This document shows positions 1 through 64,000 of a stretch of DNA of 64,000 bases, piece by piece (positions within the stretch are counted from its first letter, which is position 1; the number at the start of each line of letters is the position of its first letter). A program made the translations under genes and the position numbers. The stretch lies in NCBI GenBank assembly GCA_965202805.1, contig OZ241869.1, positions 1,440,001 through 1,504,000 on the forward strand, given 5' to 3'. The notes beneath the pieces are model-generated. The model ran no database searches and was not told the origin of the DNA. It saw nothing but the letters and a program-made list of their open reading frames with translations. The DNA comes from Longimicrobiales bacterium. GTDB lineage: Bacteria; Gemmatimonadota; Gemmatimonadetes; Longimicrobiales; Gaopeijiaceae.

Positions 1-1236
1 CGAAGCGATCACCATCCCCAGGAACTCGTCGATGGCGCCTCCCTGGATCCAGCGCGCGACCACCACCAGGTCGTTCTCGCGATCGACGTAGACCAGGTTG
101 GTCCCCGCCCCCCGGTGGCTGAACGACGACTCCGGCGTGCTCGCGTACGAACGCTGGCCGGTGTTCAGGAAGAAGTTCATGAACCCGTACATCTCGTTGA
201 CCGTGCCCGGCGTCTCCGCCATGTCCAGCCATTCCTCGGAAAGGAGCTGCTCGCCGTCCCAGTTGCCCTTGTGCAGCGTGAAGTAGCCGAAGCGGGCCTG
301 GTCCTCGGCGCTCAGGTTCATCCCTCCGCCCCAGTGGGTCCCGCCGCTCACCGACTGCATCATCTCTCCGTCGACGTTCACCCACGAGTTCCCGTAGCCG
401 TACCAGCGCCAGGTGTTGGACGCGCCGATGGGGTCCATGATGTGCTCGCGCAGCACCTGCGGCAGGGGCCGGCGCCAGACCTGGAGCGCCGCCAGCGCGA
501 GCAGGTTCACGCGCACGTCGTTGTACTTGTAGGCCGTGCCGGGCGCGTTGCGCGCGCGGTTGCGGTTGGCCGCCACGTCCCGTCCGGGCCGGTCGCCCCA
601 GTCGGGCTTGCCCCAGAGGGTGCCCTCCCAGTCGCTGGTCTGGCGCAGCAGATGATCCCAGGTGATCCGGCGGTTGTGCTCGGAGTCGAAGAGCGACACC
701 GGGGTCGGAACGCCGCGTCCGTCCGCCTCGCTGCCGGGCTCGCCGTCGCCCACCGGCAGAATCAGCGGGGGCATGTACTCGTGCACCGGATCGTCGACAT
801 CGCGGATGAGACCGCGGTCCCACGCCAGCCCCACGGTGGAGGAGAGGAAGCTCTTGGCCACGCTGAAGGTCGGATCGACGCGCCGGGTCTCGCCCCACTC
901 GGCGACGATGTAGCCGTCCTTCACGACGATGCCGCTCTGCGGGCCCCGCACCTTGAGCGGACCGATGGCCTCGTCGAAGGGCTCGGTGTTCCAGCTGAGC
1001 GCGTGCGCCACCTCCAGGTCGCGCGGCGCGGTGCTCTCGCTCGCGATGGCGAAGTCGACCGCCTGCTGCAGGAGCTCGGGGTTCATGCCCATCGACTCGG
1101 GGGACCTGCGCTCCCAGTCGCCCGCCGGGGGAAAGTAGGCGTCCTGCGCCTGCAGGCCGGTGGCGCCCAGCAGAACGACCGCGGCGGCGGCGAAGAGTGG
1201 TGCAAGGGCGGGATGGGGCCGCTGTGCTGACTTCAT
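1..1236 (-). CDS. Secreted serine hydrolase, beta-lactamase/PBP fold; 3' end runs off the window
   Basis: Not in the ORF track because it is truncated at the window edge. Manual translation from ATG 1236 (GAGG upstream) gives MKSAQRPHPALAPLFAAAAVVLLGATGLQAQDAYFPPAGDWERRSPE..., with a signal peptide, SxxK (FSVAKS) and YxN-like (YKYND) motifs. Confidence 0.85.
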   Translation of the reverse strand, partial: MKSAQRPHPALAPLFAAAAVVLLGATGLQAQDAYFPPAGDWERRSPESMGMNPELLQQAVDFAIASESTAPRDLEVAHALSWNTEPFDEAIGPLKVRGPQSGIVVKDGYIVAEWGETRRVDPTFSVAKSFLSSTVGLAWDRGLIRDVDDPVHEYMPPLILPVGDGEPGSEADGRGVPTPVSLFDSEHNRRITWDHLLRQTSDWEGTLWGKPDWGDRPGRDVAANRNRARNAPGTAYKYNDVRVNLLALAALQVWRRPLPQVLREHIMDPIGASNTWRWYGYGNSWVNVDGEMMQSVSGGTHWGGGMNLSAEDQARFGYFTLHKGNWDGEQLLSEEWLDMAETPGTVNEMYGFMNFFLNTGQRSYASTPESSFSHRGAGTNLVYVDRENDLVVVARWIQGGAIDEFLGMVIAS

Positions 1237-1387
1237 GGGAATCACCTCGTTCGGGGGCGAGAGACGGACGGTTCGCACACGGGGAATGCCGGTTCGCGAG
1301 AGGGGATATCATACGTCGCGGCGCGCGAGACGCGACAGGTGACGGGGAGAGCCTGGCCTGGACGCGGTCCAGCGCGCGTGCTTCCGA

Positions 1388-1421
1388 GAACGCCCGCAAT
1401 CGCCGAACGCCCGCAATCGCC
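1388..1421. repeat. 17-bp perfect tandem duplication (GAACGCCCGCAATCGCC x2)
   Basis: Read directly; intergenic between the threonine ammonia-lyase stop and the hydrolase start. Confidence 0.9.
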
Positions 1422-1490
1422 TGCCGGCCTCCGCGCCTTCGCCTGGGCGCGCCCACGGGTCCGGATGTCGAGGCGTACGGGTGACCCACC

Positions 1491-2702
1491 CTACGACACC
1501 TCGCCCACCTGGTGGCCCAGCTCTCTCAACTCCGCGACGATCTCCGCGACATGGGCGCGCCCGCGCGTCTCGATCTCCATCTCGATGCCGACGTGGCCGA
1601 CCGAGATGTCCCCGAAGGCCCTCGTGTGTTCGATGTGGAGGACGTTGGCCCCGGCGATGGCGACCACCGCGGTGACCTCGTTCAGGTAGCCCGGCCGGTC
1701 CCGCACCACCACCGAGAGGCGCGCCAGGCGACCATCGGCCCACAGCCCGCGGTCGATGATCTTCGAGGCCACGTTCATGTCGATGTTGCCGCCGGAGAGG
1801 ATGCACACCGTCACGTCCGCGGGACCCAGGCGGATCCTGTCGCTCAGAATCGCCGCCACCCCCACCGCCCCGCCGCCCTCGACCACCATCTTCTCCGACT
1901 CCATCAGGAAGAAGATGGCGCGCACGATCTCCTCCTCGTCGACCACGACCACGTCGTCCACCAGGGCCTGGATGTGCGGGAAGGTGAGGTCGCCGATGCG
2001 CTTCACCGCGATCCCGTCGGCGAGGGTGTCCGAGCGTTCCAGGTGGACCGGTCGCCCCGCCTCCAGCGACGCGACCGCGCCCGGCGAGGCCGCCGCCTCC
2101 ACCCCGATGACGCGGGCGTGCGGCCGGCGCGCCTTCACCACGGTCGCGACCCCCGAGATCATCCCACCGCCCCCGATGGGTATCACCAGCGTGGTGAGGT
2201 CGGGAACCTGCTCCAGGATCTCCAGCGCCATGGTCCCCTGCCCCGCCATCACCGCGGGGTCGTCGAAGGCGTGAACGCCGGTCAGGCCCTCCTCCTCGAC
2301 CAGCTTCTCGACGCGCGCCATGCCGTCGGTGAGGGTCGCGCCGGTCTGGATCACGCGGGCCCCATAGCCGCGCGTCCTGGTCACCTTGATCAGCGGCGCG
2401 GCGTCGGGCATCACGATGGTGCACGGGATTCCCAGCCGCGCCGAATGGTACGCGAGCGCCTGGGCGTGGTTGCCCGCGCTGGCCGCGACCACCCCGGCCT
2501 CCCGCCCCGCCGGCTCCAGCAGAAGCAGGCGGTTCAGCGACCCGCGGTCCTTGAACGAGCCCGTCCGCTGCCGGAATTCGGTCTTGAAGTGAACGCGCCC
2601 GAGCCGGGACCGGTCGAGCCCGAGGGAGCGCGGGCAGCCGGTCTCCACGATCCCGTCCCCGATGCGTCCGCGGGCCTCGATGATGTCGTCGTAGGAGAGC
2701 AT
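1491..2702 (-). CDS. ilvA: Threonine ammonia-lyase (PLP-dependent) with C-terminal ACT domain
   Basis: PLP-lysine motif TGSFKDRG, ASAGNHAQ, IGGGGMISG, LSGGNID, and ACT-like DRPG. At 403 aa it fits the short ilvA/tdcB type. Confidence 0.93.
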   Translation of the reverse strand: MLSYDDIIEARGRIGDGIVETGCPRSLGLDRSRLGRVHFKTEFRQRTGSFKDRGSLNRLLLLEPAGREAGVVAASAGNHAQALAYHSARLGIPCTIVMPDAAPLIKVTRTRGYGARVIQTGATLTDGMARVEKLVEEEGLTGVHAFDDPAVMAGQGTMALEILEQVPDLTTLVIPIGGGGMISGVATVVKARRPHARVIGVEAAASPGAVASLEAGRPVHLERSDTLADGIAVKRIGDLTFPHIQALVDDVVVVDEEEIVRAIFFLMESEKMVVEGGGAVGVAAILSDRIRLGPADVTVCILSGGNIDMNVASKIIDRGLWADGRLARLSVVVRDRPGYLNEVTAVVAIAGANVLHIEHTRAFGDISVGHVGIEMEIETRGRAHVAEIVAELRELGHQVGEVS

Positions 2703-2838
2703 GTCACAAACCTGTGCGGCGCCGCCGACAACTCAAGCCCCCGGGCCCCCTTCGGCCTTGTCCGGGCAGCGCCGTTCCGGCTAGCTTTGGGCCGTCGTCA
2801 GAACCCCCTCGGGACTTCATCCAGCCGGAGATTCCTCC

Positions 2839-3129
2839 ATGATCGAATGGATCATTCCGTTCGCTCTCTACCCCACCCTGGCCGCCCTCTACTACGGCGG
2901 CGCCCCCATACGCTTCGAAGGCCCCGACAACGCGCGCCAGCTGCTGGGCGTGTTTCTCGGGCTGGTCCTGTTCGTTGCCGTTTGGGGCGTGCTCAAGACG
3001 GTCATTCAGCCGATGACCGGGCAGATGATCGGCCTCGCGTTCGCATCCCTCCTCGCGTCGTTCGCGCTGCGCCCCGGCTGCAGGCTGGGTTGCCGGCTGG
3101 TGGGCGTTCGGGTCGTAGACGACCAGTAG
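2839..3129 (+). CDS. Small membrane protein, hypothetical
   Basis: 96 aa with three hydrophobic segments; GGAG upstream; fills the gap between two minus-strand genes. Confidence 0.7.
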   Translation: MIEWIIPFALYPTLAALYYGGAPIRFEGPDNARQLLGVFLGLVLFVAVWGVLKTVIQPMTGQMIGLAFASLLASFALRPGCRLGCRLVGVRVVDDQ

Positions 3130-3143
3130 CCTTCCGGCGCGCG

Positions 3144-3929
3144 TCAGTCCATCTGCCAGACGACGAGCAACTGCACGACGCTCTCGTCGCGGGTCGTTCC
3201 CAGCTTGTTGGTCCAGAGCTGGTACTCAACCCCCACGTGAAGGACGTTCGCGGCCCCGGTGAGCGCCTGGCCCAGATCCCATCTGAGCTGAGGCTGGGCG
3301 AGGATGCTCCCCGGGTAGTCCCTGCCCAGTTCGTCGGTGACGGCCCCCATGTACTCGGCGTGGCCGGTGAACGAGAACGACTGACTGCCCAGCTGGAAGA
3401 CGGATAGCCAGCTTACGTCGAAGTTGAAGCTGTCCCCGGTGCTCGGCGCGCCGCCCGCGTCCAGACCGCTGCTGGCGTCGATGAAGGCCGCCAGGATCGT
3501 GTTCACGAAGATGAATCCGGGCACGCTCCAGCCCAGTTCCACGCCCGGCAGGTATCTCAGGACTTTCGACTGGATGCCCAGGTTTACGCCGGTGACCAGC
3601 CGCACATCGTTCACCGGCCCGAAGCCCGCGCCGCCCGCCGCCAGTGAACCCAGACTCAGCGTCGGATACCACTCCCCGTAGAGATCCCGATCGTTGAACT
3701 CGTCGGCGACCCCGTCGGTCGAGTAGTCGAGGAAGAAGAAGGAACCTCCCGCGCGCCATCCACCGGCGTGTTGCAGCGTGAAGATGTGGGTCGGCACACT
3801 GGCGGCGGAGAGCGGGTTCAGGATGCTGCCGCGCTGGTAGTGGAGCTCCAGTTGCGCCGATGCGGGCGCGGGGAGGAACGCCGCAGTTGCGACGACAGCC
3901 GACAGGAGGGTTGAGGATCGACGACACAT
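3144..3929 (-). CDS. Outer-membrane beta-barrel, Tsx-like nucleoside channel / DUF5020 family
   Basis: Signal peptide ending ASA-Q; motifs FTLQHAGGW, FFFLD, YGEWYP, QPQLRWD, GVEYQLWTNKLG. Start moved to ATG 3929 (GGGAGG upstream). Confidence 0.75.
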   Translation of the reverse strand: MCRRSSTLLSAVVATAAFLPAPASAQLELHYQRGSILNPLSAASVPTHIFTLQHAGGWRAGGSFFFLDYSTDGVADEFNDRDLYGEWYPTLSLGSLAAGGAGFGPVNDVRLVTGVNLGIQSKVLRYLPGVELGWSVPGFIFVNTILAAFIDASSGLDAGGAPSTGDSFNFDVSWLSVFQLGSQSFSFTGHAEYMGAVTDELGRDYPGSILAQPQLRWDLGQALTGAANVLHVGVEYQLWTNKLGTTRDESVVQLLVVWQMD

Positions 3930-4215
3930 GGTGAATCTGCCCTCCCGGAATTCGCTCCCGGCCCGAGTTTCCTTCATCTCCCTGGCAGGCGCATTCTACG
4001 GGGCGGCAAGACATGCGGCCAGCGAGCGCACGAGGCGGACGGACCGCCGGATGACGCCGTGTCGGCGGATGGAGCGGTCTCGACGGACGACGGACGGCCC
4101 CGGGCAAGCGAGCCCGGCGGAAACGTAGTATCCTGATGCGATACACCCGGCAGGACGCGCCAGCCCGCTTCGCCGGGCCCCCACGGCGTTCAGGGACTCT
4201 CGACACAAACAGGTC

Positions 4216-5259
4216 ATGTTCTTCCCAGACAGCAGCCCGGCCCCTGCACCGCCCCGGTCCACCACCGCGTTCGCCGCTCCCGGATTCTTCTTCGTGCGCG
4301 CGCTGATCCTCGTCTTGATCGCGTGCGGCGCCGACGCGGTCGAACCGCCTCCCCCACCCGTCGAACCCGATCCCGTCGAGCCGCAGCCGGTGCCGGATCC
4401 ACCGGCGATCCAGATTCCCGCCCGAGGGACATCCGCAACGCTCGACGTGGCCACCTGGAACCTCCTCTACTTCGGGGCCGCGAACCAGGGACCCGCGGAC
4501 GAGCCCCTGCAGATGGCGCGCGTGCGGGACGTCATTCTGGGAACCGACTTCGACGTCTGGGGCGTGCAGGAGGTGACGGACGCGGATGCCTTCGCGGCGT
4601 TGCTGGACCGGTTGCCCGGATACCAGGGGTTCCTTGCCAGCGACGCCTCCGTCTCCGGCGGATCGGACAGCTACAACCGCGGGGAACTGAAGGTCGGGCT
4701 CATCTACAAGAGGGCGCTCGCGGAGGTGACCGGGGCGCGCGTCATCCTGACCGAACTGGACTACGAGTTCGCGGGCCGCCCGCCGCTGGAGGTGCAGCTG
4801 CGCGTGACGCTCGGTGGCGCGAGCCGCGATATCGTCATGATTGTCCTGCACGCCAAGGCCGTGGCCGACGAGACGTCATGGGAGCGGCGCATGGCGGCGG
4901 GCGAAGGGCTGCAGGAGTATCTCGACGCCACCTGGCCGGACCGTGCGGTCCTCGTGCCCGGGGACTGGAACGACGATGTGGACGAGTCGATCACCAGCGG
5001 GCGCGACACACCCTACAGGAGCCTCGTGGATGCCGCCCCGGAGTGGGTGTTTCCGACGGCCAGCCTGAGCGCCGCCGGGGCGCGGTCGATGCCGCGCTAC
5101 ACCGAGGTGATCGACCACATCCTCGCGTCGGACGAGGCGATGGCGTGGTACGAGGAGGGTTCGGCGATGGTGTACGAGGTGGACGACATCATCCCCGACT
5201 ACCTGGACACCACCAGCGACCATCTGCCGGTGCTGGCACGGTTCGCGCCGGGGGGATGA
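4216..5259 (+). CDS. Endonuclease/exonuclease/phosphatase (EEP) family lipoprotein
   Basis: TWNL, VQEV, GDWN, IDHI and SDHLPV motifs; lipobox LIAC followed by a Pro-rich linker. Exact start uncertain. Confidence 0.88.
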   Translation: MFFPDSSPAPAPPRSTTAFAAPGFFFVRALILVLIACGADAVEPPPPPVEPDPVEPQPVPDPPAIQIPARGTSATLDVATWNLLYFGAANQGPADEPLQMARVRDVILGTDFDVWGVQEVTDADAFAALLDRLPGYQGFLASDASVSGGSDSYNRGELKVGLIYKRALAEVTGARVILTELDYEFAGRPPLEVQLRVTLGGASRDIVMIVLHAKAVADETSWERRMAAGEGLQEYLDATWPDRAVLVPGDWNDDVDESITSGRDTPYRSLVDAAPEWVFPTASLSAAGARSMPRYTEVIDHILASDEAMAWYEEGSAMVYEVDDIIPDYLDTTSDHLPVLARFAPGG

Positions 5260-5336
5260 GGCGAGTCGGGCCCGGACCTGCCCTGGCTTTCGGCGCAGGG
5301 CGAGTCCGGGAGGGGGTGCGGCGGAACAGTCGAGGC

Positions 5337-5606
5337 CTACTCGTCGATCAGGCGTCGCTCGCGCACGTCCCTGGCGCCCATCGCGATGCCTGTGCCGATG
5401 CCGGCGCCCACCAGCAGGGCGGGTGCGGCGGTAATGACCGGCAGCATGGCCAGGGCGACGGTGACCACGGCACCGGTCAGGATCCCCAGGCCGCGCTTCT
5501 CCACCCACGACGTGTAGCGAAGCCGTCGCCGCACGAAACGCCGTGACTTCAAGTGTGCGTAGAACCCGACCACGGCCGCGATTCCCAATCCGATCAACCC
5601 AAACAT
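5337..5606 (-). CDS. Small membrane protein, hypothetical
   Basis: 89 aa, hydrophobic segments, AAGGAG RBS upstream of the ATG. Confidence 0.7.
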   Translation of the reverse strand: MFGLIGLGIAAVVGFYAHLKSRRFVRRRLRYTSWVEKRGLGILTGAVVTVALAMLPVITAAPALLVGAGIGTGIAMGARDVRERRLIDE

Positions 5607-5799
5607 GACGACACTCCTTTAACAGGCGTCCTGGCCCCCGGGCTGTGCACCTTACGCGCGATCCGGGGATCCGTTTCGCGCCGGGACGGGTTCGAATAAG
5701 TATGGTACAGCTTCCGGCAAGTACAGGCTGCGGCGCGCAGCGAACGGCAGCCACGAGAAGAGCGGCGTTCATGAGGGACTGCATGTTCGGAGTCGGGCG

Positions 5800-6858
5800 A
5801 TGACGCGGATGGCGGCGGCGCGGCTGCTGCTCCTGCTGGTCGTGGAGGCAGTGTGGCTCACCCCCGTGGGCGGTCCGCGCCTCCCCTTCCCCGGGTCCGG
5901 CCGGGGCGTGTTGTCGCAGGAGGCGCTGGCGGCCGCCTTCGCGGCGCAGGAGGAGATCAGTCCGGAGCTGCTGGCCATTCCGGGCGTGGTGGGCACCGCT
6001 GTCGGGCTGGGCGCCGGCGACCGTCCGGTGGTGATGGTCTACCTGGAGTACGCCGCCGTGGCCGGGCTTCCGGCCAGCTTCGCCGGGTACCCGCTGGTGC
6101 GCGAGGTGACCGGGCGCATCACCGCGCTCGGCGATGTGCCGCTGCCCCCGGCCGGGGCCGACGGCCCGGTCGATCCCAGGGGCCCGTTCCCGCGCCCGGT
6201 GCCCATCGGCGTGTCGACGGGGCGGACGGGGGTCACCGCGGGCACCATCGGGGCGCGCGTCACCGACGGACGCCGGACGTACGCCCTCTCCAACAACCAC
6301 GTCTTCGCCAACCGCAACGACGCCAACCTGGGCGACAACGTGATCCAGCCGGGCGTGGCCGACGGAGGGAGCGACCCGGAGCACGCCTTCGGCACGCTGG
6401 CCGACTTCGAGGAGATCGGCTTCTGCCGCGCCCTGGCCTGCCCGGAAAACCAGGTCGACGGCGCCATCGCCGAGACCTCGCCCGACCAGCTGGCGGCGGC
6501 CACCCCCTCCAACGGCTACGGCGCGCCCCGAAGCGGGATTGCGGAGGCGTCGCTCATGCTCGCGGTGCAGAAGTACGGCCGCACCACCGGGCTCACCCGC
6601 GGCAAGGTGACCGGCATCAACGCCATCCTCGACGTCAACTACCGCACCGGCAGAGCTCGGTTCGTCGACCAGCTCGTCATCACCGGCGAGGGGTTCAGCG
6701 CGGGTGGCGACTCGGGCTCCCTGATCGTGACCGACGGACGCGGGCGCAAGGACCGCCGGCCGGTCGCACTGCTCTTCGCCGGCAGCCCGAACACCACCAT
6801 CGCCAACCCCATCGACCTCGTGCTCGACCGCTTCGGCGTCACCGTCGACGCAGGGTAG
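5800..6858 (+). CDS. Secreted trypsin-like (S1) serine protease with N-terminal propeptide
   Basis: Catalytic-triad motifs SNNHV (His), VDGA (Asp), GDSGS (Ser); KYGRTTGLT. Confidence 0.88.
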   Translation: MTRMAAARLLLLLVVEAVWLTPVGGPRLPFPGSGRGVLSQEALAAAFAAQEEISPELLAIPGVVGTAVGLGAGDRPVVMVYLEYAAVAGLPASFAGYPLVREVTGRITALGDVPLPPAGADGPVDPRGPFPRPVPIGVSTGRTGVTAGTIGARVTDGRRTYALSNNHVFANRNDANLGDNVIQPGVADGGSDPEHAFGTLADFEEIGFCRALACPENQVDGAIAETSPDQLAAATPSNGYGAPRSGIAEASLMLAVQKYGRTTGLTRGKVTGINAILDVNYRTGRARFVDQLVITGEGFSAGGDSGSLIVTDGRGRKDRRPVALLFAGSPNTTIANPIDLVLDRFGVTVDAG

Positions 6859-6864
6859 GGCGCC

Positions 6865-7086
6865 ATGGCGGTGAGCATCGAGGACGCGCAACGGCGCCTC
6901 TCCCGCCAGGTCATGGGACGCCCCGGCGTGGTGGGCACCGCGATCGGGGTGGCCGCCGGGAAGCCCTGCCTCAAGGTGTATCTCGCAGGCGGCGGGGACG
7001 GAAAAGGAGCCCGTATCCCCCGCAGCTGCGAGGGTTACCGGGTGGTGGTCGAGAAGACGGGCACCATTCGCCGTCTGTCTTCCTGA
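6865..7086 (+). CDS. 73-aa protein resembling the propeptide of the upstream protease
   Basis: PGVVGTAIG..KPCLKVYL..P.SCEGYRVVVEKTG aligns with protease PGVVGTAVG..RPVVMVYL..PASFAGYPLVREVTG; starts 6 bp after the protease stop. Confidence 0.75.
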   Translation: MAVSIEDAQRRLSRQVMGRPGVVGTAIGVAAGKPCLKVYLAGGGDGKGARIPRSCEGYRVVVEKTGTIRRLSS

Positions 7087-7355
7087 GCCCCTGATCGCGG
7101 TTGGCACGACTCCGGGTGCCGGAGGCCCCGCAACCGCGACAAAACCCCTCACGGCTGCGACACGATTGTGTGTTGCGCCAAATGTTTCCAGACCCGTGCC
7201 GGGGGTATGGCCCATCGCCGAAGGTGTCGCTAACTTCGGCGCATCGTTCACGAAGATGAGCCTGAAAATACGAGGAGCCGGTCCAGGATCGGCCCCGCGA
7301 CGTCATCTCGCACGAGCCACAAGGGCCACCGAATCACGCACCGCTGGAGACGGAA

Positions 7356-9056
7356 ATGAACAAGCGCCGGGAGACACCGGGCAGGGACGCGCATCGCTTC
7401 TGGCTGGTATCCGCCATGGGCGCACTGGTGGCGCTTGCCGGGTGCGGGGGAGACGAGCCTGATCCGGTGGTGCCCCCGGCGGGCCCGCCCGATGCTCCCC
7501 GCGCGGCGGCCATATCGATTTCACCCGGTTCCGTCACTCTCACCTCCGTCGGAGAGACCGCTTCGTTCACCGCGAGCGTCACGGACCAGTTCGGCGCGGC
7601 CTTCAGCGGGACCGTCGCCTGGACGTCCACCGATGCCAGAGTATTCACGGTGAACTCGAGCGGCGTCGTCACCGCCGTGGGCAGTGGGTCGGGCACGCTC
7701 ACCGCCGTAATCTCGAGGTTCACCGCCACAGCCTCCGTCACGGTCGACATCAACCTGCCGCCCATGGTCCGGGCGGGGGTCCCCGTGGGGATCACCGTCG
7801 AGTTGGGGGCGAGAGGCGGAACGCGTCCATGGCTGGCCGCCACCCGCTTCGAGGATCCCGACGATGACGTACTGGATCTGACGTATACGGTGGAGGTGGA
7901 AGACACCACCGTGGCGTGGGCGGAGGTGTGGGTCGACAGCCAGCGCAATCCTTCTGTGGTCATGGGCGGCAAGGCCGTCGGAACCACGAGGCTTACGGCC
8001 ACGGCGACCGATCCGGGTGGGCTCTCGGCCAGCGTGTACATCATCCTGGATGTCGTCGACTCCGACTTCAGTCCGACCAGCCCCCTCAGGGTCGGCAACG
8101 GCAGGATAGAGATCCCGGCCGGAGCCCTGCTGGAGGGTTGTACCCCACCGCTCGTCAACCTGCCGGACCCTTCCGGCTACATCTTCACCTTCCACAGTTC
8201 CAGATGGCAGACGCGGAGCGATTCGACCGCCGCGTGGTCGGATGTCGAGGGCACCGAAGTGACGGATGGGACCCTGTGCGTCCACGCCACCGGGAACCCC
8301 GGGGAGTACCGGCTGGTCGCGGACATCACCCTCGTCCTCGGCGAGAACCTCGACCCTCTCCGCGGATGGTACCGCTCGGCAAACACGTTCATCGTCGAGG
8401 AACACATGGGCGGGAACCGGGCGCCGGAGTTGAGCGCCACGGCGCCGCGGCGTCTCGCGCTGTCGCTGGGCGGCGGACCCCAGCTCGTGGCGACCGCGCA
8501 GCACATCAGCGATCCGGATGGTGACGACCTCGAATTCTCGGTCGAGGTGAGCGATACGACTGTGATGTCGGTGCGCGAAGTGACGGACGGCGCCGGAAGC
8601 ACCGTCGTGGTCGCCGGCGGCCTGAGCGAGGGCAGCGGCACGATCACCATCACGGCTACCGATCCCGAGGGCCTTGCCGCGGAGCTGTCCATCGCAATTG
8701 AGATCGATGACTCCGGGTACACGGCGTACAATACCATCCAGGTGGCCAACGGATTGATCGTGGCAGCCGGGACCGCATTGCCAATCTGCTCGCCGCCCTT
8801 CATCGGGCTGCGTGGCCCGGACGGCTGGGTGTACACCGTCCATTCCTCGAAATGGCAGAGCAGAAGCGATTCCTCCGCGGACTGGGCCGATATCGAGGGC
8901 ACGGAAATAGCAACGGGGCAGATCTGCCCCTACACGTCGGAGGCGCCCGGCGACTATCGCCTGGTGTACGACGCCACCATCGCCGTCTCGCCGGACGAGT
9001 CGTTCCGGGGCAACTACGCCAGCCAGAACTTCTTCACGGTAGCCAGCGGCGGTTAG
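7356..9056 (+). CDS. Surface lipoprotein: Ig-like (Big_2) domain plus two tandem units of cadherin-like domain and Cys-containing domain
   Basis: Lipobox LAGC; Big_2-like WTSTDARVFTVNSSGVVTAVG; DPDxD...ATDPxGL twice; HSS(R/K)WQxRSDS twice. Confidence 0.8.
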   Translation: MNKRRETPGRDAHRFWLVSAMGALVALAGCGGDEPDPVVPPAGPPDAPRAAAISISPGSVTLTSVGETASFTASVTDQFGAAFSGTVAWTSTDARVFTVNSSGVVTAVGSGSGTLTAVISRFTATASVTVDINLPPMVRAGVPVGITVELGARGGTRPWLAATRFEDPDDDVLDLTYTVEVEDTTVAWAEVWVDSQRNPSVVMGGKAVGTTRLTATATDPGGLSASVYIILDVVDSDFSPTSPLRVGNGRIEIPAGALLEGCTPPLVNLPDPSGYIFTFHSSRWQTRSDSTAAWSDVEGTEVTDGTLCVHATGNPGEYRLVADITLVLGENLDPLRGWYRSANTFIVEEHMGGNRAPELSATAPRRLALSLGGGPQLVATAQHISDPDGDDLEFSVEVSDTTVMSVREVTDGAGSTVVVAGGLSEGSGTITITATDPEGLAAELSIAIEIDDSGYTAYNTIQVANGLIVAAGTALPICSPPFIGLRGPDGWVYTVHSSKWQSRSDSSADWADIEGTEIATGQICPYTSEAPGDYRLVYDATIAVSPDESFRGNYASQNFFTVASGG

Positions 9057-9156
9057 TCACGGGACGGCGACGTCCGGGCCCGGGCTCCACACGCAGGCAA
9101 CCTTCCTGCCGGGTCGCGCAGTCGAAGGATCGTGGATCCCCATGCCTCCCGCCGCA

Positions 9157-9188
9157 GCGTGATCGTTGACACGCGTGATCGTTGACAC
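9157..9188. repeat. 16-bp perfect tandem duplication GCGTGATCGTTGACAC x2, each copy containing TTGACA
   Basis: Read directly, upstream of the beta-propeller gene. Confidence 0.9.
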
Positions 9189-9277
9189 CAACGCGCTCAG
9201 CCACTACCCGTAAGCTACGACGTCTTTCGTGGCACGACGCCCGGACCCCCTGTCTTCAACGAAGAACGGTACGCGAA

Positions 9278-10528
9278 ATGAGAAGCCGACCCGCCCGCAG
9301 CCATCGCATCCTGCCCTTCGCCTCCGTCATGACGCTGGGATTGTTCGCATGCGCCGAGGATGACGCTGCGGTACCGGCCGGGGCCGTCCCCGGGTACCAA
9401 CTCGGCGAGCCCGAAGTGGTTTCCGGGGACTTCGCGTCCGTGAACGGCTTCCGCACGCGTCCCGACGGCAGCCTCCTGGTAGCCGATGCAACAGGCGGGG
9501 AGCTTGTGCTTCTCGATCCGGAGCTGGGAACGCGGACGGTGGTGGGAGGCCGGGGCGAGGGTCCCGGAGAGTACCAGGCGCCGAGCCGTATCTGGGCTCT
9601 TCCCGGGGATTCGACGCTGCTGCTGGATATCGGCAACAACCGTCTCACCGTGCTGACGCCCGATCTGTCGTTCGGCGCGACGCGACCGATGTTCGAGATG
9701 GACCCCGAAGGCGGAATCCTGCTGGTGAACCCGCAGGTGATCGACGGCTCCGGGCGCATGTATACCACACGCGGGTTCTCGATGAACCTCGGCAATCCGG
9801 GTGCCGGGGATGGATCCGGTTCCGATTCCACCGCCGTCGTGCGGGCGACGCTCGATGACCTGACGCCGGACACGGTGGCCCGACTCGCGGCCAGGTCCAC
9901 CTCGCGGATCGAGGTGAGAAGCAACCGGGGCAACGGGATGGCCAGGATCCAGGGAACTCCCTATTCGTCTTCCGACAGTTGGGGCGTCGCCCCGGACGGA
10001 AGCGTGGTCGTCGCGCGGACGGCGGATTATCGCCTGGAGTGGATCTCCTCCGACGGATCCGTCCGCAGCGGGGCGCCGGTCGCATGGGACGCGGTCCCGG
10101 TGGGCCAGGCCGAAAAGGAGGCGTGGGTCCGGGAGCAGAGTAGCCGGTCCGTCCAGACCGCGACCTTCATGACGGGCGGCGGGGGCGGAGTTTCCCCGAG
10201 TTCCGGGATTGGGGGCGCCGCCGCCCGCAGCATGAGCTTCGGCGGCGGAAGCGACGATGTCGACGACTACGAATGGCCGGAGACGCTGCCCCCGTTCACG
10301 GGGAGCATTCTGATCGATCCGGAGGGCCGCGCCTGGCTGCGCCGTCACCAACCCGTCGGCGCGCCCTTCCTGTACGATGTCTTCACCGCCGACGCCGAGC
10401 ACGCCGGCACGGTGGAGATCGCAGAAGGGCATACCGTCAGGGGGTTCGGCGACGGCGTCGTCTACGCGACCTTCAGGGACGAGGTCGACCTCGTGTACAT
10501 TGGACGGTATCGCCTCCCGGAGATGTAG
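9278..10528 (+). CDS. 6-bladed beta-propeller (NHL-like) lipoprotein
   Basis: Lipobox LFAC; GGRGEGPGEYQ motif; DPEGRAWL near the C-terminus. Start moved to ATG 9278 (uncertain). Confidence 0.8.
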   Translation: MRSRPARSHRILPFASVMTLGLFACAEDDAAVPAGAVPGYQLGEPEVVSGDFASVNGFRTRPDGSLLVADATGGELVLLDPELGTRTVVGGRGEGPGEYQAPSRIWALPGDSTLLLDIGNNRLTVLTPDLSFGATRPMFEMDPEGGILLVNPQVIDGSGRMYTTRGFSMNLGNPGAGDGSGSDSTAVVRATLDDLTPDTVARLAARSTSRIEVRSNRGNGMARIQGTPYSSSDSWGVAPDGSVVVARTADYRLEWISSDGSVRSGAPVAWDAVPVGQAEKEAWVREQSSRSVQTATFMTGGGGGVSPSSGIGGAAARSMSFGGGSDDVDDYEWPETLPPFTGSILIDPEGRAWLRRHQPVGAPFLYDVFTADAEHAGTVEIAEGHTVRGFGDGVVYATFRDEVDLVYIGRYRLPEM

Positions 10529-10596
10529 CTGTTCGGCCTCGGGAGCGCCCTTTCGGCCGGCGACCGCCCCATCTGCCTCCCCAACCCGACGCTGAC

Positions 10597-11169
10597 ATGT
10601 CCGACCTGACCTCCCTCGCGGAGCTGATTTCCCGGCGCCGCTCCATCAAGCAGTTCACCGGCCGCGCTCCCTCCCGGGAGGAAATCGAGGGGCTGCTCGA
10701 ACTGGTCGCGCAGGCGCCCAACCATCGCATGACCCAGCCCTGGCGCTTCCACGTGCTGGGCCCGGCCGCCCGGCGCGGCTACGGGGCGGCGCTGGGGGCG
10801 CGCAAGGCCAAGCGGGTCGCCGACCCGGACGCGGCCCGGGAGGTCGTGGAGAGCGTGGCCGCCCGCCACGAGGCGCTGCCCGCGATGATCGCCGTCGCCG
10901 TGGTGGTGCACGAAAACCCCGAGATCCGGGAAGAGGACTACGCCGCGACCTGGATGGGCATCCAGAACCTGGCGCTGGCCGCCGAGGCGGCGGGGCTGGG
11001 CACGCACATCAAGACCGGCGCGGTCATGGACGATCCCCGCTCCCGGGCGGCCGTCGGGCTTCCCGACGACGAACGCATCGTGGCCATCGTCAACCTGGGC
11101 GAACCGGCGGCCGTCCCGGACCCCAAACCCCGGGTTCCCGCCGCCGACCTGACCACCTGGGTGGACTGA
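10597..11169 (+). CDS. Nitroreductase family protein (YdjA-like)
   Basis: RRSIKQF, APNHRMTQPWRF, QNLALAAEAAGLG. Start moved to ATG 10597. Confidence 0.9.
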   Translation: MSDLTSLAELISRRRSIKQFTGRAPSREEIEGLLELVAQAPNHRMTQPWRFHVLGPAARRGYGAALGARKAKRVADPDAAREVVESVAARHEALPAMIAVAVVVHENPEIREEDYAATWMGIQNLALAAEAAGLGTHIKTGAVMDDPRSRAAVGLPDDERIVAIVNLGEPAAVPDPKPRVPAADLTTWVD

Positions 11170-11280
11170 GCGGCCGGCCGGGACCCGCGCCGCATCGGAC
11201 CGGCGCGCCCGGAGGCCCGCTCCCGGGGCAAGCCTTCGGCGGGCAGCCCCGATTCTGACAAATCCCTTGCACCCGGGTCG

Positions 11281-11314
11281 TTGAGCGGGGCTGCCGTGCC
11301 GATATCTTCAAGGC
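11281..11314 (+). promoter_or_regulatory. Putative sigma70-type promoter giving a leaderless transcript of the histidine kinase
   Basis: TTGAGC (11281), 16 bp, TATCTT (11303-11308), 6 bp, ATG 11315; no obvious Shine-Dalgarno. Confidence 0.45.
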
Positions 11315-12952
11315 ATGGCACGGCATCGCATGGCGACCCGCCCCCGCCGGCTGGTCACGTTCACGCTCCTCGGCCTCACCGGGGCCCTGACCGCCGTCCT
11401 CGGCTATGAAGCCTGGGACGGCAGCCGCTCGAGCATGCAGCTGGCCCGGGAGATCGTTCACGATCATGCCCTGTTCGCCGCTTCCAACTTCGCCATCGAG
11501 GCTCGCGGCGAGGTTACGTTCGAGTTGCTGGAGGAAGGGATCGAGGTAATCGACTGGAGCCTGGGGCGCCGTGGCGATCGCCCGCTGACCATGGGTGGCC
11601 TGCGCGGGGCGGCGCGAGCGCAGAGATGGGACGGGATGGATCAGGTGTCGCTGTTCTTCCGGCTCGGTCCCGACGAGGGCGATGTCTCGGTTGCGGGACC
11701 GGCGGATTCCGCCGAGGTGGCGTGGGCCCTGCGCGAGGCGCGGGAACACAACCGCCGGAACCCCGATGATGACGGCCTGCGAACGCTGTTCGCCCCGGGA
11801 GGAGGCAGCGTGCTGGTGCACCAGCTCGTCTACGAGGGCCGGGGGGAGTACGCGCTGCAGGGAATGATCCTGTCCCCGAAAGCGTTCGGCCCCGCGTTCG
11901 AGCGCGCGTTTGTCGACGAGCCCCTCCTTCCGGAAGCCTTCTCGGGGGGGCGCCCCAACGGGGACATCTTCGTGGCCCGCGTACTGGATCCCCATGGCAA
12001 CGTCGTCTACGAATCGTCCTCCGACCCGCACTCGGAAGGCGCCGTACGGCAGGACCTGGACGAGAGCCTCGGCGGGATGGTGCTGGAACTCGACGTGCGC
12101 GCGGAGGCCATCGGTCAACTGGTGAGCGGCGGGGTCCCGCGGTCGCGCATGCCCGACATCGTCGCGCTGCTCCTCCTCACCTCCGGTCTTCTGGTAACGG
12201 CGGTGTGGCAACTTCGTCGCGAGGCGGAGCTGGCCGACCTGCGGGAAGACTTCGTGTCCAGCGTATCCCATCAGCTGCGCACGCCCCTCACCCAGATCAG
12301 GATGTTCGGCGAGACGCTGATGCTGGGCCGGGTGCGGAACAGGGCGGAGCGGTCGCGGGCGACGGAGATCATCGTGGACGAGGCGAACCGGCTGACGCAC
12401 CAGGTCGAGAACGTCCTGCTCTTTTCCCGGGGCGAGCGGGACGCGCTGAACCTGAACCTCGCCGAGGCGGACGCGGGTGCACTGGTGGAGCGTGTGGCGG
12501 AGGGCTTCGAGCCGCTGGCGCGGGCCGCGGATGCGACCATCGAGCGACGCATCGAGACCGGCATCGTCTGCACCATGGACGTCGAAGCGACTCGCCAGGC
12601 CGTGCTCAACCTGCTCGACAACGCGGTCAAGTACGGACCGGCGGGGCAGACGATCGTGGTCGGCGTGCAGCGCGCACGCGGTGAGGAAAACCCCTTCGCG
12701 ACGATCCGGGTGGAGGACGAGGGGCCGGGAGTACCCCCGGGTCAGCGGGATCGGGTCTGGGACGCCTACGTGCGTCTCGACCGCGACCGCGCCTCCGCGA
12801 CCGCGGGCTCCGGCATCGGCCTGGCAGTGGTTCGCAGGGTGATCGAGGCGCAGGGAGGAAGGGTGCGCGTCGAGAGAGGCGGAACGACCCCGGGTTCCGG
12901 CGCCCGGTTCATCATCGAGCTGCCGCTGGCCGGCGCGCCACGGGAGGCTTGA
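11315..12952 (+). CDS. Membrane sensor histidine kinase (HisKA + HATPase_c)
   Basis: Two TM segments; H-box VSHQLRTPLT; N-box NLLDNAVKY; DEGPG; GSGIGL. Confidence 0.95.
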   Translation: MARHRMATRPRRLVTFTLLGLTGALTAVLGYEAWDGSRSSMQLAREIVHDHALFAASNFAIEARGEVTFELLEEGIEVIDWSLGRRGDRPLTMGGLRGAARAQRWDGMDQVSLFFRLGPDEGDVSVAGPADSAEVAWALREAREHNRRNPDDDGLRTLFAPGGGSVLVHQLVYEGRGEYALQGMILSPKAFGPAFERAFVDEPLLPEAFSGGRPNGDIFVARVLDPHGNVVYESSSDPHSEGAVRQDLDESLGGMVLELDVRAEAIGQLVSGGVPRSRMPDIVALLLLTSGLLVTAVWQLRREAELADLREDFVSSVSHQLRTPLTQIRMFGETLMLGRVRNRAERSRATEIIVDEANRLTHQVENVLLFSRGERDALNLNLAEADAGALVERVAEGFEPLARAADATIERRIETGIVCTMDVEATRQAVLNLLDNAVKYGPAGQTIVVGVQRARGEENPFATIRVEDEGPGVPPGQRDRVWDAYVRLDRDRASATAGSGIGLAVVRRVIEAQGGRVRVERGGTTPGSGARFIIELPLAGAPREA

Positions 12953-12953
12953 A

Positions 12954-13634
12954 GTGGCGCGGATCCTGATCGTCGAGGACAACGCCCGGCTGGCGTACGG
13001 TCTCCGCAACAACCTCGAGATCGACGGTCACGTGGTGGATGTGGCGGAGGACGGGCCACAGGGTCTGGAGGCCGTGGCCTCGGGAGAGCCCGACCTCGTG
13101 ATCCTCGACCTCATGCTGCCGGGGATGAACGGCTACCAGGTGCTCCGCTCCCTCCGCGACCAGGGAAGCGGCGTCCCCGTGCTGATCCTGACCGCCAGGG
13201 GCGAAGAGGCGGACAAGGTGATGGGGTTTCGCCTGGGCGCGGACGACTACGTCACCAAGCCCTTCGGAGTCCTGGAACTCCTCGCGCGCGTAACCGCGAT
13301 TCTGCGAAGAGCGGGGCGCGACGGGCAGCCGAACCAGGTGGAGACCTTCGGCAGCGTCGAGATCCGCCTCGAGCAGCGGTCGGTCCTGCGCGACGGCCGG
13401 GAGGTGCAGCTCACCCCGAAGGAGTTCGATCTCCTGGTTGCGCTGGTGCGGCGGCGCGGCGCGGTGGCGACCCGGACAGCGCTCATGAAGGAGGTATGGG
13501 GTCATCGCGCGGCCATCGTCAGCCGGACCGTCGACACGCACATCGCCGAGCTCCGTCGCAAGCTGGAAGAACATCCGGGCGAGCCCCATCACATCCTGAC
13601 CGTCCACCGATCCGGATACAGGCTCAGGAGTTAG
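12954..13634 (+). CDS. OmpR/PhoB-family response regulator
   Basis: ILIVED, LDLMLP, GADDYVTKPF, winged-helix LTPKEFDLL and RTVDTHIAELRRKLE. Confidence 0.95.
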   Translation: MARILIVEDNARLAYGLRNNLEIDGHVVDVAEDGPQGLEAVASGEPDLVILDLMLPGMNGYQVLRSLRDQGSGVPVLILTARGEEADKVMGFRLGADDYVTKPFGVLELLARVTAILRRAGRDGQPNQVETFGSVEIRLEQRSVLRDGREVQLTPKEFDLLVALVRRRGAVATRTALMKEVWGHRAAIVSRTVDTHIAELRRKLEEHPGEPHHILTVHRSGYRLRS

Positions 13635-13640
13635 CGGAGA

Positions 13641-13709
13641 CTGACATTTACTGATATCTACCGATAATATACGACATACCGGTGACAACCTGCTGACCCG
13701 GCACCGACC
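13641..13709 (+). promoter_or_regulatory. Phased array of seven YGAYM half-sites at 10-11 bp spacing; candidate OmpR-family operator
   Basis: TGACA 13642, TGATA 13652, CGATA 13662, CGACA 13672, TGACA 13683, TGACC 13694, CGACC 13705. Confidence 0.6.
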
Positions 13710-13796
13710 AATCGCCTCGCCGAGAGGTGATCTTGAGATGTCTGGCGAACAGCAGGCCCTGCGGCGCCGGGACACCAGACACCCTGGAGGCACGAC

Positions 13797-14621
13797 ATGA
13801 AACACGACGACACTGGATTGGGACGAGTCCTGACGAGGCGCGAGGCACTCGCCGCCCTCGGTTTGGGGGGTGGGGCGCTGGCCACGGGCCGGTGGGCCTT
13901 CGGGATGGGCTCGGACGCGGCGCCCGCCGCCCGTCCGGGCGAGATCGCACAAGCGCTGCCGGCGTGCGTGGTGCGGCCGGAACAGACCGAAGGGCCGTTC
14001 TTCGTCGACATGCAACTCGACCGCTCCGACATCCGGTCCGATCCGTCGACCGGCGCCGTGAGCGAGGGCGCGCCGCTGACGCTCGGGTTCAACGTGTCGC
14101 AGCTCTCGGGCGGCGCCTGCACGGTGCTGGCCGGCGCGCTGGTCGACGTGTGGCAGTGCGACGCGGCGGGTGTGTACTGGGGCGTCGACGACGACGAGGC
14201 CCCCGCCGGAGCGAAGGAACGCCAATTCCTGCGGGGCCACCAGCGCACGGACGAGAACGGCGTGGCGCGCTTCACCACGATCTTCCCGGGCTGGTACCGC
14301 GGACGGGCGGTTCACGTGCACTTCAAGGTGCGCACCGACGTGGCCGGGCAACCGTACGAGTTCACCTCGCAGCTCTACTTCGACGAGGCGCTCATCGACC
14401 AGGTGCACGCTCAGGCGCCTTATGCTGCGCGGGGACGGCGCGCCATGACCAACGCCGACGACCGGACCTTCCGCAACGGGGGCGAAAGCCTCATGCCCCG
14501 GGTGAGCGAGACCGGTGCGGGATACGCCGCGACCTTCGACCTCGGGCTCGATCTCACGGATGCGGCCACCGGCCGGCCCGATGGCGGCGGGGGCAGGCGA
14601 CGGGGACCGGTCTTCGTCTGA
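13797..14621 (+). CDS. Tat-exported intradiol ring-cleavage dioxygenase-like protein
   Basis: Twin-arginine LTRREAL; TEGPFF, VDVWQCDAAGVY, PGWYRGRAVHVH, TSQLYF; GGAGG RBS. Confidence 0.9.
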   Translation: MKHDDTGLGRVLTRREALAALGLGGGALATGRWAFGMGSDAAPAARPGEIAQALPACVVRPEQTEGPFFVDMQLDRSDIRSDPSTGAVSEGAPLTLGFNVSQLSGGACTVLAGALVDVWQCDAAGVYWGVDDDEAPAGAKERQFLRGHQRTDENGVARFTTIFPGWYRGRAVHVHFKVRTDVAGQPYEFTSQLYFDEALIDQVHAQAPYAARGRRAMTNADDRTFRNGGESLMPRVSETGAGYAATFDLGLDLTDAATGRPDGGGGRRRGPVFV

Positions 14622-15928
14622 TGCCCATGGAACTCCGCGGGGCGGCGTGGCTGTTGCTGGCCGTGGCGACGTCGCTGATTCCCTCGAAGGCGAGCGCGCA
14701 GCAGCCGGCGCCCGACGGCGGTCCGGAGGATGCCCTCCTGCGCGTCTTCCTGGACTGCGACCCTTGGATGTGCGACTTCGACCACTTCCGCCGGGAGGTC
14801 TCGTTCGTGAACTACGTCCGGGACAGGGCCGACGCGCAGCTCCACGTGCTGGTTACCTCGCAGGAGACGGCGGCCGGGGGCGAGGCCTACGAGATGTTCT
14901 TCATGGGACTCGAGGAGCGGGCCGGGCAGCAGGACACGCTCCGCTTCGTCTCGCAGGAGAGCGACACGGACGAGGAGCAGCGGGCCGGACTTACGCAGAC
15001 CTTCAAGCTGGGCCTCGTCCGGTACGCGGCGCCCACGTCCGCCGGTCCGCTGCTCGACATCCGCTACGAGGCACCCGTCCAGGCTCGGCAGCAGGCCTCC
15101 GCCGAGACGGATCCCTGGAACCTGTGGGTGTTCAGCATCCGGGCCGGTGCCGAGCTCGATGGCGAGAGCCGCGAGAGTTCGCAGGCGTTCGACGGGTCGT
15201 TCTCCGCCAGCCGCACGACCGAGGACCTCAAGATCGACATCAGTTCGTACGCCGAATACGAGGAGGAGGAGTTCGAGCTGAACGAGGGCGAGGTGCTCGT
15301 GAGCACGGCGCGCAACATCAACCACGAAGGCCTCGTCGTCTGGAGCATCGGGCCGAACTGGTCCGCCGGCGTCCGCGCGTCCGTCCTCACGTCGACCAGA
15401 GTCAACCAGGACCTGGCGCTTCGAGCGGCCCCCGCACTGCAGTACAGCATCTTCCCCTACGCCGAGTCGACGCGGAGGCAGATCACGTTCCTGTACTCGC
15501 TGGGATTGGCCTCCTTCGACTACGAGGAGGTGACGCTCTTCGACAAGACCGGGGAGACCCATGCCGAGCAGCGAATGGAGGTGTCAGCCGAGTTCCAGCA
15601 GCCCTGGGGAGAGATCAACAGCGCCCTCGAGGCCTCCATGTTCGTCCATGACCCCTCGCTGCACCGGATCGACCTGTTCGCGCGCGTCGAGTACCGGATC
15701 CTGAGAGGTCTGAACCTGGACCTGGAGGGAAGGGTGGCCCGGGTAAAGGACCAGATCTATCTGAGCCGCGAGGGCATTCCCGATGAGGAAATCCTCCTGG
15801 AACGCCGCCAGCTGGGAACCGACTTCGAGTACGAGCTGGAGATCGGGTTCAGCTTCACATTCGGGTCTGTCTTCAACAACGTGGTCAACCCGCGCATGGG
15901 GTCGAACCGGGGACGCAGGTTCTTCTAG
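14621..15928 (+). CDS. Hypothetical secreted protein, probable outer-membrane beta-barrel
   Basis: ATG overlaps the upstream TGA; signal peptide ending ASA-Q; alternating beta-strand pattern; C-terminal FGSVFNNVVNPR. Confidence 0.7.
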   Translation: MPMELRGAAWLLLAVATSLIPSKASAQQPAPDGGPEDALLRVFLDCDPWMCDFDHFRREVSFVNYVRDRADAQLHVLVTSQETAAGGEAYEMFFMGLEERAGQQDTLRFVSQESDTDEEQRAGLTQTFKLGLVRYAAPTSAGPLLDIRYEAPVQARQQASAETDPWNLWVFSIRAGAELDGESRESSQAFDGSFSASRTTEDLKIDISSYAEYEEEEFELNEGEVLVSTARNINHEGLVVWSIGPNWSAGVRASVLTSTRVNQDLALRAAPALQYSIFPYAESTRRQITFLYSLGLASFDYEEVTLFDKTGETHAEQRMEVSAEFQQPWGEINSALEASMFVHDPSLHRIDLFARVEYRILRGLNLDLEGRVARVKDQIYLSREGIPDEEILLERRQLGTDFEYELEIGFSFTFGSVFNNVVNPRMGSNRGRRFF

Positions 15929-15948
15929 GTGATCCGTTTCGTGAGAGG

Positions 15949-17364
15949 CTACCGCAGCACCGGCCTCCCGGCGCGCGTGCCCAGGTACTCGCCGCCCTCG
16001 ATGGTGAGCACGCCGTTGACGAACACGTACTCGATGCCGCCCGAGGGAACCGCCGCGTTGGTGTAGTCCCCGCGGTCGATGACCGTCTCCGGGTCGAACA
16101 CGGTGATGTCGGCGTCGGCTCCCACCCGGATGCGACCCTTGTTCGCCATCATGGGCACGTAGCGCTCCAGGCGTCGCGCCGGCTCGATGGTCATCTTGCG
16201 GAGCGCTTCCATCAGGGTCATGACCCCGTCCTCGCGCACGTACCTGCCGAGCACCCTGGAGAACGACCCGGTCGAGCGCGGATGGCTCACCTGCGCGCCC
16301 CCGTCGCTCGCCACCATGGTCAGCGGGCTCGCGACCGCCGTGAGCGTCATCTCCTCCGTGCGCACGTGGCTGATGACGCTGCCGCCCTGCGCCCGGTAGC
16401 GGCCGAAGCTCTCGCGCGTCAGCCGCTCGCCGGTGGCGCCCCACTGGAAGACGGTGAAGCGCTGGTCGTCCCATCCCTCCCAATCGTCGTAGAGGGCGGA
16501 CTCGATTCGGCTCTGGCTGGCGCCGTAGGGATAGGCTTCGGTGGTCACGTCGCTGCCGGCGTCGATGGCCTCCTGCACCACCGCGAGGAACTCTGCGGTG
16601 GCGGCGCCGCCGGTGGAGTTGGCGTGCACGATATGGAGCGGCGCTCCGGCCTGCGCAGCCAGGTCGATGGCGTAGTGGGCGCCGTCGGGCCAGCCGTACG
16701 TGTGCACGTGCGCGGACGCCCCCACCTCGCCCGCGACGGACATCGCGGCGAGAAGTTCGTCGTCGGTGGCGGCCGGCGTGTAGGGAAACCCGAATCCCAC
16801 CGCGGGCGCGCCCTGCTCCAGTCCCTCGCGGATGCGGCGCGCGATCTCGTCGATCTGCTCGGGCGTGGCGAGGTCGTCCTTGCCGGCGTCGGCGGGCAGG
16901 AAGTCGCCCGTGTCGCCCATGACCCGCATGCGCACGGGGATGTGCCCGATGCTCGCGCCGTAGTTCACGGGCTGGCCGCCCTCGCGTTCGGCGTAGAACG
17001 TGGCGACGTCCCCGGTGCCGACCTCGAGCTCCAGGCCGGTGGTCACCCCGTCGTGGGCCATGAAACGGTAGTTCTCGTCCGACTGGCCGTGCTGGTGCAG
17101 GTCGACGAAGCCGGGCGCGACCACCAGGCCGGAGGCGTCGATGACCCGGGCGCCTGCCAGCGGGTCCTCCGAGATCGCCTCGATGCGGTCGCCGGTGATG
17201 CCGACGTTGAGCGTCGCATCGGTACCCGATTCCGGATCCATGACCCGGCCTCCGGAGAGCACGACGTCGTAGGAGGGCGTGGCCTCCGCGCATGCGCCCG
17301 CCGCCAGGGCCAGGGCGAGCGACGCCGCAGGCATCTTCCCGAACATTTCTCTCGTTGCGCACAT
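15949..17364 (-). CDS. Amidohydrolase, N-acyl-D-amino-acid deacylase family (probable lipoprotein)
   Basis: GLVVAPGFVDLHQH, HPRSTGSFSRVLG, GRIRVGADADITVFD. Start moved to ATG 17364 (AAGGAG RBS). Confidence 0.88.
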   Translation of the reverse strand: MCATREMFGKMPAASLALALAAGACAEATPSYDVVLSGGRVMDPESGTDATLNVGITGDRIEAISEDPLAGARVIDASGLVVAPGFVDLHQHGQSDENYRFMAHDGVTTGLELEVGTGDVATFYAEREGGQPVNYGASIGHIPVRMRVMGDTGDFLPADAGKDDLATPEQIDEIARRIREGLEQGAPAVGFGFPYTPAATDDELLAAMSVAGEVGASAHVHTYGWPDGAHYAIDLAAQAGAPLHIVHANSTGGAATAEFLAVVQEAIDAGSDVTTEAYPYGASQSRIESALYDDWEGWDDQRFTVFQWGATGERLTRESFGRYRAQGGSVISHVRTEEMTLTAVASPLTMVASDGGAQVSHPRSTGSFSRVLGRYVREDGVMTLMEALRKMTIEPARRLERYVPMMANKGRIRVGADADITVFDPETVIDRGDYTNAAVPSGGIEYVFVNGVLTIEGGEYLGTRAGRPVLR

Positions 17365-17574
17365 CTCTGGTGCTCCTTCGCCGGGTTTGTCGACTTTGGG
17401 GTGGTTACACCCAGCCGTCCCCTGGAACATACGGAGAGGATCCGGCTGAGACAGGCTCGGCCGGTCGGGGGCACGTCTTCGTCGTGCGGGCCGCGAGGAA
17501 CAGACTTTGACGAAGCGGATGCATCCGAAGCACTATTCCGGGTCCGATCGCGCGTCCGCCGGAAGGAGTCCGTC

Positions 17575-19239
17575 ATGACAATCCAGTCCCCCCTTCCCTC
17601 TCTTGCGTCGCTGCTGCTCCTCGCCGGCGTGGCTGCCGCATGTTCGCAGCCGGCGTCGGAAGCGGACCCGCGCGTCGACGAGATCTTCGCCCAGTGGGAC
17701 TCGGCGGAGAGTCCCGGGTGCGCGCTTTCGGTGGTCGAGGGCGGGAGCATGCTGCTCTCGCGGGCGTGGGGCATGGCGGATCTCGAACACGGCATCCCCA
17801 ACACCCCGTCGACCATCTTCGAGGGAGGATCGCTGGCGAAGCAGTTCACCTCGGCGGCGGTGGTGCTGCTGGCGCTCGACGGCAAGCTGTCCCTCGACGA
17901 CGACGTGCGCACCCATATCCCGGAGGTGCGCGACTACGGCGAACCGGTCACGCTGCGCCGCCTCATGACCCACACCAGCGGCATGCGCGACTGGGGCTCG
18001 GTGGCGTCGATCTCCGGCTGGGGGCGGGGGGAGCGCTCGCACCGGCATGCGCACGTACTCGACATCGTGAGCCGTCAGAGCGCGCTCAACTTCGTGCCCG
18101 GCCACGAATACTCGTACAGCAACACCGGGTACAACCTGCTCGCGGTGGTCGTGGACCGGGTGAGCGGGATGCCCTTCGCGGAGTTTTCCCGCGAGCGCAT
18201 CTTCGAGCCCCTGGGGATGAGCGATACGCAGTGGCGGGACGACTACCGGCGCCTGGTTCCGCGGCGCAGCACGGCCTACTCCGCCGCCGAGGACGGTTTC
18301 CTGATCAATCGCCCCATCGAGTACGTGCACGGGAACGGAGGCATCCTGAGCACGGTCGGCGACCTGCAGGTCTGGAACGCGGCGCTCACCGACGGGCGCC
18401 TGGGCGGCGATGAGTTCGTGCGCATGATGCACGACCGGGCCGTCCTCAACGACGGGCGTACGATCTCCTACGCCGGGGGTCTCCAGCTGCGCGACTTCGC
18501 GGGCGTGCCCTCGATCACCCACACCGGGTCGACCGCCGGGTACCGGGGCTTCATCGGGCGCTATCCCGACCAGCAGCTCTCGATCGCGATCCTGTGCAAC
18601 GTGGGCAACGCCAACCCCGGGGCGCTGGGCGGGCAGGTGGCGCGCGTGTTCCTGGGTGACGCAGCCTCTCCCGACCCGGAACCGGGCGAAGGGATGTCGC
18701 TTTCGGCCGGCGAGCTGGAGGCGAAGGCCGGGCTCTACCGCGAAGTGGACACCGGCGACCCGCTGCGCATCACCCTGGAGGACGGCGCGCTGCGGGTCGG
18801 GAACCAGCGCCTGGTCGCCCAGTCGGCGAGCGAGTTCCAGGTGGGGGCGAGCGAGCGCCGTCTCGTCTTCGGGGATGCAAGCGGCGGCGGACGGGCCGGC
18901 ATCGACGAGTACACCGGGGAGTACTACGACAACACCTACGAACCGGTTGACGAGTTCGCGCCGGCTTCCGGGCAGCTCGATGCCTATACGGGCACCTTTC
19001 ACAGCGCCGACGCCGAGACGACCTTGATGGTGGCCGTGGAGGATGGTCGCCTGGTGGCGAAGCGCAGGCCGGATGCAGTCTTCGAACTGGAGCCCGTCTA
19101 CCAGGACGCGTTCGATGCCGGCGGCCTCGGGCGCATCCGCTTCGACCTGGGCGCCGACGGACGCGCGGAAGCCTTCGGTATCCGGCAGGGACGCGTCTAC
19201 GACATGCGATTCCAGCGAGTCGCCGACTCTGGAGAATGA
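17575..19239 (+). CDS. Serine hydrolase, beta-lactamase/D-aminopeptidase family lipoprotein
   Basis: Lipobox AAAC; SLAK (SxxK), YSN, HTG. Start ATG 17575 with AAGGAG RBS. Confidence 0.92.
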   Translation: MTIQSPLPSLASLLLLAGVAAACSQPASEADPRVDEIFAQWDSAESPGCALSVVEGGSMLLSRAWGMADLEHGIPNTPSTIFEGGSLAKQFTSAAVVLLALDGKLSLDDDVRTHIPEVRDYGEPVTLRRLMTHTSGMRDWGSVASISGWGRGERSHRHAHVLDIVSRQSALNFVPGHEYSYSNTGYNLLAVVVDRVSGMPFAEFSRERIFEPLGMSDTQWRDDYRRLVPRRSTAYSAAEDGFLINRPIEYVHGNGGILSTVGDLQVWNAALTDGRLGGDEFVRMMHDRAVLNDGRTISYAGGLQLRDFAGVPSITHTGSTAGYRGFIGRYPDQQLSIAILCNVGNANPGALGGQVARVFLGDAASPDPEPGEGMSLSAGELEAKAGLYREVDTGDPLRITLEDGALRVGNQRLVAQSASEFQVGASERRLVFGDASGGGRAGIDEYTGEYYDNTYEPVDEFAPASGQLDAYTGTFHSADAETTLMVAVEDGRLVAKRRPDAVFELEPVYQDAFDAGGLGRIRFDLGADGRAEAFGIRQGRVYDMRFQRVADSGE

Positions 19240-19754
19240 TGATGGAGCGAAGCAGGATGAGTCAGGAACGAAGGCCCGAGGTCGTGCCCGCCGCCGCCGG
19301 TCCCGGCGAGGAGGTGACGGTGTCCATGGACCGGATTCCCTACGCGGCCGTCTACATCGGCTTCGGCGCGCTGGGCGGCAACCACCAGCTGCTGACCCAG
19401 GAGGAAACCGACGCCAACGGGCTGCTCTCGGCGACGGTGCGCCTGCCGGACTGGGCCACTCCCGACCTCAAGCACTTCTTCTTCCTGGCGGGCTTCGACC
19501 AGCGGCCCTTCGTGACTTCGCACGAATTCCACGTCGCGGACGAGAACGGCGTGTTCCGGGTGGAGGGCGAGATCACCGACGAAGGGCTGGCCTGTCCCTC
19601 CATGCGCAACGGCGACGATCGCCTGTACACCCTGGAGGGGAACACCGAAGGGATCGCGCCCGGCGATCGAGTGGTGCTGCAGGCGACCCTGGCCGCGGAG
19701 CCGGCGTGCGAGGGGGGCGTGGCGATCGAGGTGCGCGATGCGCGGGTTCGGTAG
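19236..19754 (+). CDS. Hypothetical protein
   Basis: Overlaps both neighbours in operon fashion; globular-looking sequence with two Cys (EGLACPS, EPACEG). Confidence 0.65.
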   Translation: MMMERSRMSQERRPEVVPAAAGPGEEVTVSMDRIPYAAVYIGFGALGGNHQLLTQEETDANGLLSATVRLPDWATPDLKHFFFLAGFDQRPFVTSHEFHVADENGVFRVEGEITDEGLACPSMRNGDDRLYTLEGNTEGIAPGDRVVLQATLAAEPACEGGVAIEVRDARVR

Positions 19755-21339
19755 AGGCGGGACGGCGATCACGCTGCTTCTCCTCTCCATCGCCTGCGAG
19801 GCACCGGCCCCTGCGCCCGGGCCGGAGGCAGCCCCCGACATCGACGTCGTCGAGCTCACCGCCGGGCAGATCCAGGCCGACTACGCCGAGGGCCGCTACA
19901 CCGCCGTTCAGCTCACGCAGGCCTCCCTGGGCCGCATCGAGCGCTTCGAGGACCTCTACAACGCGTTCATCTCCATGAACCCGGACGCGCTCGCGACCGC
20001 CGCCGTTCTGGACCGCGAGTACGCCGCCTCGGGCCCGCGCGGCCCGCTGCACGGGGTGCCGGTGGTCATCAAGGACAACATCGACTACGCGGGGCAGGTC
20101 ACCACCGCCGGCTACGACGGCTTCAGCGCAGCCGCCGGGGGCGTGGACATGATCCCCGACGACGATGCCGCGGTCGTGACCCGCCTGCGCGAGGCGGGTG
20201 CCGTCATCCTGGGAAAGACCAACCTGCCCGACTTCGCCGGACACGGCACCCGCACCGAGAGCTCGGTGGCCGGGGTCACCCTGAACGCATACGACGTCAC
20301 CCGCGTACCCGGGGGGTCGAGCGGCGGCACCGCCACGGCCGTCAACGCCAGCTTCGCCGTGCTCGGGCTGGGCACCGAGACGGGCGGGTCGATCCAGAAC
20401 CCGTCGGCGGCGCAGGCGCTGGTGGGCGTGAAGCCCACCTACGGGCTGGTGCCGCTGGAGGGCGTGGTGCCGCTGAACGGCAGCTACGCCGACGTGGTCG
20501 GGCCGATGGCCAGGACCGTGCGGGACGCCGCCGTCGCCATGGACGTGCTCGCGGGGCCCACCCCGGAGGACCTGGCCACCTACGCGGCCGCCGGCCACAT
20601 CCCGGAGGAAGGCTATGCCGCCGCCCTCGACCCTGCGGCCCTGGCGGGCGGGCGCTTCGGGCTGGTGGGCGAGGGATGGCGCGACACCTGGCTCCCGCTC
20701 GCCGAGGAAACCGAGGCGATGTACCAGGAGGCGATCGAGGCTCTCCACGCGCGCGGAGCCGAGACCGTGGAGGATCCGTTCGCGGGCACCGGCTTCGTCG
20801 AACTCTACGCGGAGCGCCCGCGCGTCCCCTCCGCCGCCTCCTACGACATGCTCAACTACTTCCGGGGACTCGGTCCCGGCGCGGCGTTCCACAGCGTCGA
20901 GGAGTGGGAGGCCCTGTCGGGCAGGTCATTCCGCGACCGCGAGGACGACGACCGTCCGCCTCCGGCACGCCCCAGCGCCACCGAGGAGGGCGACGCCTTC
21001 CAGGGCTGGCGGGCGGACATCCGCGCCCTCTTCCGAAGCGCGTTGGAGGAGCATGACCTCGACGGCCTGTTCTTTCCCCAGGCGGGCGCCCCCATCGGCG
21101 ATCTGGTGGAGGATCCGGAGCGTCCCGACTTCAATCCCAACAATCATCCCGAACTTCCCAGCAATGTCATAAATGATATTGGCCTGCCCGTAGTGACCGT
21201 GCCGTTCGGCTACTATCCGGACGGGACGCCCTTCGTGCTCGCCTTCATCGGAGATCTGTGGACGGAGGCCGAGCTGCTGGGCTACGCGTACGACCTCGAG
21301 CAGGCCACGAAGGCGCGAATCCCACCCATGCTGAGGTAG
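19738..21339 (+). CDS. Amidase-signature family lipoprotein
   Basis: GPLHGVPVVIKDN, GKTNL, PGGSSGG, GTETGGSIQ; lipobox SIAC. Confidence 0.93.
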   Translation: MRGFGRGGTAITLLLLSIACEAPAPAPGPEAAPDIDVVELTAGQIQADYAEGRYTAVQLTQASLGRIERFEDLYNAFISMNPDALATAAVLDREYAASGPRGPLHGVPVVIKDNIDYAGQVTTAGYDGFSAAAGGVDMIPDDDAAVVTRLREAGAVILGKTNLPDFAGHGTRTESSVAGVTLNAYDVTRVPGGSSGGTATAVNASFAVLGLGTETGGSIQNPSAAQALVGVKPTYGLVPLEGVVPLNGSYADVVGPMARTVRDAAVAMDVLAGPTPEDLATYAAAGHIPEEGYAAALDPAALAGGRFGLVGEGWRDTWLPLAEETEAMYQEAIEALHARGAETVEDPFAGTGFVELYAERPRVPSAASYDMLNYFRGLGPGAAFHSVEEWEALSGRSFRDREDDDRPPPARPSATEEGDAFQGWRADIRALFRSALEEHDLDGLFFPQAGAPIGDLVEDPERPDFNPNNHPELPSNVINDIGLPVVTVPFGYYPDGTPFVLAFIGDLWTEAELLGYAYDLEQATKARIPPMLR

Positions 21340-21348
21340 ATCCGGTCC

Positions 21349-23859
21349 CTAAAGGCTCGACTCCCGGATCCCTCTCTCCGAGACGAACTTGCGATACGGG
21401 GCAAACGCGGCGTCGATCATCTCGCGCGTCAGCCCATAGTCCGCGATGTGGTACCGATGGCGCTTCTCGGTGCGGCGGCGCTCGGCCTGCTTCTCCAGCC
21501 AAGCGTCCATTTCGGCGACGGCTTGCCGTTCCAGCGTCCAACCGAAGTGGTCGTAGATGCGGCCCACTACCGCCAGCGGATCCTGGACCAGGTCGTAGAA
21601 ACTGATATCCGCCCAGCGGTCTTCGAGTTCGGGATGGGCCGTACGGAAACTCACCGCACCGTCCATCATACGGCTCATGAACTCGAGCTGCTCCGCGCCA
21701 AGATCCCCGGGCGGCCGAGGCTCGCAGGAGAGGCTGCGGACCCGGTCGACCAGGCTGGTCCAGGATCCCATGAACCGGGCGGGCTCGCGGTGGGTCTGAA
21801 TGAACAGGGCGTCCGGATACGTCTTGATGAGCGCTTCCAGTTCGAAGAGATGGAAGGGCGCCTTCAGCACCCACTGCCCCCCCTCGCCGCCACCCGGTCG
21901 CTGCCGGCGCTGCCACGTATAGCTCTGCATCGCGCGCCGGTGAAAGGCGTAGCTCTCCGACATGTCCCTGCCGGCAAGCCATCGCGCGAAGTCGGGGATG
22001 TCGAACCAAACGGTTGCGCCCCAGGCCGCGAACCCCATCCTGAGGAGTCCGAGGTCCTCCTCCGGTTCGTCCACGTCGAAGGGATGCACCCCCTTGAACA
22101 TGTCGAGGATCCCCGACGCGTCCAGAAGTTCCTGCGCGAAGGCTCGCCGCGGATCATCCGCCGAGCCCGCCCGCGTGGCGTAGTCGCCGCCTGCCAGGAC
22201 CGGCTCCACATACTCGTAACCGCGCAGCGTCCAGAATCTCGGGTCGCGAGACATCAGGCGGTGCAGGAACGTCGTGCCGGTCCGGTTGACCCCCACGATG
22301 AAGACCGGCCGCTTGACGTCCTGTTCCGCGATCTCCGGGTAGCGTCGGTGCTCGGCTTCCAGGGACGCGTTGTTGCGCAACCGGCGGGTGAGATCGAAGG
22401 CGACATAGTCGTATCTCTCGGTCCGGGCCCCGGACTCCGGGGCGGCCACCGCCTGCACGAACCGCCCGAGTCCCCTGAGCTTCCAGGCAGGGAAGGCCAC
22501 GTCGAAGGGGACGTCGTATTCGCGCGCGCACGATTCGGCTCGACGCACGAGGTTGTCGTAGTCGAGGCGGCTCTCTGGTATGCGGTAGGGCCACCGCTCG
22601 CGATGGGCCCGCAACCAGTCGAGGGAGCGCCGGAGCATGGTGTACGCGCTCGGCCACTGAACCGGGTCCGGGCAGTCGGCGTTCACGGCACGGTTGCAGA
22701 CGAGACGGGACGGCGCGGTGGCGTTCCCGCCGAACCAGTAGGGCGCGCCGTGATCGATCAGGTTCCAGAATCCGTGGAGCGGTGACCGCTCTCCCCGGGC
22801 CAGACAGGCCCGCTTGAACGCCTCGTAGGGGACGGTCCTGTAGTACAGTCCGAAGTCGGCGAGCTGCATTTCGTGTCCCAGGGGCGGGTCTTCGGAGTAG
22901 TGATAGACCGTGAAGCGCCGGTCGGGATTCAGCGAGATGGCCGCCATGGTGTCGGCAACGACGTCTGCCGCCGCCTGGCTCCACTGCAGCGTGAACCCCT
23001 CCGGCATCCGTCCCACATCCACTACCGCGGCCACGGTTCGCACCGCGACATCGTCGGCGTTGCCAAAACCGGTACTCGCGACGTTCGCGTGCGGGAGACG
23101 GAACAGAGCCACGGGCACCCCGGCCCGGGTCGCGTGAAGCAGGGCCTGTTCGACCACTACCTTGGTCCACGGATACCCGAGCAGGCCGAGGGGGAAGGCG
23201 CGCTTCATGCTCGAGAGGTCCGGCTGCATCTGGTGGGTGATGCGGCTGCCCGAATACTCGTTCGCGAAGCCGCAGAAGTACTCCGGGAAAACCCCCATGG
23301 TCGACGCGAAGAAGAGGTGTTTCAGGCGCGTGGTCAGGCACAGGTCGAGCACGCCGCGGATGCTGAACACATTGGTCCTGCGCAGAGCGAGGTAGGGAGT
23401 CGCGACGGTCAGGCTTGCGGCAAGGTGGTAGACGGCGTCGATCCGCTGGCAGAGATCCGCGAACCGGGGCGGCTCCAGGCCGAAACGCGGAAGATGGATG
23501 TCCCCCACCAGCGCACGGATGCGCGGCGCGAGTTCGTCATCCGGGATCTCCGCCTCTTCCAGGGTGGCCTGGATGCGCGCCAGGGCGTGGTCGGCATCAT
23601 CCGCGCGCACGATGCAGGTTACCGTCAGGTTCGGGTTCCGCCGCAGGAGGTCCCTTAGAAGAAAGCGGCCGAGGAAGCCGGTCGCTCCAGTCAGCAGGAC
23701 CTCCCGGAAGTCCGTGGGATCGACCGGGGCGCTCGCCGGGGAACGACCGGCCGTCCGGTCGACGAATCGGCGCAGCGAATCGAGATCCTGCCTGCATTGT
23801 GGCGGCAGGGTCCCCGTGAGCGGCGGGACCCCCCGGCGCAGAGTGTCCGATTCAGGCAT
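21349..23859 (-). CDS. swfB: Thioester reductase (R) - sulfotransferase fusion, copy 1
   Basis: VLLTGATGFLG and GYPWTK (YxxxK) in the R domain; PAPS-binding IVGVNRTGTT, WVLKAPFH and FIQTHREP in the sulfotransferase domain. Confidence 0.88.
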   Translation of the reverse strand: MPESDTLRRGVPPLTGTLPPQCRQDLDSLRRFVDRTAGRSPASAPVDPTDFREVLLTGATGFLGRFLLRDLLRRNPNLTVTCIVRADDADHALARIQATLEEAEIPDDELAPRIRALVGDIHLPRFGLEPPRFADLCQRIDAVYHLAASLTVATPYLALRRTNVFSIRGVLDLCLTTRLKHLFFASTMGVFPEYFCGFANEYSGSRITHQMQPDLSSMKRAFPLGLLGYPWTKVVVEQALLHATRAGVPVALFRLPHANVASTGFGNADDVAVRTVAAVVDVGRMPEGFTLQWSQAAADVVADTMAAISLNPDRRFTVYHYSEDPPLGHEMQLADFGLYYRTVPYEAFKRACLARGERSPLHGFWNLIDHGAPYWFGGNATAPSRLVCNRAVNADCPDPVQWPSAYTMLRRSLDWLRAHRERWPYRIPESRLDYDNLVRRAESCAREYDVPFDVAFPAWKLRGLGRFVQAVAAPESGARTERYDYVAFDLTRRLRNNASLEAEHRRYPEIAEQDVKRPVFIVGVNRTGTTFLHRLMSRDPRFWTLRGYEYVEPVLAGGDYATRAGSADDPRRAFAQELLDASGILDMFKGVHPFDVDEPEEDLGLLRMGFAAWGATVWFDIPDFARWLAGRDMSESYAFHRRAMQSYTWQRRQRPGGGEGGQWVLKAPFHLFELEALIKTYPDALFIQTHREPARFMGSWTSLVDRVRSLSCEPRPPGDLGAEQLEFMSRMMDGAVSFRTAHPELEDRWADISFYDLVQDPLAVVGRIYDHFGWTLERQAVAEMDAWLEKQAERRRTEKRHRYHIADYGLTREMIDAAFAPYRKFVSERGIRESSL

Positions 23860-25645
23860 GTGCTGCTTCGCCGCGGTCCGGGGTATCGCCGACGACCGGC
23901 AGGTATCCGCCGTTCACTCGGGCCGGGACCCCGGGATCCAGCGCGAGCCGGAAGGCCGCGAGGGCCTCGGAGATGCCGTCTCCGGCGTAACGGAATTCCT
24001 CCGGGATGGCCTGCTTCCGGGCGTTGGCCCGGTTGAGCGCCGCCTGCCTGAGCCTGTCCTCAACACCCGGTGTCGGAGCCGGCTCCGGCGGGTCATCGTG
24101 GATCGTCGCCAATTCCGAATGCAAGTACTCCTTGAATTCACGGATGACGGTCTGCTGGCGGGTGAACTTCTCGCAGTGATGACCGGTCGCGGCCAGTCTA
24201 ATCGCCAGGGGCATCATGCGCGGATGGTCCCTGGAGACCTTCACGATGTACCGCGAGAATGCCGGGAGCTGTTCCCTGGTGAGGCGTCGCCGGATTCCCA
24301 TGATCCCCGCATAGAGCGCGTGCCGGCTTACCGGCTTGTTGATGTGCGGCACCGGGTTGAGGTGTTCCAGCAGGGTCAGGCAACGCTCAAAGTAGTTCTC
24401 CAGCGTGGAGTCGTAGATCGTCCCGATGACGCGCAGATACCCTTCCACCAACGTCGCGGGATCCATCTGCGGCTTGAAGTTCAGGGAGGTGGCGTTGATC
24501 TCGATGGGCTTGTCCAGCAGTCGGCCCTCGCGCTTCAGACGCTCCCACAGGTTGGTGTCCTTGAGCGCAGTGAGCAGGCCGACCAGCGCGATCGGGATCC
24601 CGGTCTGCTGAATGAACTCGATCTGGGCATCGAACGCGCTCTCGTCATCCTCGTCAAGGCCCAGGATGAAGCCGCCCTGCACCTGCATCCCCTTCTGCTG
24701 GATCCTGCGCACGGCGGTGAACAGGTAGTTGTCGTCGCGCATGCTGAGGTTCTGAGGCTTCTTCATCTTCTTGAGCGCCTTCGGATTGGGCGTCTCGATA
24801 CCCAGGAAGACGGTGTCGAAGCCGGCCTCGATCATGACATCCATCAGGTCGTTCATGCGCACCAGGTTCACGCTGGCCTCGGTGGACAGCATAAACGGAT
24901 ACCCGCGCTCCTTCTGCCACTCGGCGATCGGCGGAAGGAGACGCGTCACCTCGCGCTTGTTGCCTATGAAGTTGTCGTCGACCAGAAAGAGAGGGCCGCG
25001 CCACCCCAGTTCGTAGAGATGATCGAACTCGGCCACCATCTGCTCGGGTGTCTTCGTGCGCGACACGCGGCCGTACAGCTTGGTGATGTCGCAGAACTCG
25101 CAGTCGAAGGGGCATCCCCGCGAGAACTGCAGGCACATGGAGTAGTAGTCGCTCATTTCGATGAGGTCGAAGCGCGGAAGCGGAGTGATGGTCACGTCCG
25201 GCTTCCTCGGCGCGCGGTAGACCCGCTTCGCGGTGCCTTTCTCGAGGTCGTGCAGGAAGTCGGCGAACGTCTCCTCGACCTCGTCGAGGACGAAGTGGTC
25301 GATTCCCTCCATCTCGTGGTGGAAGGTGGTAGGGTGGGGTCCGCCGGCGATCACGGGAATCCCCGCCCGGTTGCAGCGCTCCACAGCCTGCTCGAGTGAC
25401 GGGCGCTGGACGATCATGGTCGACGTGAAGACAAGATCCGCCCACTCCAGGTCACGGTCCTCGAGCGAAGTGACGTTGAGGTCGACCACGCGGAGGTTGT
25501 AACGGGACGGGAACATGGCGGCGACGGTGAGCAGGCCGAGGGGAGGAAAGGCGGCCCTGATGCCCAGGAGGTCCAGCGCGAAGTTGTTGCCCCAGTAGGT
25601 GGGAGGGTGCTTCGGGTAGAGAAGGAGGGCATTGGCCATGGTCAT
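23852..25645 (-). CDS. swfC: B12-binding radical SAM enzyme (HpnP/DUF4070-like, probable methyltransferase), copy 1
   Basis: N-terminal PPLGLLTVA and GGPHPT; CxxxCxxC in RGCPFDCEFC; VDDNFIGN; ATGA overlap with the PKS stop. Confidence 0.88.
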   Translation of the reverse strand: MTMANALLLYPKHPPTYWGNNFALDLLGIRAAFPPLGLLTVAAMFPSRYNLRVVDLNVTSLEDRDLEWADLVFTSTMIVQRPSLEQAVERCNRAGIPVIAGGPHPTTFHHEMEGIDHFVLDEVEETFADFLHDLEKGTAKRVYRAPRKPDVTITPLPRFDLIEMSDYYSMCLQFSRGCPFDCEFCDITKLYGRVSRTKTPEQMVAEFDHLYELGWRGPLFLVDDNFIGNKREVTRLLPPIAEWQKERGYPFMLSTEASVNLVRMNDLMDVMIEAGFDTVFLGIETPNPKALKKMKKPQNLSMRDDNYLFTAVRRIQQKGMQVQGGFILGLDEDDESAFDAQIEFIQQTGIPIALVGLLTALKDTNLWERLKREGRLLDKPIEINATSLNFKPQMDPATLVEGYLRVIGTIYDSTLENYFERCLTLLEHLNPVPHINKPVSRHALYAGIMGIRRRLTREQLPAFSRYIVKVSRDHPRMMPLAIRLAATGHHCEKFTRQQTVIREFKEYLHSELATIHDDPPEPAPTPGVEDRLRQAALNRANARKQAIPEEFRYAGDGISEALAAFRLALDPGVPARVNGGYLPVVGDTPDRGEAAHA

Positions 25646-28600
25646 GTCCTCCCTTGGAGGGCCGGAACGGGCAGCGGATCGGAACCGTTGCCACCAGACT
25701 CCGGCGAGGTCGAGCGGGAAGCGGTGAAATGGTCTTCGGGCGCATTCGCGAAGACGGACGGCACGCGCTGCGCCCGAGGGCGGGATGCCGCGGATGCCTG
25801 TTCGGATCCCTGGCTATCCGTCTCCGCATGGTCCTCGTCTGCGCGATCGTTTCCGGAGATGATGCCCTCTGCCAGCGAAAGTGAAGAGGCCGTGGTCATC
25901 AGTTCGAGGGCGCTGACGCGGTAGCCGAACTCTGCCTGGATGAATGTCCCGAGCTCGGCGACGGAGATGGAGGTGAGACCGAAGCTCGAGAGCGGTTCGT
26001 CCACTTCGCCATCCTCGTGGCCGCAAAGCTCGGCAACCTTCCCGGCGATCCGGTCCACGACGCCTTCGAGGGTCAGCTCTCCCTCCGAGCCCGCTTCGAA
26101 AGCGTCGTGATTGTGCATGAGCCGCCCGATCCGCATGTAGTCCGGAAAGTCGACCGTCCACGAGGGACGTTCGAACAGGCAGGTGACCAGATGCGGCCTG
26201 TCGCGCATTGCGCGGAGTGCGTAGTCCAGGTTGGCGATGGCCAGGTCGCTTGAAACCGGCGGAAGGCCGGCGGCGCGCATCATCCGAAGTACGGGAAGGC
26301 TCCGCGCAGCCATCCCGGCGTCGCCGACGGCGGGCATATTGTACGTAAGGCACGGGAGGCCCCGTCTGTGCCGAAGGGCGGCCAGACCGTCCAGGAACCC
26401 GTTGGCCGCGCTGTAGTTGATCTGCCCCGGATTGCCCAGCATCGAAGCGGTGGACGAGAACAGAACGAAATGGTCGAGGTCGAGGCCCGCGGTGGCCCTG
26501 TGGAGGTGCAGGGCACCCGCAGCCTTGGGCGCAAATACCCTCACAAGGGACTCGATGGACATGTCGTCGAGCAACCGGTCGTCGAGCGCGCCCGCGAGGT
26601 GGAACACACCCTTGAGCGGCCGCCGGATTCCCTCGATGCAGCGCTGGACATCCTCCTCCACCGCCACATCACCCTGGACAATGTCGAACTCGGCCGTGGC
26701 ATCCATGTAGACCAGCGCGCTCGAACGCCGGACCCACTCCGCATCGCGTCGACGCTGGGGGTCGCGGTCGAGGAGGGTGAGATGCCTCGCCCCCGCCGCC
26801 ACAAGGTACGGAATCAACCGGAGGCCGAAGCCTCCCAGCCCCCCCGTGACGAGATAGGTCGCATCCGGATCGAACAGGGGCCGCACGTCCGCGACCGCGT
26901 ATCCGGCAGCCACGGAAGTCCGCGGAGCCTCCAGGACCAGCTTTCCCTGATGCCGGCCGGTCGTCATCAGGCGAAGAGCCTTGGCGTAGTCCTCGTACGG
27001 GAAGACCGTAATCGGCAGCGGCGGCAGGGCACCCCGGCCAAGCAGGTCCATACAGGTTTCGGAGAGCTCGCGGGTGAGGTGCGGATCGTCGATCATCAGG
27101 CGATCGACGTCGATGGCGGCGAAGCGCAGGTTCTTGCGGAAGATGCGCAACCCCAGATCGTTGTCGGCATAGATGTCGATCTTGCCGATTTCGCAGTGCC
27201 ATCCTCCCGGACGAAGAGCCTTCAGGCAGAGTTCGATGTGGCGGCCGGCCAGCGAGTTCAATACCACATCCACCCCTTGGCCCGCCGTAGCCGCCATGAG
27301 GTCGTCATACCAGTCGTGGCTGTGCGAATCGAAGGCTCCGCTTGCGCCCATCGCTTTCAGCCGTTTGCGCTTGGCATCGCTGCCAGCGGTCGTGTAGATC
27401 TCAGCGCCCACGTGTTTTGCGAGGGCGATCGCCGCCTGCCCGACACCGCCCATGGCAGAGTGAATGAGAACGCGCTGGCCCTTGCGCAGTCGAGCCAGGT
27501 GAATGAGGGAATAGTAGGCCGTCACGTAGACCGAGAGGGTGGACGCAGCCTGCTCCATGCTCAGGCTGTCGGGTTTGGTGAAGACCAGGTATTCCGGAAC
27601 GACCACCCGGTTGGCGATGCATCCGCCGGCGATGAACGCCACCCGGTCGCCGACGCGACAGTTCCGCACCTCCGATCCGACTCGGCGGACGATCCCGCTG
27701 CCCTCCATGCCCACGGCGTGCCCGAGCGCCGAACGCTCGTAGGCCAGGGCAGGCAGCAGTCCCAGCGTGACCATGACGTCACGGAAGTTGAGGGCCGCCG
27801 CCCCGACATCGATCTCCACATCGGCGGCCCCCACGGCGGGAAGCGGGTACGTCTTCATCTCGAGGCCGGCGATCTGCCCCGGGTTGTCCAGCGTCAGGCG
27901 GTACGGGGCGTCTTCGCCTTCCCGCAGCCGCGAATAGCGCTCCCGAATGCTGACCATCCGCGGTGCCCAAAGGCGGTTCTTCCGCACGGCGAGTTCGCGC
28001 TCGCGCAGGTCGCATCCGGCAAGCCGAGCCAGCGCCCGCAGATCGCCGGATTCACCGAGGTCCACCAGCCGGAAGTCGATCATCGCCTCGTCGCCGATCT
28101 CCATCGCCATGCTGCGCACCGCTCCCCAGAGAGCGCTCCCCCTCGGGTCTTCCGCGTCCAGCACCGTGCGGCGGGTCACAACGGTAAGGCGGCAGAGGTC
28201 CGTCGACTGCTCCAGCCGGGCGGGCACCAGCGCCTGGACGAAGCCGATGAAATGCGCTGCGGCCCTCTCTCCCGTCGGATCGTCCGGGTCCGTGCCGCAG
28301 AAATAATCGATGGCCCGGAGGTCGACCGCCTGCGCCCAATCCTCGTAGGAGTCGTATCTCCCGCTGACAACCACTTCATGGGCAACACGTCGCACCTCGT
28401 CGGGCGCACCCAGCAGGGACATCCAGTCCGAGGCCCAGCTCCCCGGATCGCCGAGCACCCAGCGCGGCCGCGGGAGCGAGTCGCCGACGCTCTCCCCGGC
28501 GTAGCTGGCCGGCGCTTGCAGCAGGGTCGCAAACCGGCCGGCGCGGATCGTGGTCCAGCCGCCGCCGGGCTCGACGACATCGTCCTCGTCGTGGCACACC

Positions 28601-31600
28601 AGAACCAGCCCGCCCGGTACGGCCAGGTGACGCAGGAATGCCCAGCGGTCCGCCTCGATCCGGCCGTCCGAGCCGTGGAGGAGGATGAGTTCGGCGCCGG
28701 CCGGCCGAAGGAGTCCCTGTTCCATGGCCGGCTCAACCGAGGGCTCATGACACTCGAACCGGAGTGCGGCGCTCCGCTGATTGAAGGCTTCGTAGTGAGC
28801 CCGGGTCGCCTCTTCGCTGTCGCCGACGAGCCAGAACTCGGACTGGCAGTCCGACGTAGTCAGATGATCGAGGCACCGCGCCAGGATGGTCTGGCCGGGT
28901 TCGCGGCCTCCGGCGAATTCGATCACATGACAGCTGAGGCCTTCGCCCCATTCGGCCGCCTCCAGAGCGGCGATCAGGGCGGCCGGCTCGATCTCTCCGT
29001 CCGGCAGGATCCCGGCAAGCGACCGGCCATCGGGAATGAACTTCGGCTGCCAGACGATCTCGTGCTTGCTGTTCGGCAGGTCGTTCCATCGTGGATTGGA
29101 GGTGAAATACGTATACTCGCCGATATGCGCCACGAGGTGCCCGGTCTCACTGTCATAGAAGCTGATCGCGCCGGCGGCCCTCTCGCCGCGCTGGACCGAG
29201 TATTGTCCTCTCTCGTTGGCGTCCATCCAGTCCTGAGCGGGCCTCGTCACGTGACAGGTGATGCGGGGGCCGGTGGGCGGACGCAGGAATGTGGTCGCTT
29301 CCGCTCGCTGCGGGATGGCGAAGAGGTGAGAAGCCGTCAGCAGGTGGGAAAGGAAGATCTGCAGCCCGCCATCCAGGAGCGCGGGTGGGCCGGAGACGTA
29401 GCCTTCCTCCCGGCCGGTCCTCCACAGCTCCTCGTCCATCTCGATGTCCACGATCAGGGCCCGGGTGCGGGTATTCTGCCGGAAGTGACGGATGGTCTGG
29501 AAGTACGGCCCGTACTGGAAGGTCTCGCTGAGAACCGCCTCGATGCGCTCGTAGAAGTCGCTCCGCCTGGCGAACACGGTCTCGCAGGAGGAGGTGTCGA
29601 TGTCTTCGAGACGCAACGGAACGCCGACCGGATGATCGGACGCGACCCGCGCGACCCTTCCGCGACAGTGCACCTCGCTTGCGGCGTCGACATCGTAGGG
29701 ACGGGACGAGATAGTAAAGGTGAACTCGTCGGGCGCGTTGGCGACCGGATGCAGCGCGGTCTGCAGGCGCACGGGCTCCGCGGGAATCGGACACGGCTGC
29801 AGGAACTCGAGCACCTCGAAGTGGGCAGGGTCGCCGCCGAGCGTTTCGAGGACCAGCTCGATGTAGGCGGCTGCCGGCATGATCGCGGCGTGATGCACCT
29901 TGTGGTCTGCCAGCCAGGGGAAATCCCTGGCGGAGAGCCGCGCCTCGAAGAGCATGTGGTCGCTCGGCACCTTGTGCCCCACCAGCGGCCCGTGCGAGTA
30001 CTGCCCCTGGCGTACGAAGAACTCGTCGTCGGTCAGGGGGTCGACCGCCGCCTGCTCCTCTCTCGGATGACCGGGCAGCAGATGAGCGATGGGCTGCGGC
30101 CGCGGATACTGCGCCGCGAAATCCAGGGCGACGCCAGCCTGGAACAGCGCGCCAAGTGCCTCCTGAAAGGCCAGCCGGTCGTCGGCATCGCGCATGAGGG
30201 TCGGGACGCACGCCGGAGCCGCGGACGAGCCCTCCAGGCACTGGATGATTACGGATTGAAGAGCGTTGTGGGGTGCGATCTCCAGAAACACATCCGGCTG
30301 GAAATCCCGGACCATGGTGTCGATGGCGCGCGCAAACCGTACGGGTTGCCGGACGTTCGACCACCAGTAGGCGGCGTCGAGCCGCTCGACCGTGCCCCCC
30401 TCCACGGAGGAGATGAAGGGCGCTGTGGTTTCGAAGTCACGTGCGTCCAGGAAGGACAGGGCTTCCAGGGCTTCGTCGCGGATGAGTTCCATGGCGGCGG
30501 AGTGGAACGCGATGTTCCCCGCCAGCAACTGGTTCTGGAGTTTGCGCCGCGCCAGCTCCGCCATCACGGGCTCGAGTGCTGCCTCCTTCCCGCAGACGAC
30601 CACGCTGGCCGGCGCGTTCTCGCAAGCGATCTCAACCGCGGCCGGCCCATCTGCGGGCCGGAACGGTATCTTCAACTCGTCGAGCAATCCCTCCACACCA
30701 GGCAGGTCCAGCCCGATCGCAAGCATGCGCCCGGAACCGGCAGTGCGCTGCTGGAGGGTCGCGCGGTGGTACACCAAGCGGGTCGCTTCCTCCAGCGACA
30801 GCGCCCCCGAGGCGTAGGCAGCGGCGACTTCTCCAGAGCTGTGGCCCACGACGCACTCCGGATACACCCCCCAGGTCTTCAGCAGCTCCAGCAGCGCACA
30901 CTGGATCATGAAGATTACAGGCTGGGCGAGCTGGACTTCATCGAGCGCCTCCTGGGGCGCTGAAAGGCATGCGTCCCGCAACGAGGTGTCGGAGTGTTCT
31001 CGCCAGTGGGCCTCGATGGCATCGACGACGCGCCGGAACACGGGATCCGTGTCGTACAGTCCGCGGCCACATCCGGCCCACTGGGTCCCCTGCCCCGAGA
31101 ACGCCATCGCAATTCGGCGCTCGCTTCCCTCCGCCGTGACGACGGGAGCGGGGTTTGCGATGAACGCGTCCAGCGACTCGATCAGTTGTGCGCGATCCCG
31201 CACCGCGAAGGCGGTACGGGTGGCGAAGTGCGTGCGGCGACGGCCGAGATTGCCGGCCAGCGTAGAGAGGTCCACCCCGTCCTCGCCCAATGTCTTCCGG
31301 AGTTGCTCCGCGCTACGCGTCAGAGCCCCGGCGGTGCGCGCAGAGAGCGGGACCATGAGTCCCGCCCTCAGAGCCGGCGGTGACGACCATTCCCGCGGTC
31401 GCTCGGGACGGTATTCGCGAACCACGCAATGGCCGTTCGCACCGCCGAAGCCGAACGAATTGATGCCGACGACCACGGGCTTTTCCGGGAACGGTTCACA
31501 ATCCGTCTGCACCTGCATGGGGCCACGCTCGAAGTCGATCTCGGGATTCGGAACGACGAAATTCTTCGAGGTCGGCGCGAAGGTGCGGCGCTGCATCATC

Positions 31601-32727
31601 AGCAGGACCTTGAGCAACGCACAGTGGAACGCTGCCGCCTCCATGTGCCCGAGGTTGCTCTTTACGCTCGATAGTCGCAGCGGTACGTCGCGCTCGACGC
31701 CTCCGAAGGCTTCCGCAATGGCATTGCCTTCGATGCGGTCTCCGACCACGGTGCCGGTGGCATGCGCCTCGACATAGTCGAAGTCCCCCGGCGCACGCCC
31801 TGCCCTCGCGGACGCCGTTCGCATCAACGCGACCTGGGCATGCCGGGTGGGCGCGGTGATGTAGCGTCCCTGCGCCAGGCCCTCGCTGCCGTCGGCGGCG
31901 CCGGCCGCGTTGACCGCCGTCGCCTCGATGACGGCATGGATGGGATCCCCGTCCCGCTCGGCCGCCTCAAGCGGCTTGAGGGCGAAGATGAAGGCGCCCT
32001 CCGAACGGATGTAGCCGTTGGCTTCGGCGTCGAAGGAATGGCATCGGCCGTCGGGGCTGATGACACCCAGGGCATTGAATGAAGCGCTCAGCCTGGAGGT
32101 GCCCAGGTAGTTCACGGACCCGACCAGGGCTTTTTCGCAGTCCCCGGAATGGAGCGCGGTCATCGCCCCGTGCAGTGCAGTGAGGCTCGCCGAGCACGCC
32201 GTGCAACTGGTGATGGATGGCCCCATCAGGTTGAAGTGATAGGAGATGCGATTCGCCAGCATGGCAAGACTGATCGTCGTGACGTCGAACGGTCCCGCCC
32301 CGTGCATCGGTCTCCAACTGGCTACCGCGGGCACCTGCGCTCCGATGAAGATGCCGGTGGGACTGTTGCGTAACGAAAGAAAGTCCCAGCCAACGCGCTC
32401 GAAGGTCTCCCAGGAACAGGTCAGAAGCATCCTGACCTGGGGATCCATCGACAGCATCTCGTCCTGGGACAGGCCGAAGAGCTTGGGATCGATCCGCTTT
32501 TCGCCGTCCTCGCGAATCAGGCCCTCGTAGGGGCTCGCGAAGCGGCCCGGACCCGAGAAGCGGCCGATGGGCTGGTAGCCCGGGCCGTACCGGTCCATTA
32601 CGGGCTCCTGGACGATCTCGCGGTTGCTTAGCAGGCGCCAGAAGTCCGCATCCGTGCGGATCCCACCGGGCATCCGATAGCTGTACCCGACGATAGCAAC
32701 CGGAAATCCGGGTGAAATTGCGCTCAC
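25642..32727 (-). CDS. swfA: Mono-modular type I PKS/FAS (KS-AT-DH-pseudoMT-ER-KR-ACP), copy 1
   Basis: KS TACSAS, EAHATGT, GHMEAA; AT GHSSG and AFHS; DH DHKVHHAAIMP; ER LIHSAMGGVG; KR TGGLGGFG, LDD, NYSAAN; ACP GLTS. Start moved to GTG 32727 (GGAGG 5 nt upstream). Confidence 0.92.
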   Translation of the reverse strand: MSAISPGFPVAIVGYSYRMPGGIRTDADFWRLLSNREIVQEPVMDRYGPGYQPIGRFSGPGRFASPYEGLIREDGEKRIDPKLFGLSQDEMLSMDPQVRMLLTCSWETFERVGWDFLSLRNSPTGIFIGAQVPAVASWRPMHGAGPFDVTTISLAMLANRISYHFNLMGPSITSCTACSASLTALHGAMTALHSGDCEKALVGSVNYLGTSRLSASFNALGVISPDGRCHSFDAEANGYIRSEGAFIFALKPLEAAERDGDPIHAVIEATAVNAAGAADGSEGLAQGRYITAPTRHAQVALMRTASARAGRAPGDFDYVEAHATGTVVGDRIEGNAIAEAFGGVERDVPLRLSSVKSNLGHMEAAAFHCALLKVLLMMQRRTFAPTSKNFVVPNPEIDFERGPMQVQTDCEPFPEKPVVVGINSFGFGGANGHCVVREYRPERPREWSSPPALRAGLMVPLSARTAGALTRSAEQLRKTLGEDGVDLSTLAGNLGRRRTHFATRTAFAVRDRAQLIESLDAFIANPAPVVTAEGSERRIAMAFSGQGTQWAGCGRGLYDTDPVFRRVVDAIEAHWREHSDTSLRDACLSAPQEALDEVQLAQPVIFMIQCALLELLKTWGVYPECVVGHSSGEVAAAYASGALSLEEATRLVYHRATLQQRTAGSGRMLAIGLDLPGVEGLLDELKIPFRPADGPAAVEIACENAPASVVVCGKEAALEPVMAELARRKLQNQLLAGNIAFHSAAMELIRDEALEALSFLDARDFETTAPFISSVEGGTVERLDAAYWWSNVRQPVRFARAIDTMVRDFQPDVFLEIAPHNALQSVIIQCLEGSSAAPACVPTLMRDADDRLAFQEALGALFQAGVALDFAAQYPRPQPIAHLLPGHPREEQAAVDPLTDDEFFVRQGQYSHGPLVGHKVPSDHMLFEARLSARDFPWLADHKVHHAAIMPAAAYIELVLETLGGDPAHFEVLEFLQPCPIPAEPVRLQTALHPVANAPDEFTFTISSRPYDVDAASEVHCRGRVARVASDHPVGVPLRLEDIDTSSCETVFARRSDFYERIEAVLSETFQYGPYFQTIRHFRQNTRTRALIVDIEMDEELWRTGREEGYVSGPPALLDGGLQIFLSHLLTASHLFAIPQRAEATTFLRPPTGPRITCHVTRPAQDWMDANERGQYSVQRGERAAGAISFYDSETGHLVAHIGEYTYFTSNPRWNDLPNSKHEIVWQPKFIPDGRSLAGILPDGEIEPAALIAALEAAEWGEGLSCHVIEFAGGREPGQTILARCLDHLTTSDCQSEFWLVGDSEEATRAHYEAFNQRSAALRFECHEPSVEPAMEQGLLRPAGAELILLHGSDGRIEADRWAFLRHLAVPGGLVLVCHDEDDVVEPGGGWTTIRAGRFATLLQAPASYAGESVGDSLPRPRWVLGDPGSWASDWMSLLGAPDEVRRVAHEVVVSGRYDSYEDWAQAVDLRAIDYFCGTDPDDPTGERAAAHFIGFVQALVPARLEQSTDLCRLTVVTRRTVLDAEDPRGSALWGAVRSMAMEIGDEAMIDFRLVDLGESGDLRALARLAGCDLRERELAVRKNRLWAPRMVSIRERYSRLREGEDAPYRLTLDNPGQIAGLEMKTYPLPAVGAADVEIDVGAAALNFRDVMVTLGLLPALAYERSALGHAVGMEGSGIVRRVGSEVRNCRVGDRVAFIAGGCIANRVVVPEYLVFTKPDSLSMEQAASTLSVYVTAYYSLIHLARLRKGQRVLIHSAMGGVGQAAIALAKHVGAEIYTTAGSDAKRKRLKAMGASGAFDSHSHDWYDDLMAATAGQGVDVVLNSLAGRHIELCLKALRPGGWHCEIGKIDIYADNDLGLRIFRKNLRFAAIDVDRLMIDDPHLTRELSETCMDLLGRGALPPLPITVFPYEDYAKALRLMTTGRHQGKLVLEAPRTSVAAGYAVADVRPLFDPDATYLVTGGLGGFGLRLIPYLVAAGARHLTLLDRDPQRRRDAEWVRRSSALVYMDATAEFDIVQGDVAVEEDVQRCIEGIRRPLKGVFHLAGALDDRLLDDMSIESLVRVFAPKAAGALHLHRATAGLDLDHFVLFSSTASMLGNPGQINYSAANGFLDGLAALRHRRGLPCLTYNMPAVGDAGMAARSLPVLRMMRAAGLPPVSSDLAIANLDYALRAMRDRPHLVTCLFERPSWTVDFPDYMRIGRLMHNHDAFEAGSEGELTLEGVVDRIAGKVAELCGHEDGEVDEPLSSFGLTSISVAELGTFIQAEFGYRVSALELMTTASSLSLAEGIISGNDRADEDHAETDSQGSEQASAASRPRAQRVPSVFANAPEDHFTASRSTSPESGGNGSDPLPVPALQGRT

Positions 32728-32764
32728 TCCATCCTCCCGTGCAGCCGGTGGAACGGCCGGCTGC

Positions 32765-32802
32765 ATTCTACGAATGTCGCTTTCTCACCACAAACTGTCG
32801 CA
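32765..32802 (-). promoter_or_regulatory. swfA copy 1 promoter: TTGTGG-N17-TAGAAT overlapped by TGCGACA-N14-AGCGACA
   Basis: Minus strand reads TGCGACA gtTTGTGGtgagaa AGCGACA ttcg TAGAAT. Confidence 0.6.
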
Positions 32803-32951
32803 GCCGTGAGATGGGCGCAACAGAGCACTTCGTGTCCTGGATGCCGCGTAAGCCGGAGGTCTGTCGACGCTGTTGGCGCAGGGCGAAAAGCGTGGCTCCG
32901 ATCGCTCCCGAAGTCGGATGCCGGGAGCCGCCGAAGGCCTGACGCAGAGAG

Positions 32952-33224
32952 TCAGCCCTCGTCCACCACTCGGTGCATGGTCTCGTCGGCGAGTTCGAAC
33001 ATGCCCGCCAGAATCTGTTTGCGCTTCAGCTTCAGCTCTTCGACTCGCCCCCAGAGGACCTTGCGGATCGCCGTGCTGGCGGCGTCGCGCACCTCGGCGG
33101 AGAGAGTGGTGTCGTTCCTGAACTCGTATTTCTCGATCGTGAAATCGGCGATATCCAGAATGTTGTCGCCGACGATGTTGAAATCGACCGAGCTCTTGAC
33201 CGTGATCATTCTATTGTCGCTCAT
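32952..33224 (-). CDS. 90-aa hypothetical protein, copy 1
   Basis: Close paralog at 46725-46997 (NIVGDNILDIADF..EKYEFRNDTTL..KRKQILAGMFELADE); GGAG RBS. Confidence 0.85.
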   Translation of the reverse strand: MSDNRMITVKSSVDFNIVGDNILDIADFTIEKYEFRNDTTLSAEVRDAASTAIRKVLWGRVEELKLKRKQILAGMFELADETMHRVVDEG

Positions 33225-33282
33225 CGGTTTGGTTCTCCGTGAAACGTGTTATGCTCGCGTCCCGATGGTTTCGGACGCCAGG

Positions 33283-33618
33283 TCAGCTCATTGCCCGAAC
33301 CGCGCCGGCCTGGGATCTGTGTACGCCGATCAACTGGTCGAATCCGCTGATGGCAACGACCTCCCGATTCAATTCGGTGAGCGAGCAGAGGGCGAACCTC
33401 CCGCGCGTGAACCTCCTGGCCAGGATCAGGCACACCCGGAGGCCCGCACTACTTATGAATTCGACACGCTCCATGTCCAGAATGAGGGCATCGTCCCCGG
33501 CCCCCAGCCCGCCTTCCACAAGTCCCTGAAAGTCACTCGCGCTCGCGTTGTCTATTCGCCCCAGCACCGAAGCGATCGCGATGCCTCCCTCGCGTCGCCA
33601 CTTCACGTCAACTCTCAT
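33283..33618 (-). CDS. STAS-domain protein (anti-anti-sigma factor type), copy 1
   Basis: GRID, LILDMERVEFISSAGLR, ISGFD; 111 aa; GGAGG RBS. Confidence 0.9.
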   Translation of the reverse strand: MRVDVKWRREGGIAIASVLGRIDNASASDFQGLVEGGLGAGDDALILDMERVEFISSAGLRVCLILARRFTRGRFALCSLTELNREVVAISGFDQLIGVHRSQAGAVRAMS

Positions 33619-33639
33619 CCTGTCCCTCCGTTTGGGATT
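33327..33639. repeat. 313-bp near-identical repeat; partner at 47104-47416
   Basis: By-eye alignment shows one mismatch (33612 C vs 47389 T). Confidence 0.9.
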
Positions 33640-33679
33640 TGGGGGAAACCCGTCACTCGCATGATCTCACCCGACACAC

Positions 33680-33707
33680 TGTCGCATGTTGCACATGAGA
33701 CGTCGTA
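33680..33707 (-). promoter_or_regulatory. TACGACG-N14-TGCGACA direct repeat upstream of STAS copy 1
   Basis: Plus strand TGTCGCA at 33680 and CGTCGTA at 33701; 21-bp period. Confidence 0.55.
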
Positions 33708-33884
33708 ACGCCTGGGAAGGATCGCGCCTCGAGCGCGACGGGACAACCACGGCCCACGCGCTCCGTGGGCGCCAGGCCGATCAATGTCCAGGACGTCGTT
33801 CCATTCCGCCTCCGGCGACGGTTTCCCGATCAATCGCCCCATCGACATTCCGCGAATGCCCGCGCGAGTGCTCCCGCGGGCTGC

Positions 33885-35666
33885 CTAACGCCTCTCAAAC
33901 ACCGGCAGCGCGCCGGATCGCGCACCGCGGACGCTCTCGGCAGGGGTCGTCGAATCGGTGTCCCTGACGGCGGACCGGAAGGACGCCACGGCATCGTCGA
34001 TACCATCGGCATCGAACCGAAAGTCGGCTGGTATCGACCGATAGCGTGAGTCCACGCGGGCCAGTACCGCCTTCCTGCGGCTGTCGACGACGTCCTCATT
34101 CGTCCCCGCACGCGATATCGCGTCGCGGAACCCCTTCAATTCGTCTTCCAGGAAGTCTTCGAACCCCTGGAGCGCAAGCTGCTGACGGGTGAACTTCTCG
34201 AAGTGATGGCCCAGCGCTGCCAGCCGGATGGCCTCCGGAAGCATGGAAGGATGGTCCTTCGACACCTTCGCGATGTACCTGCTGTAGGCGGGGATCTGGC
34301 TCGGCGAAAGCCGCCGGCGCACCGTCATCAGCCCCAGATAAAGCGCGCTCCTGCTCACGGCCGGGGTCACGTGGGGCAGCGGCTTCAGGTGCTTCAGCAA
34401 GGTCAGGCAGCGCTGGAAGTAGTTCTCGAGGGACGGGTCGTAAACCGTGGAGATCACGCGCAGGTAGCCCTTGAGCAATGTGTCGGCATCCATCTCCGGC
34501 ACGAAGTTCAGGGCCGTTGCGCTGGTGCCGACGGGGACGTCCAGGAGCCGGCCTTCCGACTGCAGCCGCGTGTAGAGATCCGTTCCCTTCAGCGCAGTCA
34601 GCAACCCGACCAGCGCCATGGGAATGCCGGCGTCCTGAATGAACTGGATCTGGGCGTCGAAGACCTGCTCATCGTCTCCGTCGAGCCCGAGGATGAACCC
34701 GCCCATCACCTGCATTCCCCTGCGCTGGATCTTTCGGACGGCGTTCAGCAGATAGTCCTGTTCGCGCCTGCTGATGTTCTGCGGTTTCTTCGTGATGGCG
34801 AGCGCCTTCGGGTTCGGAGTCTCGATGCCCAGGAAGACGCCGTTGAAGCCGGCCTCGATCATTGCGTCCATCACCGAGTCCATTCGGGCCAGGTTCACGC
34901 TCGCTTCGGTGAACAGCTGGAAGGGATACCGGTGCGCCCGCTGCCACTCCGCGATCGCCGGCAGCATGTTCAGGGCGTCGCGCTTGTTGCCGATGAAGTT
35001 GTCGTCGACCAGAAACACATAGCCTCGCCAGCCCAGCCGATAGAGAGCCTCGAATTCCTCGACCATCTGTTCCGGCGACTTGGTCCGGGGCACGCGGCCA
35101 TAGAGCTTGGTAATGTCACAGAACTCACAGTCGAACGGGCAGCCGCGCGAGAACTGCACGCACATCGCGTGATAGGCCCCGAGGTCGATGAGGTCGAAGC
35201 GCGGGACGGGCGTCCGCGTGACATCGGGCTTTCGCGGCTCGCGATAGATGGTTCGTGCCCTGCCTTCCTCGAGATCCCGCAGGAACCGGGGGAAGGTTTC
35301 CTCCGCTTCGTCGAGCACGAAGTAGTCGACTCCCGCGATCTCCTGATGGAATGATGTCGGATAGGGCCCTCCCGCGACCACGGGAACGCCGGCGCGGTTG
35401 CAGCGCTCGATCACCTTCCGCAGGGACTCCCTCTGCACGATCATGGTCGACGTAAACACCATGTCGGCCCAATCCAGATCGGAGTCCCCCAGGTCCGACA
35501 CATTCATGTCGACGACCCGAAGATCGTATTCCGGGGGAAACATCGACGCGACGGTCAGGAGTCCGAGCGGGGGAAAGGCCGCTTTCACGCCGAGCATCTC
35601 CAGGGCGTAGTTGATTCCCCAGTAGGAGGGCGGATAGTCGGGGTAGACCAGCAGGGCATTGCGCAT
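33885..35666 (-). CDS. swfC: B12-binding radical SAM enzyme, copy 2
   Basis: Start MRNALLVYP at 35666 (GGAGG RBS); RGCPFDCEFC; paralog of 23852-25645. Confidence 0.88.
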   Translation of the reverse strand: MRNALLVYPDYPPSYWGINYALEMLGVKAAFPPLGLLTVASMFPPEYDLRVVDMNVSDLGDSDLDWADMVFTSTMIVQRESLRKVIERCNRAGVPVVAGGPYPTSFHQEIAGVDYFVLDEAEETFPRFLRDLEEGRARTIYREPRKPDVTRTPVPRFDLIDLGAYHAMCVQFSRGCPFDCEFCDITKLYGRVPRTKSPEQMVEEFEALYRLGWRGYVFLVDDNFIGNKRDALNMLPAIAEWQRAHRYPFQLFTEASVNLARMDSVMDAMIEAGFNGVFLGIETPNPKALAITKKPQNISRREQDYLLNAVRKIQRRGMQVMGGFILGLDGDDEQVFDAQIQFIQDAGIPMALVGLLTALKGTDLYTRLQSEGRLLDVPVGTSATALNFVPEMDADTLLKGYLRVISTVYDPSLENYFQRCLTLLKHLKPLPHVTPAVSRSALYLGLMTVRRRLSPSQIPAYSRYIAKVSKDHPSMLPEAIRLAALGHHFEKFTRQQLALQGFEDFLEDELKGFRDAISRAGTNEDVVDSRRKAVLARVDSRYRSIPADFRFDADGIDDAVASFRSAVRDTDSTTPAESVRGARSGALPVFERR

Positions 35667-35668
35667 GA

Positions 35669-38188
35669 TCAAACCTCCGACTCCCGGAGTCCTCTCTCCG
35701 AGACGAAATCGCGATACCGGGCGAATGCGTCGTCGATCTGCTCGCGCGTCAGCCCGAAGTCCGCGATGTCGTACCGGTGACGCTTCTCGGTGCGGCGCCT
35801 CTCCGCCTGTTCCGCCAGCCAGACGTCCATCGCGGTCACGGCCGCGGGCTCGAGCGTCCATCCGAAATAGTCGTAGATGCGGCCCACGACCGCCAGCGGG
35901 TCCTGGACCAGATCGTAGTAGCTGACATCCATCCAGCGGTGCTCGAGCTCCGGGTGCGAGTTCCGAAAGCTCACCGCCCGATCGAGAAGGTGGCTCATCG
36001 CGCGCAGCTGCTCGGCCCCAAGTACCTCCGCCGGGCGCGGCTCGCTGATGTTGGCGCGGATCCGTTCGACCAGGCTGCACCAGGATCCCATGAACTGAAC
36101 GGGCTCCCGGTGCGTCTGGATGAAGAGGGCGTCCGGATAGGTCTCAAACAGAGCTTCGAGTTCCCTGAGATGAGTCGGCATCTTGAAAAGCCATTGGCCC
36201 TGCATGCCGGGATGGCTTTGCCTGCGCTGATAGTGGTAGTGCTGCATGACCCGGCGATGGTGCCGGTAGGCCTCCCGCGAGCCGTTTTCCTCCAGCCAGC
36301 TATCGTACTGCGGGATGTGATATCGGGCTCCGAACACCCTGGCTTTGAACGACAGCCGAAGGATCGGGATATCCTCCTCCGGCTCGTCGATAGAGATCTG
36401 GTGGACCCCGGAAAAGGAGTCGATGATGCCGGAGGCTTTGAACACGTCGGCAGCCAGCGCGCGCCGAGGATCTGCCGTCGTGCCCGCGACCCTCGCATAG
36501 TCGCCGCTGGGGATCACCGGTTCCACGTACTCGAAGGCTCGCAGCGCCCAGAATCTGCTGTGCCGGGCCATGAGGCGGTGGAGGTAGGTTGTCCCGGTGC
36601 GGTTGATTCCCACGATGAAAACAGGTTGAACGACGTTCTGTCGGCCGATCTCCGGGTACCGCTGCCGTTCGGCGGCCAGCTCGGCGTTGTTGCGCAGCAT
36701 CCGGCACATGTCGAAGGTGACGTGACCGATCCGGGTCTCGAGCAAACCCGCTTCCGGTGATTTCAATGCCTCCACAAGCCGCCGCAGTCCTTCGAGCATC
36801 CACTCCGGGTAGGTCGAATCGAAGCACAGGCCGCGATCGTCCGCGTAACGCCTTGCCTGCCTGAGCAGGTGCTCAAGCTTCAGGTGCCGGCGGGGAGTGG
36901 GGTGCGGCCATGCCTCTGGATGTTCCCTGACCCATCGGTTGTGACGAACGTACCTCGTGAGGGGACCGGGCCAATCGATGGTGACCGGACAGTCTTCACG
37001 AATCGCGCGGTCGCTCACGGGCAAGGAGGTGGCCGAGTCGCTGCCCCGCAACCAGTAGGGGCCGAATTGATCGAACAGTGCCCAGTATCGGGCGAGGGGC
37101 GAGGCGGCACCCCGAGCCTGGCAGGCCCGCTTGAAGGCCTGATAGGAAACCTCCGGATAGTCCAGACCGAGTTCTTCAACGCGAACGGTGGTGTACGACG
37201 GGGTTGGATTGCAGCAGTTGTAGATCGTGGAGCGACGCTCCGGGTTGAACGAGATCTCGGTGCAGATACGGCTCAGTGTGTCGACGGGGTCGCTGTTTGA
37301 CTGCAACGTGAATCCCCGTGGAATCATCCCCACATCCACCACCGCCGCGAAGAGGCGCTGGGTGATGTTGGCCGGCTCCGCGTACCCGGTCGAAGCCATG
37401 CTCGTCTGGGCCAATCGGAAGATCCCGACCGGCAGCCCGACGACATTCGCGAAGAGGATCGCCTGCTCGGCAACGAGCTTGCTCCATGGATATCCGAGGA
37501 GGCCCAGCGGGAATGTTCGCTTCATGCTGGACAGGTCCGGCTGCGTCTGGTCGTCGATGCGAGTGCCCCGATACTCGCGCGCGAATGCGCAGAAATACTC
37601 GGGGAAAATCCCCATCGTCGAAGCGTAGAAGAGATGCTTGTAGCGTGTATGCAGACACAGGTCCAGCACGCTTCGGATGCTGAACGCGTTTACGCGGCGA
37701 ATGGCGCGGTAGGACGAGGAAAGACTCAGGGTCGCTGCGAGATGGTATACGGCATCGATCTCTTCGCAGAGTACGCGAAACCGGGACTCGGACAGCCCGA
37801 AGCGCGGTTCGGCAACGTCCCCGGCGTGCACGCGAATTCGTGGAGCGAAGCCGTCGTCCCAGACCTCCGCGTGCTCCATGTTCGTCCGCAGCCGCTCGAA
37901 GCCCTGCTCGCGGTCGTCGCCGCGCACGATGCAGTGCACCGTGAGTCGCGAATCCCGGGTGAGCAGGTCCCGCACCAGGAAACGGCCGAGGAAGCCGGTC
38001 GCGCCGGTGACGAGGACGTGGCGGAAGTCGGTGGGGGAAACAGCCTCGGCGGGCGTCGCACGGGTGACTGCTTCGCGAACGAAGCTGCGCAACGCAGTAA
38101 GATCGATTTGGCAGTGGGGAGGCAGGCTTCCCGTCAGCGGCGGTATGCGCTGGCGGGTCGCCGCCGACAGAACGCCGCCGCGGTTCAA
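35669..38188 (-). CDS. swfB: Thioester reductase (R) - sulfotransferase fusion, copy 2
   Basis: VLVTGATGFLG, GYPWSK, IVGINRTGTT, FIQTHREP. Start inferred as TTG 38188 overlapping the PKS TGA, giving 839 aa versus 836 aa for copy 1. Confidence 0.86.
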   Translation of the reverse strand: MNRGGVLSAATRQRIPPLTGSLPPHCQIDLTALRSFVREAVTRATPAEAVSPTDFRHVLVTGATGFLGRFLVRDLLTRDSRLTVHCIVRGDDREQGFERLRTNMEHAEVWDDGFAPRIRVHAGDVAEPRFGLSESRFRVLCEEIDAVYHLAATLSLSSSYRAIRRVNAFSIRSVLDLCLHTRYKHLFYASTMGIFPEYFCAFAREYRGTRIDDQTQPDLSSMKRTFPLGLLGYPWSKLVAEQAILFANVVGLPVGIFRLAQTSMASTGYAEPANITQRLFAAVVDVGMIPRGFTLQSNSDPVDTLSRICTEISFNPERRSTIYNCCNPTPSYTTVRVEELGLDYPEVSYQAFKRACQARGAASPLARYWALFDQFGPYWLRGSDSATSLPVSDRAIREDCPVTIDWPGPLTRYVRHNRWVREHPEAWPHPTPRRHLKLEHLLRQARRYADDRGLCFDSTYPEWMLEGLRRLVEALKSPEAGLLETRIGHVTFDMCRMLRNNAELAAERQRYPEIGRQNVVQPVFIVGINRTGTTYLHRLMARHSRFWALRAFEYVEPVIPSGDYARVAGTTADPRRALAADVFKASGIIDSFSGVHQISIDEPEEDIPILRLSFKARVFGARYHIPQYDSWLEENGSREAYRHHRRVMQHYHYQRRQSHPGMQGQWLFKMPTHLRELEALFETYPDALFIQTHREPVQFMGSWCSLVERIRANISEPRPAEVLGAEQLRAMSHLLDRAVSFRNSHPELEHRWMDVSYYDLVQDPLAVVGRIYDYFGWTLEPAAVTAMDVWLAEQAERRRTEKRHRYDIADFGLTREQIDDAFARYRDFVSERGLRESEV

Positions 38189-41100
38189 TGGCTCCGGGCG
38201 GGCGTGACTCCCGCCCCGTCGGCCGTCCGTGAAGCTCCTCTCCCGCTGGTCGAGGGCACCCCGGAACCGGCCATCCCGTCGCCGCCGGTCGGCGAGTGCC
38301 CGCCGCTGGGGAAGTGATCCTCGGGCGCATTCGCGAAGGGTGAGCGGCGCCTGCGCACTCGCTGCCGGAACTCTTCGTCTACGCCCGCTCTTTCCTCTCC
38401 CTCGCCTGCGACCTCGTCCTCGGTGTCCGAGTCGGTTCCGTGCACGATGGCCTGCGCGAGGGAGAGCGCGGAGGCCGTGGTCATCAGCTCGAGCGCGCTG
38501 ACCTGGTGGTTGAACTGCGTCTGAACGAACGCACCCAGTTCGGCGACCGAAATCGAGGTGAGCCCGAAGCTCGAGAGCGGTTCGGAAACATCGCCTTCGT
38601 CGTGACCGCACAACTCCGCGACCTTGGCGGAGATCTGCGCCACGACACCTTCCAGGGTCAGGTCGCCGCCGGCGTCCACCTCGAACGCCGCCTGATTCGT
38701 GAGCAGACGTCCGTTGCACATGTAGTCGGGAGAATGGACGGTCCACGGAGGGTTCGCGAACAGCGCGGTGACGAGATGGTCGTGGTCCGCCATGGTGCGC
38801 AGGGCGTAGTCGAGGTTCGCGATCGCGAAGTTGGCGCTGACGGTGGTCATGCCGGCAGCCCGCATCATGCGCATGACGTGGAGGCTCCGGGCCGCCATCC
38901 CGACCTCGGTGACCGGACCCAGGTTGTACGAGAAACCCGGGAGGCCGCGCTTGCGTCGCCACGCGGCCAGCCCGTCAAGGAAGCTGCTGGCGCCACTGTA
39001 GTTGATCTGCCCCAGGTTGCCGAAGGTCGAGGCAATCGAGGAGAACAGCACGAAGTAGTCGAGATCCCGGTCGATGGTGGCGTGATGAAGGTTGAGCGCG
39101 CCACTGGCCTTGGGCGCAAACACCCTTGCCAGCGAATCGGGCGACGTGTCCAGGAAAGACCGGTCCTCCAGCGTTCCGGCGAGGTGGAACACGCCCTTCA
39201 GGGGTCGCTCCAGGCCCGCGATACAGCGGTGCACATCCGCCGCGTTCCTCACGTCCCCCGGCACGATGTCGATCTCGTAGTCGTGCGCCATCTTGGACAG
39301 CGTCGTGATCTGGCGGATCCACTCGACGTCGCGGCGCCGCGCGGGATCGCGGTCCATCAGGGTCAGATGGCGCGCACCGGCGGCGATCAGGTAGGGCACG
39401 AAGCGGAGGCCGAACCCACCCAGGCCGCCAGTGACCAGATAGGTCGCGTCCGGATCCAGGAAGGGACGGGTGTCCGCGATGCCGAATCCGCGGTCTGCGG
39501 GATCGGTCGGAGCCTGAAGAACCAGCTTGCCCTGGTGCTGTCCGGTCGTCATCAGGCGAAGCGCCTTCGCGTAGTCGCGGTATGGAAAAGCCGTCAGCGC
39601 GGGGGGCGCGACCGCCCCCTCGTCCATGAGGTCGATGCAGGCCTGGGAGAGCACGTGCGACAATACCGGGTCGTCCAGCATCAGACGGTCCACATCGATC
39701 GCGGCGAAACGCAGATTCTTGCGGAAGACGCGCATGCTGAGAGAGTTGTCGGTGTAGATGTCGACCTTTCCGATCTCGCAGTGCCAGCCGGAAGGACGCA
39801 GCGACTCGAGGCAGAGCGCGATATGGTGGCCCGCGAGCGAATTCAATACGACATCGACGCCTTCGCCTCCCGTGGCCTCCATGAGATCGTCATACCACTG
39901 GTGACTGTGCGAATCGAACGCTCCGCGTACGCCCATCTCGAGCAGCCGGGCACGTTTGCTCTCGTTGCCGGCCGTGGCGAAAACCTCCGCACCGACATGC
40001 CTGGCCAGGGCGATCGCAGCCTGTCCGACACCTCCCATTGCCGAGTGAATGAGGACTCGCTGGCCCTTTCTCAGACGTGCGAGATGGATCAGCGAGTAGT
40101 ATGCGGTGACGTAGACGGAGAGCGCCGAGGCGGCCTCTTCCATGCTCAGCCCGGCTGGCTTCGGAAATGCGAGGTGCTCGTTTACCACCACGCGGTTCGC
40201 GATGCAGCCGCCCACCGTAAGCGCCACCTCGTCCCCGACCTTCAGGCGCTTGACCCCGGAGCCTGCGCGCCGAACCACCCCGCTGGCCTCGATGCCGACT
40301 TCCCGCCCCAGCGCCGATCGCTCGTAGGCGATGGCCGGCAGGAGCCCGAGCGTGACCATGACGTCGCGAAAGTTGAGCGCGGCCGCGCCGACCTCTACTT
40401 CCACATCCGACGGCTCCAGCGGCGGAAGCTCGTACGTGGTCATCCGGAGCCCGCTCACCTGGCCGGGATTGTCCAGGCGAAGCCGGTACGGCGGTTCGTC
40501 ACCATCGGGCACGAGCGGCGCGCGCTGCCGGACGCTGACGATGCGCGGGACCCATGTGCGCCCCTCTCTGATCGCCAGTTCGCGCTCGCGCAGATCGCAC
40601 CGGGTGAGACGGGCCAGGACCTCCAGGTCATCCTCGGAGCCGACGTCCACAAGCCTGAAGTCGATCCGGGTGTCTTCGGCGAGGAGTTCCAGGGCGATAC
40701 TGCGCACCGCTCCCCAGAGCGCGCTGCCGCGCGGATTGTCCACCCCGCAGACCGCGCCGCGCGTCACCACCGTCAGACGGCAGTCACGGGTCGCGCGCTC
40801 CAGCCGGAGCGGCGCCAGGGCCTGAAGAAACGCCACGAATTCCCAGACGGCACGCTCCCCCGTGGGGTCTGTCGGATCCGTACCGACAAAGAAGTCGATC
40901 GCTTCCGGATCGGCCGCCCCCGGCGATTCGTCCAGCCAGCTGGAATCGGTTGCCTCGATCGTCGACCAGGGGACGCGGTGCACCGCCGGCGAGTCGAGGA
41001 GGTCGAGCCAGCTCGCCGCGAGGCTGCCCGGTTCGCCGATCACCCAGCGGGAGCCCGGAGTGGCGGCCGCCACCGTGGCTTCGGGCGCGTCCGCCGCCTC

Positions 41101-44100
41101 ACCCTCGCCATCGGCACCGCTTCCGTCGGTCACGTCGAAGAGGTCGTGGGGGGCCTGCAGCAACGTCGCGCGTGACCCCGCGTGAATCGTAGACCAGCCG
41201 GCGCCGGCTTCGACTGCATCCCCTTCGCCATGGCAGACGAGCGCAAGACCGCCGGCGACCAGGAGCCGGTGAACGAGCGTCCACTGCGCGGGCCCGAAAG
41301 CGCAGGCTTCCGCGTGCAGGAGCACGAGTTCGGCGGCGGCGGGCCGCAACAGTCCCGAATCCATCTCGGGTTCGCGGGCCCCGGCGGAGCACGCATCGAG
41401 CGAGTCGAACCGAATCGCGGCGTCCTGGTGGTTGAAGGCGTCGTAGAGCGCGCGGGTGTGCTCCTCGTCCGCGCCGAGGAGCCAGTACTCGGTCTGGGCG
41501 TCCTGGCTCGACAGGCGTGACAGACACCGGTTCAGAATCGCCTCGGCGGGCTCGCGCCGCCCTGCGATCTCGATCACATGGCAGGCGTACCGGTGGCCGA
41601 AGGCGCCTTCCTCGAGCGCCACGATCAAGTCGGCGGGATCGACCTCTCCGCCTCGGAGCGCGTCCTCGAGCGGAGGACGTGCCGGCAGGAACCCGGGCTG
41701 CCAGCGGATGAGGTGCTTGCTGTCCGGGACATCGCTCCAGCGGGGGTTGCTGTTGAAGGAGTGGTATTCCCCGATGTGGGCGATCAATTGCCCGGTGGCT
41801 TGATCGTAGAAGCTGAGGCGGCCGATGTAGAGTTCGCCGAGCGGCTTGTTGTACTGGCCGCGCTCATCCACGTCGAACCAGTCGCCGGTGTCGACCAGGA
41901 AGCAGCTGATGCGCGGCCCCGTCGGCGGGCGCAGGAAGGTGATGTCGCACGCGCGCTGCGGCATGGAAAAGAAATCCGGCAGGCGCATCAGGTAACGCAG
42001 GAAGATCTGCAGCCCGCCGTCCGTCAACGGGGGGTACATGACATAGCCCTCTTCCCGGCCGGACGCCCACAACTCCTCGTCGACCTCGATCTCCAGCAAC
42101 AGATCGGTCGAAGCCGAGTCCATTTCGATCTGCCGGACGCTTCGGAAATGCGGTCCGAACTCGAAGGCGTCCCCCACGACTGCTTCGATCTGGTCGTAGA
42201 AGTCCTCCCCCGTCGCGAGCGGTGAAGGATCGAAGTCGGACGCAAGGACATCCTGCAGCGTCGGCAGCGTGTCGACGGCGTGGTCTTCATCTACCCGGCG
42301 AACCCTCCCGCGGCAGTGCAGCGTACCTTCGTCGTCGTTCTCGAAGGAGCGGGTGGAGATGGTGAAGGTGAACTGGTCCGGGGCGTCGGGGACCGGAAAA
42401 AGGGCCGTCTGCAGTCTCACCGGCGTCCGGCCGACGGGCGTGTGCTGCAGGAATTCCATCTCTTCGATGTGCACCGGACTGCCGGCGAAGGCCTGCAGAA
42501 TCAACTCGATGTAGCCGGCGGCCGGGATGATCGGCGCCCGGTGCACCCGGTGGTCGGTCAGCCACGGAAAATCCCGCTCGGAGAGCCGCGCCTCGAAGAG
42601 CATGTGGTCGCAGGCGACCCTGTGGCCTACGAGCGGGCCGTGGGAGTACTCGCCGCGGTGGACGAACATCTCGTCGTCAACCAGGTCGTCGTGAGTCGTC
42701 GTCTGTTCCTGAGGATGCCCGGGGAGAAGGTGGGGGACGGGTCTGGGACGCGGATACTGGGACGCGAAATCGAGCGCGACGCCTGCCTTGTAGAGCGCCC
42801 CGAGCGCCTTCTGGAAGCCCATGCAGACATCCTCGTCCTTCATCAGCGTCGGGATGCAGGCCGGGGCCGAGGCCGAGGCGCTCCCTTCCAGGCACTGCCG
42901 GATGAGCGGTTGCAGGGCGCCGTGAGGTGCGACTTCCAGAACCACGTCGGGACGGTGGTCCCGGCGAACCGTCTCCATGGCGGCAGCGAAGCGGACCGGC
43001 TCGCGGATGTTGGACCACCAGTATGCGGCGTCCAGGCATCCCGTCGCCCCGCCGGTGACCGAGGACACGAAGGGGACGTCGAAGTCGAACGCGCACTCGT
43101 CCAGGAAGGCAAGGGACGCCATGACATCGTCGTGGAGGGGGTCCATCGCCGGCGAATGGAAGGCGATGTTGCCGGGGATCAGGCGATTCTGCAGGCCGCG
43201 GCGGTCGAGTTCGGCCATGACGGGCTCGAGGGCAGGCTCCTTTCCGCAGATGACGGTGTTGGCGGGCGAGTTCTCGCAGGCGATTTGAACCCGGGCGGGT
43301 CGATGGTTGCCGGAACGGAACGAGACGCTGAGCTCCTTCAGAAGGTCCTCCACCCCCGGTCGGTCGAGTCCGATCGCCAGCATCCGGCCCGAGCCGGCCA
43401 CGCGCTGCTGCAGGGTGGCGCGGTGGTAGACCAGATGCGTGGCTTCGGCAAGGGAAAGCGCCCCGCTGGCGTAGGCGGCGGCCACCTCGCCCGAGCTGTG
43501 CCCGACGACACAGTCCGGCTGGATGCCCCAGGTCGACAACAGCTCCACGAGGGCGCATTGGAGCATGAAGATCGCGGGCTGGGCCAACCGGACTTCGTTC
43601 AATTCCTCCTGGCTTGCGAAGAAACAGGCATCGCGCAGGGAGCTGGCGGAGTGCTTCCGCCACTCTTCCTCGATGGCGTCGACCACCCGGCGAAAGACAG
43701 GGTCGGCGTGGTAGAGCGCGCGCCCGCATCCCGCCCACTGGGTGCCCTGCCCCGAGAAGACCATGGCAACCCGGCGGTCGCCTTCTTCCACGGTGGTGAC
43801 CGGAGGTGGGTCCTCCACAAAGGCGTCCAACGCCTCGGCAAGCTCGTCGCGGTTGCGAACGGCGAACGCGGTACGCGCGGCAAACCGGCTCCGGCGTCGT
43901 CCTAGATTGCCTGCCAGGGTGTAGAGATCGATTTCCGACTCGTCGAGGAGTTCGCGCATGCTGCGCGCGCTCTCCACCAGGGCGTTGGCCGTACGCGCGG
44001 ACAGGGGGATCATGTAGCCCGCGTCGGCAGCCAGGGGCGCCGACCACACGGCGGGCCGCATCCGCCGGTATTCCCTGACCACACAGTGTCCGTTGGCGCC

Positions 44101-45390
44101 GCCGAACCCGAAGGAATTGATCCCGACCACGACCGGACGGTCCGGGAATGGCTCGCACGCCGTCTGCACCTGCATCGGGCAGCTGTCGAAATCGATCTCC
44201 AGATTCGGCGCCAGGAAGTTCCGCGAAATAGGCGCAAAGGTGCGTCGCTGCATCATCAGGACCACCTTCAGCAGCGCGCAGCTGAACGCCGCGGCTTCAA
44301 GGTGCCCCACGTTGCTCTTCACGCTGGCGACACGCAGCGGAACCTCGCGTTCAACCCCGCCGAAGGCCTCGGCGATGGCGTTCCCCTCGATGCGGTCGCC
44401 CACCACGGTGCCGGTGGCGTGCGCTTCGATATAGTCGAAGTCCTCGGGACCCAACCCGGCGCGCTCACAGGCCGTGCGCATCAACTCGACCTGCGAATGG
44501 CGGGTCGGCGCGGTGATGTAGCGCCCCTGGGCCAGACCGACCGCATCGTCCGCGGTCCCTGCGGTGTTGACCGCCGTGGCCGCGACTACCGCAAAGACGT
44601 GGTCGCCGTCCCGTTCCGCCGCTTCCAATGGCTTGACCGCGAAGATGAACGCTCCTTCGGCGCGAATGTAGCCGTTGGCGTCGGCATCGAAGGAGTGACA
44701 CCTGCCGTCGGGACTGATGACGCCGAGCGCGTTGAACGAGGCACTGCAGCGGGCCGACCCCAGGTAGGTCGCGGCTCCCACCAGAGCCTGGTCGCAATCT
44801 CCCTGCCGAATCGCGTTCATCGCGGTGTGCAACGCGGTCAGGGACGCCGAGCAGGCCGTGGAACACGCCACGGAAGGTCCCATGAGGTTGAGGTGGTAGG
44901 AGATGCGGTTCGCGAGCATCGAAGCGTCGATGCTCAGAATGGAGAACTCGTTGGTGCCGTACAGCGCGCGCCAGTTGGCCGTTGACGCCACCTGGGCACC
45001 GATGAAGACACCCGTGGAGCTGTTGCGCAGTCCCCTCAGATCCCATCCGGCATGCTCGCAACTCTCCCAGGCGCAACCAAGCAACATCCGGATCTGAGGA
45101 TCCATGTAGGCCATTTCATTGCGCGACACTCCGAAGAGGCTGCGATCCATCCGCTGCTCCCCCTGGTCGCGTATCAGACCCTCGTACGCGCTCCCGAAAC
45201 GGCCCGGGCCCGAGAATCCGCCGATCGGCTGGTAGCCCCTGCCATAACGGTCGGCGACCGGCTCCCGCACGATCTCGCGCCTGACGAGGAGATCCCAGAA
45301 ATCGTCGTCCGTGCGGATGCCCCCCGGCATCCGATAGGCGTATCCGACGATGGCGACGGGTTCCTTCGAGCTGTCCCTGCCTGAGTTCAT
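38185..45390 (-). CDS. swfA: Mono-modular type I PKS/FAS (KS-AT-DH-pseudoMT-ER-KR-ACP), copy 2
   Basis: TACSAS, EAHATGT, GHLEAA, GHSSG, AFHS, DHRVHRAPIIP, LIHSAMGGVG, TGGLGGFG, NYSGAS, ACP GLTS. Start moved to ATG 45390 (GGAG upstream). Confidence 0.92.
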   Translation of the reverse strand: MNSGRDSSKEPVAIVGYAYRMPGGIRTDDDFWDLLVRREIVREPVADRYGRGYQPIGGFSGPGRFGSAYEGLIRDQGEQRMDRSLFGVSRNEMAYMDPQIRMLLGCAWESCEHAGWDLRGLRNSSTGVFIGAQVASTANWRALYGTNEFSILSIDASMLANRISYHLNLMGPSVACSTACSASLTALHTAMNAIRQGDCDQALVGAATYLGSARCSASFNALGVISPDGRCHSFDADANGYIRAEGAFIFAVKPLEAAERDGDHVFAVVAATAVNTAGTADDAVGLAQGRYITAPTRHSQVELMRTACERAGLGPEDFDYIEAHATGTVVGDRIEGNAIAEAFGGVEREVPLRVASVKSNVGHLEAAAFSCALLKVVLMMQRRTFAPISRNFLAPNLEIDFDSCPMQVQTACEPFPDRPVVVGINSFGFGGANGHCVVREYRRMRPAVWSAPLAADAGYMIPLSARTANALVESARSMRELLDESEIDLYTLAGNLGRRRSRFAARTAFAVRNRDELAEALDAFVEDPPPVTTVEEGDRRVAMVFSGQGTQWAGCGRALYHADPVFRRVVDAIEEEWRKHSASSLRDACFFASQEELNEVRLAQPAIFMLQCALVELLSTWGIQPDCVVGHSSGEVAAAYASGALSLAEATHLVYHRATLQQRVAGSGRMLAIGLDRPGVEDLLKELSVSFRSGNHRPARVQIACENSPANTVICGKEPALEPVMAELDRRGLQNRLIPGNIAFHSPAMDPLHDDVMASLAFLDECAFDFDVPFVSSVTGGATGCLDAAYWWSNIREPVRFAAAMETVRRDHRPDVVLEVAPHGALQPLIRQCLEGSASASAPACIPTLMKDEDVCMGFQKALGALYKAGVALDFASQYPRPRPVPHLLPGHPQEQTTTHDDLVDDEMFVHRGEYSHGPLVGHRVACDHMLFEARLSERDFPWLTDHRVHRAPIIPAAGYIELILQAFAGSPVHIEEMEFLQHTPVGRTPVRLQTALFPVPDAPDQFTFTISTRSFENDDEGTLHCRGRVRRVDEDHAVDTLPTLQDVLASDFDPSPLATGEDFYDQIEAVVGDAFEFGPHFRSVRQIEMDSASTDLLLEIEVDEELWASGREEGYVMYPPLTDGGLQIFLRYLMRLPDFFSMPQRACDITFLRPPTGPRISCFLVDTGDWFDVDERGQYNKPLGELYIGRLSFYDQATGQLIAHIGEYHSFNSNPRWSDVPDSKHLIRWQPGFLPARPPLEDALRGGEVDPADLIVALEEGAFGHRYACHVIEIAGRREPAEAILNRCLSRLSSQDAQTEYWLLGADEEHTRALYDAFNHQDAAIRFDSLDACSAGAREPEMDSGLLRPAAAELVLLHAEACAFGPAQWTLVHRLLVAGGLALVCHGEGDAVEAGAGWSTIHAGSRATLLQAPHDLFDVTDGSGADGEGEAADAPEATVAAATPGSRWVIGEPGSLAASWLDLLDSPAVHRVPWSTIEATDSSWLDESPGAADPEAIDFFVGTDPTDPTGERAVWEFVAFLQALAPLRLERATRDCRLTVVTRGAVCGVDNPRGSALWGAVRSIALELLAEDTRIDFRLVDVGSEDDLEVLARLTRCDLRERELAIREGRTWVPRIVSVRQRAPLVPDGDEPPYRLRLDNPGQVSGLRMTTYELPPLEPSDVEVEVGAAALNFRDVMVTLGLLPAIAYERSALGREVGIEASGVVRRAGSGVKRLKVGDEVALTVGGCIANRVVVNEHLAFPKPAGLSMEEAASALSVYVTAYYSLIHLARLRKGQRVLIHSAMGGVGQAAIALARHVGAEVFATAGNESKRARLLEMGVRGAFDSHSHQWYDDLMEATGGEGVDVVLNSLAGHHIALCLESLRPSGWHCEIGKVDIYTDNSLSMRVFRKNLRFAAIDVDRLMLDDPVLSHVLSQACIDLMDEGAVAPPALTAFPYRDYAKALRLMTTGQHQGKLVLQAPTDPADRGFGIADTRPFLDPDATYLVTGGLGGFGLRFVPYLIAAGARHLTLMDRDPARRRDVEWIRQITTLSKMAHDYEIDIVPGDVRNAADVHRCIAGLERPLKGVFHLAGTLEDRSFLDTSPDSLARVFAPKASGALNLHHATIDRDLDYFVLFSSIASTFGNLGQINYSGASSFLDGLAAWRRKRGLPGFSYNLGPVTEVGMAARSLHVMRMMRAAGMTTVSANFAIANLDYALRTMADHDHLVTALFANPPWTVHSPDYMCNGRLLTNQAAFEVDAGGDLTLEGVVAQISAKVAELCGHDEGDVSEPLSSFGLTSISVAELGAFVQTQFNHQVSALELMTTASALSLAQAIVHGTDSDTEDEVAGEGEERAGVDEEFRQRVRRRRSPFANAPEDHFPSGGHSPTGGDGMAGSGVPSTSGRGASRTADGAGVTPARSH

Positions 45391-45502
45391 TGTGGCTCCC
45401 GCCTCCCGCGATGCCTCGCGCGTCTCGCTGGCTCCGCAGCTTGACCCCTTCGGGCTCGCCCGTCGTTGACGTCCACAAACATCGATGTCAAAATCGCTGG
45501 AA

Positions 45503-45530
45503 TGTCGCAAAACTACAAGATAATGTCGCA
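45503..45530 (-). promoter_or_regulatory. TGCGACA-N14-TGCGACA direct repeat upstream of swfA copy 2
   Basis: Plus strand AATGTCGCA at 45501 and 45522; 21-bp period. Confidence 0.6.
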
Positions 45531-45617
45531 GATCCGGTGCACAACCGACAGGCGACCGGGCTCATCGACAGCAACCGATTCCTGCCCCTCGTCAGGCCTG
45601 GTCCGTATGTTGCGAGT

Positions 45618-46724
45618 ATGTCTACCCAGGTAACGGCCGGGCCTCCCGGCCCGGTTCTCGTGACGGGCGGGAACGGCTACATCGCGTCCTGGCTGGTCAG
45701 GCGACTGCTCGAACGCGGTTTCGACGTCCACGCGACGGTGCGCGACACCGGTGATCCCACCAGGACCGACCACCTGACCGCGGTCGCGAGGGGTCATCCC
45801 GCAACGCTGACCCTGTTTGACGCGGACCTCCTGGAGGCCGGCGGGTTCGATCGCGCGATGGCGGGGTGCCATATCGTCTTCCACACGGCTTCGCCGCTGA
45901 TCGTGCGGGACGTGGTGGATGCCGAGGGCGACCTTGTGCAGCCGGCTGTCCGCGGCACCCGCCACGTCCTGGAAGCCGCGAACCGGACTCCCTCCGTGCG
46001 GCGCGTGGTGCTTACCTCAAGTATCGTGGCCGTCTACGGCGACGCCGCGGATCTCGAGGGAATCGAGGCGGACCGATTCGACGAGAGCCATTGGAACTCG
46101 ACCAGCAATGCGCACCACCAGCCGTATTCCTACTCCAAGACCCTGGCGGAGCGGCTGGCGTGGGAGATGGCGGACGGACAGCACCGGTGGGATCTGGTCG
46201 CCGTGAACCCCGGCCTCGTTCTCGGACCGGGCCTTGGCCGGCACACGAGCGCCGAGGGTGTCCTGATCATGCGCGATCTCGGGAACGGCTATTATCGTTT
46301 CGGCGCCCCCGAGCTCGAATTCGCCATCGTGGATGTCCGCGATGTCGCGGAGGGTCACCTGCGCGCCGGGTTGATCCCGGAGGCCCGAGGCCGGCACATT
46401 CTGGTCGGTGAGACGCTGGGCCTGATCGAAGTCGCTTCGATTCTGCGGAATCACTTCGGCGACGGCTATCCGTTTCCGCGTCAAACCGTGTCGAAGGTGG
46501 TTGCCCTCATGCTCGCGCCCCGGCGGCGAATCCCGCAGGCCGTGGCGCGGCGCAACATCGGCTATCCACTCAGGTTCGACAACCGATACGCGAGAGACGC
46601 TCTCGGAATCACCTTCCGCCCCGCGGCGGAGTCGATTGTCGACCACTTCCGGCAACTACTGGACGACGGCCTGGTTTCGCGCGCAAGGCGAGACTCCCGA
46701 GACGCGCGGCGCCGTTTGCGTTAG
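45618..46724 (+). CDS. Extended SDR, NAD(P)-dependent aldehyde reductase / dihydroflavonol-reductase-like
   Basis: VLVTGGNGYIA, HTASP, LTSS, PYSYSK (YxxxK), VDVRDVA. Start ATG 45618 lies 6 nt after TATGTT (possible leaderless mRNA). Confidence 0.9.
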   Translation: MSTQVTAGPPGPVLVTGGNGYIASWLVRRLLERGFDVHATVRDTGDPTRTDHLTAVARGHPATLTLFDADLLEAGGFDRAMAGCHIVFHTASPLIVRDVVDAEGDLVQPAVRGTRHVLEAANRTPSVRRVVLTSSIVAVYGDAADLEGIEADRFDESHWNSTSNAHHQPYSYSKTLAERLAWEMADGQHRWDLVAVNPGLVLGPGLGRHTSAEGVLIMRDLGNGYYRFGAPELEFAIVDVRDVAEGHLRAGLIPEARGRHILVGETLGLIEVASILRNHFGDGYPFPRQTVSKVVALMLAPRRRIPQAVARRNIGYPLRFDNRYARDALGITFRPAAESIVDHFRQLLDDGLVSRARRDSRDARRRLR

Positions 46725-46997
46725 TTAACCGTCCTCCACGACGCGCTTCGCGGTTTCGTCGGCCAACTCGAACATGCCGGCCAGAATCTGCTTGCGCTTC
46801 AACCTCAGTTCCTCGACTCGTGCCCAGAGAGCCTGGCGGATCGCCGTAGTCGCGGCCTCGCGCACCTCGGGGGCCAGAGTGGTGTCGTTCCGGAACTCAT
46901 ATTTCTCGACCGCGAAATCCGCGATGTCCAGAATGTTATCTCCCACGATGTTCAAGTCGACGGAACGCTTGATGGTAATCGTCTTCTCTTCGCTCAT
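46725..46997 (-). CDS. 90-aa hypothetical protein, copy 2
   Basis: Start MSEEKTITIK at 46997 (GGGAG RBS); paralog of 32952-33224. Confidence 0.85.
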   Translation of the reverse strand: MSEEKTITIKRSVDLNIVGDNILDIADFAVEKYEFRNDTTLAPEVREAATTAIRQALWARVEELRLKRKQILAGMFELADETAKRVVEDG

Positions 46998-47053
46998 TGC
47001 TTGGTTCTCCCTGGAACGTGAAGTAAATCCATCGGGTTGGTTCAGACGCGCTT

Positions 47054-47395
47054 TCAGGACCCGCCGATGGCCTCGATGGCAGCGGCCCCCGAGACGTGCA
47101 CGTCGATCAACTGGTCGAATCCGCTGATGGCAACGACCTCCCGATTCAATTCGGTGAGCGAGCAGAGGGCGAACCTCCCGCGCGTGAACCTCCTGGCCAG
47201 GATCAGGCACACCCGGAGGCCCGCACTACTTATGAATTCGACACGCTCCATGTCCAGAATGAGGGCATCGTCCCCGGCCCCCAGCCCGCCTTCCACAAGT
47301 CCCTGAAAGTCACTCGCGCTCGCGTTGTCTATTCGCCCCAGCACCGAAGCGATCGCGATGCCTCCCTCGCGTCGCCACTTCACGTCAATTCTCAT
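47054..47395 (-). CDS. STAS-domain protein, copy 2
   Basis: FISSAGLR; near-identical to copy 1 except the C-terminus. Confidence 0.9.
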   Translation of the reverse strand: MRIDVKWRREGGIAIASVLGRIDNASASDFQGLVEGGLGAGDDALILDMERVEFISSAGLRVCLILARRFTRGRFALCSLTELNREVVAISGFDQLIDVHVSGAAAIEAIGGS

Positions 47396-47416
47396 CCTGT
47401 CCCTCCGTTTGGGATT
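47104..47416. repeat. 313-bp near-identical repeat; partner at 33327-33639
   Basis: By-eye alignment, one mismatch. Confidence 0.9.
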
Positions 47417-47465
47417 CTGGGATTAAGGGGAAACCCGTCACTCGCTATGACCTCACCTGACACGC

Positions 47466-47493
47466 CGTCGCATGTTGCATACGAAATGTCGCA
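47466..47493 (-). promoter_or_regulatory. TGCGACA-N14-TGCGACG direct repeat upstream of STAS copy 2
   Basis: Plus strand CGTCGCA at 47466 and TGTCGCA at 47487; 21-bp period. Confidence 0.6.
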
Positions 47494-47582
47494 AACCCGC
47501 GAAAGATGGCGCTCCGAGCGCAACGGGACAACCGCGAACTCACGCGCTCGCCCCGCTGACTCCCGCTGGCAGGGGTTATGCC

Positions 47583-48296
47583 TCAGGCTCCCCGCGTCGG
47601 CACGTCGCGGAACGGCAGCGACGGCGAACCGAAGGTGATCTCCTGCACCGCCTTCACGCTGCGGCCGCCGTACCGGAAGGGGATCACGAGACGGAACGGG
47701 GCGCCGTTCACGGGAGGGAGCGGCTCGTCGTTGAGCATCCACACGAGCATCGTCTGGGGATGACGCATGGTGGGGACTTCCTCGTCCGTGTAGTAGCCGT
47801 CGTGGGAGATGACGCGGCAGTAGTGCGCCGTGGGCGCCAGGCCGATCATGTCCAGGACGTCGTTGAAGCGGACGCCGGTCCACTTGACGATGCCTGTGGG
47901 CCGGGGCGCTCCGCACTGGAGCAGGGTCACCATGGAGTGCCGGGGGAGGTCCGCCAGGTCCTCGTAGCGCAGGGTGCCATGCAGGCGGGTGAGCCTGCTT
48001 GCGGCGATGCGGATGCTCGCGGTGCGGTAGTCGAGGTCGGTGTCGGGAGCCTCGCCCCCGGTGTATCGGTAGATGACGCCATCGATGGGCCCCGCGGAGC
48101 CCGGGGGATGCTCGGGCGCCGAGCCGTCGGCGTTCAGCGGCAGATCGGCGCGCGTCCGGATCTCGCCCTCCACCAGCCGATCCGGGAACTCCTGGGCTTC
48201 CTGCGCCAGCACCCGGTCCGGCTTCACCACCCCCATGGAAAGGCCGGCCACAGCCGTCCCCGATACCTTGATCGCGTCGCGTCGTGTGAGCTTCAT
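47583..48296 (-). CDS. Tat-exported molybdopterin-dependent oxidoreductase (sulfite oxidase/MsrP-like catalytic domain)
   Basis: LTRRDAIK twin-arginine signal; LQCG (Mo-ligand Cys), KWTGV, LPPVNGAPFRLVIPFRYGGRSVK; GGAGG RBS. Confidence 0.85.
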   Translation of the reverse strand: MKLTRRDAIKVSGTAVAGLSMGVVKPDRVLAQEAQEFPDRLVEGEIRTRADLPLNADGSAPEHPPGSAGPIDGVIYRYTGGEAPDTDLDYRTASIRIAASRLTRLHGTLRYEDLADLPRHSMVTLLQCGAPRPTGIVKWTGVRFNDVLDMIGLAPTAHYCRVISHDGYYTDEEVPTMRHPQTMLVWMLNDEPLPPVNGAPFRLVIPFRYGGRSVKAVQEITFGSPSLPFRDVPTRGA

Positions 48297-48512
48297 GGCG
48301 TGCCTCCCGGGCGTGGTGTTATGAGCCTGTCAACGGGGGTCAAGGTAGGATGAGGGGAGGGGGACGGCAAACGCGACGGCGGGTGGGATCGGGCTGCACT
48401 TCTGACCGGGAATCAGTGCGCAGTCTCTCGGTCCGGGTGGGACATCGTCAGGAGGCCGTACGCCTCCGCGGAGGGTGGCGGGTCCCCAGAGGTTGGACGA
48501 GCTGGCTCGTGT

Positions 48513-48540
48513 TACCATATGCCATATACCATATGAAGCA
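48513..48540 (+). repeat. Left island-flanking direct repeat TACCATATGCCATAT, inside three RCCATAT heptamers
   Basis: 48513-48527 is identical to 63454-63468; both are followed by CCATATG(A/T)AGCA. Confidence 0.8.
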
Positions 48541-48656
48541 GCTGGCGTTCGGCGGTACACCGGGGCCAACGCGCTCACGTCATGGCAAGCGCGGGCCGAA
48601 GTAAGGCACCGGACGCCTGGAAGGATCAGGAGCTGTCTGGTCGAAGCTGTCTCCGA

Positions 48657-51419
48657 CTACGATCGCTCCACGTTGACGTGGCCGCCCAAGCCCATCTCTT
48701 CGAGAATCTGCCGAAGCTCCGCTTCCATTTCGCGCGCGCGTTCCGAGTCGACGGTCACCGACAGCTCGATGCGCGCTCTGAGGTCGCTTCCAGACCTCAT
48801 CTTCGGCAACACCTTGATCCCGATCCGATTCCATGTCTCGGGCGGCACGGTTCCGACCAGCCGGAGTGTCGCCTCTCGCGCGGTCGGCTGCGTCTCCGTA
48901 GTCGGGTCAGTCTCCGACGTCAGAACGAGTGGCGGCCCAACAGGCGGCTCTGGCCGATCGGGCTCGGGGGCCGGGGACCGGAGCTCCTTGGCCTTGGCCC
49001 TGGTGAGCAGAAACATGCCGGCCTCGAAGACGACATCGTCCGGCGCAACCACCTCGTCGTGCCACACCCGATGGTACTCGCCACCGCTGCCGCTACCGGA
49101 GGCCAAGCCGAAGGTTCCATTCCCCACAAACTCCACGATCTTCCCGCGAAGCACGGCGTCTGGATCCACGAGGCGGGTAAGCGAGCCGTCGAGAAAGCTC
49201 TGGCGAAGCCCGGTCAGCGGCCAGGCGCCAGCTTCCTTCAGAGCAGGCGGCCAATGCCGCTCGATGTACCCGGCGCCCACGGACTCATTGAGGATGGCCT
49301 CCGACTTCAAAGCGCCAACGATCCGGCCACACAGGCTTTCGCTCGCACTGGCGTGACCGGCGCCAAGATCGATTACCCTCAGTCCCGTCCTGGACTTTGC
49401 ATCGCTGAATGCCACGAAGCGATAGCCTGCCCATACCTCGTCCCTCGCTTCTTCCTCGGCGCTCCTCACCTTCCTCCGGATATCGGCCCGTTCGGCGTGA
49501 TCGAACTCCGTTCCCAGAACCCCCTCTCTCACCTCGCGCTCGACCCGCTGCCAAGCGAGCCACAGTTCCACGCGTTCATGCAGTTCGCGGCCCGGTTTTT
49601 TCACGCACCATACCAGCGAACCCGGATACAACCGGGGAGACCTACCTCTTTCCTGTGTCCAGCCCGCGATATGCTCCGGTGCCTGACCATCGGCTCCCCA
49701 TTCCGTATCTGGATTCGCGATGACAAGCTTGAGGTGTGGCGAGTCCTGAATCTCCGTACTCTCCTCGGGGAACGAGACGACCCGCAGACTAGCACCCCGC
49801 GCGAACTCGTCTCGGACCAGCGTGCGGATGGCCGGATTGACCTCCTTCTCCCTGTCCAGTGACGCGCGGCGGTCGCTTACAACCTTCCTGAGCGTGGCCT
49901 GATGGTGGATCTTGAAACCGTCCGTCCCCACCTTGTGGATGAAGAAGCCCGATCCCTCTAGCGCCGCAGCGGCGTTGTCTATGGTCGTTGTCTCGACGTC
50001 CGGCTCGCCCAGCGCGAACCTCAACTCGGGCAAGTGAGCCACCTTGTCGACTTGTCCGCCGGACGATTCGAAGAGGATGGCTGCGCCAACACGGCGATGG
50101 ATGTCGCGGAGCGGACCCTTGGTATCCGCGTCCAATGCTCTGGCATGCGCCTCGCTTCCCGCGATATCCGCGATGATGGCAGCGTCGAGCCTCGATTCTC
50201 CCAACTGACCAAGGATGGTGCTTCGGAACCCTGAATCGTGGAGGGGCGCCGAACCCAGCGTGATCAACTGTTCCGTTCTCGCTTCCCTGAAGTGAGTTCG
50301 CGACGCCCAAGAAACCCATTGAGCCAGCATGGCCAAGGCTCCCCGGGTTTGCTGGAATTGCGGAAGCGCTCGCCATTTCCGCTGAAACACCGAAAGGGTT
50401 GCGGGATGGAACGGATAGCAGGCCTGGAACCGACTTCGGAGAGCATCCCTCGCTCTGGCCTCGGTTGTCGCCGTATCCACGGCCGTCCATTGGGGGGGAA
50501 GGCGGTTGCTCCTCTCGAAGCACCAGTCCGCATAGCTCCTGGCGATCCGGTTGCGGATTCTCGGGCTTCCCAGATCATCGAACAGCCTTCGGCGCACGAC
50601 CTCCCCGATCTCCGCCTCGTCATTGGCGATCAGATCACGCGCCACTCGACGCACAACCTTGGTGATGCGCTCCTGCCACTGCTGATCCCAGTCGGTCATT
50701 TCGACTTGGCTGCGGGGCAGACTGATGACCGCCGCCGCTTGCGTCCTACCCGTAACAGCAACGGTGAGGTTCTGGATGAAGGCGTGGAAGCCGTCTGCCA
50801 TGCCTCGGTGCCTGTTGACGAAGTTCAGGACTTCGTCGAACAACAACAGCACGGGCGCATCCGCGAGTGCGAATACCCTTCCGATGGCCTCCGTGCCCGG
50901 GGGAGTCGTGCTTGCGGCAGATCCGAGCGCCGCAACCCCCTGCTCTCCCGCCAGCTGACGGGCCATGTCGATCCACAAGGTCTCACGGCCTTCAGCCGGA
51001 TCCCATGCGTTGCCGACGAACACCGCAACCCGCGCTGCGGGAACTTGCCCGACACCCGTCTCGCGAAGGAGTGCCGGCACTCCTGGGAACCGCGCCGCGC
51101 CCAGTCCCGCGCTCGCCAGATGATACAACCCTGTCAGCGTATGGGTCTTGCCTCCCCCGAACTGGGTGATGAGGGTCAGCACCGGAGCGGTGTTCTCGCT
51201 CCGCCCCGAAAGGCGTCGTAGCACCATTCCGGAGTGCTCCTTCAACGCCCTCGTGAAGCAGGTTCGGGAGAAAAACTGACCGGGTTCCCGGTAGTCTTCC
51301 GGCGCGGTCCCGGCGACGACCTGCTCCAGCGCGATGGCGAACTCGTCGGGGCTGAAGGACCGCCCCTCGCGGACTTCCTTCCGGAGGGTGGCGACTTTGT
51401 ACCAGGGGTTACGGGTCAT
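48657..51419 (-). CDS. DUF499-family AAA+ ATPase
   Basis: PWYKVATLR, FFSRT, Walker A QFGGGKTH, Walker B LLLFDE, YPFHP, FQQTRGAL. Start moved to ATG 51419. Confidence 0.9.
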   Translation of the reverse strand: MTRNPWYKVATLRKEVREGRSFSPDEFAIALEQVVAGTAPEDYREPGQFFSRTCFTRALKEHSGMVLRRLSGRSENTAPVLTLITQFGGGKTHTLTGLYHLASAGLGAARFPGVPALLRETGVGQVPAARVAVFVGNAWDPAEGRETLWIDMARQLAGEQGVAALGSAASTTPPGTEAIGRVFALADAPVLLLFDEVLNFVNRHRGMADGFHAFIQNLTVAVTGRTQAAAVISLPRSQVEMTDWDQQWQERITKVVRRVARDLIANDEAEIGEVVRRRLFDDLGSPRIRNRIARSYADWCFERSNRLPPQWTAVDTATTEARARDALRSRFQACYPFHPATLSVFQRKWRALPQFQQTRGALAMLAQWVSWASRTHFREARTEQLITLGSAPLHDSGFRSTILGQLGESRLDAAIIADIAGSEAHARALDADTKGPLRDIHRRVGAAILFESSGGQVDKVAHLPELRFALGEPDVETTTIDNAAAALEGSGFFIHKVGTDGFKIHHQATLRKVVSDRRASLDREKEVNPAIRTLVRDEFARGASLRVVSFPEESTEIQDSPHLKLVIANPDTEWGADGQAPEHIAGWTQERGRSPRLYPGSLVWCVKKPGRELHERVELWLAWQRVEREVREGVLGTEFDHAERADIRRKVRSAEEEARDEVWAGYRFVAFSDAKSRTGLRVIDLGAGHASASESLCGRIVGALKSEAILNESVGAGYIERHWPPALKEAGAWPLTGLRQSFLDGSLTRLVDPDAVLRGKIVEFVGNGTFGLASGSGSGGEYHRVWHDEVVAPDDVVFEAGMFLLTRAKAKELRSPAPEPDRPEPPVGPPLVLTSETDPTTETQPTAREATLRLVGTVPPETWNRIGIKVLPKMRSGSDLRARIELSVTVDSERAREMEAELRQILEEMGLGGHVNVERS

Positions 51420-51455
51420 GGCGAATTCCCATCCTCCCACGTTGACTCACATTGC

Positions 51456-52742
51456 TCATTCAAGTGTCAGCTTGTTGAAATAGTGATCCAGGTCATTCAG
51501 ATTGGCACACAGTTGGACATCGGACGTGAGCAAGAGCTTCAGCACGGTGTTTTTCGCAAGCATCCGAATCTCGTCTCGCTCTCCTTTCGTCACCTCGTAG
51601 TGTCCGTCATGGACGATCTTAGAACGAATACGGTACAACTCCTTCGTTCGCTTGGCTATCCTTGCACGTTCCTCAACATTCCTTCCGAGCACCCTTGCTA
51701 CCCGTTGCGACAAACGGAAACTAAGTTCCTGTTTTTGAATCGGTAGCAAGACACACTCCAGAGAGATGGCGAACTGCAGAAACGATTCTTCCAACGTGGC
51801 CGCCACGCTGGCTCGGCCTCCCCAGCGGACTGAGTTTAGTAATATCTTTTCTGTCTTGTTGGGGTGTTTCTGGCATAACATATTCTCCACATGTTCCACC
51901 GCCTTCGCGATGGGCTCCGCACCTTCTCGGAGTTTGGTTAGGGACACGTGACCGAGCGGCCTTACTCGCGGCGGATCGTCGCCTTGTATGGATCCATCGG
52001 GTGCCACGGCCAAACGTAGAACAGGATGGCTCGCGGCAGCGTCGGGTGGGGGAATGAACAGCCAAGCCAAACAATACGGGATAAGATCTGAAAAAAAGTT
52101 CACGCATTCTATCGCAGCCCTTACTTGTCGCTCTCCAAGTACGACGGCAGCCCTCCCGTCTCGGGCCTCCGCAGTAACGATTGCGATCGGACGATCTAGT
52201 AGCGACTCAGACACTATGTCTTCAAAGTATGCGATGCTGGCTGACTCATCGGTGCCAAGCTCAACGTTCCGATGAGAAGTCAGAGCCGAAATCCGCTCTT
52301 CGTCACACTTCAAAAAACGGACCGGTCCAAAACGCGCTGGCAGAGATTCCGCGTCGAGCCCCCCAACAGGCACCCAGCACTTGTACTCTTTGGGTGAACT
52401 CTTCAGAACAGTCCTAAGCGTTGTGAGCGCATTGTTGATCCGAACATTCGGATCGCGGCTCCGTTGTTTTGGTATATCGACGGATTCGAAGACGGCATCC
52501 CTCAGAGCTGAATCGACGGCATATTCGGACAGGTCTTCTTGGCGAGCGAATTTGGTCAGAATCTCTTGAACGACCCGTCGATACTCTCTACTCAATTCAG
52601 CATCCAAGAACAGCATTCCCTCGCCATCCTTGGACCAAAAGGCGCCGGTGGGTGGGGGAAGGGTTCCAGGAACGGACCGAGCTGCCACCCCGACCCGCTC
52701 AAGAAAACTGCGCACGAATCGGAGACCCTTGGAGTGGCTCAC
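51456..52742 (-). CDS. HEPN-domain protein (ApeA/MAE_28990-like), putative RNase effector
   Basis: C-terminal ISLECVL...LSFRLSQRVA...LYRIRSKIVHDG (RxxxxH). GTG 52742 overlaps the upstream TGA. Confidence 0.8.
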   Translation of the reverse strand: MSHSKGLRFVRSFLERVGVAARSVPGTLPPPTGAFWSKDGEGMLFLDAELSREYRRVVQEILTKFARQEDLSEYAVDSALRDAVFESVDIPKQRSRDPNVRINNALTTLRTVLKSSPKEYKCWVPVGGLDAESLPARFGPVRFLKCDEERISALTSHRNVELGTDESASIAYFEDIVSESLLDRPIAIVTAEARDGRAAVVLGERQVRAAIECVNFFSDLIPYCLAWLFIPPPDAAASHPVLRLAVAPDGSIQGDDPPRVRPLGHVSLTKLREGAEPIAKAVEHVENMLCQKHPNKTEKILLNSVRWGGRASVAATLEESFLQFAISLECVLLPIQKQELSFRLSQRVARVLGRNVEERARIAKRTKELYRIRSKIVHDGHYEVTKGERDEIRMLAKNTVLKLLLTSDVQLCANLNDLDHYFNKLTLE

Positions 52743-54856
52743 GCTGCCCTCCCCCAACGCCGCTGGACGTACCTGACCGTATCCTTCACCGACAATGGCC
52801 GAGTCGCATTTCCGGTCCGAAGGTAGAATGTGGCGATGTTGCGCTCCTCCACGTAGACGGGTTCATCGCTGGACTCAACGGTAATCTGGCAGATGTCCGC
52901 CCCGTCGATCTCGTGGAATGTTATCGTCAGATAGGTCGACGATACGGGTCCTAGGTCGCGGGCGATGATCTGCTGCAGGTGGAGTTCGAAACCGTCCCTG
53001 TCGCTCTTCCTCAGGGTGGCGTAGTCGTCATCGATCCCGACCGCCGCACCCGAATCGTCTACACCGATGAGGAGCGTTCCGCCCCTGGCGTTCAGGAATC
53101 CGGCCAAGGTCTTGGCTACGACCTTTTCGAGGCCCTTGTTCACTCCCTCTAGCCGCCGGTCCCAGCGGAGACTCGACTTGAACTCAACGGCTTCGCTTTC
53201 TCCGGCAACCATCATCTGCCGAACGCTATGCTCATCGGTGCGTCCCTCTTCGCCTCTGGGGATCCAGCCAGCGATGAACTCGTTGATCGCACGGGCCAAC
53301 AGGGCACGGCGTGCGGCGAGAAAGTCGAGGTAGTTGTCGGGATCCCAGAGTTCGCGGTCCAGTGGGATGGACTGCGCCCGCAGGACACCGGGCTGGTTCT
53401 CGTTGACTTCGGGAAGGTACTCGGCGGGCGCCGAAGAACGGACCTCCCTCGGTGCCTTCTGCGTTAGGAACACCCGGTTGGCCAGCTCGTTGTTGGTCTT
53501 CCGGTCTCGATTGGAGTCGAAACCGGCCTTCTTTAGCACGGGAAGCGAGAAGACGTGGTGGCGGTCCAACACGTTGCTTCGCCCCATCGCTCTGTCGTAA
53601 ATGCGAATCCCCGTGAACCAATCTCGGGAACCTCTTGCCTGTGCCACAATCTGGGCCAGGGGTGCAGCAGTGGAACGCACGCCCGCTTCGACCAAGTCCG
53701 ACGTTTCAAGCGTCACTCGCCCGCGCTCGCGGAGAATCGCGGCCTCCAACTCCGGCGTGGGATCCGGGTCACTGCCCGTCACTAGGGCGACATCCTGTTG
53801 GAGCTTGGTCTCGGTGGCGCCGGAGTAGCGGGCCCACAGACCCGCCAGATAGATCCAGCGAATGAACCGCCGCTTGAGACTCTCGTTCGGAAAGCTCCCA
53901 CCCTGGCGCGCAAGAAAAATCGTGGCGGGCATGAGCATGTAGGTGGTGGGAAGGTCCTTGGCGTTGCCAACGAACGCTTCGTGTCGCAGCACGGCCACCA
54001 AGTGCTCGAACGCGGGCTGCATATCCCTCCATCCGGCTTGCAGCACCTCTGCGGGGGTCCGCAAGAAGGAACCCTCGAGCCGGATCGAGTCCGTCGCAAC
54101 ACCGGCCAGACACCTCAGGAAAAAAGCGAAGTCCATGGCAAAGCCCCGATCCGCCATCTTCGCCTGAAACTCCCGCATCTCCGCCCTGGCTTCCGGCCAG
54201 ATGCTGCAAACGTGCGCCAGCGCGAGGTCCGCAGCCTTCAGCGGCGTCCCCTTGCTGTTGATCCGATTAAAGATCTCGACGACTTCCGACACCCCGAACT
54301 CATCACCCGACACTTGGTCGATGGTGTATCGGTAGTCCCGGATCTGGTCGAGGCGACTGAGGTTGGCGAGATTCTGCTGAAACACGTCCCGCTCTTCCTC
54401 GTCGAGTTTCGGCATCCTCCTGAGCAGACCGTGCAGGGTCTCGCTCAGGAAATTGTGGACTCCGATCCATGCCGGGTTTTTCTGCATCCGGGTTTTCTGC
54501 CAGAAACGGAACTCCTCCGTTTGCACGTTGAAGTACAAGTCGAAGAACAGGCTCTCGCCTTCGTAGAACCGGGGAGGCCTTCCCCTGAACAACACGTAGA
54601 GCGTCGTCAAGCGCTGCTGTCCGTCCAGGAGGAGCAAGGACTTTCCGTCATCCGACGGGTCTGCGCCACGAACCACCGAAGGCTTGTAGGTGCTCCAGAT
54701 CAGCAGATGTCCCGTGGGATGTCCGCGGTAGAGAGACTGCATCAATCCCCGCACCTGTTTGCGGGTCCAGACGTATCCCCGCTGGAATTCGGGGAGCAGG
54801 ATTTCGTTCCGGCTGATCTGGTTCAGCAAGTACTCGATCGATCTCACCTCATGCAT
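52739..54856 (-). CDS. DUF262 (GmrSD-like) - HNH-like - Schlafen/AlbA_2 fusion protein
   Basis: LPEFQRGYVW, LDGQQRLTT, FNRINSKG (DUF262); DRHHVF...NELAN (DUF1524-like); ESEAVEFKSS and GFLNARGGTLLIGVDD (AlbA_2). Confidence 0.85.
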   Translation of the reverse strand: MHEVRSIEYLLNQISRNEILLPEFQRGYVWTRKQVRGLMQSLYRGHPTGHLLIWSTYKPSVVRGADPSDDGKSLLLLDGQQRLTTLYVLFRGRPPRFYEGESLFFDLYFNVQTEEFRFWQKTRMQKNPAWIGVHNFLSETLHGLLRRMPKLDEEERDVFQQNLANLSRLDQIRDYRYTIDQVSGDEFGVSEVVEIFNRINSKGTPLKAADLALAHVCSIWPEARAEMREFQAKMADRGFAMDFAFFLRCLAGVATDSIRLEGSFLRTPAEVLQAGWRDMQPAFEHLVAVLRHEAFVGNAKDLPTTYMLMPATIFLARQGGSFPNESLKRRFIRWIYLAGLWARYSGATETKLQQDVALVTGSDPDPTPELEAAILRERGRVTLETSDLVEAGVRSTAAPLAQIVAQARGSRDWFTGIRIYDRAMGRSNVLDRHHVFSLPVLKKAGFDSNRDRKTNNELANRVFLTQKAPREVRSSAPAEYLPEVNENQPGVLRAQSIPLDRELWDPDNYLDFLAARRALLARAINEFIAGWIPRGEEGRTDEHSVRQMMVAGESEAVEFKSSLRWDRRLEGVNKGLEKVVAKTLAGFLNARGGTLLIGVDDSGAAVGIDDDYATLRKSDRDGFELHLQQIIARDLGPVSSTYLTITFHEIDGADICQITVESSDEPVYVEERNIATFYLRTGNATRPLSVKDTVRYVQRRWGRAA

Positions 54857-54960
54857 ATGCCATCCTCGGTACTGCGGCGCTCGATGGGCTCAGTAGTCTC
54901 GACGGACGGTAACATATGTGCCGACGCAAGGCTCGCCCATGCCGCAGCATCGGACCAGCG

Positions 54961-55563
54961 CTACCCGGAAGACTCCACAAGCCGCTGGATGCACCGGATC
55001 GCCCGCTTCAGGCTGTCCGACCGCTCGGAAGCGATCGGCGGACGCCACTTGGTGCTGGCGAACTCGGCCAACCGGGACGTGTAGGCGGGTCCAACGGCTC
55101 GGCCGCTGCCGCTACGCGGCACCATATCTTCGCGGATGTCTCGGCGACGTGAGCGGCGTGCGAGGTTGGCGACGAATTCCTTTGGGTTGGTCACACTCTC
55201 GGGGTCTTGAGGGATCCGGCTTTTCGCCACACTCAGAAAGCGCGCTGCCGCCTCGCGATCCGCCAATAACCAGGTCTCCACTTCGCGCAGGGCGATGCGA
55301 AAGCAAAGATGCGGAGCAGGATTCGGCAGCCATTCCGCGCGGAGGACCGCCGCGCAATCGGCGTCGTTATCGAGGTCCACAAGGATAACCCAGGGCGCGT
55401 GGCGGGCGGCCTGATTGAACCCTCCGATTCTCTGCTTGAGATAGGGCTTTCCACGGCGTCCATAGACGGTGCCGGTATCGCCGCCGGCATGCCTGATCAG
55501 CCTGCGCACGACGGCTTCGTCCACGACTCCTTCGACTGCCGCACTGAAGACGGATAGGGGCAA
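54961..55563 (-). CDS. TOPRIM-like / DUF4276-like protein, partner of the ABC ATPase
   Basis: AVEGVVDE, LVDLDND (DxD), REVETWLLAD, C-terminal SDSL. Start inferred at TTG 55563, 4 nt after the ATPase stop. Confidence 0.75.
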   Translation of the reverse strand: MPLSVFSAAVEGVVDEAVVRRLIRHAGGDTGTVYGRRGKPYLKQRIGGFNQAARHAPWVILVDLDNDADCAAVLRAEWLPNPAPHLCFRIALREVETWLLADREAAARFLSVAKSRIPQDPESVTNPKEFVANLARRSRRRDIREDMVPRSGSGRAVGPAYTSRLAEFASTKWRPPIASERSDSLKRAIRCIQRLVESSG

Positions 55564-55567
55564 TGGC

Positions 55568-56707
55568 CTACGCGTCCGCAAAAAGTGCGAGTTGGCCGGG
55601 ATTGGTCGGACGAGTCCTAGGGATGACCACGTCGGCCAGCGAAAGGCCAGCATCAAGGAGCTGCTTCACGTCCGAGAGCGAGGTCGTGGGGAAAACCTTG
55701 GCGCCTTCCTTCTGCGGCACGAACAACAGGGTCTCGTCAAGGCCGATCCCGCTGTCCGCCAGGAGATCCGGCGAATGGGTACTCAAGAAGACCTGCCTCC
55801 TGGTGTGTCGTTGCACCCGTGCCAGCATCTGAGGTAACACGCGCACGATCTCTGGATGCAGCGAGAGCTCCGGCTCTTCCAGCAGCAGCGGTCCCTTACC
55901 ATCCATCGTCGCCCACAACACTCCCATCAGGCGAAGGGTGCCGTCCGACAGCTGCCCTTCGCTTTGCCAGGCACCGTGCGGTCGCCAGTGCTGGTATCTG
56001 GCGCGCAGGTGAGGAACACCCCGGACATCCCGCGTCAACTCGATCTCCTCCAGTTGAGGGACGGCGACACGGAGAGCCGTCTGGATCTTGCGCATGCGCG
56101 CGTTCCGCGTTCGCTCGTTCGTTCGGGCGACCTGTTCCAGGAAGTCTCCGCCGTAGGGGTCGTTGGATCTTCCTACCGAGCGATCCGGCTCGCGGACGAG
56201 CTGAGGCACGATGTGGAGGTAGCGGATGGAAGCGAAGAACGTGGACAGGGCGCGGAATTCCAGGTTCACGTTCACCTGTTCAAGATGGGTCTGCGTCAGG
56301 CGAGCTGCGTCGTCACGGTCATCCTGGTCGGGGCGTTCAAGAATCGTCTGGCCATCTCGAATGACTCGCTCGCTCCGCACCAACGGCCTGCGCTGATTGT
56401 CCTGGTTGAAGGCCAGTTGGTAGTCCCAGGAGTGGCCTTCGCCGTTCTCGAGTTCCACATCGATCTCGATGTCGGAGTATCGGCGGGCCGCGAGACAGCG
56501 AATCGTGCTCACGCCGTCCCGCCGACGGACGGCTTCGCCGAAGCCGCCCCCCACCGAAGCAAGATCCCGAAGGAAGCGAAGCGCATCCAGAAGATTGGAC
56601 TTCCCGGAGGCGTTGGGACCCACCAGAAACATCCGATCCTGGAGGTCGACCTCAACGCTCTCGAAGTTCTTCCAGTTCTTCAGGCGGAGCTTGCGGAATC
56701 GAAGCAT
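55568..56707 (-). CDS. Soluble ABC-type ATPase (AAA_21/AAA_15)
   Basis: LKNWKNF, Walker A GPNASGKS, signature LSDGT, Walker B LLLEEPE, H-loop STHS. Start moved to ATG 56707. Confidence 0.9.
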   Translation of the reverse strand: MLRFRKLRLKNWKNFESVEVDLQDRMFLVGPNASGKSNLLDALRFLRDLASVGGGFGEAVRRRDGVSTIRCLAARRYSDIEIDVELENGEGHSWDYQLAFNQDNQRRPLVRSERVIRDGQTILERPDQDDRDDAARLTQTHLEQVNVNLEFRALSTFFASIRYLHIVPQLVREPDRSVGRSNDPYGGDFLEQVARTNERTRNARMRKIQTALRVAVPQLEEIELTRDVRGVPHLRARYQHWRPHGAWQSEGQLSDGTLRLMGVLWATMDGKGPLLLEEPELSLHPEIVRVLPQMLARVQRHTRRQVFLSTHSPDLLADSGIGLDETLLFVPQKEGAKVFPTTSLSDVKQLLDAGLSLADVVIPRTRPTNPGQLALFADA

Positions 56708-56747
56708 GGCAGTGGGTTCGCGAGTTGTCAGCCCTACACGTCGCAGG

Positions 56748-59699
56748 TCACCTTGGAACCGCCAGCAACATGGCGTCCAAGAGGCGTTTTTCCTGGCTAC
56801 CACGAGGATACAGGGCGGAGAGCGCGTTGGCGAGACGCAGGAACTCCGGTCCCCGATCCTGTTCCTCGCTGATCAGCCTCCGAAGGGCGTTCGTGTGGCC
56901 GCTCCGCTGGAGTAGCATGGCCGCGTGAACGCGATCAAGGGTGGTTGCGTCGGGTTCCCGGAGTTCAGCATCACTGCCGAGGATCTTGCCCTTGCGACCA
57001 CGAACGGCTCGTGGTGCCCCAGTTGGTTCCCAGTCGGGGAAGAGGGTCGCTTGAAGATCGGCGTCCTTCTCGAGCTTCCCCGCCGCGACGGAAGCACCTT
57101 CTTCACCGAAGAGTTCCTTAGCCCGCTTGGCCACGGGTAGGAGACGCACAATCCCCTTCTTTTGCTCGATTATTCGATTCGTCCATCGGTCGAGGTTGAT
57201 GCCCATCGGCTGTGCGAAGCGCCGGACAACGTCGAACGGCAGGCTGAGACCCTTGGCAACCGCCTTCGCGATGGCTTCCTCGTCCCTCCTAGCCTTGTTC
57301 TTCTCTTCGGGCTGTTCAGTGCTCTGAAGTGTCCAAAGGAAAAGCGCGGTCAGCCGCGAGTCTTCCTCAAGAGCCCCAATCTGGCCTCCAAAATCTGTCG
57401 ATCTCGCTGTCCCCAATACTCGTTGAAGCGCTGTCCGGCCAACAACCTCCCAGATCTTCTCTAGGTATTCCGGCAGCTTGACCCTTCGCCCCGCGGGTGT
57501 TTCGACAGCACGGTAGCGACTGAAGATTTCCAAGGCGGGCCCGATACACGCAAATACCAAGTCCGCACCACGGATGCCTTCGGCCTGCAAGCGCTCAATC
57601 CAGTCGGCGACACGGCCCGGCAACTCCTGCAGGACTTCGCTCCAATCCCCAATTGGAGCTTCGTTAGCACGTGGTCGACAGACTAAATGGACGCTGGTAG
57701 CGAGCGCAGCAGAATCCCGAGCACGGAGACGCGCACTCCTCTCGGTCGCGATTGGCCATGATGCAGTAATCGTCCATCCGCCTCGGATCATTCCGGCAAG
57801 CAGTGCTTCCCATCCTTCCGTGGTCTTGTGCGCAAAAACAACGCAACCTATTCCCTCGCTATTCAGCACCCGGCAGCCTTCCGCGAAGGTTTTGGACATC
57901 ATCTCTTCGAACCACTCACGGTCCTTTGGGCGACCTTGCACTTGTTTAGTCTTGTCCTGGACGATCTCGGATCGTTTCGGCGATAGAGGGTTGTCAGGAT
58001 CAAAGGGATCTCGTAGTACCGCGTGATCGGGCAGCGCTCGTTTCAGCCACACCAAGAAGAAATCCGACAGATCGGAGTATGGTATCGCATCGTAGTAGGG
58101 CGGATCCGTGAACCATACATCACTGGTCTCATCAGGCAGAGGATGTTGAATCGAATCTGCGAGCTCAGTCTGTCCCACGTGCGTTAGGTCGCGAACGCTC
58201 TTCTCAATGCAGTCAGCAACGTCTTTGAAACAGTTTTTTAGTCCACCTGCATAGGACACATCGGGATACATTTCCGGGAAATCCCAAGACATCGGTAGCG
58301 TTTGCATTCCAAACGCTCCGGCAACAGTCTCGCTCTTCCTGTGCCATTTGCTAAGCACGTTGCAATGCCGAAGGAGTTTCCCCAATGACAACGCTACCAG
58401 ACGCTGAAGTGCTTGTGTTTCCATTACTGCACTGTTTGCCAATCGCGACAAGAGCAATATAATGGCCATTTTTTGGCGGGCTGTGAACAAGTCTTGCCAT
58501 TCAAGTATCCCATATCGTTGAACACGAAAACCAAGAGTGCCGACCGGTGGCAATCGTTCGTCCGGCACGGGACAAGCGCCCTTCCTTCCGAGTCGCTCCC
58601 ATTTCTGGAGGATGTCCGCAAGCCGGTCTTGCGAGCGGCGCACAGCCTCATAGTCGGCCTCACATGGTGACCTGTAATACCGCCTCTTCGCGCCCGGTGG
58701 TACGGTCGCCACTGCCATCATCCGTGCTCCACCAATGCGACAACCCTCTTCGTCAAAGACAACATCGGTACCGCCGCGTTGGATCGCAATCTGATGTCGT
58801 ACTCGCTCACGGGACAGCACCGAGCCACAGCAAAGGCAGGTTGCTTTGGCTCCGGACACAGTCGCACCACCTACCTCGCTGGCCGAAATCGGCTTGAACA
58901 ACTCAAACGCAAGTCTCGGCTGACTTCCAGCAGCCCGGATTATCCGATGCCGAAGTGCCCGCCTGCGCTTTGGCTTTTGACACAACCAAAAGGAACGCAT
59001 CAGCGGAATTTCTGCGCCGCAAGCTGGCGCTTCACAGCGCACTGTACGCGCCCAGAGAAAGGCAAACGGAGTCGCTCCGTCGGGGTCAGCAGGAAATAGC
59101 TCAGCCAGATCTTGTTCCGCCTGCCGTCGAGTATCGTTGGCGACGCGACGAAACTCGTCAATCAACGGTCCCCCACCCCGTGGGATGTCGTCTAGGAGTG
59201 CCTTAAGTATGAGGCACGCCACAGGATTCAGATCGCTAGCAAAGGTGTCACAACCCAACCGGAGAGCTTCGAATGGAATTGATCCACCACCCGCGAATGG
59301 GTCTACCACTAAGGGAGATGCCGGGCCGTGGGCAGCACTGACCAGGGCCCGTGCCACCCGAAGGTATATGGGATGGCCAGCCATCTCCCAACTAGAAAAG
59401 ACACCAATGAACCAGAGCAATGCCTTTCGCAGTTCCATGTCGTTCGCCGGGCGACGACGAATTTCTTGCAGGATTTGCCGGGCTTGTTTCTTGAAACCGC
59501 TTGGACAATGGTCGTCGCATGGGTCTGGTAGCAGCAATGCGATTAGCAATCCCCGACAGGAAGCCAACGGCCTCCGAGCCCACCAAAGATGAAGCTTAGA
59601 CGGGTGGCCCAGAGTTGTATTCTGTCGGACAGCATGCCGGGATACTTCGGCTATCGGAAAATCTACCTCAGCAAGGCGTTTGCAACTCCTAGGAATCAT
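56748..59699 (-). CDS. DUF1156 adenine-specific DNA methyltransferase with Zn ribbon
   Basis: LHLWWARRPL, motif I DPFAGGGSIP, motif IV TDPPYYD, Cys clusters CEAPAC and CLCC. Start moved to ATG 59699. Confidence 0.9.
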   Translation of the reverse strand: MIPRSCKRLAEVDFPIAEVSRHAVRQNTTLGHPSKLHLWWARRPLASCRGLLIALLLPDPCDDHCPSGFKKQARQILQEIRRRPANDMELRKALLWFIGVFSSWEMAGHPIYLRVARALVSAAHGPASPLVVDPFAGGGSIPFEALRLGCDTFASDLNPVACLILKALLDDIPRGGGPLIDEFRRVANDTRRQAEQDLAELFPADPDGATPFAFLWARTVRCEAPACGAEIPLMRSFWLCQKPKRRRALRHRIIRAAGSQPRLAFELFKPISASEVGGATVSGAKATCLCCGSVLSRERVRHQIAIQRGGTDVVFDEEGCRIGGARMMAVATVPPGAKRRYYRSPCEADYEAVRRSQDRLADILQKWERLGRKGACPVPDERLPPVGTLGFRVQRYGILEWQDLFTARQKMAIILLLSRLANSAVMETQALQRLVALSLGKLLRHCNVLSKWHRKSETVAGAFGMQTLPMSWDFPEMYPDVSYAGGLKNCFKDVADCIEKSVRDLTHVGQTELADSIQHPLPDETSDVWFTDPPYYDAIPYSDLSDFFLVWLKRALPDHAVLRDPFDPDNPLSPKRSEIVQDKTKQVQGRPKDREWFEEMMSKTFAEGCRVLNSEGIGCVVFAHKTTEGWEALLAGMIRGGWTITASWPIATERSARLRARDSAALATSVHLVCRPRANEAPIGDWSEVLQELPGRVADWIERLQAEGIRGADLVFACIGPALEIFSRYRAVETPAGRRVKLPEYLEKIWEVVGRTALQRVLGTARSTDFGGQIGALEEDSRLTALFLWTLQSTEQPEEKNKARRDEEAIAKAVAKGLSLPFDVVRRFAQPMGINLDRWTNRIIEQKKGIVRLLPVAKRAKELFGEEGASVAAGKLEKDADLQATLFPDWEPTGAPRAVRGRKGKILGSDAELREPDATTLDRVHAAMLLQRSGHTNALRRLISEEQDRGPEFLRLANALSALYPRGSQEKRLLDAMLLAVPR

Positions 59700-59889
59700 G
59701 CGGACTTCTGGTCCTTTTCGTAAGGTAATCCAAGGGTTCCCGAAATGCTGAAGAGTTGATGCTGGAAGTGCGTACAATAGTTGCGGATGTGGTCACGATC
59801 ATCGATCCGTGCCCTAGAGACTTGATCCCCACAACTACGGAGCAGCCAATGGACCGGCGGTCGTGGGCCAGCGACGGAGCGCCCATCAT
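59689..59889 (-). CDS. Possible 66-aa ORF bridging helicase and methylase
   Basis: ATGA overlap with the helicase stop and 11-bp overlap with the methylase start; no recognisable motif. Confidence 0.25.
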   Translation of the reverse strand: MMGAPSLAHDRRSIGCSVVVGIKSLGHGSMIVTTSATIVRTSSINSSAFREPLDYLTKRTRSPHDS

Positions 59890-62800
59890 GATCTATCCCT
59901 TCTTGAGATTTCGTACGATCCCTCATCTTCTCTAATCTTCATAGGTTGGATGATTGCATCAACCTCCAGCCAGTAATGTTGCACCTTCGTGACTTCACGC
60001 CAAGGACTGCGCGCAGGATCCGGCACGGGCTCCTGGAGCTGCGGTTCGCCCGCACAATTCGTAACCACATAAAGCCAGTAGCAGTCTGGACGATCCTCCG
60101 CTACTCGTCGCTCGTTGGGGGTGAGCAGTATCGTTCCCTTGGCCCCGGCCAGACCCTTGATCTCGATTAGCCGAAGTTCGCCAGAGCGGAGGTCAAGACT
60201 GGTGATGTCGTAGCCCAAGTTCTTCTCGTGAACGTCCGTGACCTGACACCCCCGCGACTCTTCGTAGTCCATGACGACGCACATGGCGGTCATCTCGGTC
60301 TCAGGATTGGGTCGCAACCGGCGGACATCCGGTGATCCGCGCTCGGGATGCGGCAGGACCAACACGCTAGCCAGCCGCTCGACCCCTTGGAGCGTTACCG
60401 CACGCTGACGGGTTAGCTCCTCCCGACGTTGATTGCGGCGCGCCATGACGTCGTCGTGTCTGGCTTCAGCCTGAGCAAGTCGTCCCTGGGAGCCCGTGAC
60501 TCCCCTTGTAACCTCGTCGGCAGCGCGACCGATTTCATCGTCGATCCGCTGCAGGACTTCGGTCAAAGACAGTTCGACATGCCTTGCGATACGGTCGGAC
60601 TCGGCCAGACGATCCTCCCGAACCTCCTTGATGAAGGGCATCAGCGCATGCTGGCTGAGCCACGAGGTCGGGTCGGGCAGAGCGGCGGCGGGCGGTAGTT
60701 CATGAGGCACAGGAGCGGGGATGAGGTTACCCAGGGCATCTGCTTCCCTCAGTGTCGGCGTCCCGTCGCATGCCAATTCGACCGTGAAGAGCCGCTCGTG
60801 GATCACCTTGCCGAGCCCATCCACGACACGAGCACGGTAGAAGTCGAGGCGAGAAGGCTCATCCTGCGCGATCGAATAGAAGCAGGCACCTGCGGAAAAG
60901 GCCTCCTGTGCCCGGTCGCGGGCATGCCGCCGGAGCGCCTCGAAGAGCGGATGTCCCGGAGTGACCCACTCAAGATGATGTTTCTCAGCGACCTTGCGAT
61001 CCGTTGAGAGACGGGGATAGCGCACGGCAAGGTCCTGGAGTTTCCAATCTGCTTCGCGCTCATATCTCCTCAGGGACAGCGGCGTCCGTCCCGGGGCAAA
61101 GGTGTGTGCGGGGCGGCGGAGCGGCTTCAGGGGCAGGCGAGCATCCCGGGCGCACTCGTTGATGAATCGCGCGATCGTCTCCGGCACCATGCGGCGTTCC
61201 TGGGCCCGCGCCTTGCGCTCGACCAGCATATCGAGGTTCAACTTCCTCGCGGCCAATCCCTCCAGTGCATTCTGGCAGATGCTGCGGAAGTGGCCCTCAT
61301 CGACATTCTTCAGGAGCCGTTCCTCAAGATCCTGGTGGCCTAGCCTGCCGGCGTAGTAGTCCCGAAGGACGCGTTCGACCTGTGCCGAAGGGAGCACTTC
61401 GCCCACCACGTTGAACACCGCGTCATCGTCCAAAGCGTCCCGGATCTCCTGAAGCTTCTGGTGCAGCCGCCCCAGCACCCGTCCTTCGATGGTGTTGGTG
61501 GCGACAAAGTTGAAGATCAGGCAGTCCTCCTGCTGTCCGTAGCGGTGAATCCGGCCCATGCGTTGCTCGAGCCGGTTCGGGTTCCAGGGGATGTCGTAGT
61601 TGAACAGGATGTGGCAGCACTGGAGGTTGATGCCTTCGCCGGCCGCCTCGGTGGCCACGAGAACCTGGATGGCGCCCTCGCGGAATTGCTGCTCCACGTA
61701 GAGCCGTGTTCCGGGTTCGTCCCGCGATCCCGGCTTCATTCCCCCGTGGATGCACCCGACTACAAAGCCCCAGGCTTCAAGCCTTTGCATCAGGTAGGAG
61801 AGGGTGTCCTTGAACTCCGTGAAGATCAGGAGACGCTGGTCGGGTCTGTCGAAGAACCCCTCCTCCTGCATGATCTGGTGGAGATGCGCGAGCTTCGCCT
61901 CGTTTCCGGAGTCCTCGACTGCCCTCGCCTCTTCCGCCAACTCTTTGAGTTCCGCGATTTCCGCCCGTACCTGCTCCGCGTTGCCGGCAAGCGTAATCGC
62001 TTCCAGCATCCGCTCCAGGCGCTCGCGCTCCACGTCTTCGTACTCCTCCAACTCCTCGAGGTCGGGCAGGTCCGGCGGTGCCGTACGGGCCAGACGTTCG
62101 GCCTGTCGCAGTCCATCATCGAGACGCTTGGCCCGGTTCTCCAGCGACCGGCGCAGGGAGTGCGTACTGGAAGCAAGCCGTCTCTGGTAGAGCGACATCA
62201 GGAAACCGACGGCGCGGGCGCGCGGATCATTGCTTCGCTCGGCCGCCCGGCGGCTTTGCCGCTTCACAAATCGCGTCACACGCGTGTAGAGGTCGAATTC
62301 CGCCCCATCGATCCTGAAGTCGGCCGTGCGGGGGATGCGCTTCGTGAAGACCGGTTGCGCGGCCCAGGTACCGTCCGATTGCCGTGTCGGGAAGTAGACC
62401 ATCGCTTCCTTTGTACGACGCAGGTAGAACGGCGCCCTCTGTCGTTCCATGGCCTCGTTGATGGAACGCACGTCGGCGTATGCATCGCGGTCCAGCAACT
62501 GAAGGAAGAGCGTGAAGTTCTTCGCATCACCCTTATGCGGCGTGGCTGTCAGCAGCAGGATGTGGTCCGCCGCGTCGCGCAGGATCTCTCCCAGCTTGTA
62601 GCGCAGGCTCTTGTGGCCTTCGTCGCGCGCCGACATTCGATGCGCCTCGTCGACGATGACGAGGTCCCAGCCTGCCTGCTGTAGTCCGGGAAGGATATCC
62701 TGGCGCTTGGCGAGATCAAGCGAAGTGATGACCTGGTTCTGCTCAAGCCACTGGTTGACGCCGAACTGGTCGCGGATGTCGCTCCCCTTCAACACGATGA

Positions 62801-63338
62801 ACTTCTCGTCGAACTTCTCCCTCAGCTCCCGCTGCCACTGGAAGGAGAGGTTGGCGGGACAGACCACGAGAACGCGTTCGATGAGGCCTCGTAGCTTGAG
62901 TTCGCGGACGAGCAGGCCCGCCATGATGGTCTTGCCGGCACCCGCGTCGTCGGCCAAGAGGAACCGCACGCTGGGAAGCTTGAGGAGGTGTTCGTAGACG
63001 GCCTCCAACTGATGCGGAAGCGGGTCGACGCGCGAGATGGACAGCCCGAAGTACGGATCGAACTCGTAGGCGATGCCGAGCGAGTAAGCCTGGAGTCCAA
63101 GGCGGAGAAGCCGGCCATCGCCATCGTAGGACAGAGCGGCGTCGGCGATGGTTAGGCTGGCTACGTCACTGGATGTGAGGGTTACCCGACGGAATCGCTC
63201 GGACCGCATGCCGACCAAGCCTACCATCCAGATGTCGGAACCGCTCGCTCGCACGGTCTCCACCTGCATCGGCTCGCTGAACAAGGGGCCGGTGACGATC
63301 TGGCCTTCCTGCAGCGTGGTTGGGTCGGATGTCGTCAT
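59886..63338 (-). CDS. SNF2-family helicase with C-terminal DUF3883 (PD-(D/E)xK-type) nuclease domain
   Basis: PLPHQ, LADDAGAGKT, DEAH, TATPH, GEGINLQ, QRMGRIHRYGQ; C-terminal GYDITS...IEIKG...LTPNE. Confidence 0.92.
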   Translation of the reverse strand: MTTSDPTTLQEGQIVTGPLFSEPMQVETVRASGSDIWMVGLVGMRSERFRRVTLTSSDVASLTIADAALSYDGDGRLLRLGLQAYSLGIAYEFDPYFGLSISRVDPLPHQLEAVYEHLLKLPSVRFLLADDAGAGKTIMAGLLVRELKLRGLIERVLVVCPANLSFQWQRELREKFDEKFIVLKGSDIRDQFGVNQWLEQNQVITSLDLAKRQDILPGLQQAGWDLVIVDEAHRMSARDEGHKSLRYKLGEILRDAADHILLLTATPHKGDAKNFTLFLQLLDRDAYADVRSINEAMERQRAPFYLRRTKEAMVYFPTRQSDGTWAAQPVFTKRIPRTADFRIDGAEFDLYTRVTRFVKRQSRRAAERSNDPRARAVGFLMSLYQRRLASSTHSLRRSLENRAKRLDDGLRQAERLARTAPPDLPDLEELEEYEDVERERLERMLEAITLAGNAEQVRAEIAELKELAEEARAVEDSGNEAKLAHLHQIMQEEGFFDRPDQRLLIFTEFKDTLSYLMQRLEAWGFVVGCIHGGMKPGSRDEPGTRLYVEQQFREGAIQVLVATEAAGEGINLQCCHILFNYDIPWNPNRLEQRMGRIHRYGQQEDCLIFNFVATNTIEGRVLGRLHQKLQEIRDALDDDAVFNVVGEVLPSAQVERVLRDYYAGRLGHQDLEERLLKNVDEGHFRSICQNALEGLAARKLNLDMLVERKARAQERRMVPETIARFINECARDARLPLKPLRRPAHTFAPGRTPLSLRRYEREADWKLQDLAVRYPRLSTDRKVAEKHHLEWVTPGHPLFEALRRHARDRAQEAFSAGACFYSIAQDEPSRLDFYRARVVDGLGKVIHERLFTVELACDGTPTLREADALGNLIPAPVPHELPPAAALPDPTSWLSQHALMPFIKEVREDRLAESDRIARHVELSLTEVLQRIDDEIGRAADEVTRGVTGSQGRLAQAEARHDDVMARRNQRREELTRQRAVTLQGVERLASVLVLPHPERGSPDVRRLRPNPETEMTAMCVVMDYEESRGCQVTDVHEKNLGYDITSLDLRSGELRLIEIKGLAGAKGTILLTPNERRVAEDRPDCYWLYVVTNCAGEPQLQEPVPDPARSPWREVTKVQHYWLEVDAIIQPMKIREDEGSYEISRRDRS

Positions 63339-63453
63339 GGAGGCAGGATCAACGGTCGCGTCAAATCACCAAGGCGACCGGAATATGTCATAATCGGGCC
63401 AGTCTTGCCTATCTCGCCGGTGCGGAAACGTTGGCGAGCAGTCCGCAGAGGTG

Positions 63454-63474
63454 TACCATATGCCATATGTAGCA
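63454..63474 (+). repeat. Right island-flanking direct repeat TACCATATGCCATATGTAGCA
   Basis: First 15 bp identical to 48513-48527. Confidence 0.8.
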
Positions 63475-63477
63475 ACC

Positions 63478-64000
63478 TCACCCCTGGTGGAGGTCGATGC
63501 CGGCCGCCAACGCTCTCGCCCTCGCGAACCGACCCGCCAGACCCGGACGGCTCTCCCAGTTGGCGGTGATGTGCAGGCCAGCCGGCAGCCGGAGCCCCCG
63601 GAGTGCCGACCACGAGGTGTCCCATGCGGGCATTGCGGGGTGGGCGATGGCGATTGGCTCCGCGTCGTATCCGGTGCAACGGTGGAATTCGGAAGCGGCG
63701 ATTGCACCGAGCGCGGCACCACTGCTCGCGCTGGCGACCTCGGGCCGCGCGTTGTCGGGACAGGTGCGAAACTCGCGTGTGTCGGAGAGGGCTTCGGCCC
63801 ACCCTGATCCGCCGCCGACCCCGTGGCCACCTCGGCGGGCGCCTTCCTGGTGACCGGCGCGCAAATAGGCCGTGTACACCCCGGTACGGTCCCGGTGGCC
63901 CCCTTCCCCGCCGAACAGGCAGTGGCTGAAGGTCACGCCACGCAGGGGGCACGACTCCGCCAGCGACATCTGGAAACCGATCCCGCGAAGGTCGGTGTCG
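63478..64000 (-). CDS. 3' part of a hypothetical gene entering from the right edge; weak pentapeptide-repeat-like text, possibly degenerate
   Basis: Frame is open to the window edge: DTDLRGIGFQMSLAESCPLRGVTFSHCLF; the remainder is unconvincing. Confidence 0.25.
   Translation of the reverse strand, partial: DTDLRGIGFQMSLAESCPLRGVTFSHCLFGGEGGHRDRTGVYTAYLRAGHQEGARRGGHGVGGGSGWAEALSDTREFRTCPDNARPEVASASSGAALGAIAASEFHRCTGYDAEPIAIAHPAMPAWDTSWSALRGLRLPAGLHITANWESRPGLAGRFARARALAAGIDLHQG

Follow-up and report, generated by a model that had tools for sequence, protein, structure and literature searches.

An intact Hma system carrying three likely self-contained defence modules between its methylase and ATPase genes

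The window analysed here is a stretch of 64,000 nucleotides from a Longimicrobiales bacterium (contig OZ241869.1). Positions 48657-63338 hold seven minus-strand open reading frames, none of which has an internal stop. A first-pass annotation had described them as co-oriented and closely spaced, and both this layout and the gene order that it gave were confirmed. In the direction of transcription the genes are:

hmaA, 59886..63338, minus strand: SNF2 helicase with a C-terminal NOV_C (DUF3883) PD-(D/E)XK nuclease, 1150 aa
hmaB, 56748..59699, minus strand: DUF1156 amino-methyltransferase, about 983 aa, probable ATG start
HEC-01A, 55568..56707, minus strand: ABC ATPase, 379 aa
HEC-01B, 54961..55563, minus strand: TOPRIM-like DUF4276 protein, about 200 aa, probable TTG start
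GmrSD-Schlafen gene, 52739..54856, minus strand: DUF262, linker, degenerate HNH-like domain and Schlafen (AlbA_2) domain, 705 aa
HEPN gene, 51456..52742, minus strand: HEPN-domain protein with an ApeA-like layout, its family unnamed, 428 aa
hmaC, 48657..51419, minus strand: DUF499 STAND/ORC-type ATPase without an N-terminal HEPN, 920 aa

After start refinement, the intergenic gaps are 186, 40, 4, 104, -4 (a GTGA overlap between the stop of the GmrSD-Schlafen gene and the start of the HEPN gene) and 36 nt; the longest reading frame of hmaB opens at TTG 59777, but its start is probably the ATG at 59699. Pfam assigned SNF2 and NOV_C/DUF3883, DUF1156 and AAA_21 to the first three genes, and DUF4276 (25.3 bits, under the cut-off of 30.2), GmrSD_N with SLFN_AlbA_2, and DUF499 to the fourth, fifth and seventh, the sixth having no match. 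The earlier domain labels SNF2-DUF3883, DUF1156, ABC ATPase, DUF262-Schlafen and DUF499 thus stand by Pfam and HEPN by a fold match, whereas the HNH label lacks a Pfam match and one putative metal ligand; all catalytic motifs of the locus are present except this HNH set. The GC3 of the HEPN gene (0.57) differs from that of the other three genes between hmaB and hmaC (0.74-0.77), which points to separate origins of these cargo genes, and hmaB has a GC3 of 0.575 against 0.75 in hmaA and hmaC.

Contigs from run X2 match most of the locus without letter differences, and one of 5,735 nt spans the whole cargo; this run comes from the same study as the best-matching sample, and the match is an assembly check rather than independent evidence. 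A joint in run X5 skips the cargo, with one side of 48 nt and unknown intervening letters; it may stem from another organism and was not used. Flanking repeats or att sites sought in 46000-64000 gave only chance-level pairs, and the flanks have no copies elsewhere in the genome beyond a single 32-nt match. The promoter scan (2 sites, 3.2 expected) and the terminator scan (10 sites, 11.4 expected) were uninformative, and no RNA datasets were listed for the locus. Exact matches to the spacer of a Cas13 mini-array were sought in viral contigs, where none was found.

The core of the locus is an intact copy of Hma, a named system also known as Type-1 BR that consists of the helicase-nuclease HmaA, the methylase HmaB and the DUF499 ATPase HmaC. 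HmaA matched its PADLOC profile over 48-1093 (E 1e-172) and Pfam SNF2, Helicase_C and NOV_C; it keeps Walker A, DEAH and QRMGRIHR, and its residues D1044/E1059/K1061/E1076 correspond to the D/E/K/E catalytic set described for the Hma NOV_C nuclease. HmaB (PADLOC E 1e-91) is a DUF1156 methyltransferase of the N6 type with the motifs DPFAGGG and DPPY, and HmaC (PADLOC E 7e-92; DUF499; Walker A GGGKT) is the single hmaC match in the genome. The first-pass annotation had compared the core with a system that also has DUF3780 and a PLD nuclease, which was the wrong reference: Hma is by definition without either, so nothing is missing. The identity with that system, Type-2 BR/Gao, was ruled out, as no DUF3780 or PLD Pfam match was found in the seven proteins, and its NCBIfam equivalogs scored far too low (113, 187 and 164 bits, where 1200, 1000 and 1100 are required).

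The pair formed by the ABC ATPase and the TOPRIM protein has already been named as the candidate HEC-01 (Hma-embedded candidate 01). HEC-01A covers its PADLOC profile almost end to end (E 7e-157) and carries GPNASGKS, LSDGT, LLEEP and STHS, while HEC-01B gave a near full-length match (E 2e-66) with the acidic motifs VEG and DLD.

The 705-aa protein is a long form of pSlfn7, a named group of DUF262-Schlafen fusions. Pfam places GmrSD_N at 8-216 and SLFN_AlbA_2 at 553-688, and the protein also matched PADLOC HEC-05 (E 3e-40) and BrxU 7P9K (E 6e-23). It has the DUF262-Schlafen fusion with Ex4(E/D)xK that marks pSlfn7, and a full-length, 33%-identical homologue (NC_017457.1:52940-55066) stands in the pSlfn7 table (PMC13056530). 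Both the Schlafen catalytic motif and the DUF262 motif DGQQR are invariant in all 120 close homologues, whereas the full HNH residue set is kept in only 21, which form one clade; the other 99 all lack the residue at 469, and 49 of them also lack H434. In the window protein H433, H434 and N460 are retained, but 469, probably a metal ligand and aligned to BrxU N518, is Pro, so that the set of His base, structural Asn and helix Asn seen in HEC-05/BrxU is incomplete. The structural model (mean pLDDT 61.8) falls below 50 in the DUF262 and HNH parts, and the HNH site therefore has to be judged from the alignment, by which it is likely weak or dead. The Schlafen-bearing protein is predicted to cut tRNA, not DNA, and the contrast between 120/120 and 21/120 suggests that a GmrSD-type sensor was rewired to a tRNase. 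A tentative and more specific reading is that this clade represents a type IV restriction enzyme in the course of being rewired, in which a GmrSD/BrxU detector of modified DNA with a decayed DNase site would trigger the Schlafen tRNase and so turn a modified-DNA sensor into a translation shut-off; sitting preferentially inside Hma in several phyla of sponge-associated bacteria, it would protect against phages whose modified DNA lets them evade Hma. The conservation contrast may be new, although the supplements of bioRxiv 2024.01.29.577857 and PMC12839542 may list the long form or the cassette. We regard it as rather unlikely that the HNH site is instead alive and that the protein is a BrxU-like type IV nuclease still able to attack modified DNA, with the Schlafen domain forming a second line. 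The three retained residues agree with it, as do the 29 of 42 distant Schlafen-fused relatives that have the full HNH set, and BrxU itself requires D474/H475 and tolerates N519A in vitro (accessible part of PMC8565348). Against it stand the Pro at 469, whose BrxU counterpart N518 is not among the mutants in that part of the source, and the losses throughout the 99 homologues outside the HNH-intact clade.

The sixth gene had no match in Pfam, PADLOC, NCBIfam or PDB sequences. Residues 292-412 of its model (pLDDT 82.5) matched HEPN structures (best Z 9.8, rmsd 3.8, 115 aligned), and HEPN proteins fill the top rows of the fold search at Z 9.8-8.4, values that are moderate given a helical fold. 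A RSKIVH motif lies at 373, and with 14 homologues found, RxxxxH is present in 14 of 15 aligned members. The modelled fold and the motif support membership of the HEPN superfamily, in an unnamed family. Its Atlas neighbours, at 0.85-0.89 and thus below 0.9 and leads only, include 15-17% of members with HEPN_Apea; no ApeA chains were among the fold and PDB sequence matches listed.

Cargo lies between hmaB and hmaC in 46 of 73 related loci, with a HEC-01A-type ATPase there in 27. This slot is a cargo hotspot, as had been proposed, and cargo does recur inside homologous loci. The cargo varies by locus, and the same module is found in either the A-B or the B-C gap; transposases and gene fragments are present in Hma gaps as well. 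The first-pass annotation knew of no description of the combination. Embedded genes were reported in 931 of 1,485 Hma systems (62.7%), and the PrrC-style back-up hypothesis was put forward in the same paper (bioRxiv 2024.01.29.577857). Nesting of defences inside Hma is hence the published majority state, and the locus is ordinary as a system. A match to an already named system, which the first-pass annotation had set as grounds for refutation, exists for the core, the slot and two of the three modules (HEC-01 and pSlfn7); the HEPN family is unnamed. In that survey the embedded candidates were picked for occurring outside Hma too, and seven of nine were active alone in plasmid tests; HEC-01 gave no defence in its sole published test (bioRxiv 2024.01.29.577857). 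The four cargo genes are likely three self-contained extra defences.

Two congeners bear on whether the core controls the cargo. In both G001 and G002, only stubs of the core are left at this site. HEC-01A/B have stayed intact there (dN/dS about 0.06 and 0.13-0.17), whereas the genes for GmrSD-Schlafen and HEPN have been disrupted or have disappeared. G001 retains an hmaB-hmaC pair elsewhere, and a search of G002 at E<=1e-30 gave no further hmaC match. The first-pass annotation took inhibition of restriction to be the trigger of the cargo, which is unsupported; since HEC-01 is intact in two congeners without the core, PrrC-like control is disfavoured for this pair, with the reservation that core loss is seen in two related genomes only. 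It appears unlikely that either of the other two modules acts as a guard, tied to the Hma complex or to what it produces and firing on Hma inhibition or Hma DNA cutting, although PrrC is a precedent and several observations fit: the joint loss with the core; the activation of ApeA by DNA breakdown products (bioRxiv 2026.01.26.701840); the HEPN family lying in or immediately before hmaB in 3 of 76 hmaC loci, with full-length copies confined to 2 of the 301 genomes of the phylum and located at the window's site in each; and the mostly Hma-borne GmrSD-Schlafen clade. Of its close homologues found without Hma as query, three of five metagenome loci are inside Hma and one more is adjacent, and four of five genome matches are inside Hma, in groups chosen around Hma-bearing genomes. 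Against coupling, the modules swap freely among gaps and partners, and GmrSD-Schlafen genes occur without a nearby Hma gene at L081, at L128 and on the H2 plasmid.

All cargo genes are under purifying selection (dN/dS about 0.05-0.19), and since their dS (0.9-1.6) exceeds that of most flanking genes (0.16-0.44), en-bloc replacement of the cargo is suggested. It is improbable that the gap merely tolerates insertions of selfish or near-neutral toxin-type genes of little protective value: the replacement, the transposases and fragments, the decay of core and cargo in the congeners and the negative HEC-01 test would suit this, but it is countered by the invariant Schlafen and DUF262 catalytic residues, the activity of seven of nine embedded candidates and the purifying selection, which selfish maintenance would also yield.

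The reading that we consider probable is an intact Hma system whose methylase-ATPase gap holds three exchangeable modules, likely self-contained anti-phage defences that share operon and transfer with the core and are not switched on by its failure. HmaA would nick invading DNA through its NOV_C domain, as demonstrated for the Halomonas homologue against T4, and for HmaB and HmaC we predict roles in marking self DNA and in scaffolding recognition. As in PARIS, HEC-01A may sense a phage protein and then free the TOPRIM nuclease HEC-01B; the NTPase/DNA-binding part of the DUF262 protein would be the sensor for its Schlafen tRNase; and the HEPN protein may be a ligand-gated, ApeA-like RNase. Together they would provide redundant layers of defence, in which a first line that targets DNA is joined by translation-arresting abortive modules. 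Besides the identities of core and HEC-01, autonomy is favoured by analogy with the embedded candidates that act alone, by cargo exchange, intact HEC-01 without core and separate GC3, and by precedents: AriA of PARIS senses Ocr directly (PMC11464382), and a single DUF262-Schlafen gene was enough to lower T7 plating 538-fold (PMC13056530). Weighing against it are the inactive HEC-01, the loss pattern and Hma association that fit core dependence of the other two modules, the hmaB-hmaC pair elsewhere in G001, and the tested E. coli DUF262-Schlafen gene being only a remote relative. As to the core, anti-phage activity has been demonstrated only for Halomonas HmaA, and T4 from HmaB-overexpressing cells was unaltered in infectivity (PMC11232893), which weighs against this reading.

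The locus is a ready test case: it has an intact HEC-01, the one ABC ATPase HEC without demonstrated activity, a long-form DUF262-Schlafen protein for which nature supplies both HNH-intact and HNH-degenerate sister clades, and a HEPN protein whose family has no name. The congeners that keep HEC-01 after core loss bear on whether modules are tied to the host system or share only its address.

Compared with known systems, the window pair and HEC-01 (bioRxiv 2024.01.29.577857) are alike in being an ABC ATPase and a TOPRIM protein inside Hma with full-length PADLOC matches, and no structural difference was seen between them. In PARIS (AriA/AriB), too, a TOPRIM-type gene comes after a sensor gene for an ABC ATPase, and the AriA profile gave a match at E 5e-35, but the window ATPase is smaller, HEC-01B matches only DUF4276 and HEC-01B rather than the DUF4435 of AriB, and the HEC-01 profiles score far higher. 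HEC-05/BrxU and the GmrSD type IV enzymes share DUF262 with DGQQR, a helical linker and an HNH-like C-terminal domain with the 705-aa protein, and HEC-05/BrxU is also embedded in a methylation-based system; the window protein differs in its added C-terminal Schlafen, in having HHVFS in place of DHIYP, and in no longer carrying the Asn that aligns with BrxU N518. With pSlfn7 (Perez Taboada 2026, PMC13056530) it shares DUF262 and a Schlafen domain with Ex4ExK. The two tested pSlfn7 genes are of an approximately 590-aa form (591 aa according to the table, and 589 aa in the E. coli gene that we located) that shares only the DUF262 motif with it, and the accessible part of that source has no long form among the tested constructs. 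EcoSlfn7, assigned by record, domain content and position after three E. coli stretches without a DUF262 gene and a fourth with one, is not an ortholog (BLASTP E 0.004 over 63 residues only). ApeA, an HEPN anticodon nuclease, resembles the HEPN gene in being a single gene with a large N-terminal region and a C-terminal HEPN with RxxxxH, but HEPN_Apea/ApeA_NTD1 matches are found in 0 of 15 family members. Gao/Type-2 BR (DUF499, DUF3780, DUF1156, PLD-helicase) has the DUF499 ATPase, DUF1156 methylase and SNF2 helicase in common with the window, which is without DUF3780 and PLD. Hma (Payne 2021, PMC8565338; Liu 2024, PMC11232893), the same as Type-1 BREX-related (Rakesh & Krishnan 2026, PMC12839542), shares with the window the three co-oriented genes for helicase-NOV_C, DUF1156 methylase and DUF499 ATPase in the same order, and inserts of an AAA_21 pair and DUF262 were already reported in Halomonas hma loci. 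The window differs from it in holding four genes in one gap, where the 2024 embedded-gene search stopped at three, and in an hmaC without N-terminal HEPN that instead has a separate HEPN gene directly upstream.

The first-pass annotation had described seven co-oriented, closely spaced genes, and ORF reading of the minus strand confirmed this arrangement and the gene order:

48657-63338, minus strand: hmaA, hmaB, HEC-01A, HEC-01B, a GmrSD-Schlafen gene (705 aa), a HEPN gene (428 aa) and hmaC

After start refinement the intergenic gaps were 186, 40, 4, 104, -4 and 36 nt, a spacing from which we infer a single operon; a promoter and terminator scan of the locus gave counts at chance level. Pfam assigned SNF2 + NOV_C, DUF1156, AAA_21, a sub-threshold DUF4276, GmrSD_N + SLFN_AlbA_2 and DUF499 to the seven proteins, gene six (428 aa) being without any Pfam match. 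Contigs from sequencing run X2 were identical in letters to the locus, with the whole cargo (the four genes between hmaB and hmaC, the B-C gap) covered by a single contig. In run X5, which comes from a separate study, overlapping contigs at roughly 85-95% identity preserve the order of the four cargo genes.

The core proteins gave HmaA (E 1e-172), HmaB (1e-91) and HmaC (7e-92) as their top matches in the PADLOC defence profiles, and catalytic motifs were found in all three. These matches show that the reference system chosen earlier, a DUF499/DUF1156/SNF2 system whose described form also has DUF3780 and a PLD nuclease, was the wrong one. Hma, a name introduced in PMC8565338, is the three-gene form called Type-1 BREX-related, and DUF3780 and the PLD helicase belong to Type-2 systems only (PMC12839542); the two are thus not missing, since the Type-1 form excludes both. 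Type-2 identity was rejected because the NCBIfam models of that system scored far under cut-off on the core proteins. Work on a Halomonas homologue showed nicking of supercoiled DNA by NOV_C and restriction of T4 by HmaA alone, and T4 was unaltered after passage through HmaB-overexpressing cells (PMC11232893). The window's hmaB (56748-59699) has a GC3 of 0.575 versus about 0.75 in hmaA and hmaC, and across loci HmaB is less conserved than HmaC (about 60-65% versus about 70%), a pattern that separate exchange of the specificity gene would be expected to leave.

To survey the hmaB-hmaC slot, 76 loci were fetched with HmaC (from the best 80 of 96 stretches) and two metagenome loci were added; 73 loci that had both the end of hmaB and the start of hmaC were counted, L062, L064, L065, L072 and L075 being dropped. 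The B-C gap exceeded 250 nt in 62 of the 73, at least one co-oriented ORF of at least 145 aa was present in 46 and at least four in 8, which upholds the earlier proposal that this slot is a cargo hotspot. Tabulating the genes between DUF1156 and DUF499, as had been suggested, also showed that cargo recurs, a HEC-01A-type ATPase lying in the B-C gap of 27/73 loci. The GmrSD-Schlafen gene was found in the B-C gap of 4 loci and in the hmaA-hmaB (A-B) gap of 6; it accompanied HEC-01 again in L053 and L054, and in L035 it shares the A-B gap with the HEPN gene. Among the loci examined, the complete four-gene set was confined to the window, the congener G001 and run X5. With GmrSD-Schlafen as sole query, three of five metagenome loci lay inside Hma, one adjacent and one apart, and 4/5 matches in 493 genomes lay inside Hma, these genome groups being centred on Hma-bearing genomes and overlapping with the HmaC-fetched loci. 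Scanning of 46 and 42 cluster representatives revealed further Hma cargo: ABC-PIN, ABC-TOPRIM fusions, OLD, TIR, YhcG, AIPR and one Cas13a. Short duplicated hmaB ends or starts lie between cargo genes in L001, L002, L003, L012, L013, L016, L027, L045 and L048, and hmaB is present in two full copies in L063; this recurrence suggests that cargo and methylase are exchanged via recombination at hmaB ends.

The Cas13a-like gene (L055:2234-6227, a Ca. Entotheonella record; 1234 aa, PADLOC E 1e-227) lies between hmaA and hmaB, encodes two RxxxxH motifs and is followed by a one-spacer array with two identical 37-nt repeats. It is, as judged from sequence, a type VI CRISPR effector carried as Hma cargo, on which the literature searched, a partial collection, listed no report; the spacer had no exact match in viral contigs. 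Hma gaps also contain a methylase / kinase-ORC-CDC6 / CARF-like gene set (L052:1318-6051) and an ORC-CDC6 + CARF-like pair (L013:2071-4309).

Two congeners, G001 (L108:7735-13406) and G002 (L109:9187-13574), bear on the coupling of cargo and core, having lost the core at the window's chromosomal site beside the heme operon. In G001 hmaB is reduced to about 32 codons and hmaC to 20, and G002 has hmaA and hmaB stubs and a truncated, split hmaC. HEC-01A (90-92% identical) and HEC-01B are unbroken in both, and HEC-01 is therefore not a toxin needing the core for silence, as seen in these few (two) related genomes, of which G001 has another hmaB-hmaC pair elsewhere. In the analogous PARIS system AriA recognises Ocr by direct binding, upon which a tRNase is freed (PMC11464382); working likewise, HEC-01 would not have to contact Hma. 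The GmrSD-Schlafen gene has a frameshift in G001 and is deleted past codon 47 in G002. The HEPN gene of G001 has an early stop close to its 3' end, and G002 lacks the gene; this breakage fits either dependence on the core or general decay, and breaks of a single base may be sequence errors in assemblies of this kind. All cargo genes had a dN/dS of about 0.05-0.19. Their dS (0.9-1.6) exceeded that of most flanking genes (0.16-0.44; adjacent hemY 0.65-0.98), suggesting that the cargo block was replaced by recombination. We consider independent modules sharing one operon to be the best reading, and a reasonably probable one. In both congeners an unrelated ~455-aa gene follows at this site. Elsewhere, the window contains a 2441-aa ORF (38185-45510) that, judged by its sequence, resembles type I polyketide synthases, with a paralogous stretch nearby (about 30944-33761); in G001 the ORF's counterpart carries an interrupting insertion of about 1.6 kb.

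The ATPase gene is HEC-01A (PADLOC E 7e-157) and the TOPRIM gene HEC-01B (2e-66). In the 705-aa protein the N-terminal 370 residues match BrxU (E 6e-23), whereas the C-terminus has weak matches to human Schlafens. DUF262-Schlafen fusions form group pSlfn7 (109 members), of which one member lowered T7 plating 538-fold, and a full-length homologue 33% identical to the 705-aa protein appears in the accessible pSlfn7 table (PMC13056530). The tested E. coli gene is taken to be NZ_CP104472.1:4519514-4521283 (589 aa). It is a different form, having the DUF262 motif alone in common with the window protein, and the long form, which has an HNH-like domain, therefore lies outside published tests, as far as the accessible text extends. 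Homologues of full or nearly full length, with 63-74% identity to the 705-aa protein, number at least 120. In the best 120 of 3,672 hits, DGQQR and Schlafen E553/E558/K560 did not vary, whereas the HNH set H434-N460-N469 was complete in 21, which group as one clade in a tree from which the HNH columns were excluded; parsimony on that tree gave about 26 changes at H434 and about 14 at position 469. The window protein has H433, H434 and N460, with Pro at 469. Position 469 aligns to BrxU N518 and presumably belongs to the HNH site, a role that we assume from HNH enzymes in general because N518 is not among the BrxU mutants in the accessible text. Of those mutants, D474A and H475A were dead, and N485A, N519A and E528A still cut (PMC8565348). 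Among distant representatives, of which 131/150 were aligned across the HNH site, the complete set occurred in 29/42 Schlafen-fused, 47/56 short and 25/33 otherwise extended proteins; HNH decay thus belongs to the 705-aa clade and not to Schlafen fusion in general. The literature covered, a partial collection, held no description of HNH decay in Schlafen-DUF262/GmrSD fusions. The structure model of the 705-aa protein is too poor to inspect the site, and we only tentatively suggest that a GmrSD chassis may have been rewired to a Schlafen tRNase. The 33 otherwise extended representatives (among P0144-P0284) are mostly unannotated, their C-terminal extensions on the shared DUF262-HNH chassis including weak Swt1-like HEPN and DUF5655 matches. 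The window's genome has a second, distant DUF262-Schlafen gene (G000:C1:2678019-2680316, about 784-aa frame) and a further Schlafen-domain gene (G000:C1:3210720-3211184).

The 428-aa protein has 14 homologues (34-60% identity), an RSKIVH motif and a confident structure model, in which HEPN structures are the top matches of residues 292-412 (best Z 9.8). ApeA is a tRNase switched on by deoxydinucleotides (bioRxiv 2026.01.26.701840), and such activation may serve as a lead for a HEPN gene placed among nucleases.

With regard to known systems, the locus is a real and intact Hma system in which HEC-01, a long pSlfn7-type protein and a HEPN gene of an unnamed family are embedded. In Halomonas, an AAA_21 pair separates hmaB from hmaC and DUF262 genes occur as well (PMC11232893), and TOPRIM-ABC, GmrSD, HEPN and Schlafen back-up effectors are described inside BREX-related loci (PMC12839542). 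Embedded genes were found in 931 of 1,485 Hma systems and candidates were named HEC-01 to HEC-09, defence being confirmed in 7/9 (exceptions HEC-01 and HEC-09), and PrrC-type back-up and BrxU-type complementarity are discussed there (bioRxiv 2024.01.29.577857). The first-pass annotation knew of no description of the combination; both embedding and the PrrC-type idea are in that preprint. Its embedded-gene search, as given in the accessible text, covered up to three genes per gap, whereas the gap in the window holds four.

Follow-up and report, generated by a model that had tools for sequence, protein, structure and literature searches.

The locus

The stretch analysed here (the window) comprises 64,000 nt of the forward strand of GCA_965202805.1, contig OZ241869.1, positions 1,440,001-1,504,000, and all coordinates are window positions (Table 1). 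An HmaA helicase, an HmaB DUF1156 methylase and an HmaC DUF499 ATPase are co-oriented within it, the arrangement that marks the operon as Hma, a type-1 BREX-related (BR) system, and a gene for a DUF262-Schlafen fusion protein is nested inside. The seven operon proteins gave no domain call for DUF3780 or PLD, the marks of type-2 BR. The same helicase-methylase-DUF499 ATPase triad, with same-strand passengers (HEC-01, GmrSD-like, HEPN-like), has been described in other Hma systems (Payne 2024; PMC12839542). Another passenger at this locus, a 433-aa protein, has no Pfam, PADLOC or NCBIfam match; its nearest named Atlas clusters are HEPN_Apea (score 0.85-0.89), which makes it a probable ApeA-like HEPN RNase and a lead only. 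An NCBIfam profile search at the locus gave no match, promoter and terminator scans stayed at chance level, and no tRNA genes lie within 50 kb of the operon.

Hma genes flank the fusion at all 15 related genome loci: each locus has at least one hma gene, in whole or in part, and 11 have all three. The place of the fusion gene within the operon differs between loci, as it would for cargo. Identity matrices of the fusion protein correlate with those of HmaA (rho 0.38, p 0.007) and HmaC (rho 0.59, p 0.002) and not with that of HmaB (rho -0.07), giving a mixed picture of co-inheritance with Hma.

Table 1. Operon genes, flanking repeats, and domains and residues of the fusion protein
Feature	Position	Strand	Basis
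hmaA: SNF2 helicase with C-terminal NOV_C domain	59886..63338	-	PADLOC HmaA E 1e-172; Pfam
hmaB: DUF1156 amino-methyltransferase, FAGGG and DPPY motifs	56748..59777	-	PADLOC E 1e-91, labelled DNA-adenine methylase
HEC-01A ABC ATPase, embedded passenger	55568..56803	-	PADLOC E 7e-157
HEC-01B TOPRIM-like/DUF4276 protein, embedded passenger	54961..55656	-	PADLOC E 2e-66; TOPRIM label from Payne 2024
DUF262-helical-HNH(degenerate)-Schlafen fusion gene (P0001)	52739..54856	-	705 aa; PADLOC HEC-05, E 2.6e-40
DUF262/GmrSD_N ParB-like NTPase domain, residues 8-216	54209..54835	-	Pfam GmrSD_N E 1.5e-31, 110 bits (cut-off 33)
DGQQR motif, residues 78-82	54611-54625	-	DUF262 domain
Helical middle domain, residues about 217-400	53657..54208	-	Alignment with BrxU middle region; limits approximate, alignment-based
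HNH/DUF1524-type domain, residues about 401-535	53252..53656	-	Alignment-based limits
H433-H434 of HNH domain	53555-53560	-	Sequence
Pro469 in metal-ligand Asn slot	53450-53452	-	Alignment with intact relatives
Schlafen/AlbA_2 RNase domain (predicted), residues 553-688	52793..53200	-	Pfam SLFN_AlbA_2 E 1.9e-17, 64 bits (cut-off 25)
Schlafen catalytic E553, E558, K560 (by motif)	53177-53200	-	ESEAVEFK 553-560
433-aa embedded passenger, RSKIVH (Rx4H) motif	51456..52757	-	Motif; Atlas clusters
hmaC: DUF499 AAA+ ATPase	48657..51440	-	PADLOC HmaC E 7e-92; Pfam DUF499
15-bp direct repeat, left copy, brackets operon	48513..48527	+	0 expected in 100 shuffles
15-bp direct repeat, right copy, brackets operon	63454..63468	+	0 expected in 100 shuffles

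Architecture and conservation of the fusion protein

The fusion reading frame is uninterrupted by stops and has GAGGA 6 nt 5' of its ATG. The original prediction of a DUF262 protein with a C-terminal Schlafen (AlbA_2) domain holds, with Pfam GmrSD_N and SLFN_AlbA_2 both far above their cut-offs and a 32-sequence profile that also matches SLFN11, 14, 12 and 8 at residues about 540-670 (E 0.001-0.013). Its motifs are all found, namely FQRGYVW (24-30), DGQQR, FNRIN (196-200) and the Schlafen ExxxxEFK, and the protein carries DUF262 with the DGQQR, QR and FxxxN motifs by which GmrSD/BrxU members are recognized. The predicted HNH-like segment survives only in part: DRHHVF (431-436) and NELAN (456-460) are present, but the last catalytic residue is missing, Pro469 standing in place of Asn, and Pfam GmrSD_C gives no score on the 705-aa protein. 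Relatives do score with that profile, one of them above the cut-off.

The closest sequence match in the PDB is BrxU (7p9k; E 4e-13 with the single sequence, 3e-23 with the 32-sequence profile). Its DUF262-helical-HNH core is alignable with residues 6-523 of the fusion protein, the HNH-fold region by a weak profile alignment to BrxU 481-573. DGQQR and the equivalent of BrxU S42, here S41, are retained, and both proteins are embedded in a methylase-based system. Identity to BrxU is only distant, however, and the fusion protein differs in its added Schlafen domain, in HH instead of DH and Pro for the metal-ligand Asn, and in a predicted RNase effector.

Homologues were taken as the best 120 of 3672 matches at E<=0.001, among 8000 scored. 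All of these best 120 carry both Pfam domains (identity 63-100%), and the fusion is therefore real rather than an assembly artefact. The DUF262 motif residues are invariant in all 120, as is the Schlafen E-E-K triad, Ex4(E/D)xK, read here as E553-x4-E558-x-K560; a tree-based count finds no changes at DGQQR, S41, E553, E558 or K560. By this measure of conservation, the predicted NTPase motifs and Schlafen triad are intact and invariant in this clade. The same genome also encodes a 780-aa paralogue with an intact HNH site.

Predicted loss of the HNH active site

In GmrD the predicted site reads D/E-H-N-N, and its final Asn falls at position +9 from the structural Asn. The fusion protein retains H433, H434 and N460, with Ser437 in place of the motif Pro, but the residue nine past N460 is Pro; the site reads H-H-N-P and lacks the complete (D/E/H)-H-N-N set of GmrSD/BrxU. 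In a profile alignment the 469 slot coincides with BrxU N518. Among the best 120 of 3672 matches, Asn469 is absent from 99 and H-H-N-N is kept in only 21, with H433 present in 119; 38 of the 120 have Tyr434, and Asn469 is kept in none of those. Asp, Ser or Thr at 469 in relatives might still bind metal.

Trees built without the motif columns place the loss of Asn469 as a single change (128-row FastTree, support 81), nested among intact rows (41-row IQ-TREE subset, SH-aLRT 97). H434 then shows 25 changes in the derived clade (tree length 11.2) versus none in 29 intact rows (length 11.8; binomial p 1e-8), or p 5e-4 against the 21 near intact rows only. The four most released of 69 columns invariant in the intact rows are H434, T465, P437 and N469; as position 469 defines the groups, the independent evidence lies in 434, 437 and 465 only. 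Meanwhile, dN/dS of the HNH domain is 0.05-0.17 in seven Asn-less pairs, and the HNH fold of the Asn-less clade is under purifying selection. The sequence comparison indicates that Asn469 was lost once and that the remaining active site then drifted, with the fold still conserved. It appears that this lineage gave up its DNA-cutting site and retained the one for cutting RNA.

A wider association was sought among 150 representatives at 50% identity, of which 11 had no HNH-region match, 8 were discarded for a frameshift or a truncation inside the motif, and 3 fragments lacking a tail were kept separate, leaving 128. The HNH site is degenerate in 17 of 58 Schlafen fusions and in 4 of the 40 rows that have no tail (Fisher p 0.025, before kinship is controlled); one of these 40 is in fact fused at its N terminus, and the tail-less rows may include contig-cut proteins. 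HEPN RNase domains occupy the same C-terminal slot in seven other representatives. When rows are regrouped post hoc by whether any second nuclease is presumed, degenerate sites number 23 of 82 with one and 3 of 45 lacking one (p 0.005). A test of phylogenetically independent pairs, which were too few, returned a median p of 1 (Schlafen) and 0.375 (any tail); a general rule that a second nuclease frees the HNH site is not claimed, as this test is not significant.

Relation to described systems

Neither the fusion class nor the nesting of GmrSD in Hma is new: GmrSD-like passengers with defence activity have been described in Hma (Payne 2024), and DUF262-Schlafen fusions were published as pSlfn7, with EcoSlfn7 antiphage (Perez Taboada et al. 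2026, PMC13056530). The shared layout is an N-terminal GmrSD_N and a C-terminal SLFN_AlbA_2 with the Ex4ExK motif; a long layout, with the Schlafen domain starting at 553-603, occurs in 7 of the first 30 of 109 rows of that study's supplement. The coordinates of EcoSlfn7 are not in the two supplementary tables searched (PMC13056530), and we infer that it is a 589-aa gene in a P2-like prophage, the sole AlbA_2 match in that chromosome. This presumed EcoSlfn7 aligns with the fusion protein at motif level only (E 0.004) and, unlike the three-domain fusion protein, has no HNH-profile match; barely alignable and of an HNH-less 589-aa layout, it was rejected as an orthologue. On this identification EcoSlfn7, the only DUF262-Schlafen protein demonstrated to defend, is of a different lineage. 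T7 DNA is unmodified. This phage is the one on which EcoSlfn7 acts most strongly, with a log EOP drop of 2.75 versus 1.0-1.2 for T2 and T4 (PMC13056530), and by analogy the DUF262 domain need not read modified bases. The other pSlfn7 member assayed, from Enterobacter ludwigii, is also short and gave no defence; 5 of the 7 pSlfns assayed gave none, and the domain table of the same paper has no GmrSD_C entry (PMC13056530); the BrxU-like three-domain form appears to lie outside the pSlfn7 members assayed so far.

Among BREX and BR systems, the Schlafen partners described in the available part of PMC12839542 are Schlafen-histidine kinase-wHTH proteins, as opposed to the GmrSD fusion here. Menshen (PMC12065111) and CoCoNuTs (PMC11090510) follow a like idea, linking RNase effectors to a DUF262 sensor or to a scaffold of type IV restriction origin. 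Those systems are multi-gene, use an ABC ATPase or McrB GTPase and have predicted mechanisms, whereas here a single polypeptide is involved and loss of the DNase site can be traced.

A proposed conversion from restriction enzyme to sensor

The reading that we favour, at a probability of roughly 45%, is that of a BrxU/GmrSD-derived antiphage protein whose restriction-enzyme part now acts as a sensor, leaving the Schlafen domain as the only nuclease. Its parts differ in strength: an antiphage role is very probable, the Schlafen domain is likely the sole nuclease given the motifs, and modified DNA as the trigger falls somewhat short of an even chance. By extension from BrxU, the DUF262 core would alternate between dimeric and monomeric states as NTP is bound and hydrolysed, and would engage phage DNA with modified cytosines that the methylase-based Hma core misses. 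On the model of RorSlfn5, Cash and SLFN11, triggering would lead to re-assembly that aligns the Schlafen domains, which would cut tRNA rather than DNA, stalling translation and causing growth arrest or abortive infection. BrxU cleaves a broad range of modified cytosines. The host here encodes at least three C5-cytosine methylase genes (five matches), so that a killing response to 5mC in general would turn against the cell itself, and the trigger should be narrower than that of BrxU.

The original prediction had also proposed an antiphage role with a tRNase-type effector, a back-up role in a methylase-based system, and sensing coupled to translation shutdown. The first gains support by analogy, as tRNA cutting by RorSlfn5 and Cash depends on the same Ex4(E/D)xK triad; the second agrees with HmaA, HmaB and HmaC as neighbours; and the third would be strengthened by the loss of the HNH site.

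An alternative that we consider unlikely is that the GmrSD core, once disarmed, was retained to bait the anti-restriction proteins of phages (T4 Ip1-3-like inhibitors, or DNA mimics directed against Hma), whose binding would unleash the Schlafen tRNase. This would fit a fold conserved after its catalysis was released, the inhibition of one specific GmrSD subtype by each of T4 Ip1, Ip2 and Ip3, the activation of RorSlfn5 by a phage protein, the T7 preference of EcoSlfn7, and a clade tightly tied to Hma, where Payne et al. propose that embedded systems may guard their host system (Payne 2024). However, DGQQR and S41 are strictly conserved, implying that the NTP cycle still works, and a plain bait would not obviously need one.

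Quite unlikely is a sensor of nucleotide pools, in which ATP would maintain a monomeric core with separated Schlafen domains until NTP or dNTP depletion produced an interlocked dimer and turned on the RNase, whatever the phage DNA. Apo BrxU is indeed a dimer that ATP dissociates, DNA does not stimulate its hydrolysis, Schlafen effectors are activated by assembly, and EcoSlfn7 is effective on modified and unmodified phages alike; yet purifying selection on the HNH fold would be left unexplained, unless it maintains dimer geometry, and BrxU, the closest relative, is DNA-directed.

More doubtful still is an HNH domain that cuts modified DNA first, with the Schlafen domain as a second line, although the 21 relatives and the paralogue with intact sites probably do work in this way. 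BrxU requires D474/H475, DGQQR and S42, while its N519A and E528A variants retain weak defence, and H433, H434 and N460 are present in the fusion protein. Tyr serves as general base in PacI. Pro cannot ligate metal, however, and H434 and P437 drift freely in the clade and never in intact rows; the BrxU positions that were mutated did not include N518, the counterpart of N469.

A role in regulating the Hma operon through DNA binding, in which AlbA_2 would merely bind nucleic acid, is very improbable: near-constant Hma linkage, the many unassayed proteins covered by Pfam AlbA_2 and the inactive pSlfns would allow it, but the triad invariant in all 120 listed homologues, the HEPN RNases in the same slot and the cargo-like position of the gene speak against it.

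Implications

What would matter here is the handover from a DNase to an RNase effector, not the fusion itself. A broader and rather speculative view, which we hold doubtful, is that type IV restriction enzymes have repeatedly given rise to integrated decoys or pattern receptors: once a Schlafen or HEPN RNase tail had been gained, the HNH site would be abandoned, and the disarmed GmrSD core would bait anti-restriction proteins or read modified DNA, leading to tRNA cleavage. Should the HNH-less form still defend, GmrSD sensing would be separable from cutting, and tRNA cleavage or cell arrest would offer a clean read-out of how BrxU/GmrSD recognise modified DNA. The published pSlfn7 class would split into at least two unrelated lineages, and closely related natural proteins with an active and an inactive DNase could be compared in pairs. 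The clade would then represent a before (21 intact) and after (99 disarmed) series, at 63-74% identity to the window's protein, in the passage from restriction enzyme to abortive-infection sensor.

Domain organization of the fusion protein

The original prediction placed a Schlafen (AlbA_2) domain at the C-terminus of a DUF262 protein. Pfam bears out both domains above cut-off, with GmrSD_N at residues 8-216 (E 1.5e-31) and SLFN_AlbA_2 at residues 553-688 (E 1.9e-17), and the motifs quoted in that prediction are all present. Both domains also occur in 120/120 homologues (the best 120 of 3672 matches, 8000 candidates scored). The top PADLOC model is HEC-05 (E 2.6e-40), equated with BrxU by Payne et al. 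(bioRxiv 2024.01.29.577857), and the closest solved structure by sequence is BrxU (7p9k). In searches with a 32-row profile, the BrxU alignment spans residues 6-379 and, weakly, 435-523, while the tail aligns to mammalian SLFN11, 14, 12 and 8.

The DUF262-Schlafen fusion is already known: Perez Taboada et al. (PMC13056530) list such proteins as class pSlfn7 (109 proteins, 1.8%), and among the first 30 rows of their supplement 7 have a long layout like that described here. By domain definition the fusion protein belongs to pSlfn7. EcoSlfn7 makes several phages plate less well, with the largest effect on T7 (538-fold); the same paper offers no mechanism for it (PMC13056530). The sole AlbA_2 match in the UC4224 chromosome is likely the EcoSlfn7 gene, an identity that we infer because its coordinates are absent from the supplementary tables searched. 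This protein has 589 aa against the 705 aa of the fusion protein, resembles it only at the motif level (E 0.004) and is not matched by a broad HNH profile, with which a paralogue in the source genome scores E 2e-17. The validated member therefore represents another lineage, and orthology was rejected on the same three grounds. Literature searches for DUF262/GmrSD with AlbA_2/Schlafen did not turn up any test of a BrxU-like form with three domains.

Apparent loss of the HNH site

The predicted site of GmrD is D/E-H...N...N, with the last two residues nine apart (PMC4619093), and D474 and H475 are required in BrxU (PMC8565348). In the 32-row profile alignment, from which the numbering was counted, BrxU N509 and N518 align with positions 460 and 469 of the fusion protein. 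The site there reads H433-H434...N460...P469, ungapped relative to intact relatives, and the complete nuclease motif of GmrSD/BrxU is not present; filing the protein as an active GmrSD endonuclease was therefore rejected.

H-H-N-N is kept in 21 of the 120 close homologues. At position 469, 54 homologues have Pro, 21 Ser and 13 Asp; 38 have Tyr at position 434, and all 38 lack Asn469. On a 128-row tree (the 120 homologues plus 8 outgroup rows, with residues 426-482 left out), Asn469 changes once, on a branch (support 81) that leads to 99 derived rows; in a 41-row IQ-TREE subset this branch falls within the intact rows and has an SH-aLRT of 97. The loss of Asn469 thus appears to be single and traceable, and intact sisters in the clade are still extant. 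Counted as parsimony minima, H434 changes 25 times over a tree length of 11.2 in the derived clade versus 0 over 11.8 in 29 intact rows (p 1e-8), an excess also seen against the 21 near intact rows alone (p 5e-4). In the derived clade, the most-changed of 69 intact-invariant columns are H434, T465, P437 and N469, the last of which itself defines the groups; after these the highest count is 6, and 54 columns stay unchanged. DGQQR, S41 (BrxU S42) and E553/E558/K560 show zero changes. The amino-acid rate is raised 1.6-fold in the HNH domain versus 1.1-1.25 in the other domains, and HNH-domain dN/dS is 0.05-0.17 in seven Asn-less pairs (dS near saturation in four). The pattern looks like that of a pseudo-nuclease, with catalysis released and the fold kept.

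Genomic setting

Seven minus-strand genes, hmaA (helicase), hmaB (DUF1156 methylase), HEC-01A, HEC-01B, the fusion gene, the gene for a 433-aa protein and hmaC (DUF499 ATPase), make up an Hma operon with four embedded passengers. Hma has been renamed type-1 BREX-related (PMC12839542), and embedded genes, frequently GmrSD-like, are reported in 62.7% of Hma systems (Payne et al., bioRxiv 2024.01.29.577857). At 15 related genome loci, located using peptides of the fusion protein, hma matches occur in 14 and the 15th has an hmaC-like gene directly upstream. All three hma genes are found at 11 loci, where the fusion gene sits in the A-B gap 7 times and in the B-C gap 3 times, with a single case after C.

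The operon occupies a slot between two conserved genes, a molybdopterin-oxidoreductase gene and one that we take to be porphyrinogen-oxidase-like. The gap measures about 0.6, 1.7, 1.8, 6.0 and 8.3 kb in five same-genus genomes (loci L034-L043) versus 15 kb here, and across the genus this slot takes variable cargo. The whole operon is flanked by two identical copies of a 15-bp direct repeat whose core is AT-rich and near-palindromic (100 shuffles, 0 expected). The genome has just two occurrences of a 12-mer drawn from this repeat, and genomes G010 and G002 carry copies in the corresponding slot. The repeat could represent an insertion-site duplication, or else an operator. A ten-base part of its sequence also overlaps the fusion gene start codon (54854), perhaps by chance.

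In the closest relative, locus L003, nearly all of hmaB and hmaC is gone and the passengers are retained, an arrangement also present in genome G001. The L003 fusion gene is 84-91% identical and frameshifted near codon 255; that of G002 is reduced to its first 48 codons. L003 also carries a counterpart (59% identity) of the 433-aa passenger, which has zero family matches and is possibly a second RNase of the same operon. A biosynthetic cluster adjoins the island.

Coordinates and members of the features discussed (window positions unless a genome or locus handle is given)
Feature	Position or members	Strand	Description
Fusion ORF	52739-54856	minus	705 aa, zero internal stops
433-aa passenger	51456-52757	minus	Rx4H motif near C-terminus, ApeA-HEPN-like Atlas lead
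Variable slot	48350-63490		
Molybdopterin-oxidoreductase gene	47583-48296		
15-bp direct repeat	48513-48527, 63454-63468		
Closest relative	L003:5995-11607		
Same arrangement as L003	G001:C1:485225-487340		
Biosynthetic cluster	35669-46724		includes epimerase/reductase gene (Pfam)
Putative polyketide-synthase-like ORF	38185-45510		large, 2441 aa
Reductase-sulfotransferase fusion	35669-38962		Pfam NAD_binding_4 + Sulfotransfer_3
Paralogue, source genome	G000:C1:2678016-2680358 (L021:12017-14359)		780 aa, DUF262-HNH-Schlafen, intact H-H-N-N
Third Schlafen-domain gene, source genome	C1:3210720-3211184		
HEPN-motif tails	P0145, P0158, P0168, P0196, P0214, P0218, P0257		HNH degenerate in 3/7
Unnamed restriction-fold-like tail	17 rows, such as P0159, P0170, P0198		110 aa; putative reading of its motif
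Unnamed acidic tail	P0232, P0239, P0247, P0258, P0269		130 aa

Swappable tails in the wider family

Among wider-family rows (50%-identity representatives), what follows the HNH domain can be swapped: 58 rows have a Schlafen tail, 17 a putative restriction-fold-like one, 7 a HEPN motif and 6 other tails, with 40 lacking any tail. A 113-row tree has 15 changes in the Schlafen tail and 14 in HNH degeneracy. A degenerate HNH is commoner with a Schlafen tail (17/58 versus 4/40 tail-less rows, p 0.025), the site is kept in 41/58 Schlafen fusions, and independent pairs on the tree did not support a rule that the tail frees the HNH site. The paralogue is about 28-33% identical to the fusion protein and lies outside Hma, near a putative DNA methylase gene.

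Proposed mechanism and trigger

BrxU is an interlocked dimer dissociated by ATP, in which hydrolysis and re-association are needed to cut 5mC, 5hmC or glucosyl-5hmC DNA, N6mA being apparently unread (PMC8565348; further modifications in PMC13390438). Bacterial Schlafen domains cut tRNA via the same triad and are activated by a trigger and assembly (PMC13056530; PMC13462974). Given these two precedents, the likeliest model by analogy is that the NTP-driven DUF262 core would sense infection and re-assemble, aligning the Schlafen domains, which would cut tRNA. The fusion protein would work like a sensor-Schlafen system that backs up the Hma methylase system, and we put the probability that Schlafen is its sole nuclease at about 0.8. 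DUF262/type IV scaffolds feeding RNases also exist, as predictions, in Menshen (PMC12065111) and CoCoNuTs (PMC11090510).

Modified DNA is a tentative choice of trigger, at slightly under even odds, because of the ancestry and retained fold of the protein. The host encodes at least three C5-methylase genes, which weighs against this reading and would call for a narrower specificity than that of BrxU. T7 DNA is unmodified, and the preference of EcoSlfn7 for T7 likewise stands against it. The protein could instead be a decoy for GmrSD inhibitors, plausible since each of T4 Ip1, Ip2 and Ip3 inhibits a single GmrSD subtype (PMC12373910) and on balance unlikely; a switch responding to the nucleotide pool, suggested by the DNA-independent BrxU cycle, is a little less likely again. 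Less probable still is a DNase of the fusion protein that is still active despite its incomplete motif.

The architecture and its nesting in Hma are already published. None of the literature consulted on these fusions mentions HNH decay, and the supplements of the BREX-related, Cash and Payne papers may list such proteins. The part worth a bench test is an apparently single, traceable loss of a DNase site beside living intact sisters.
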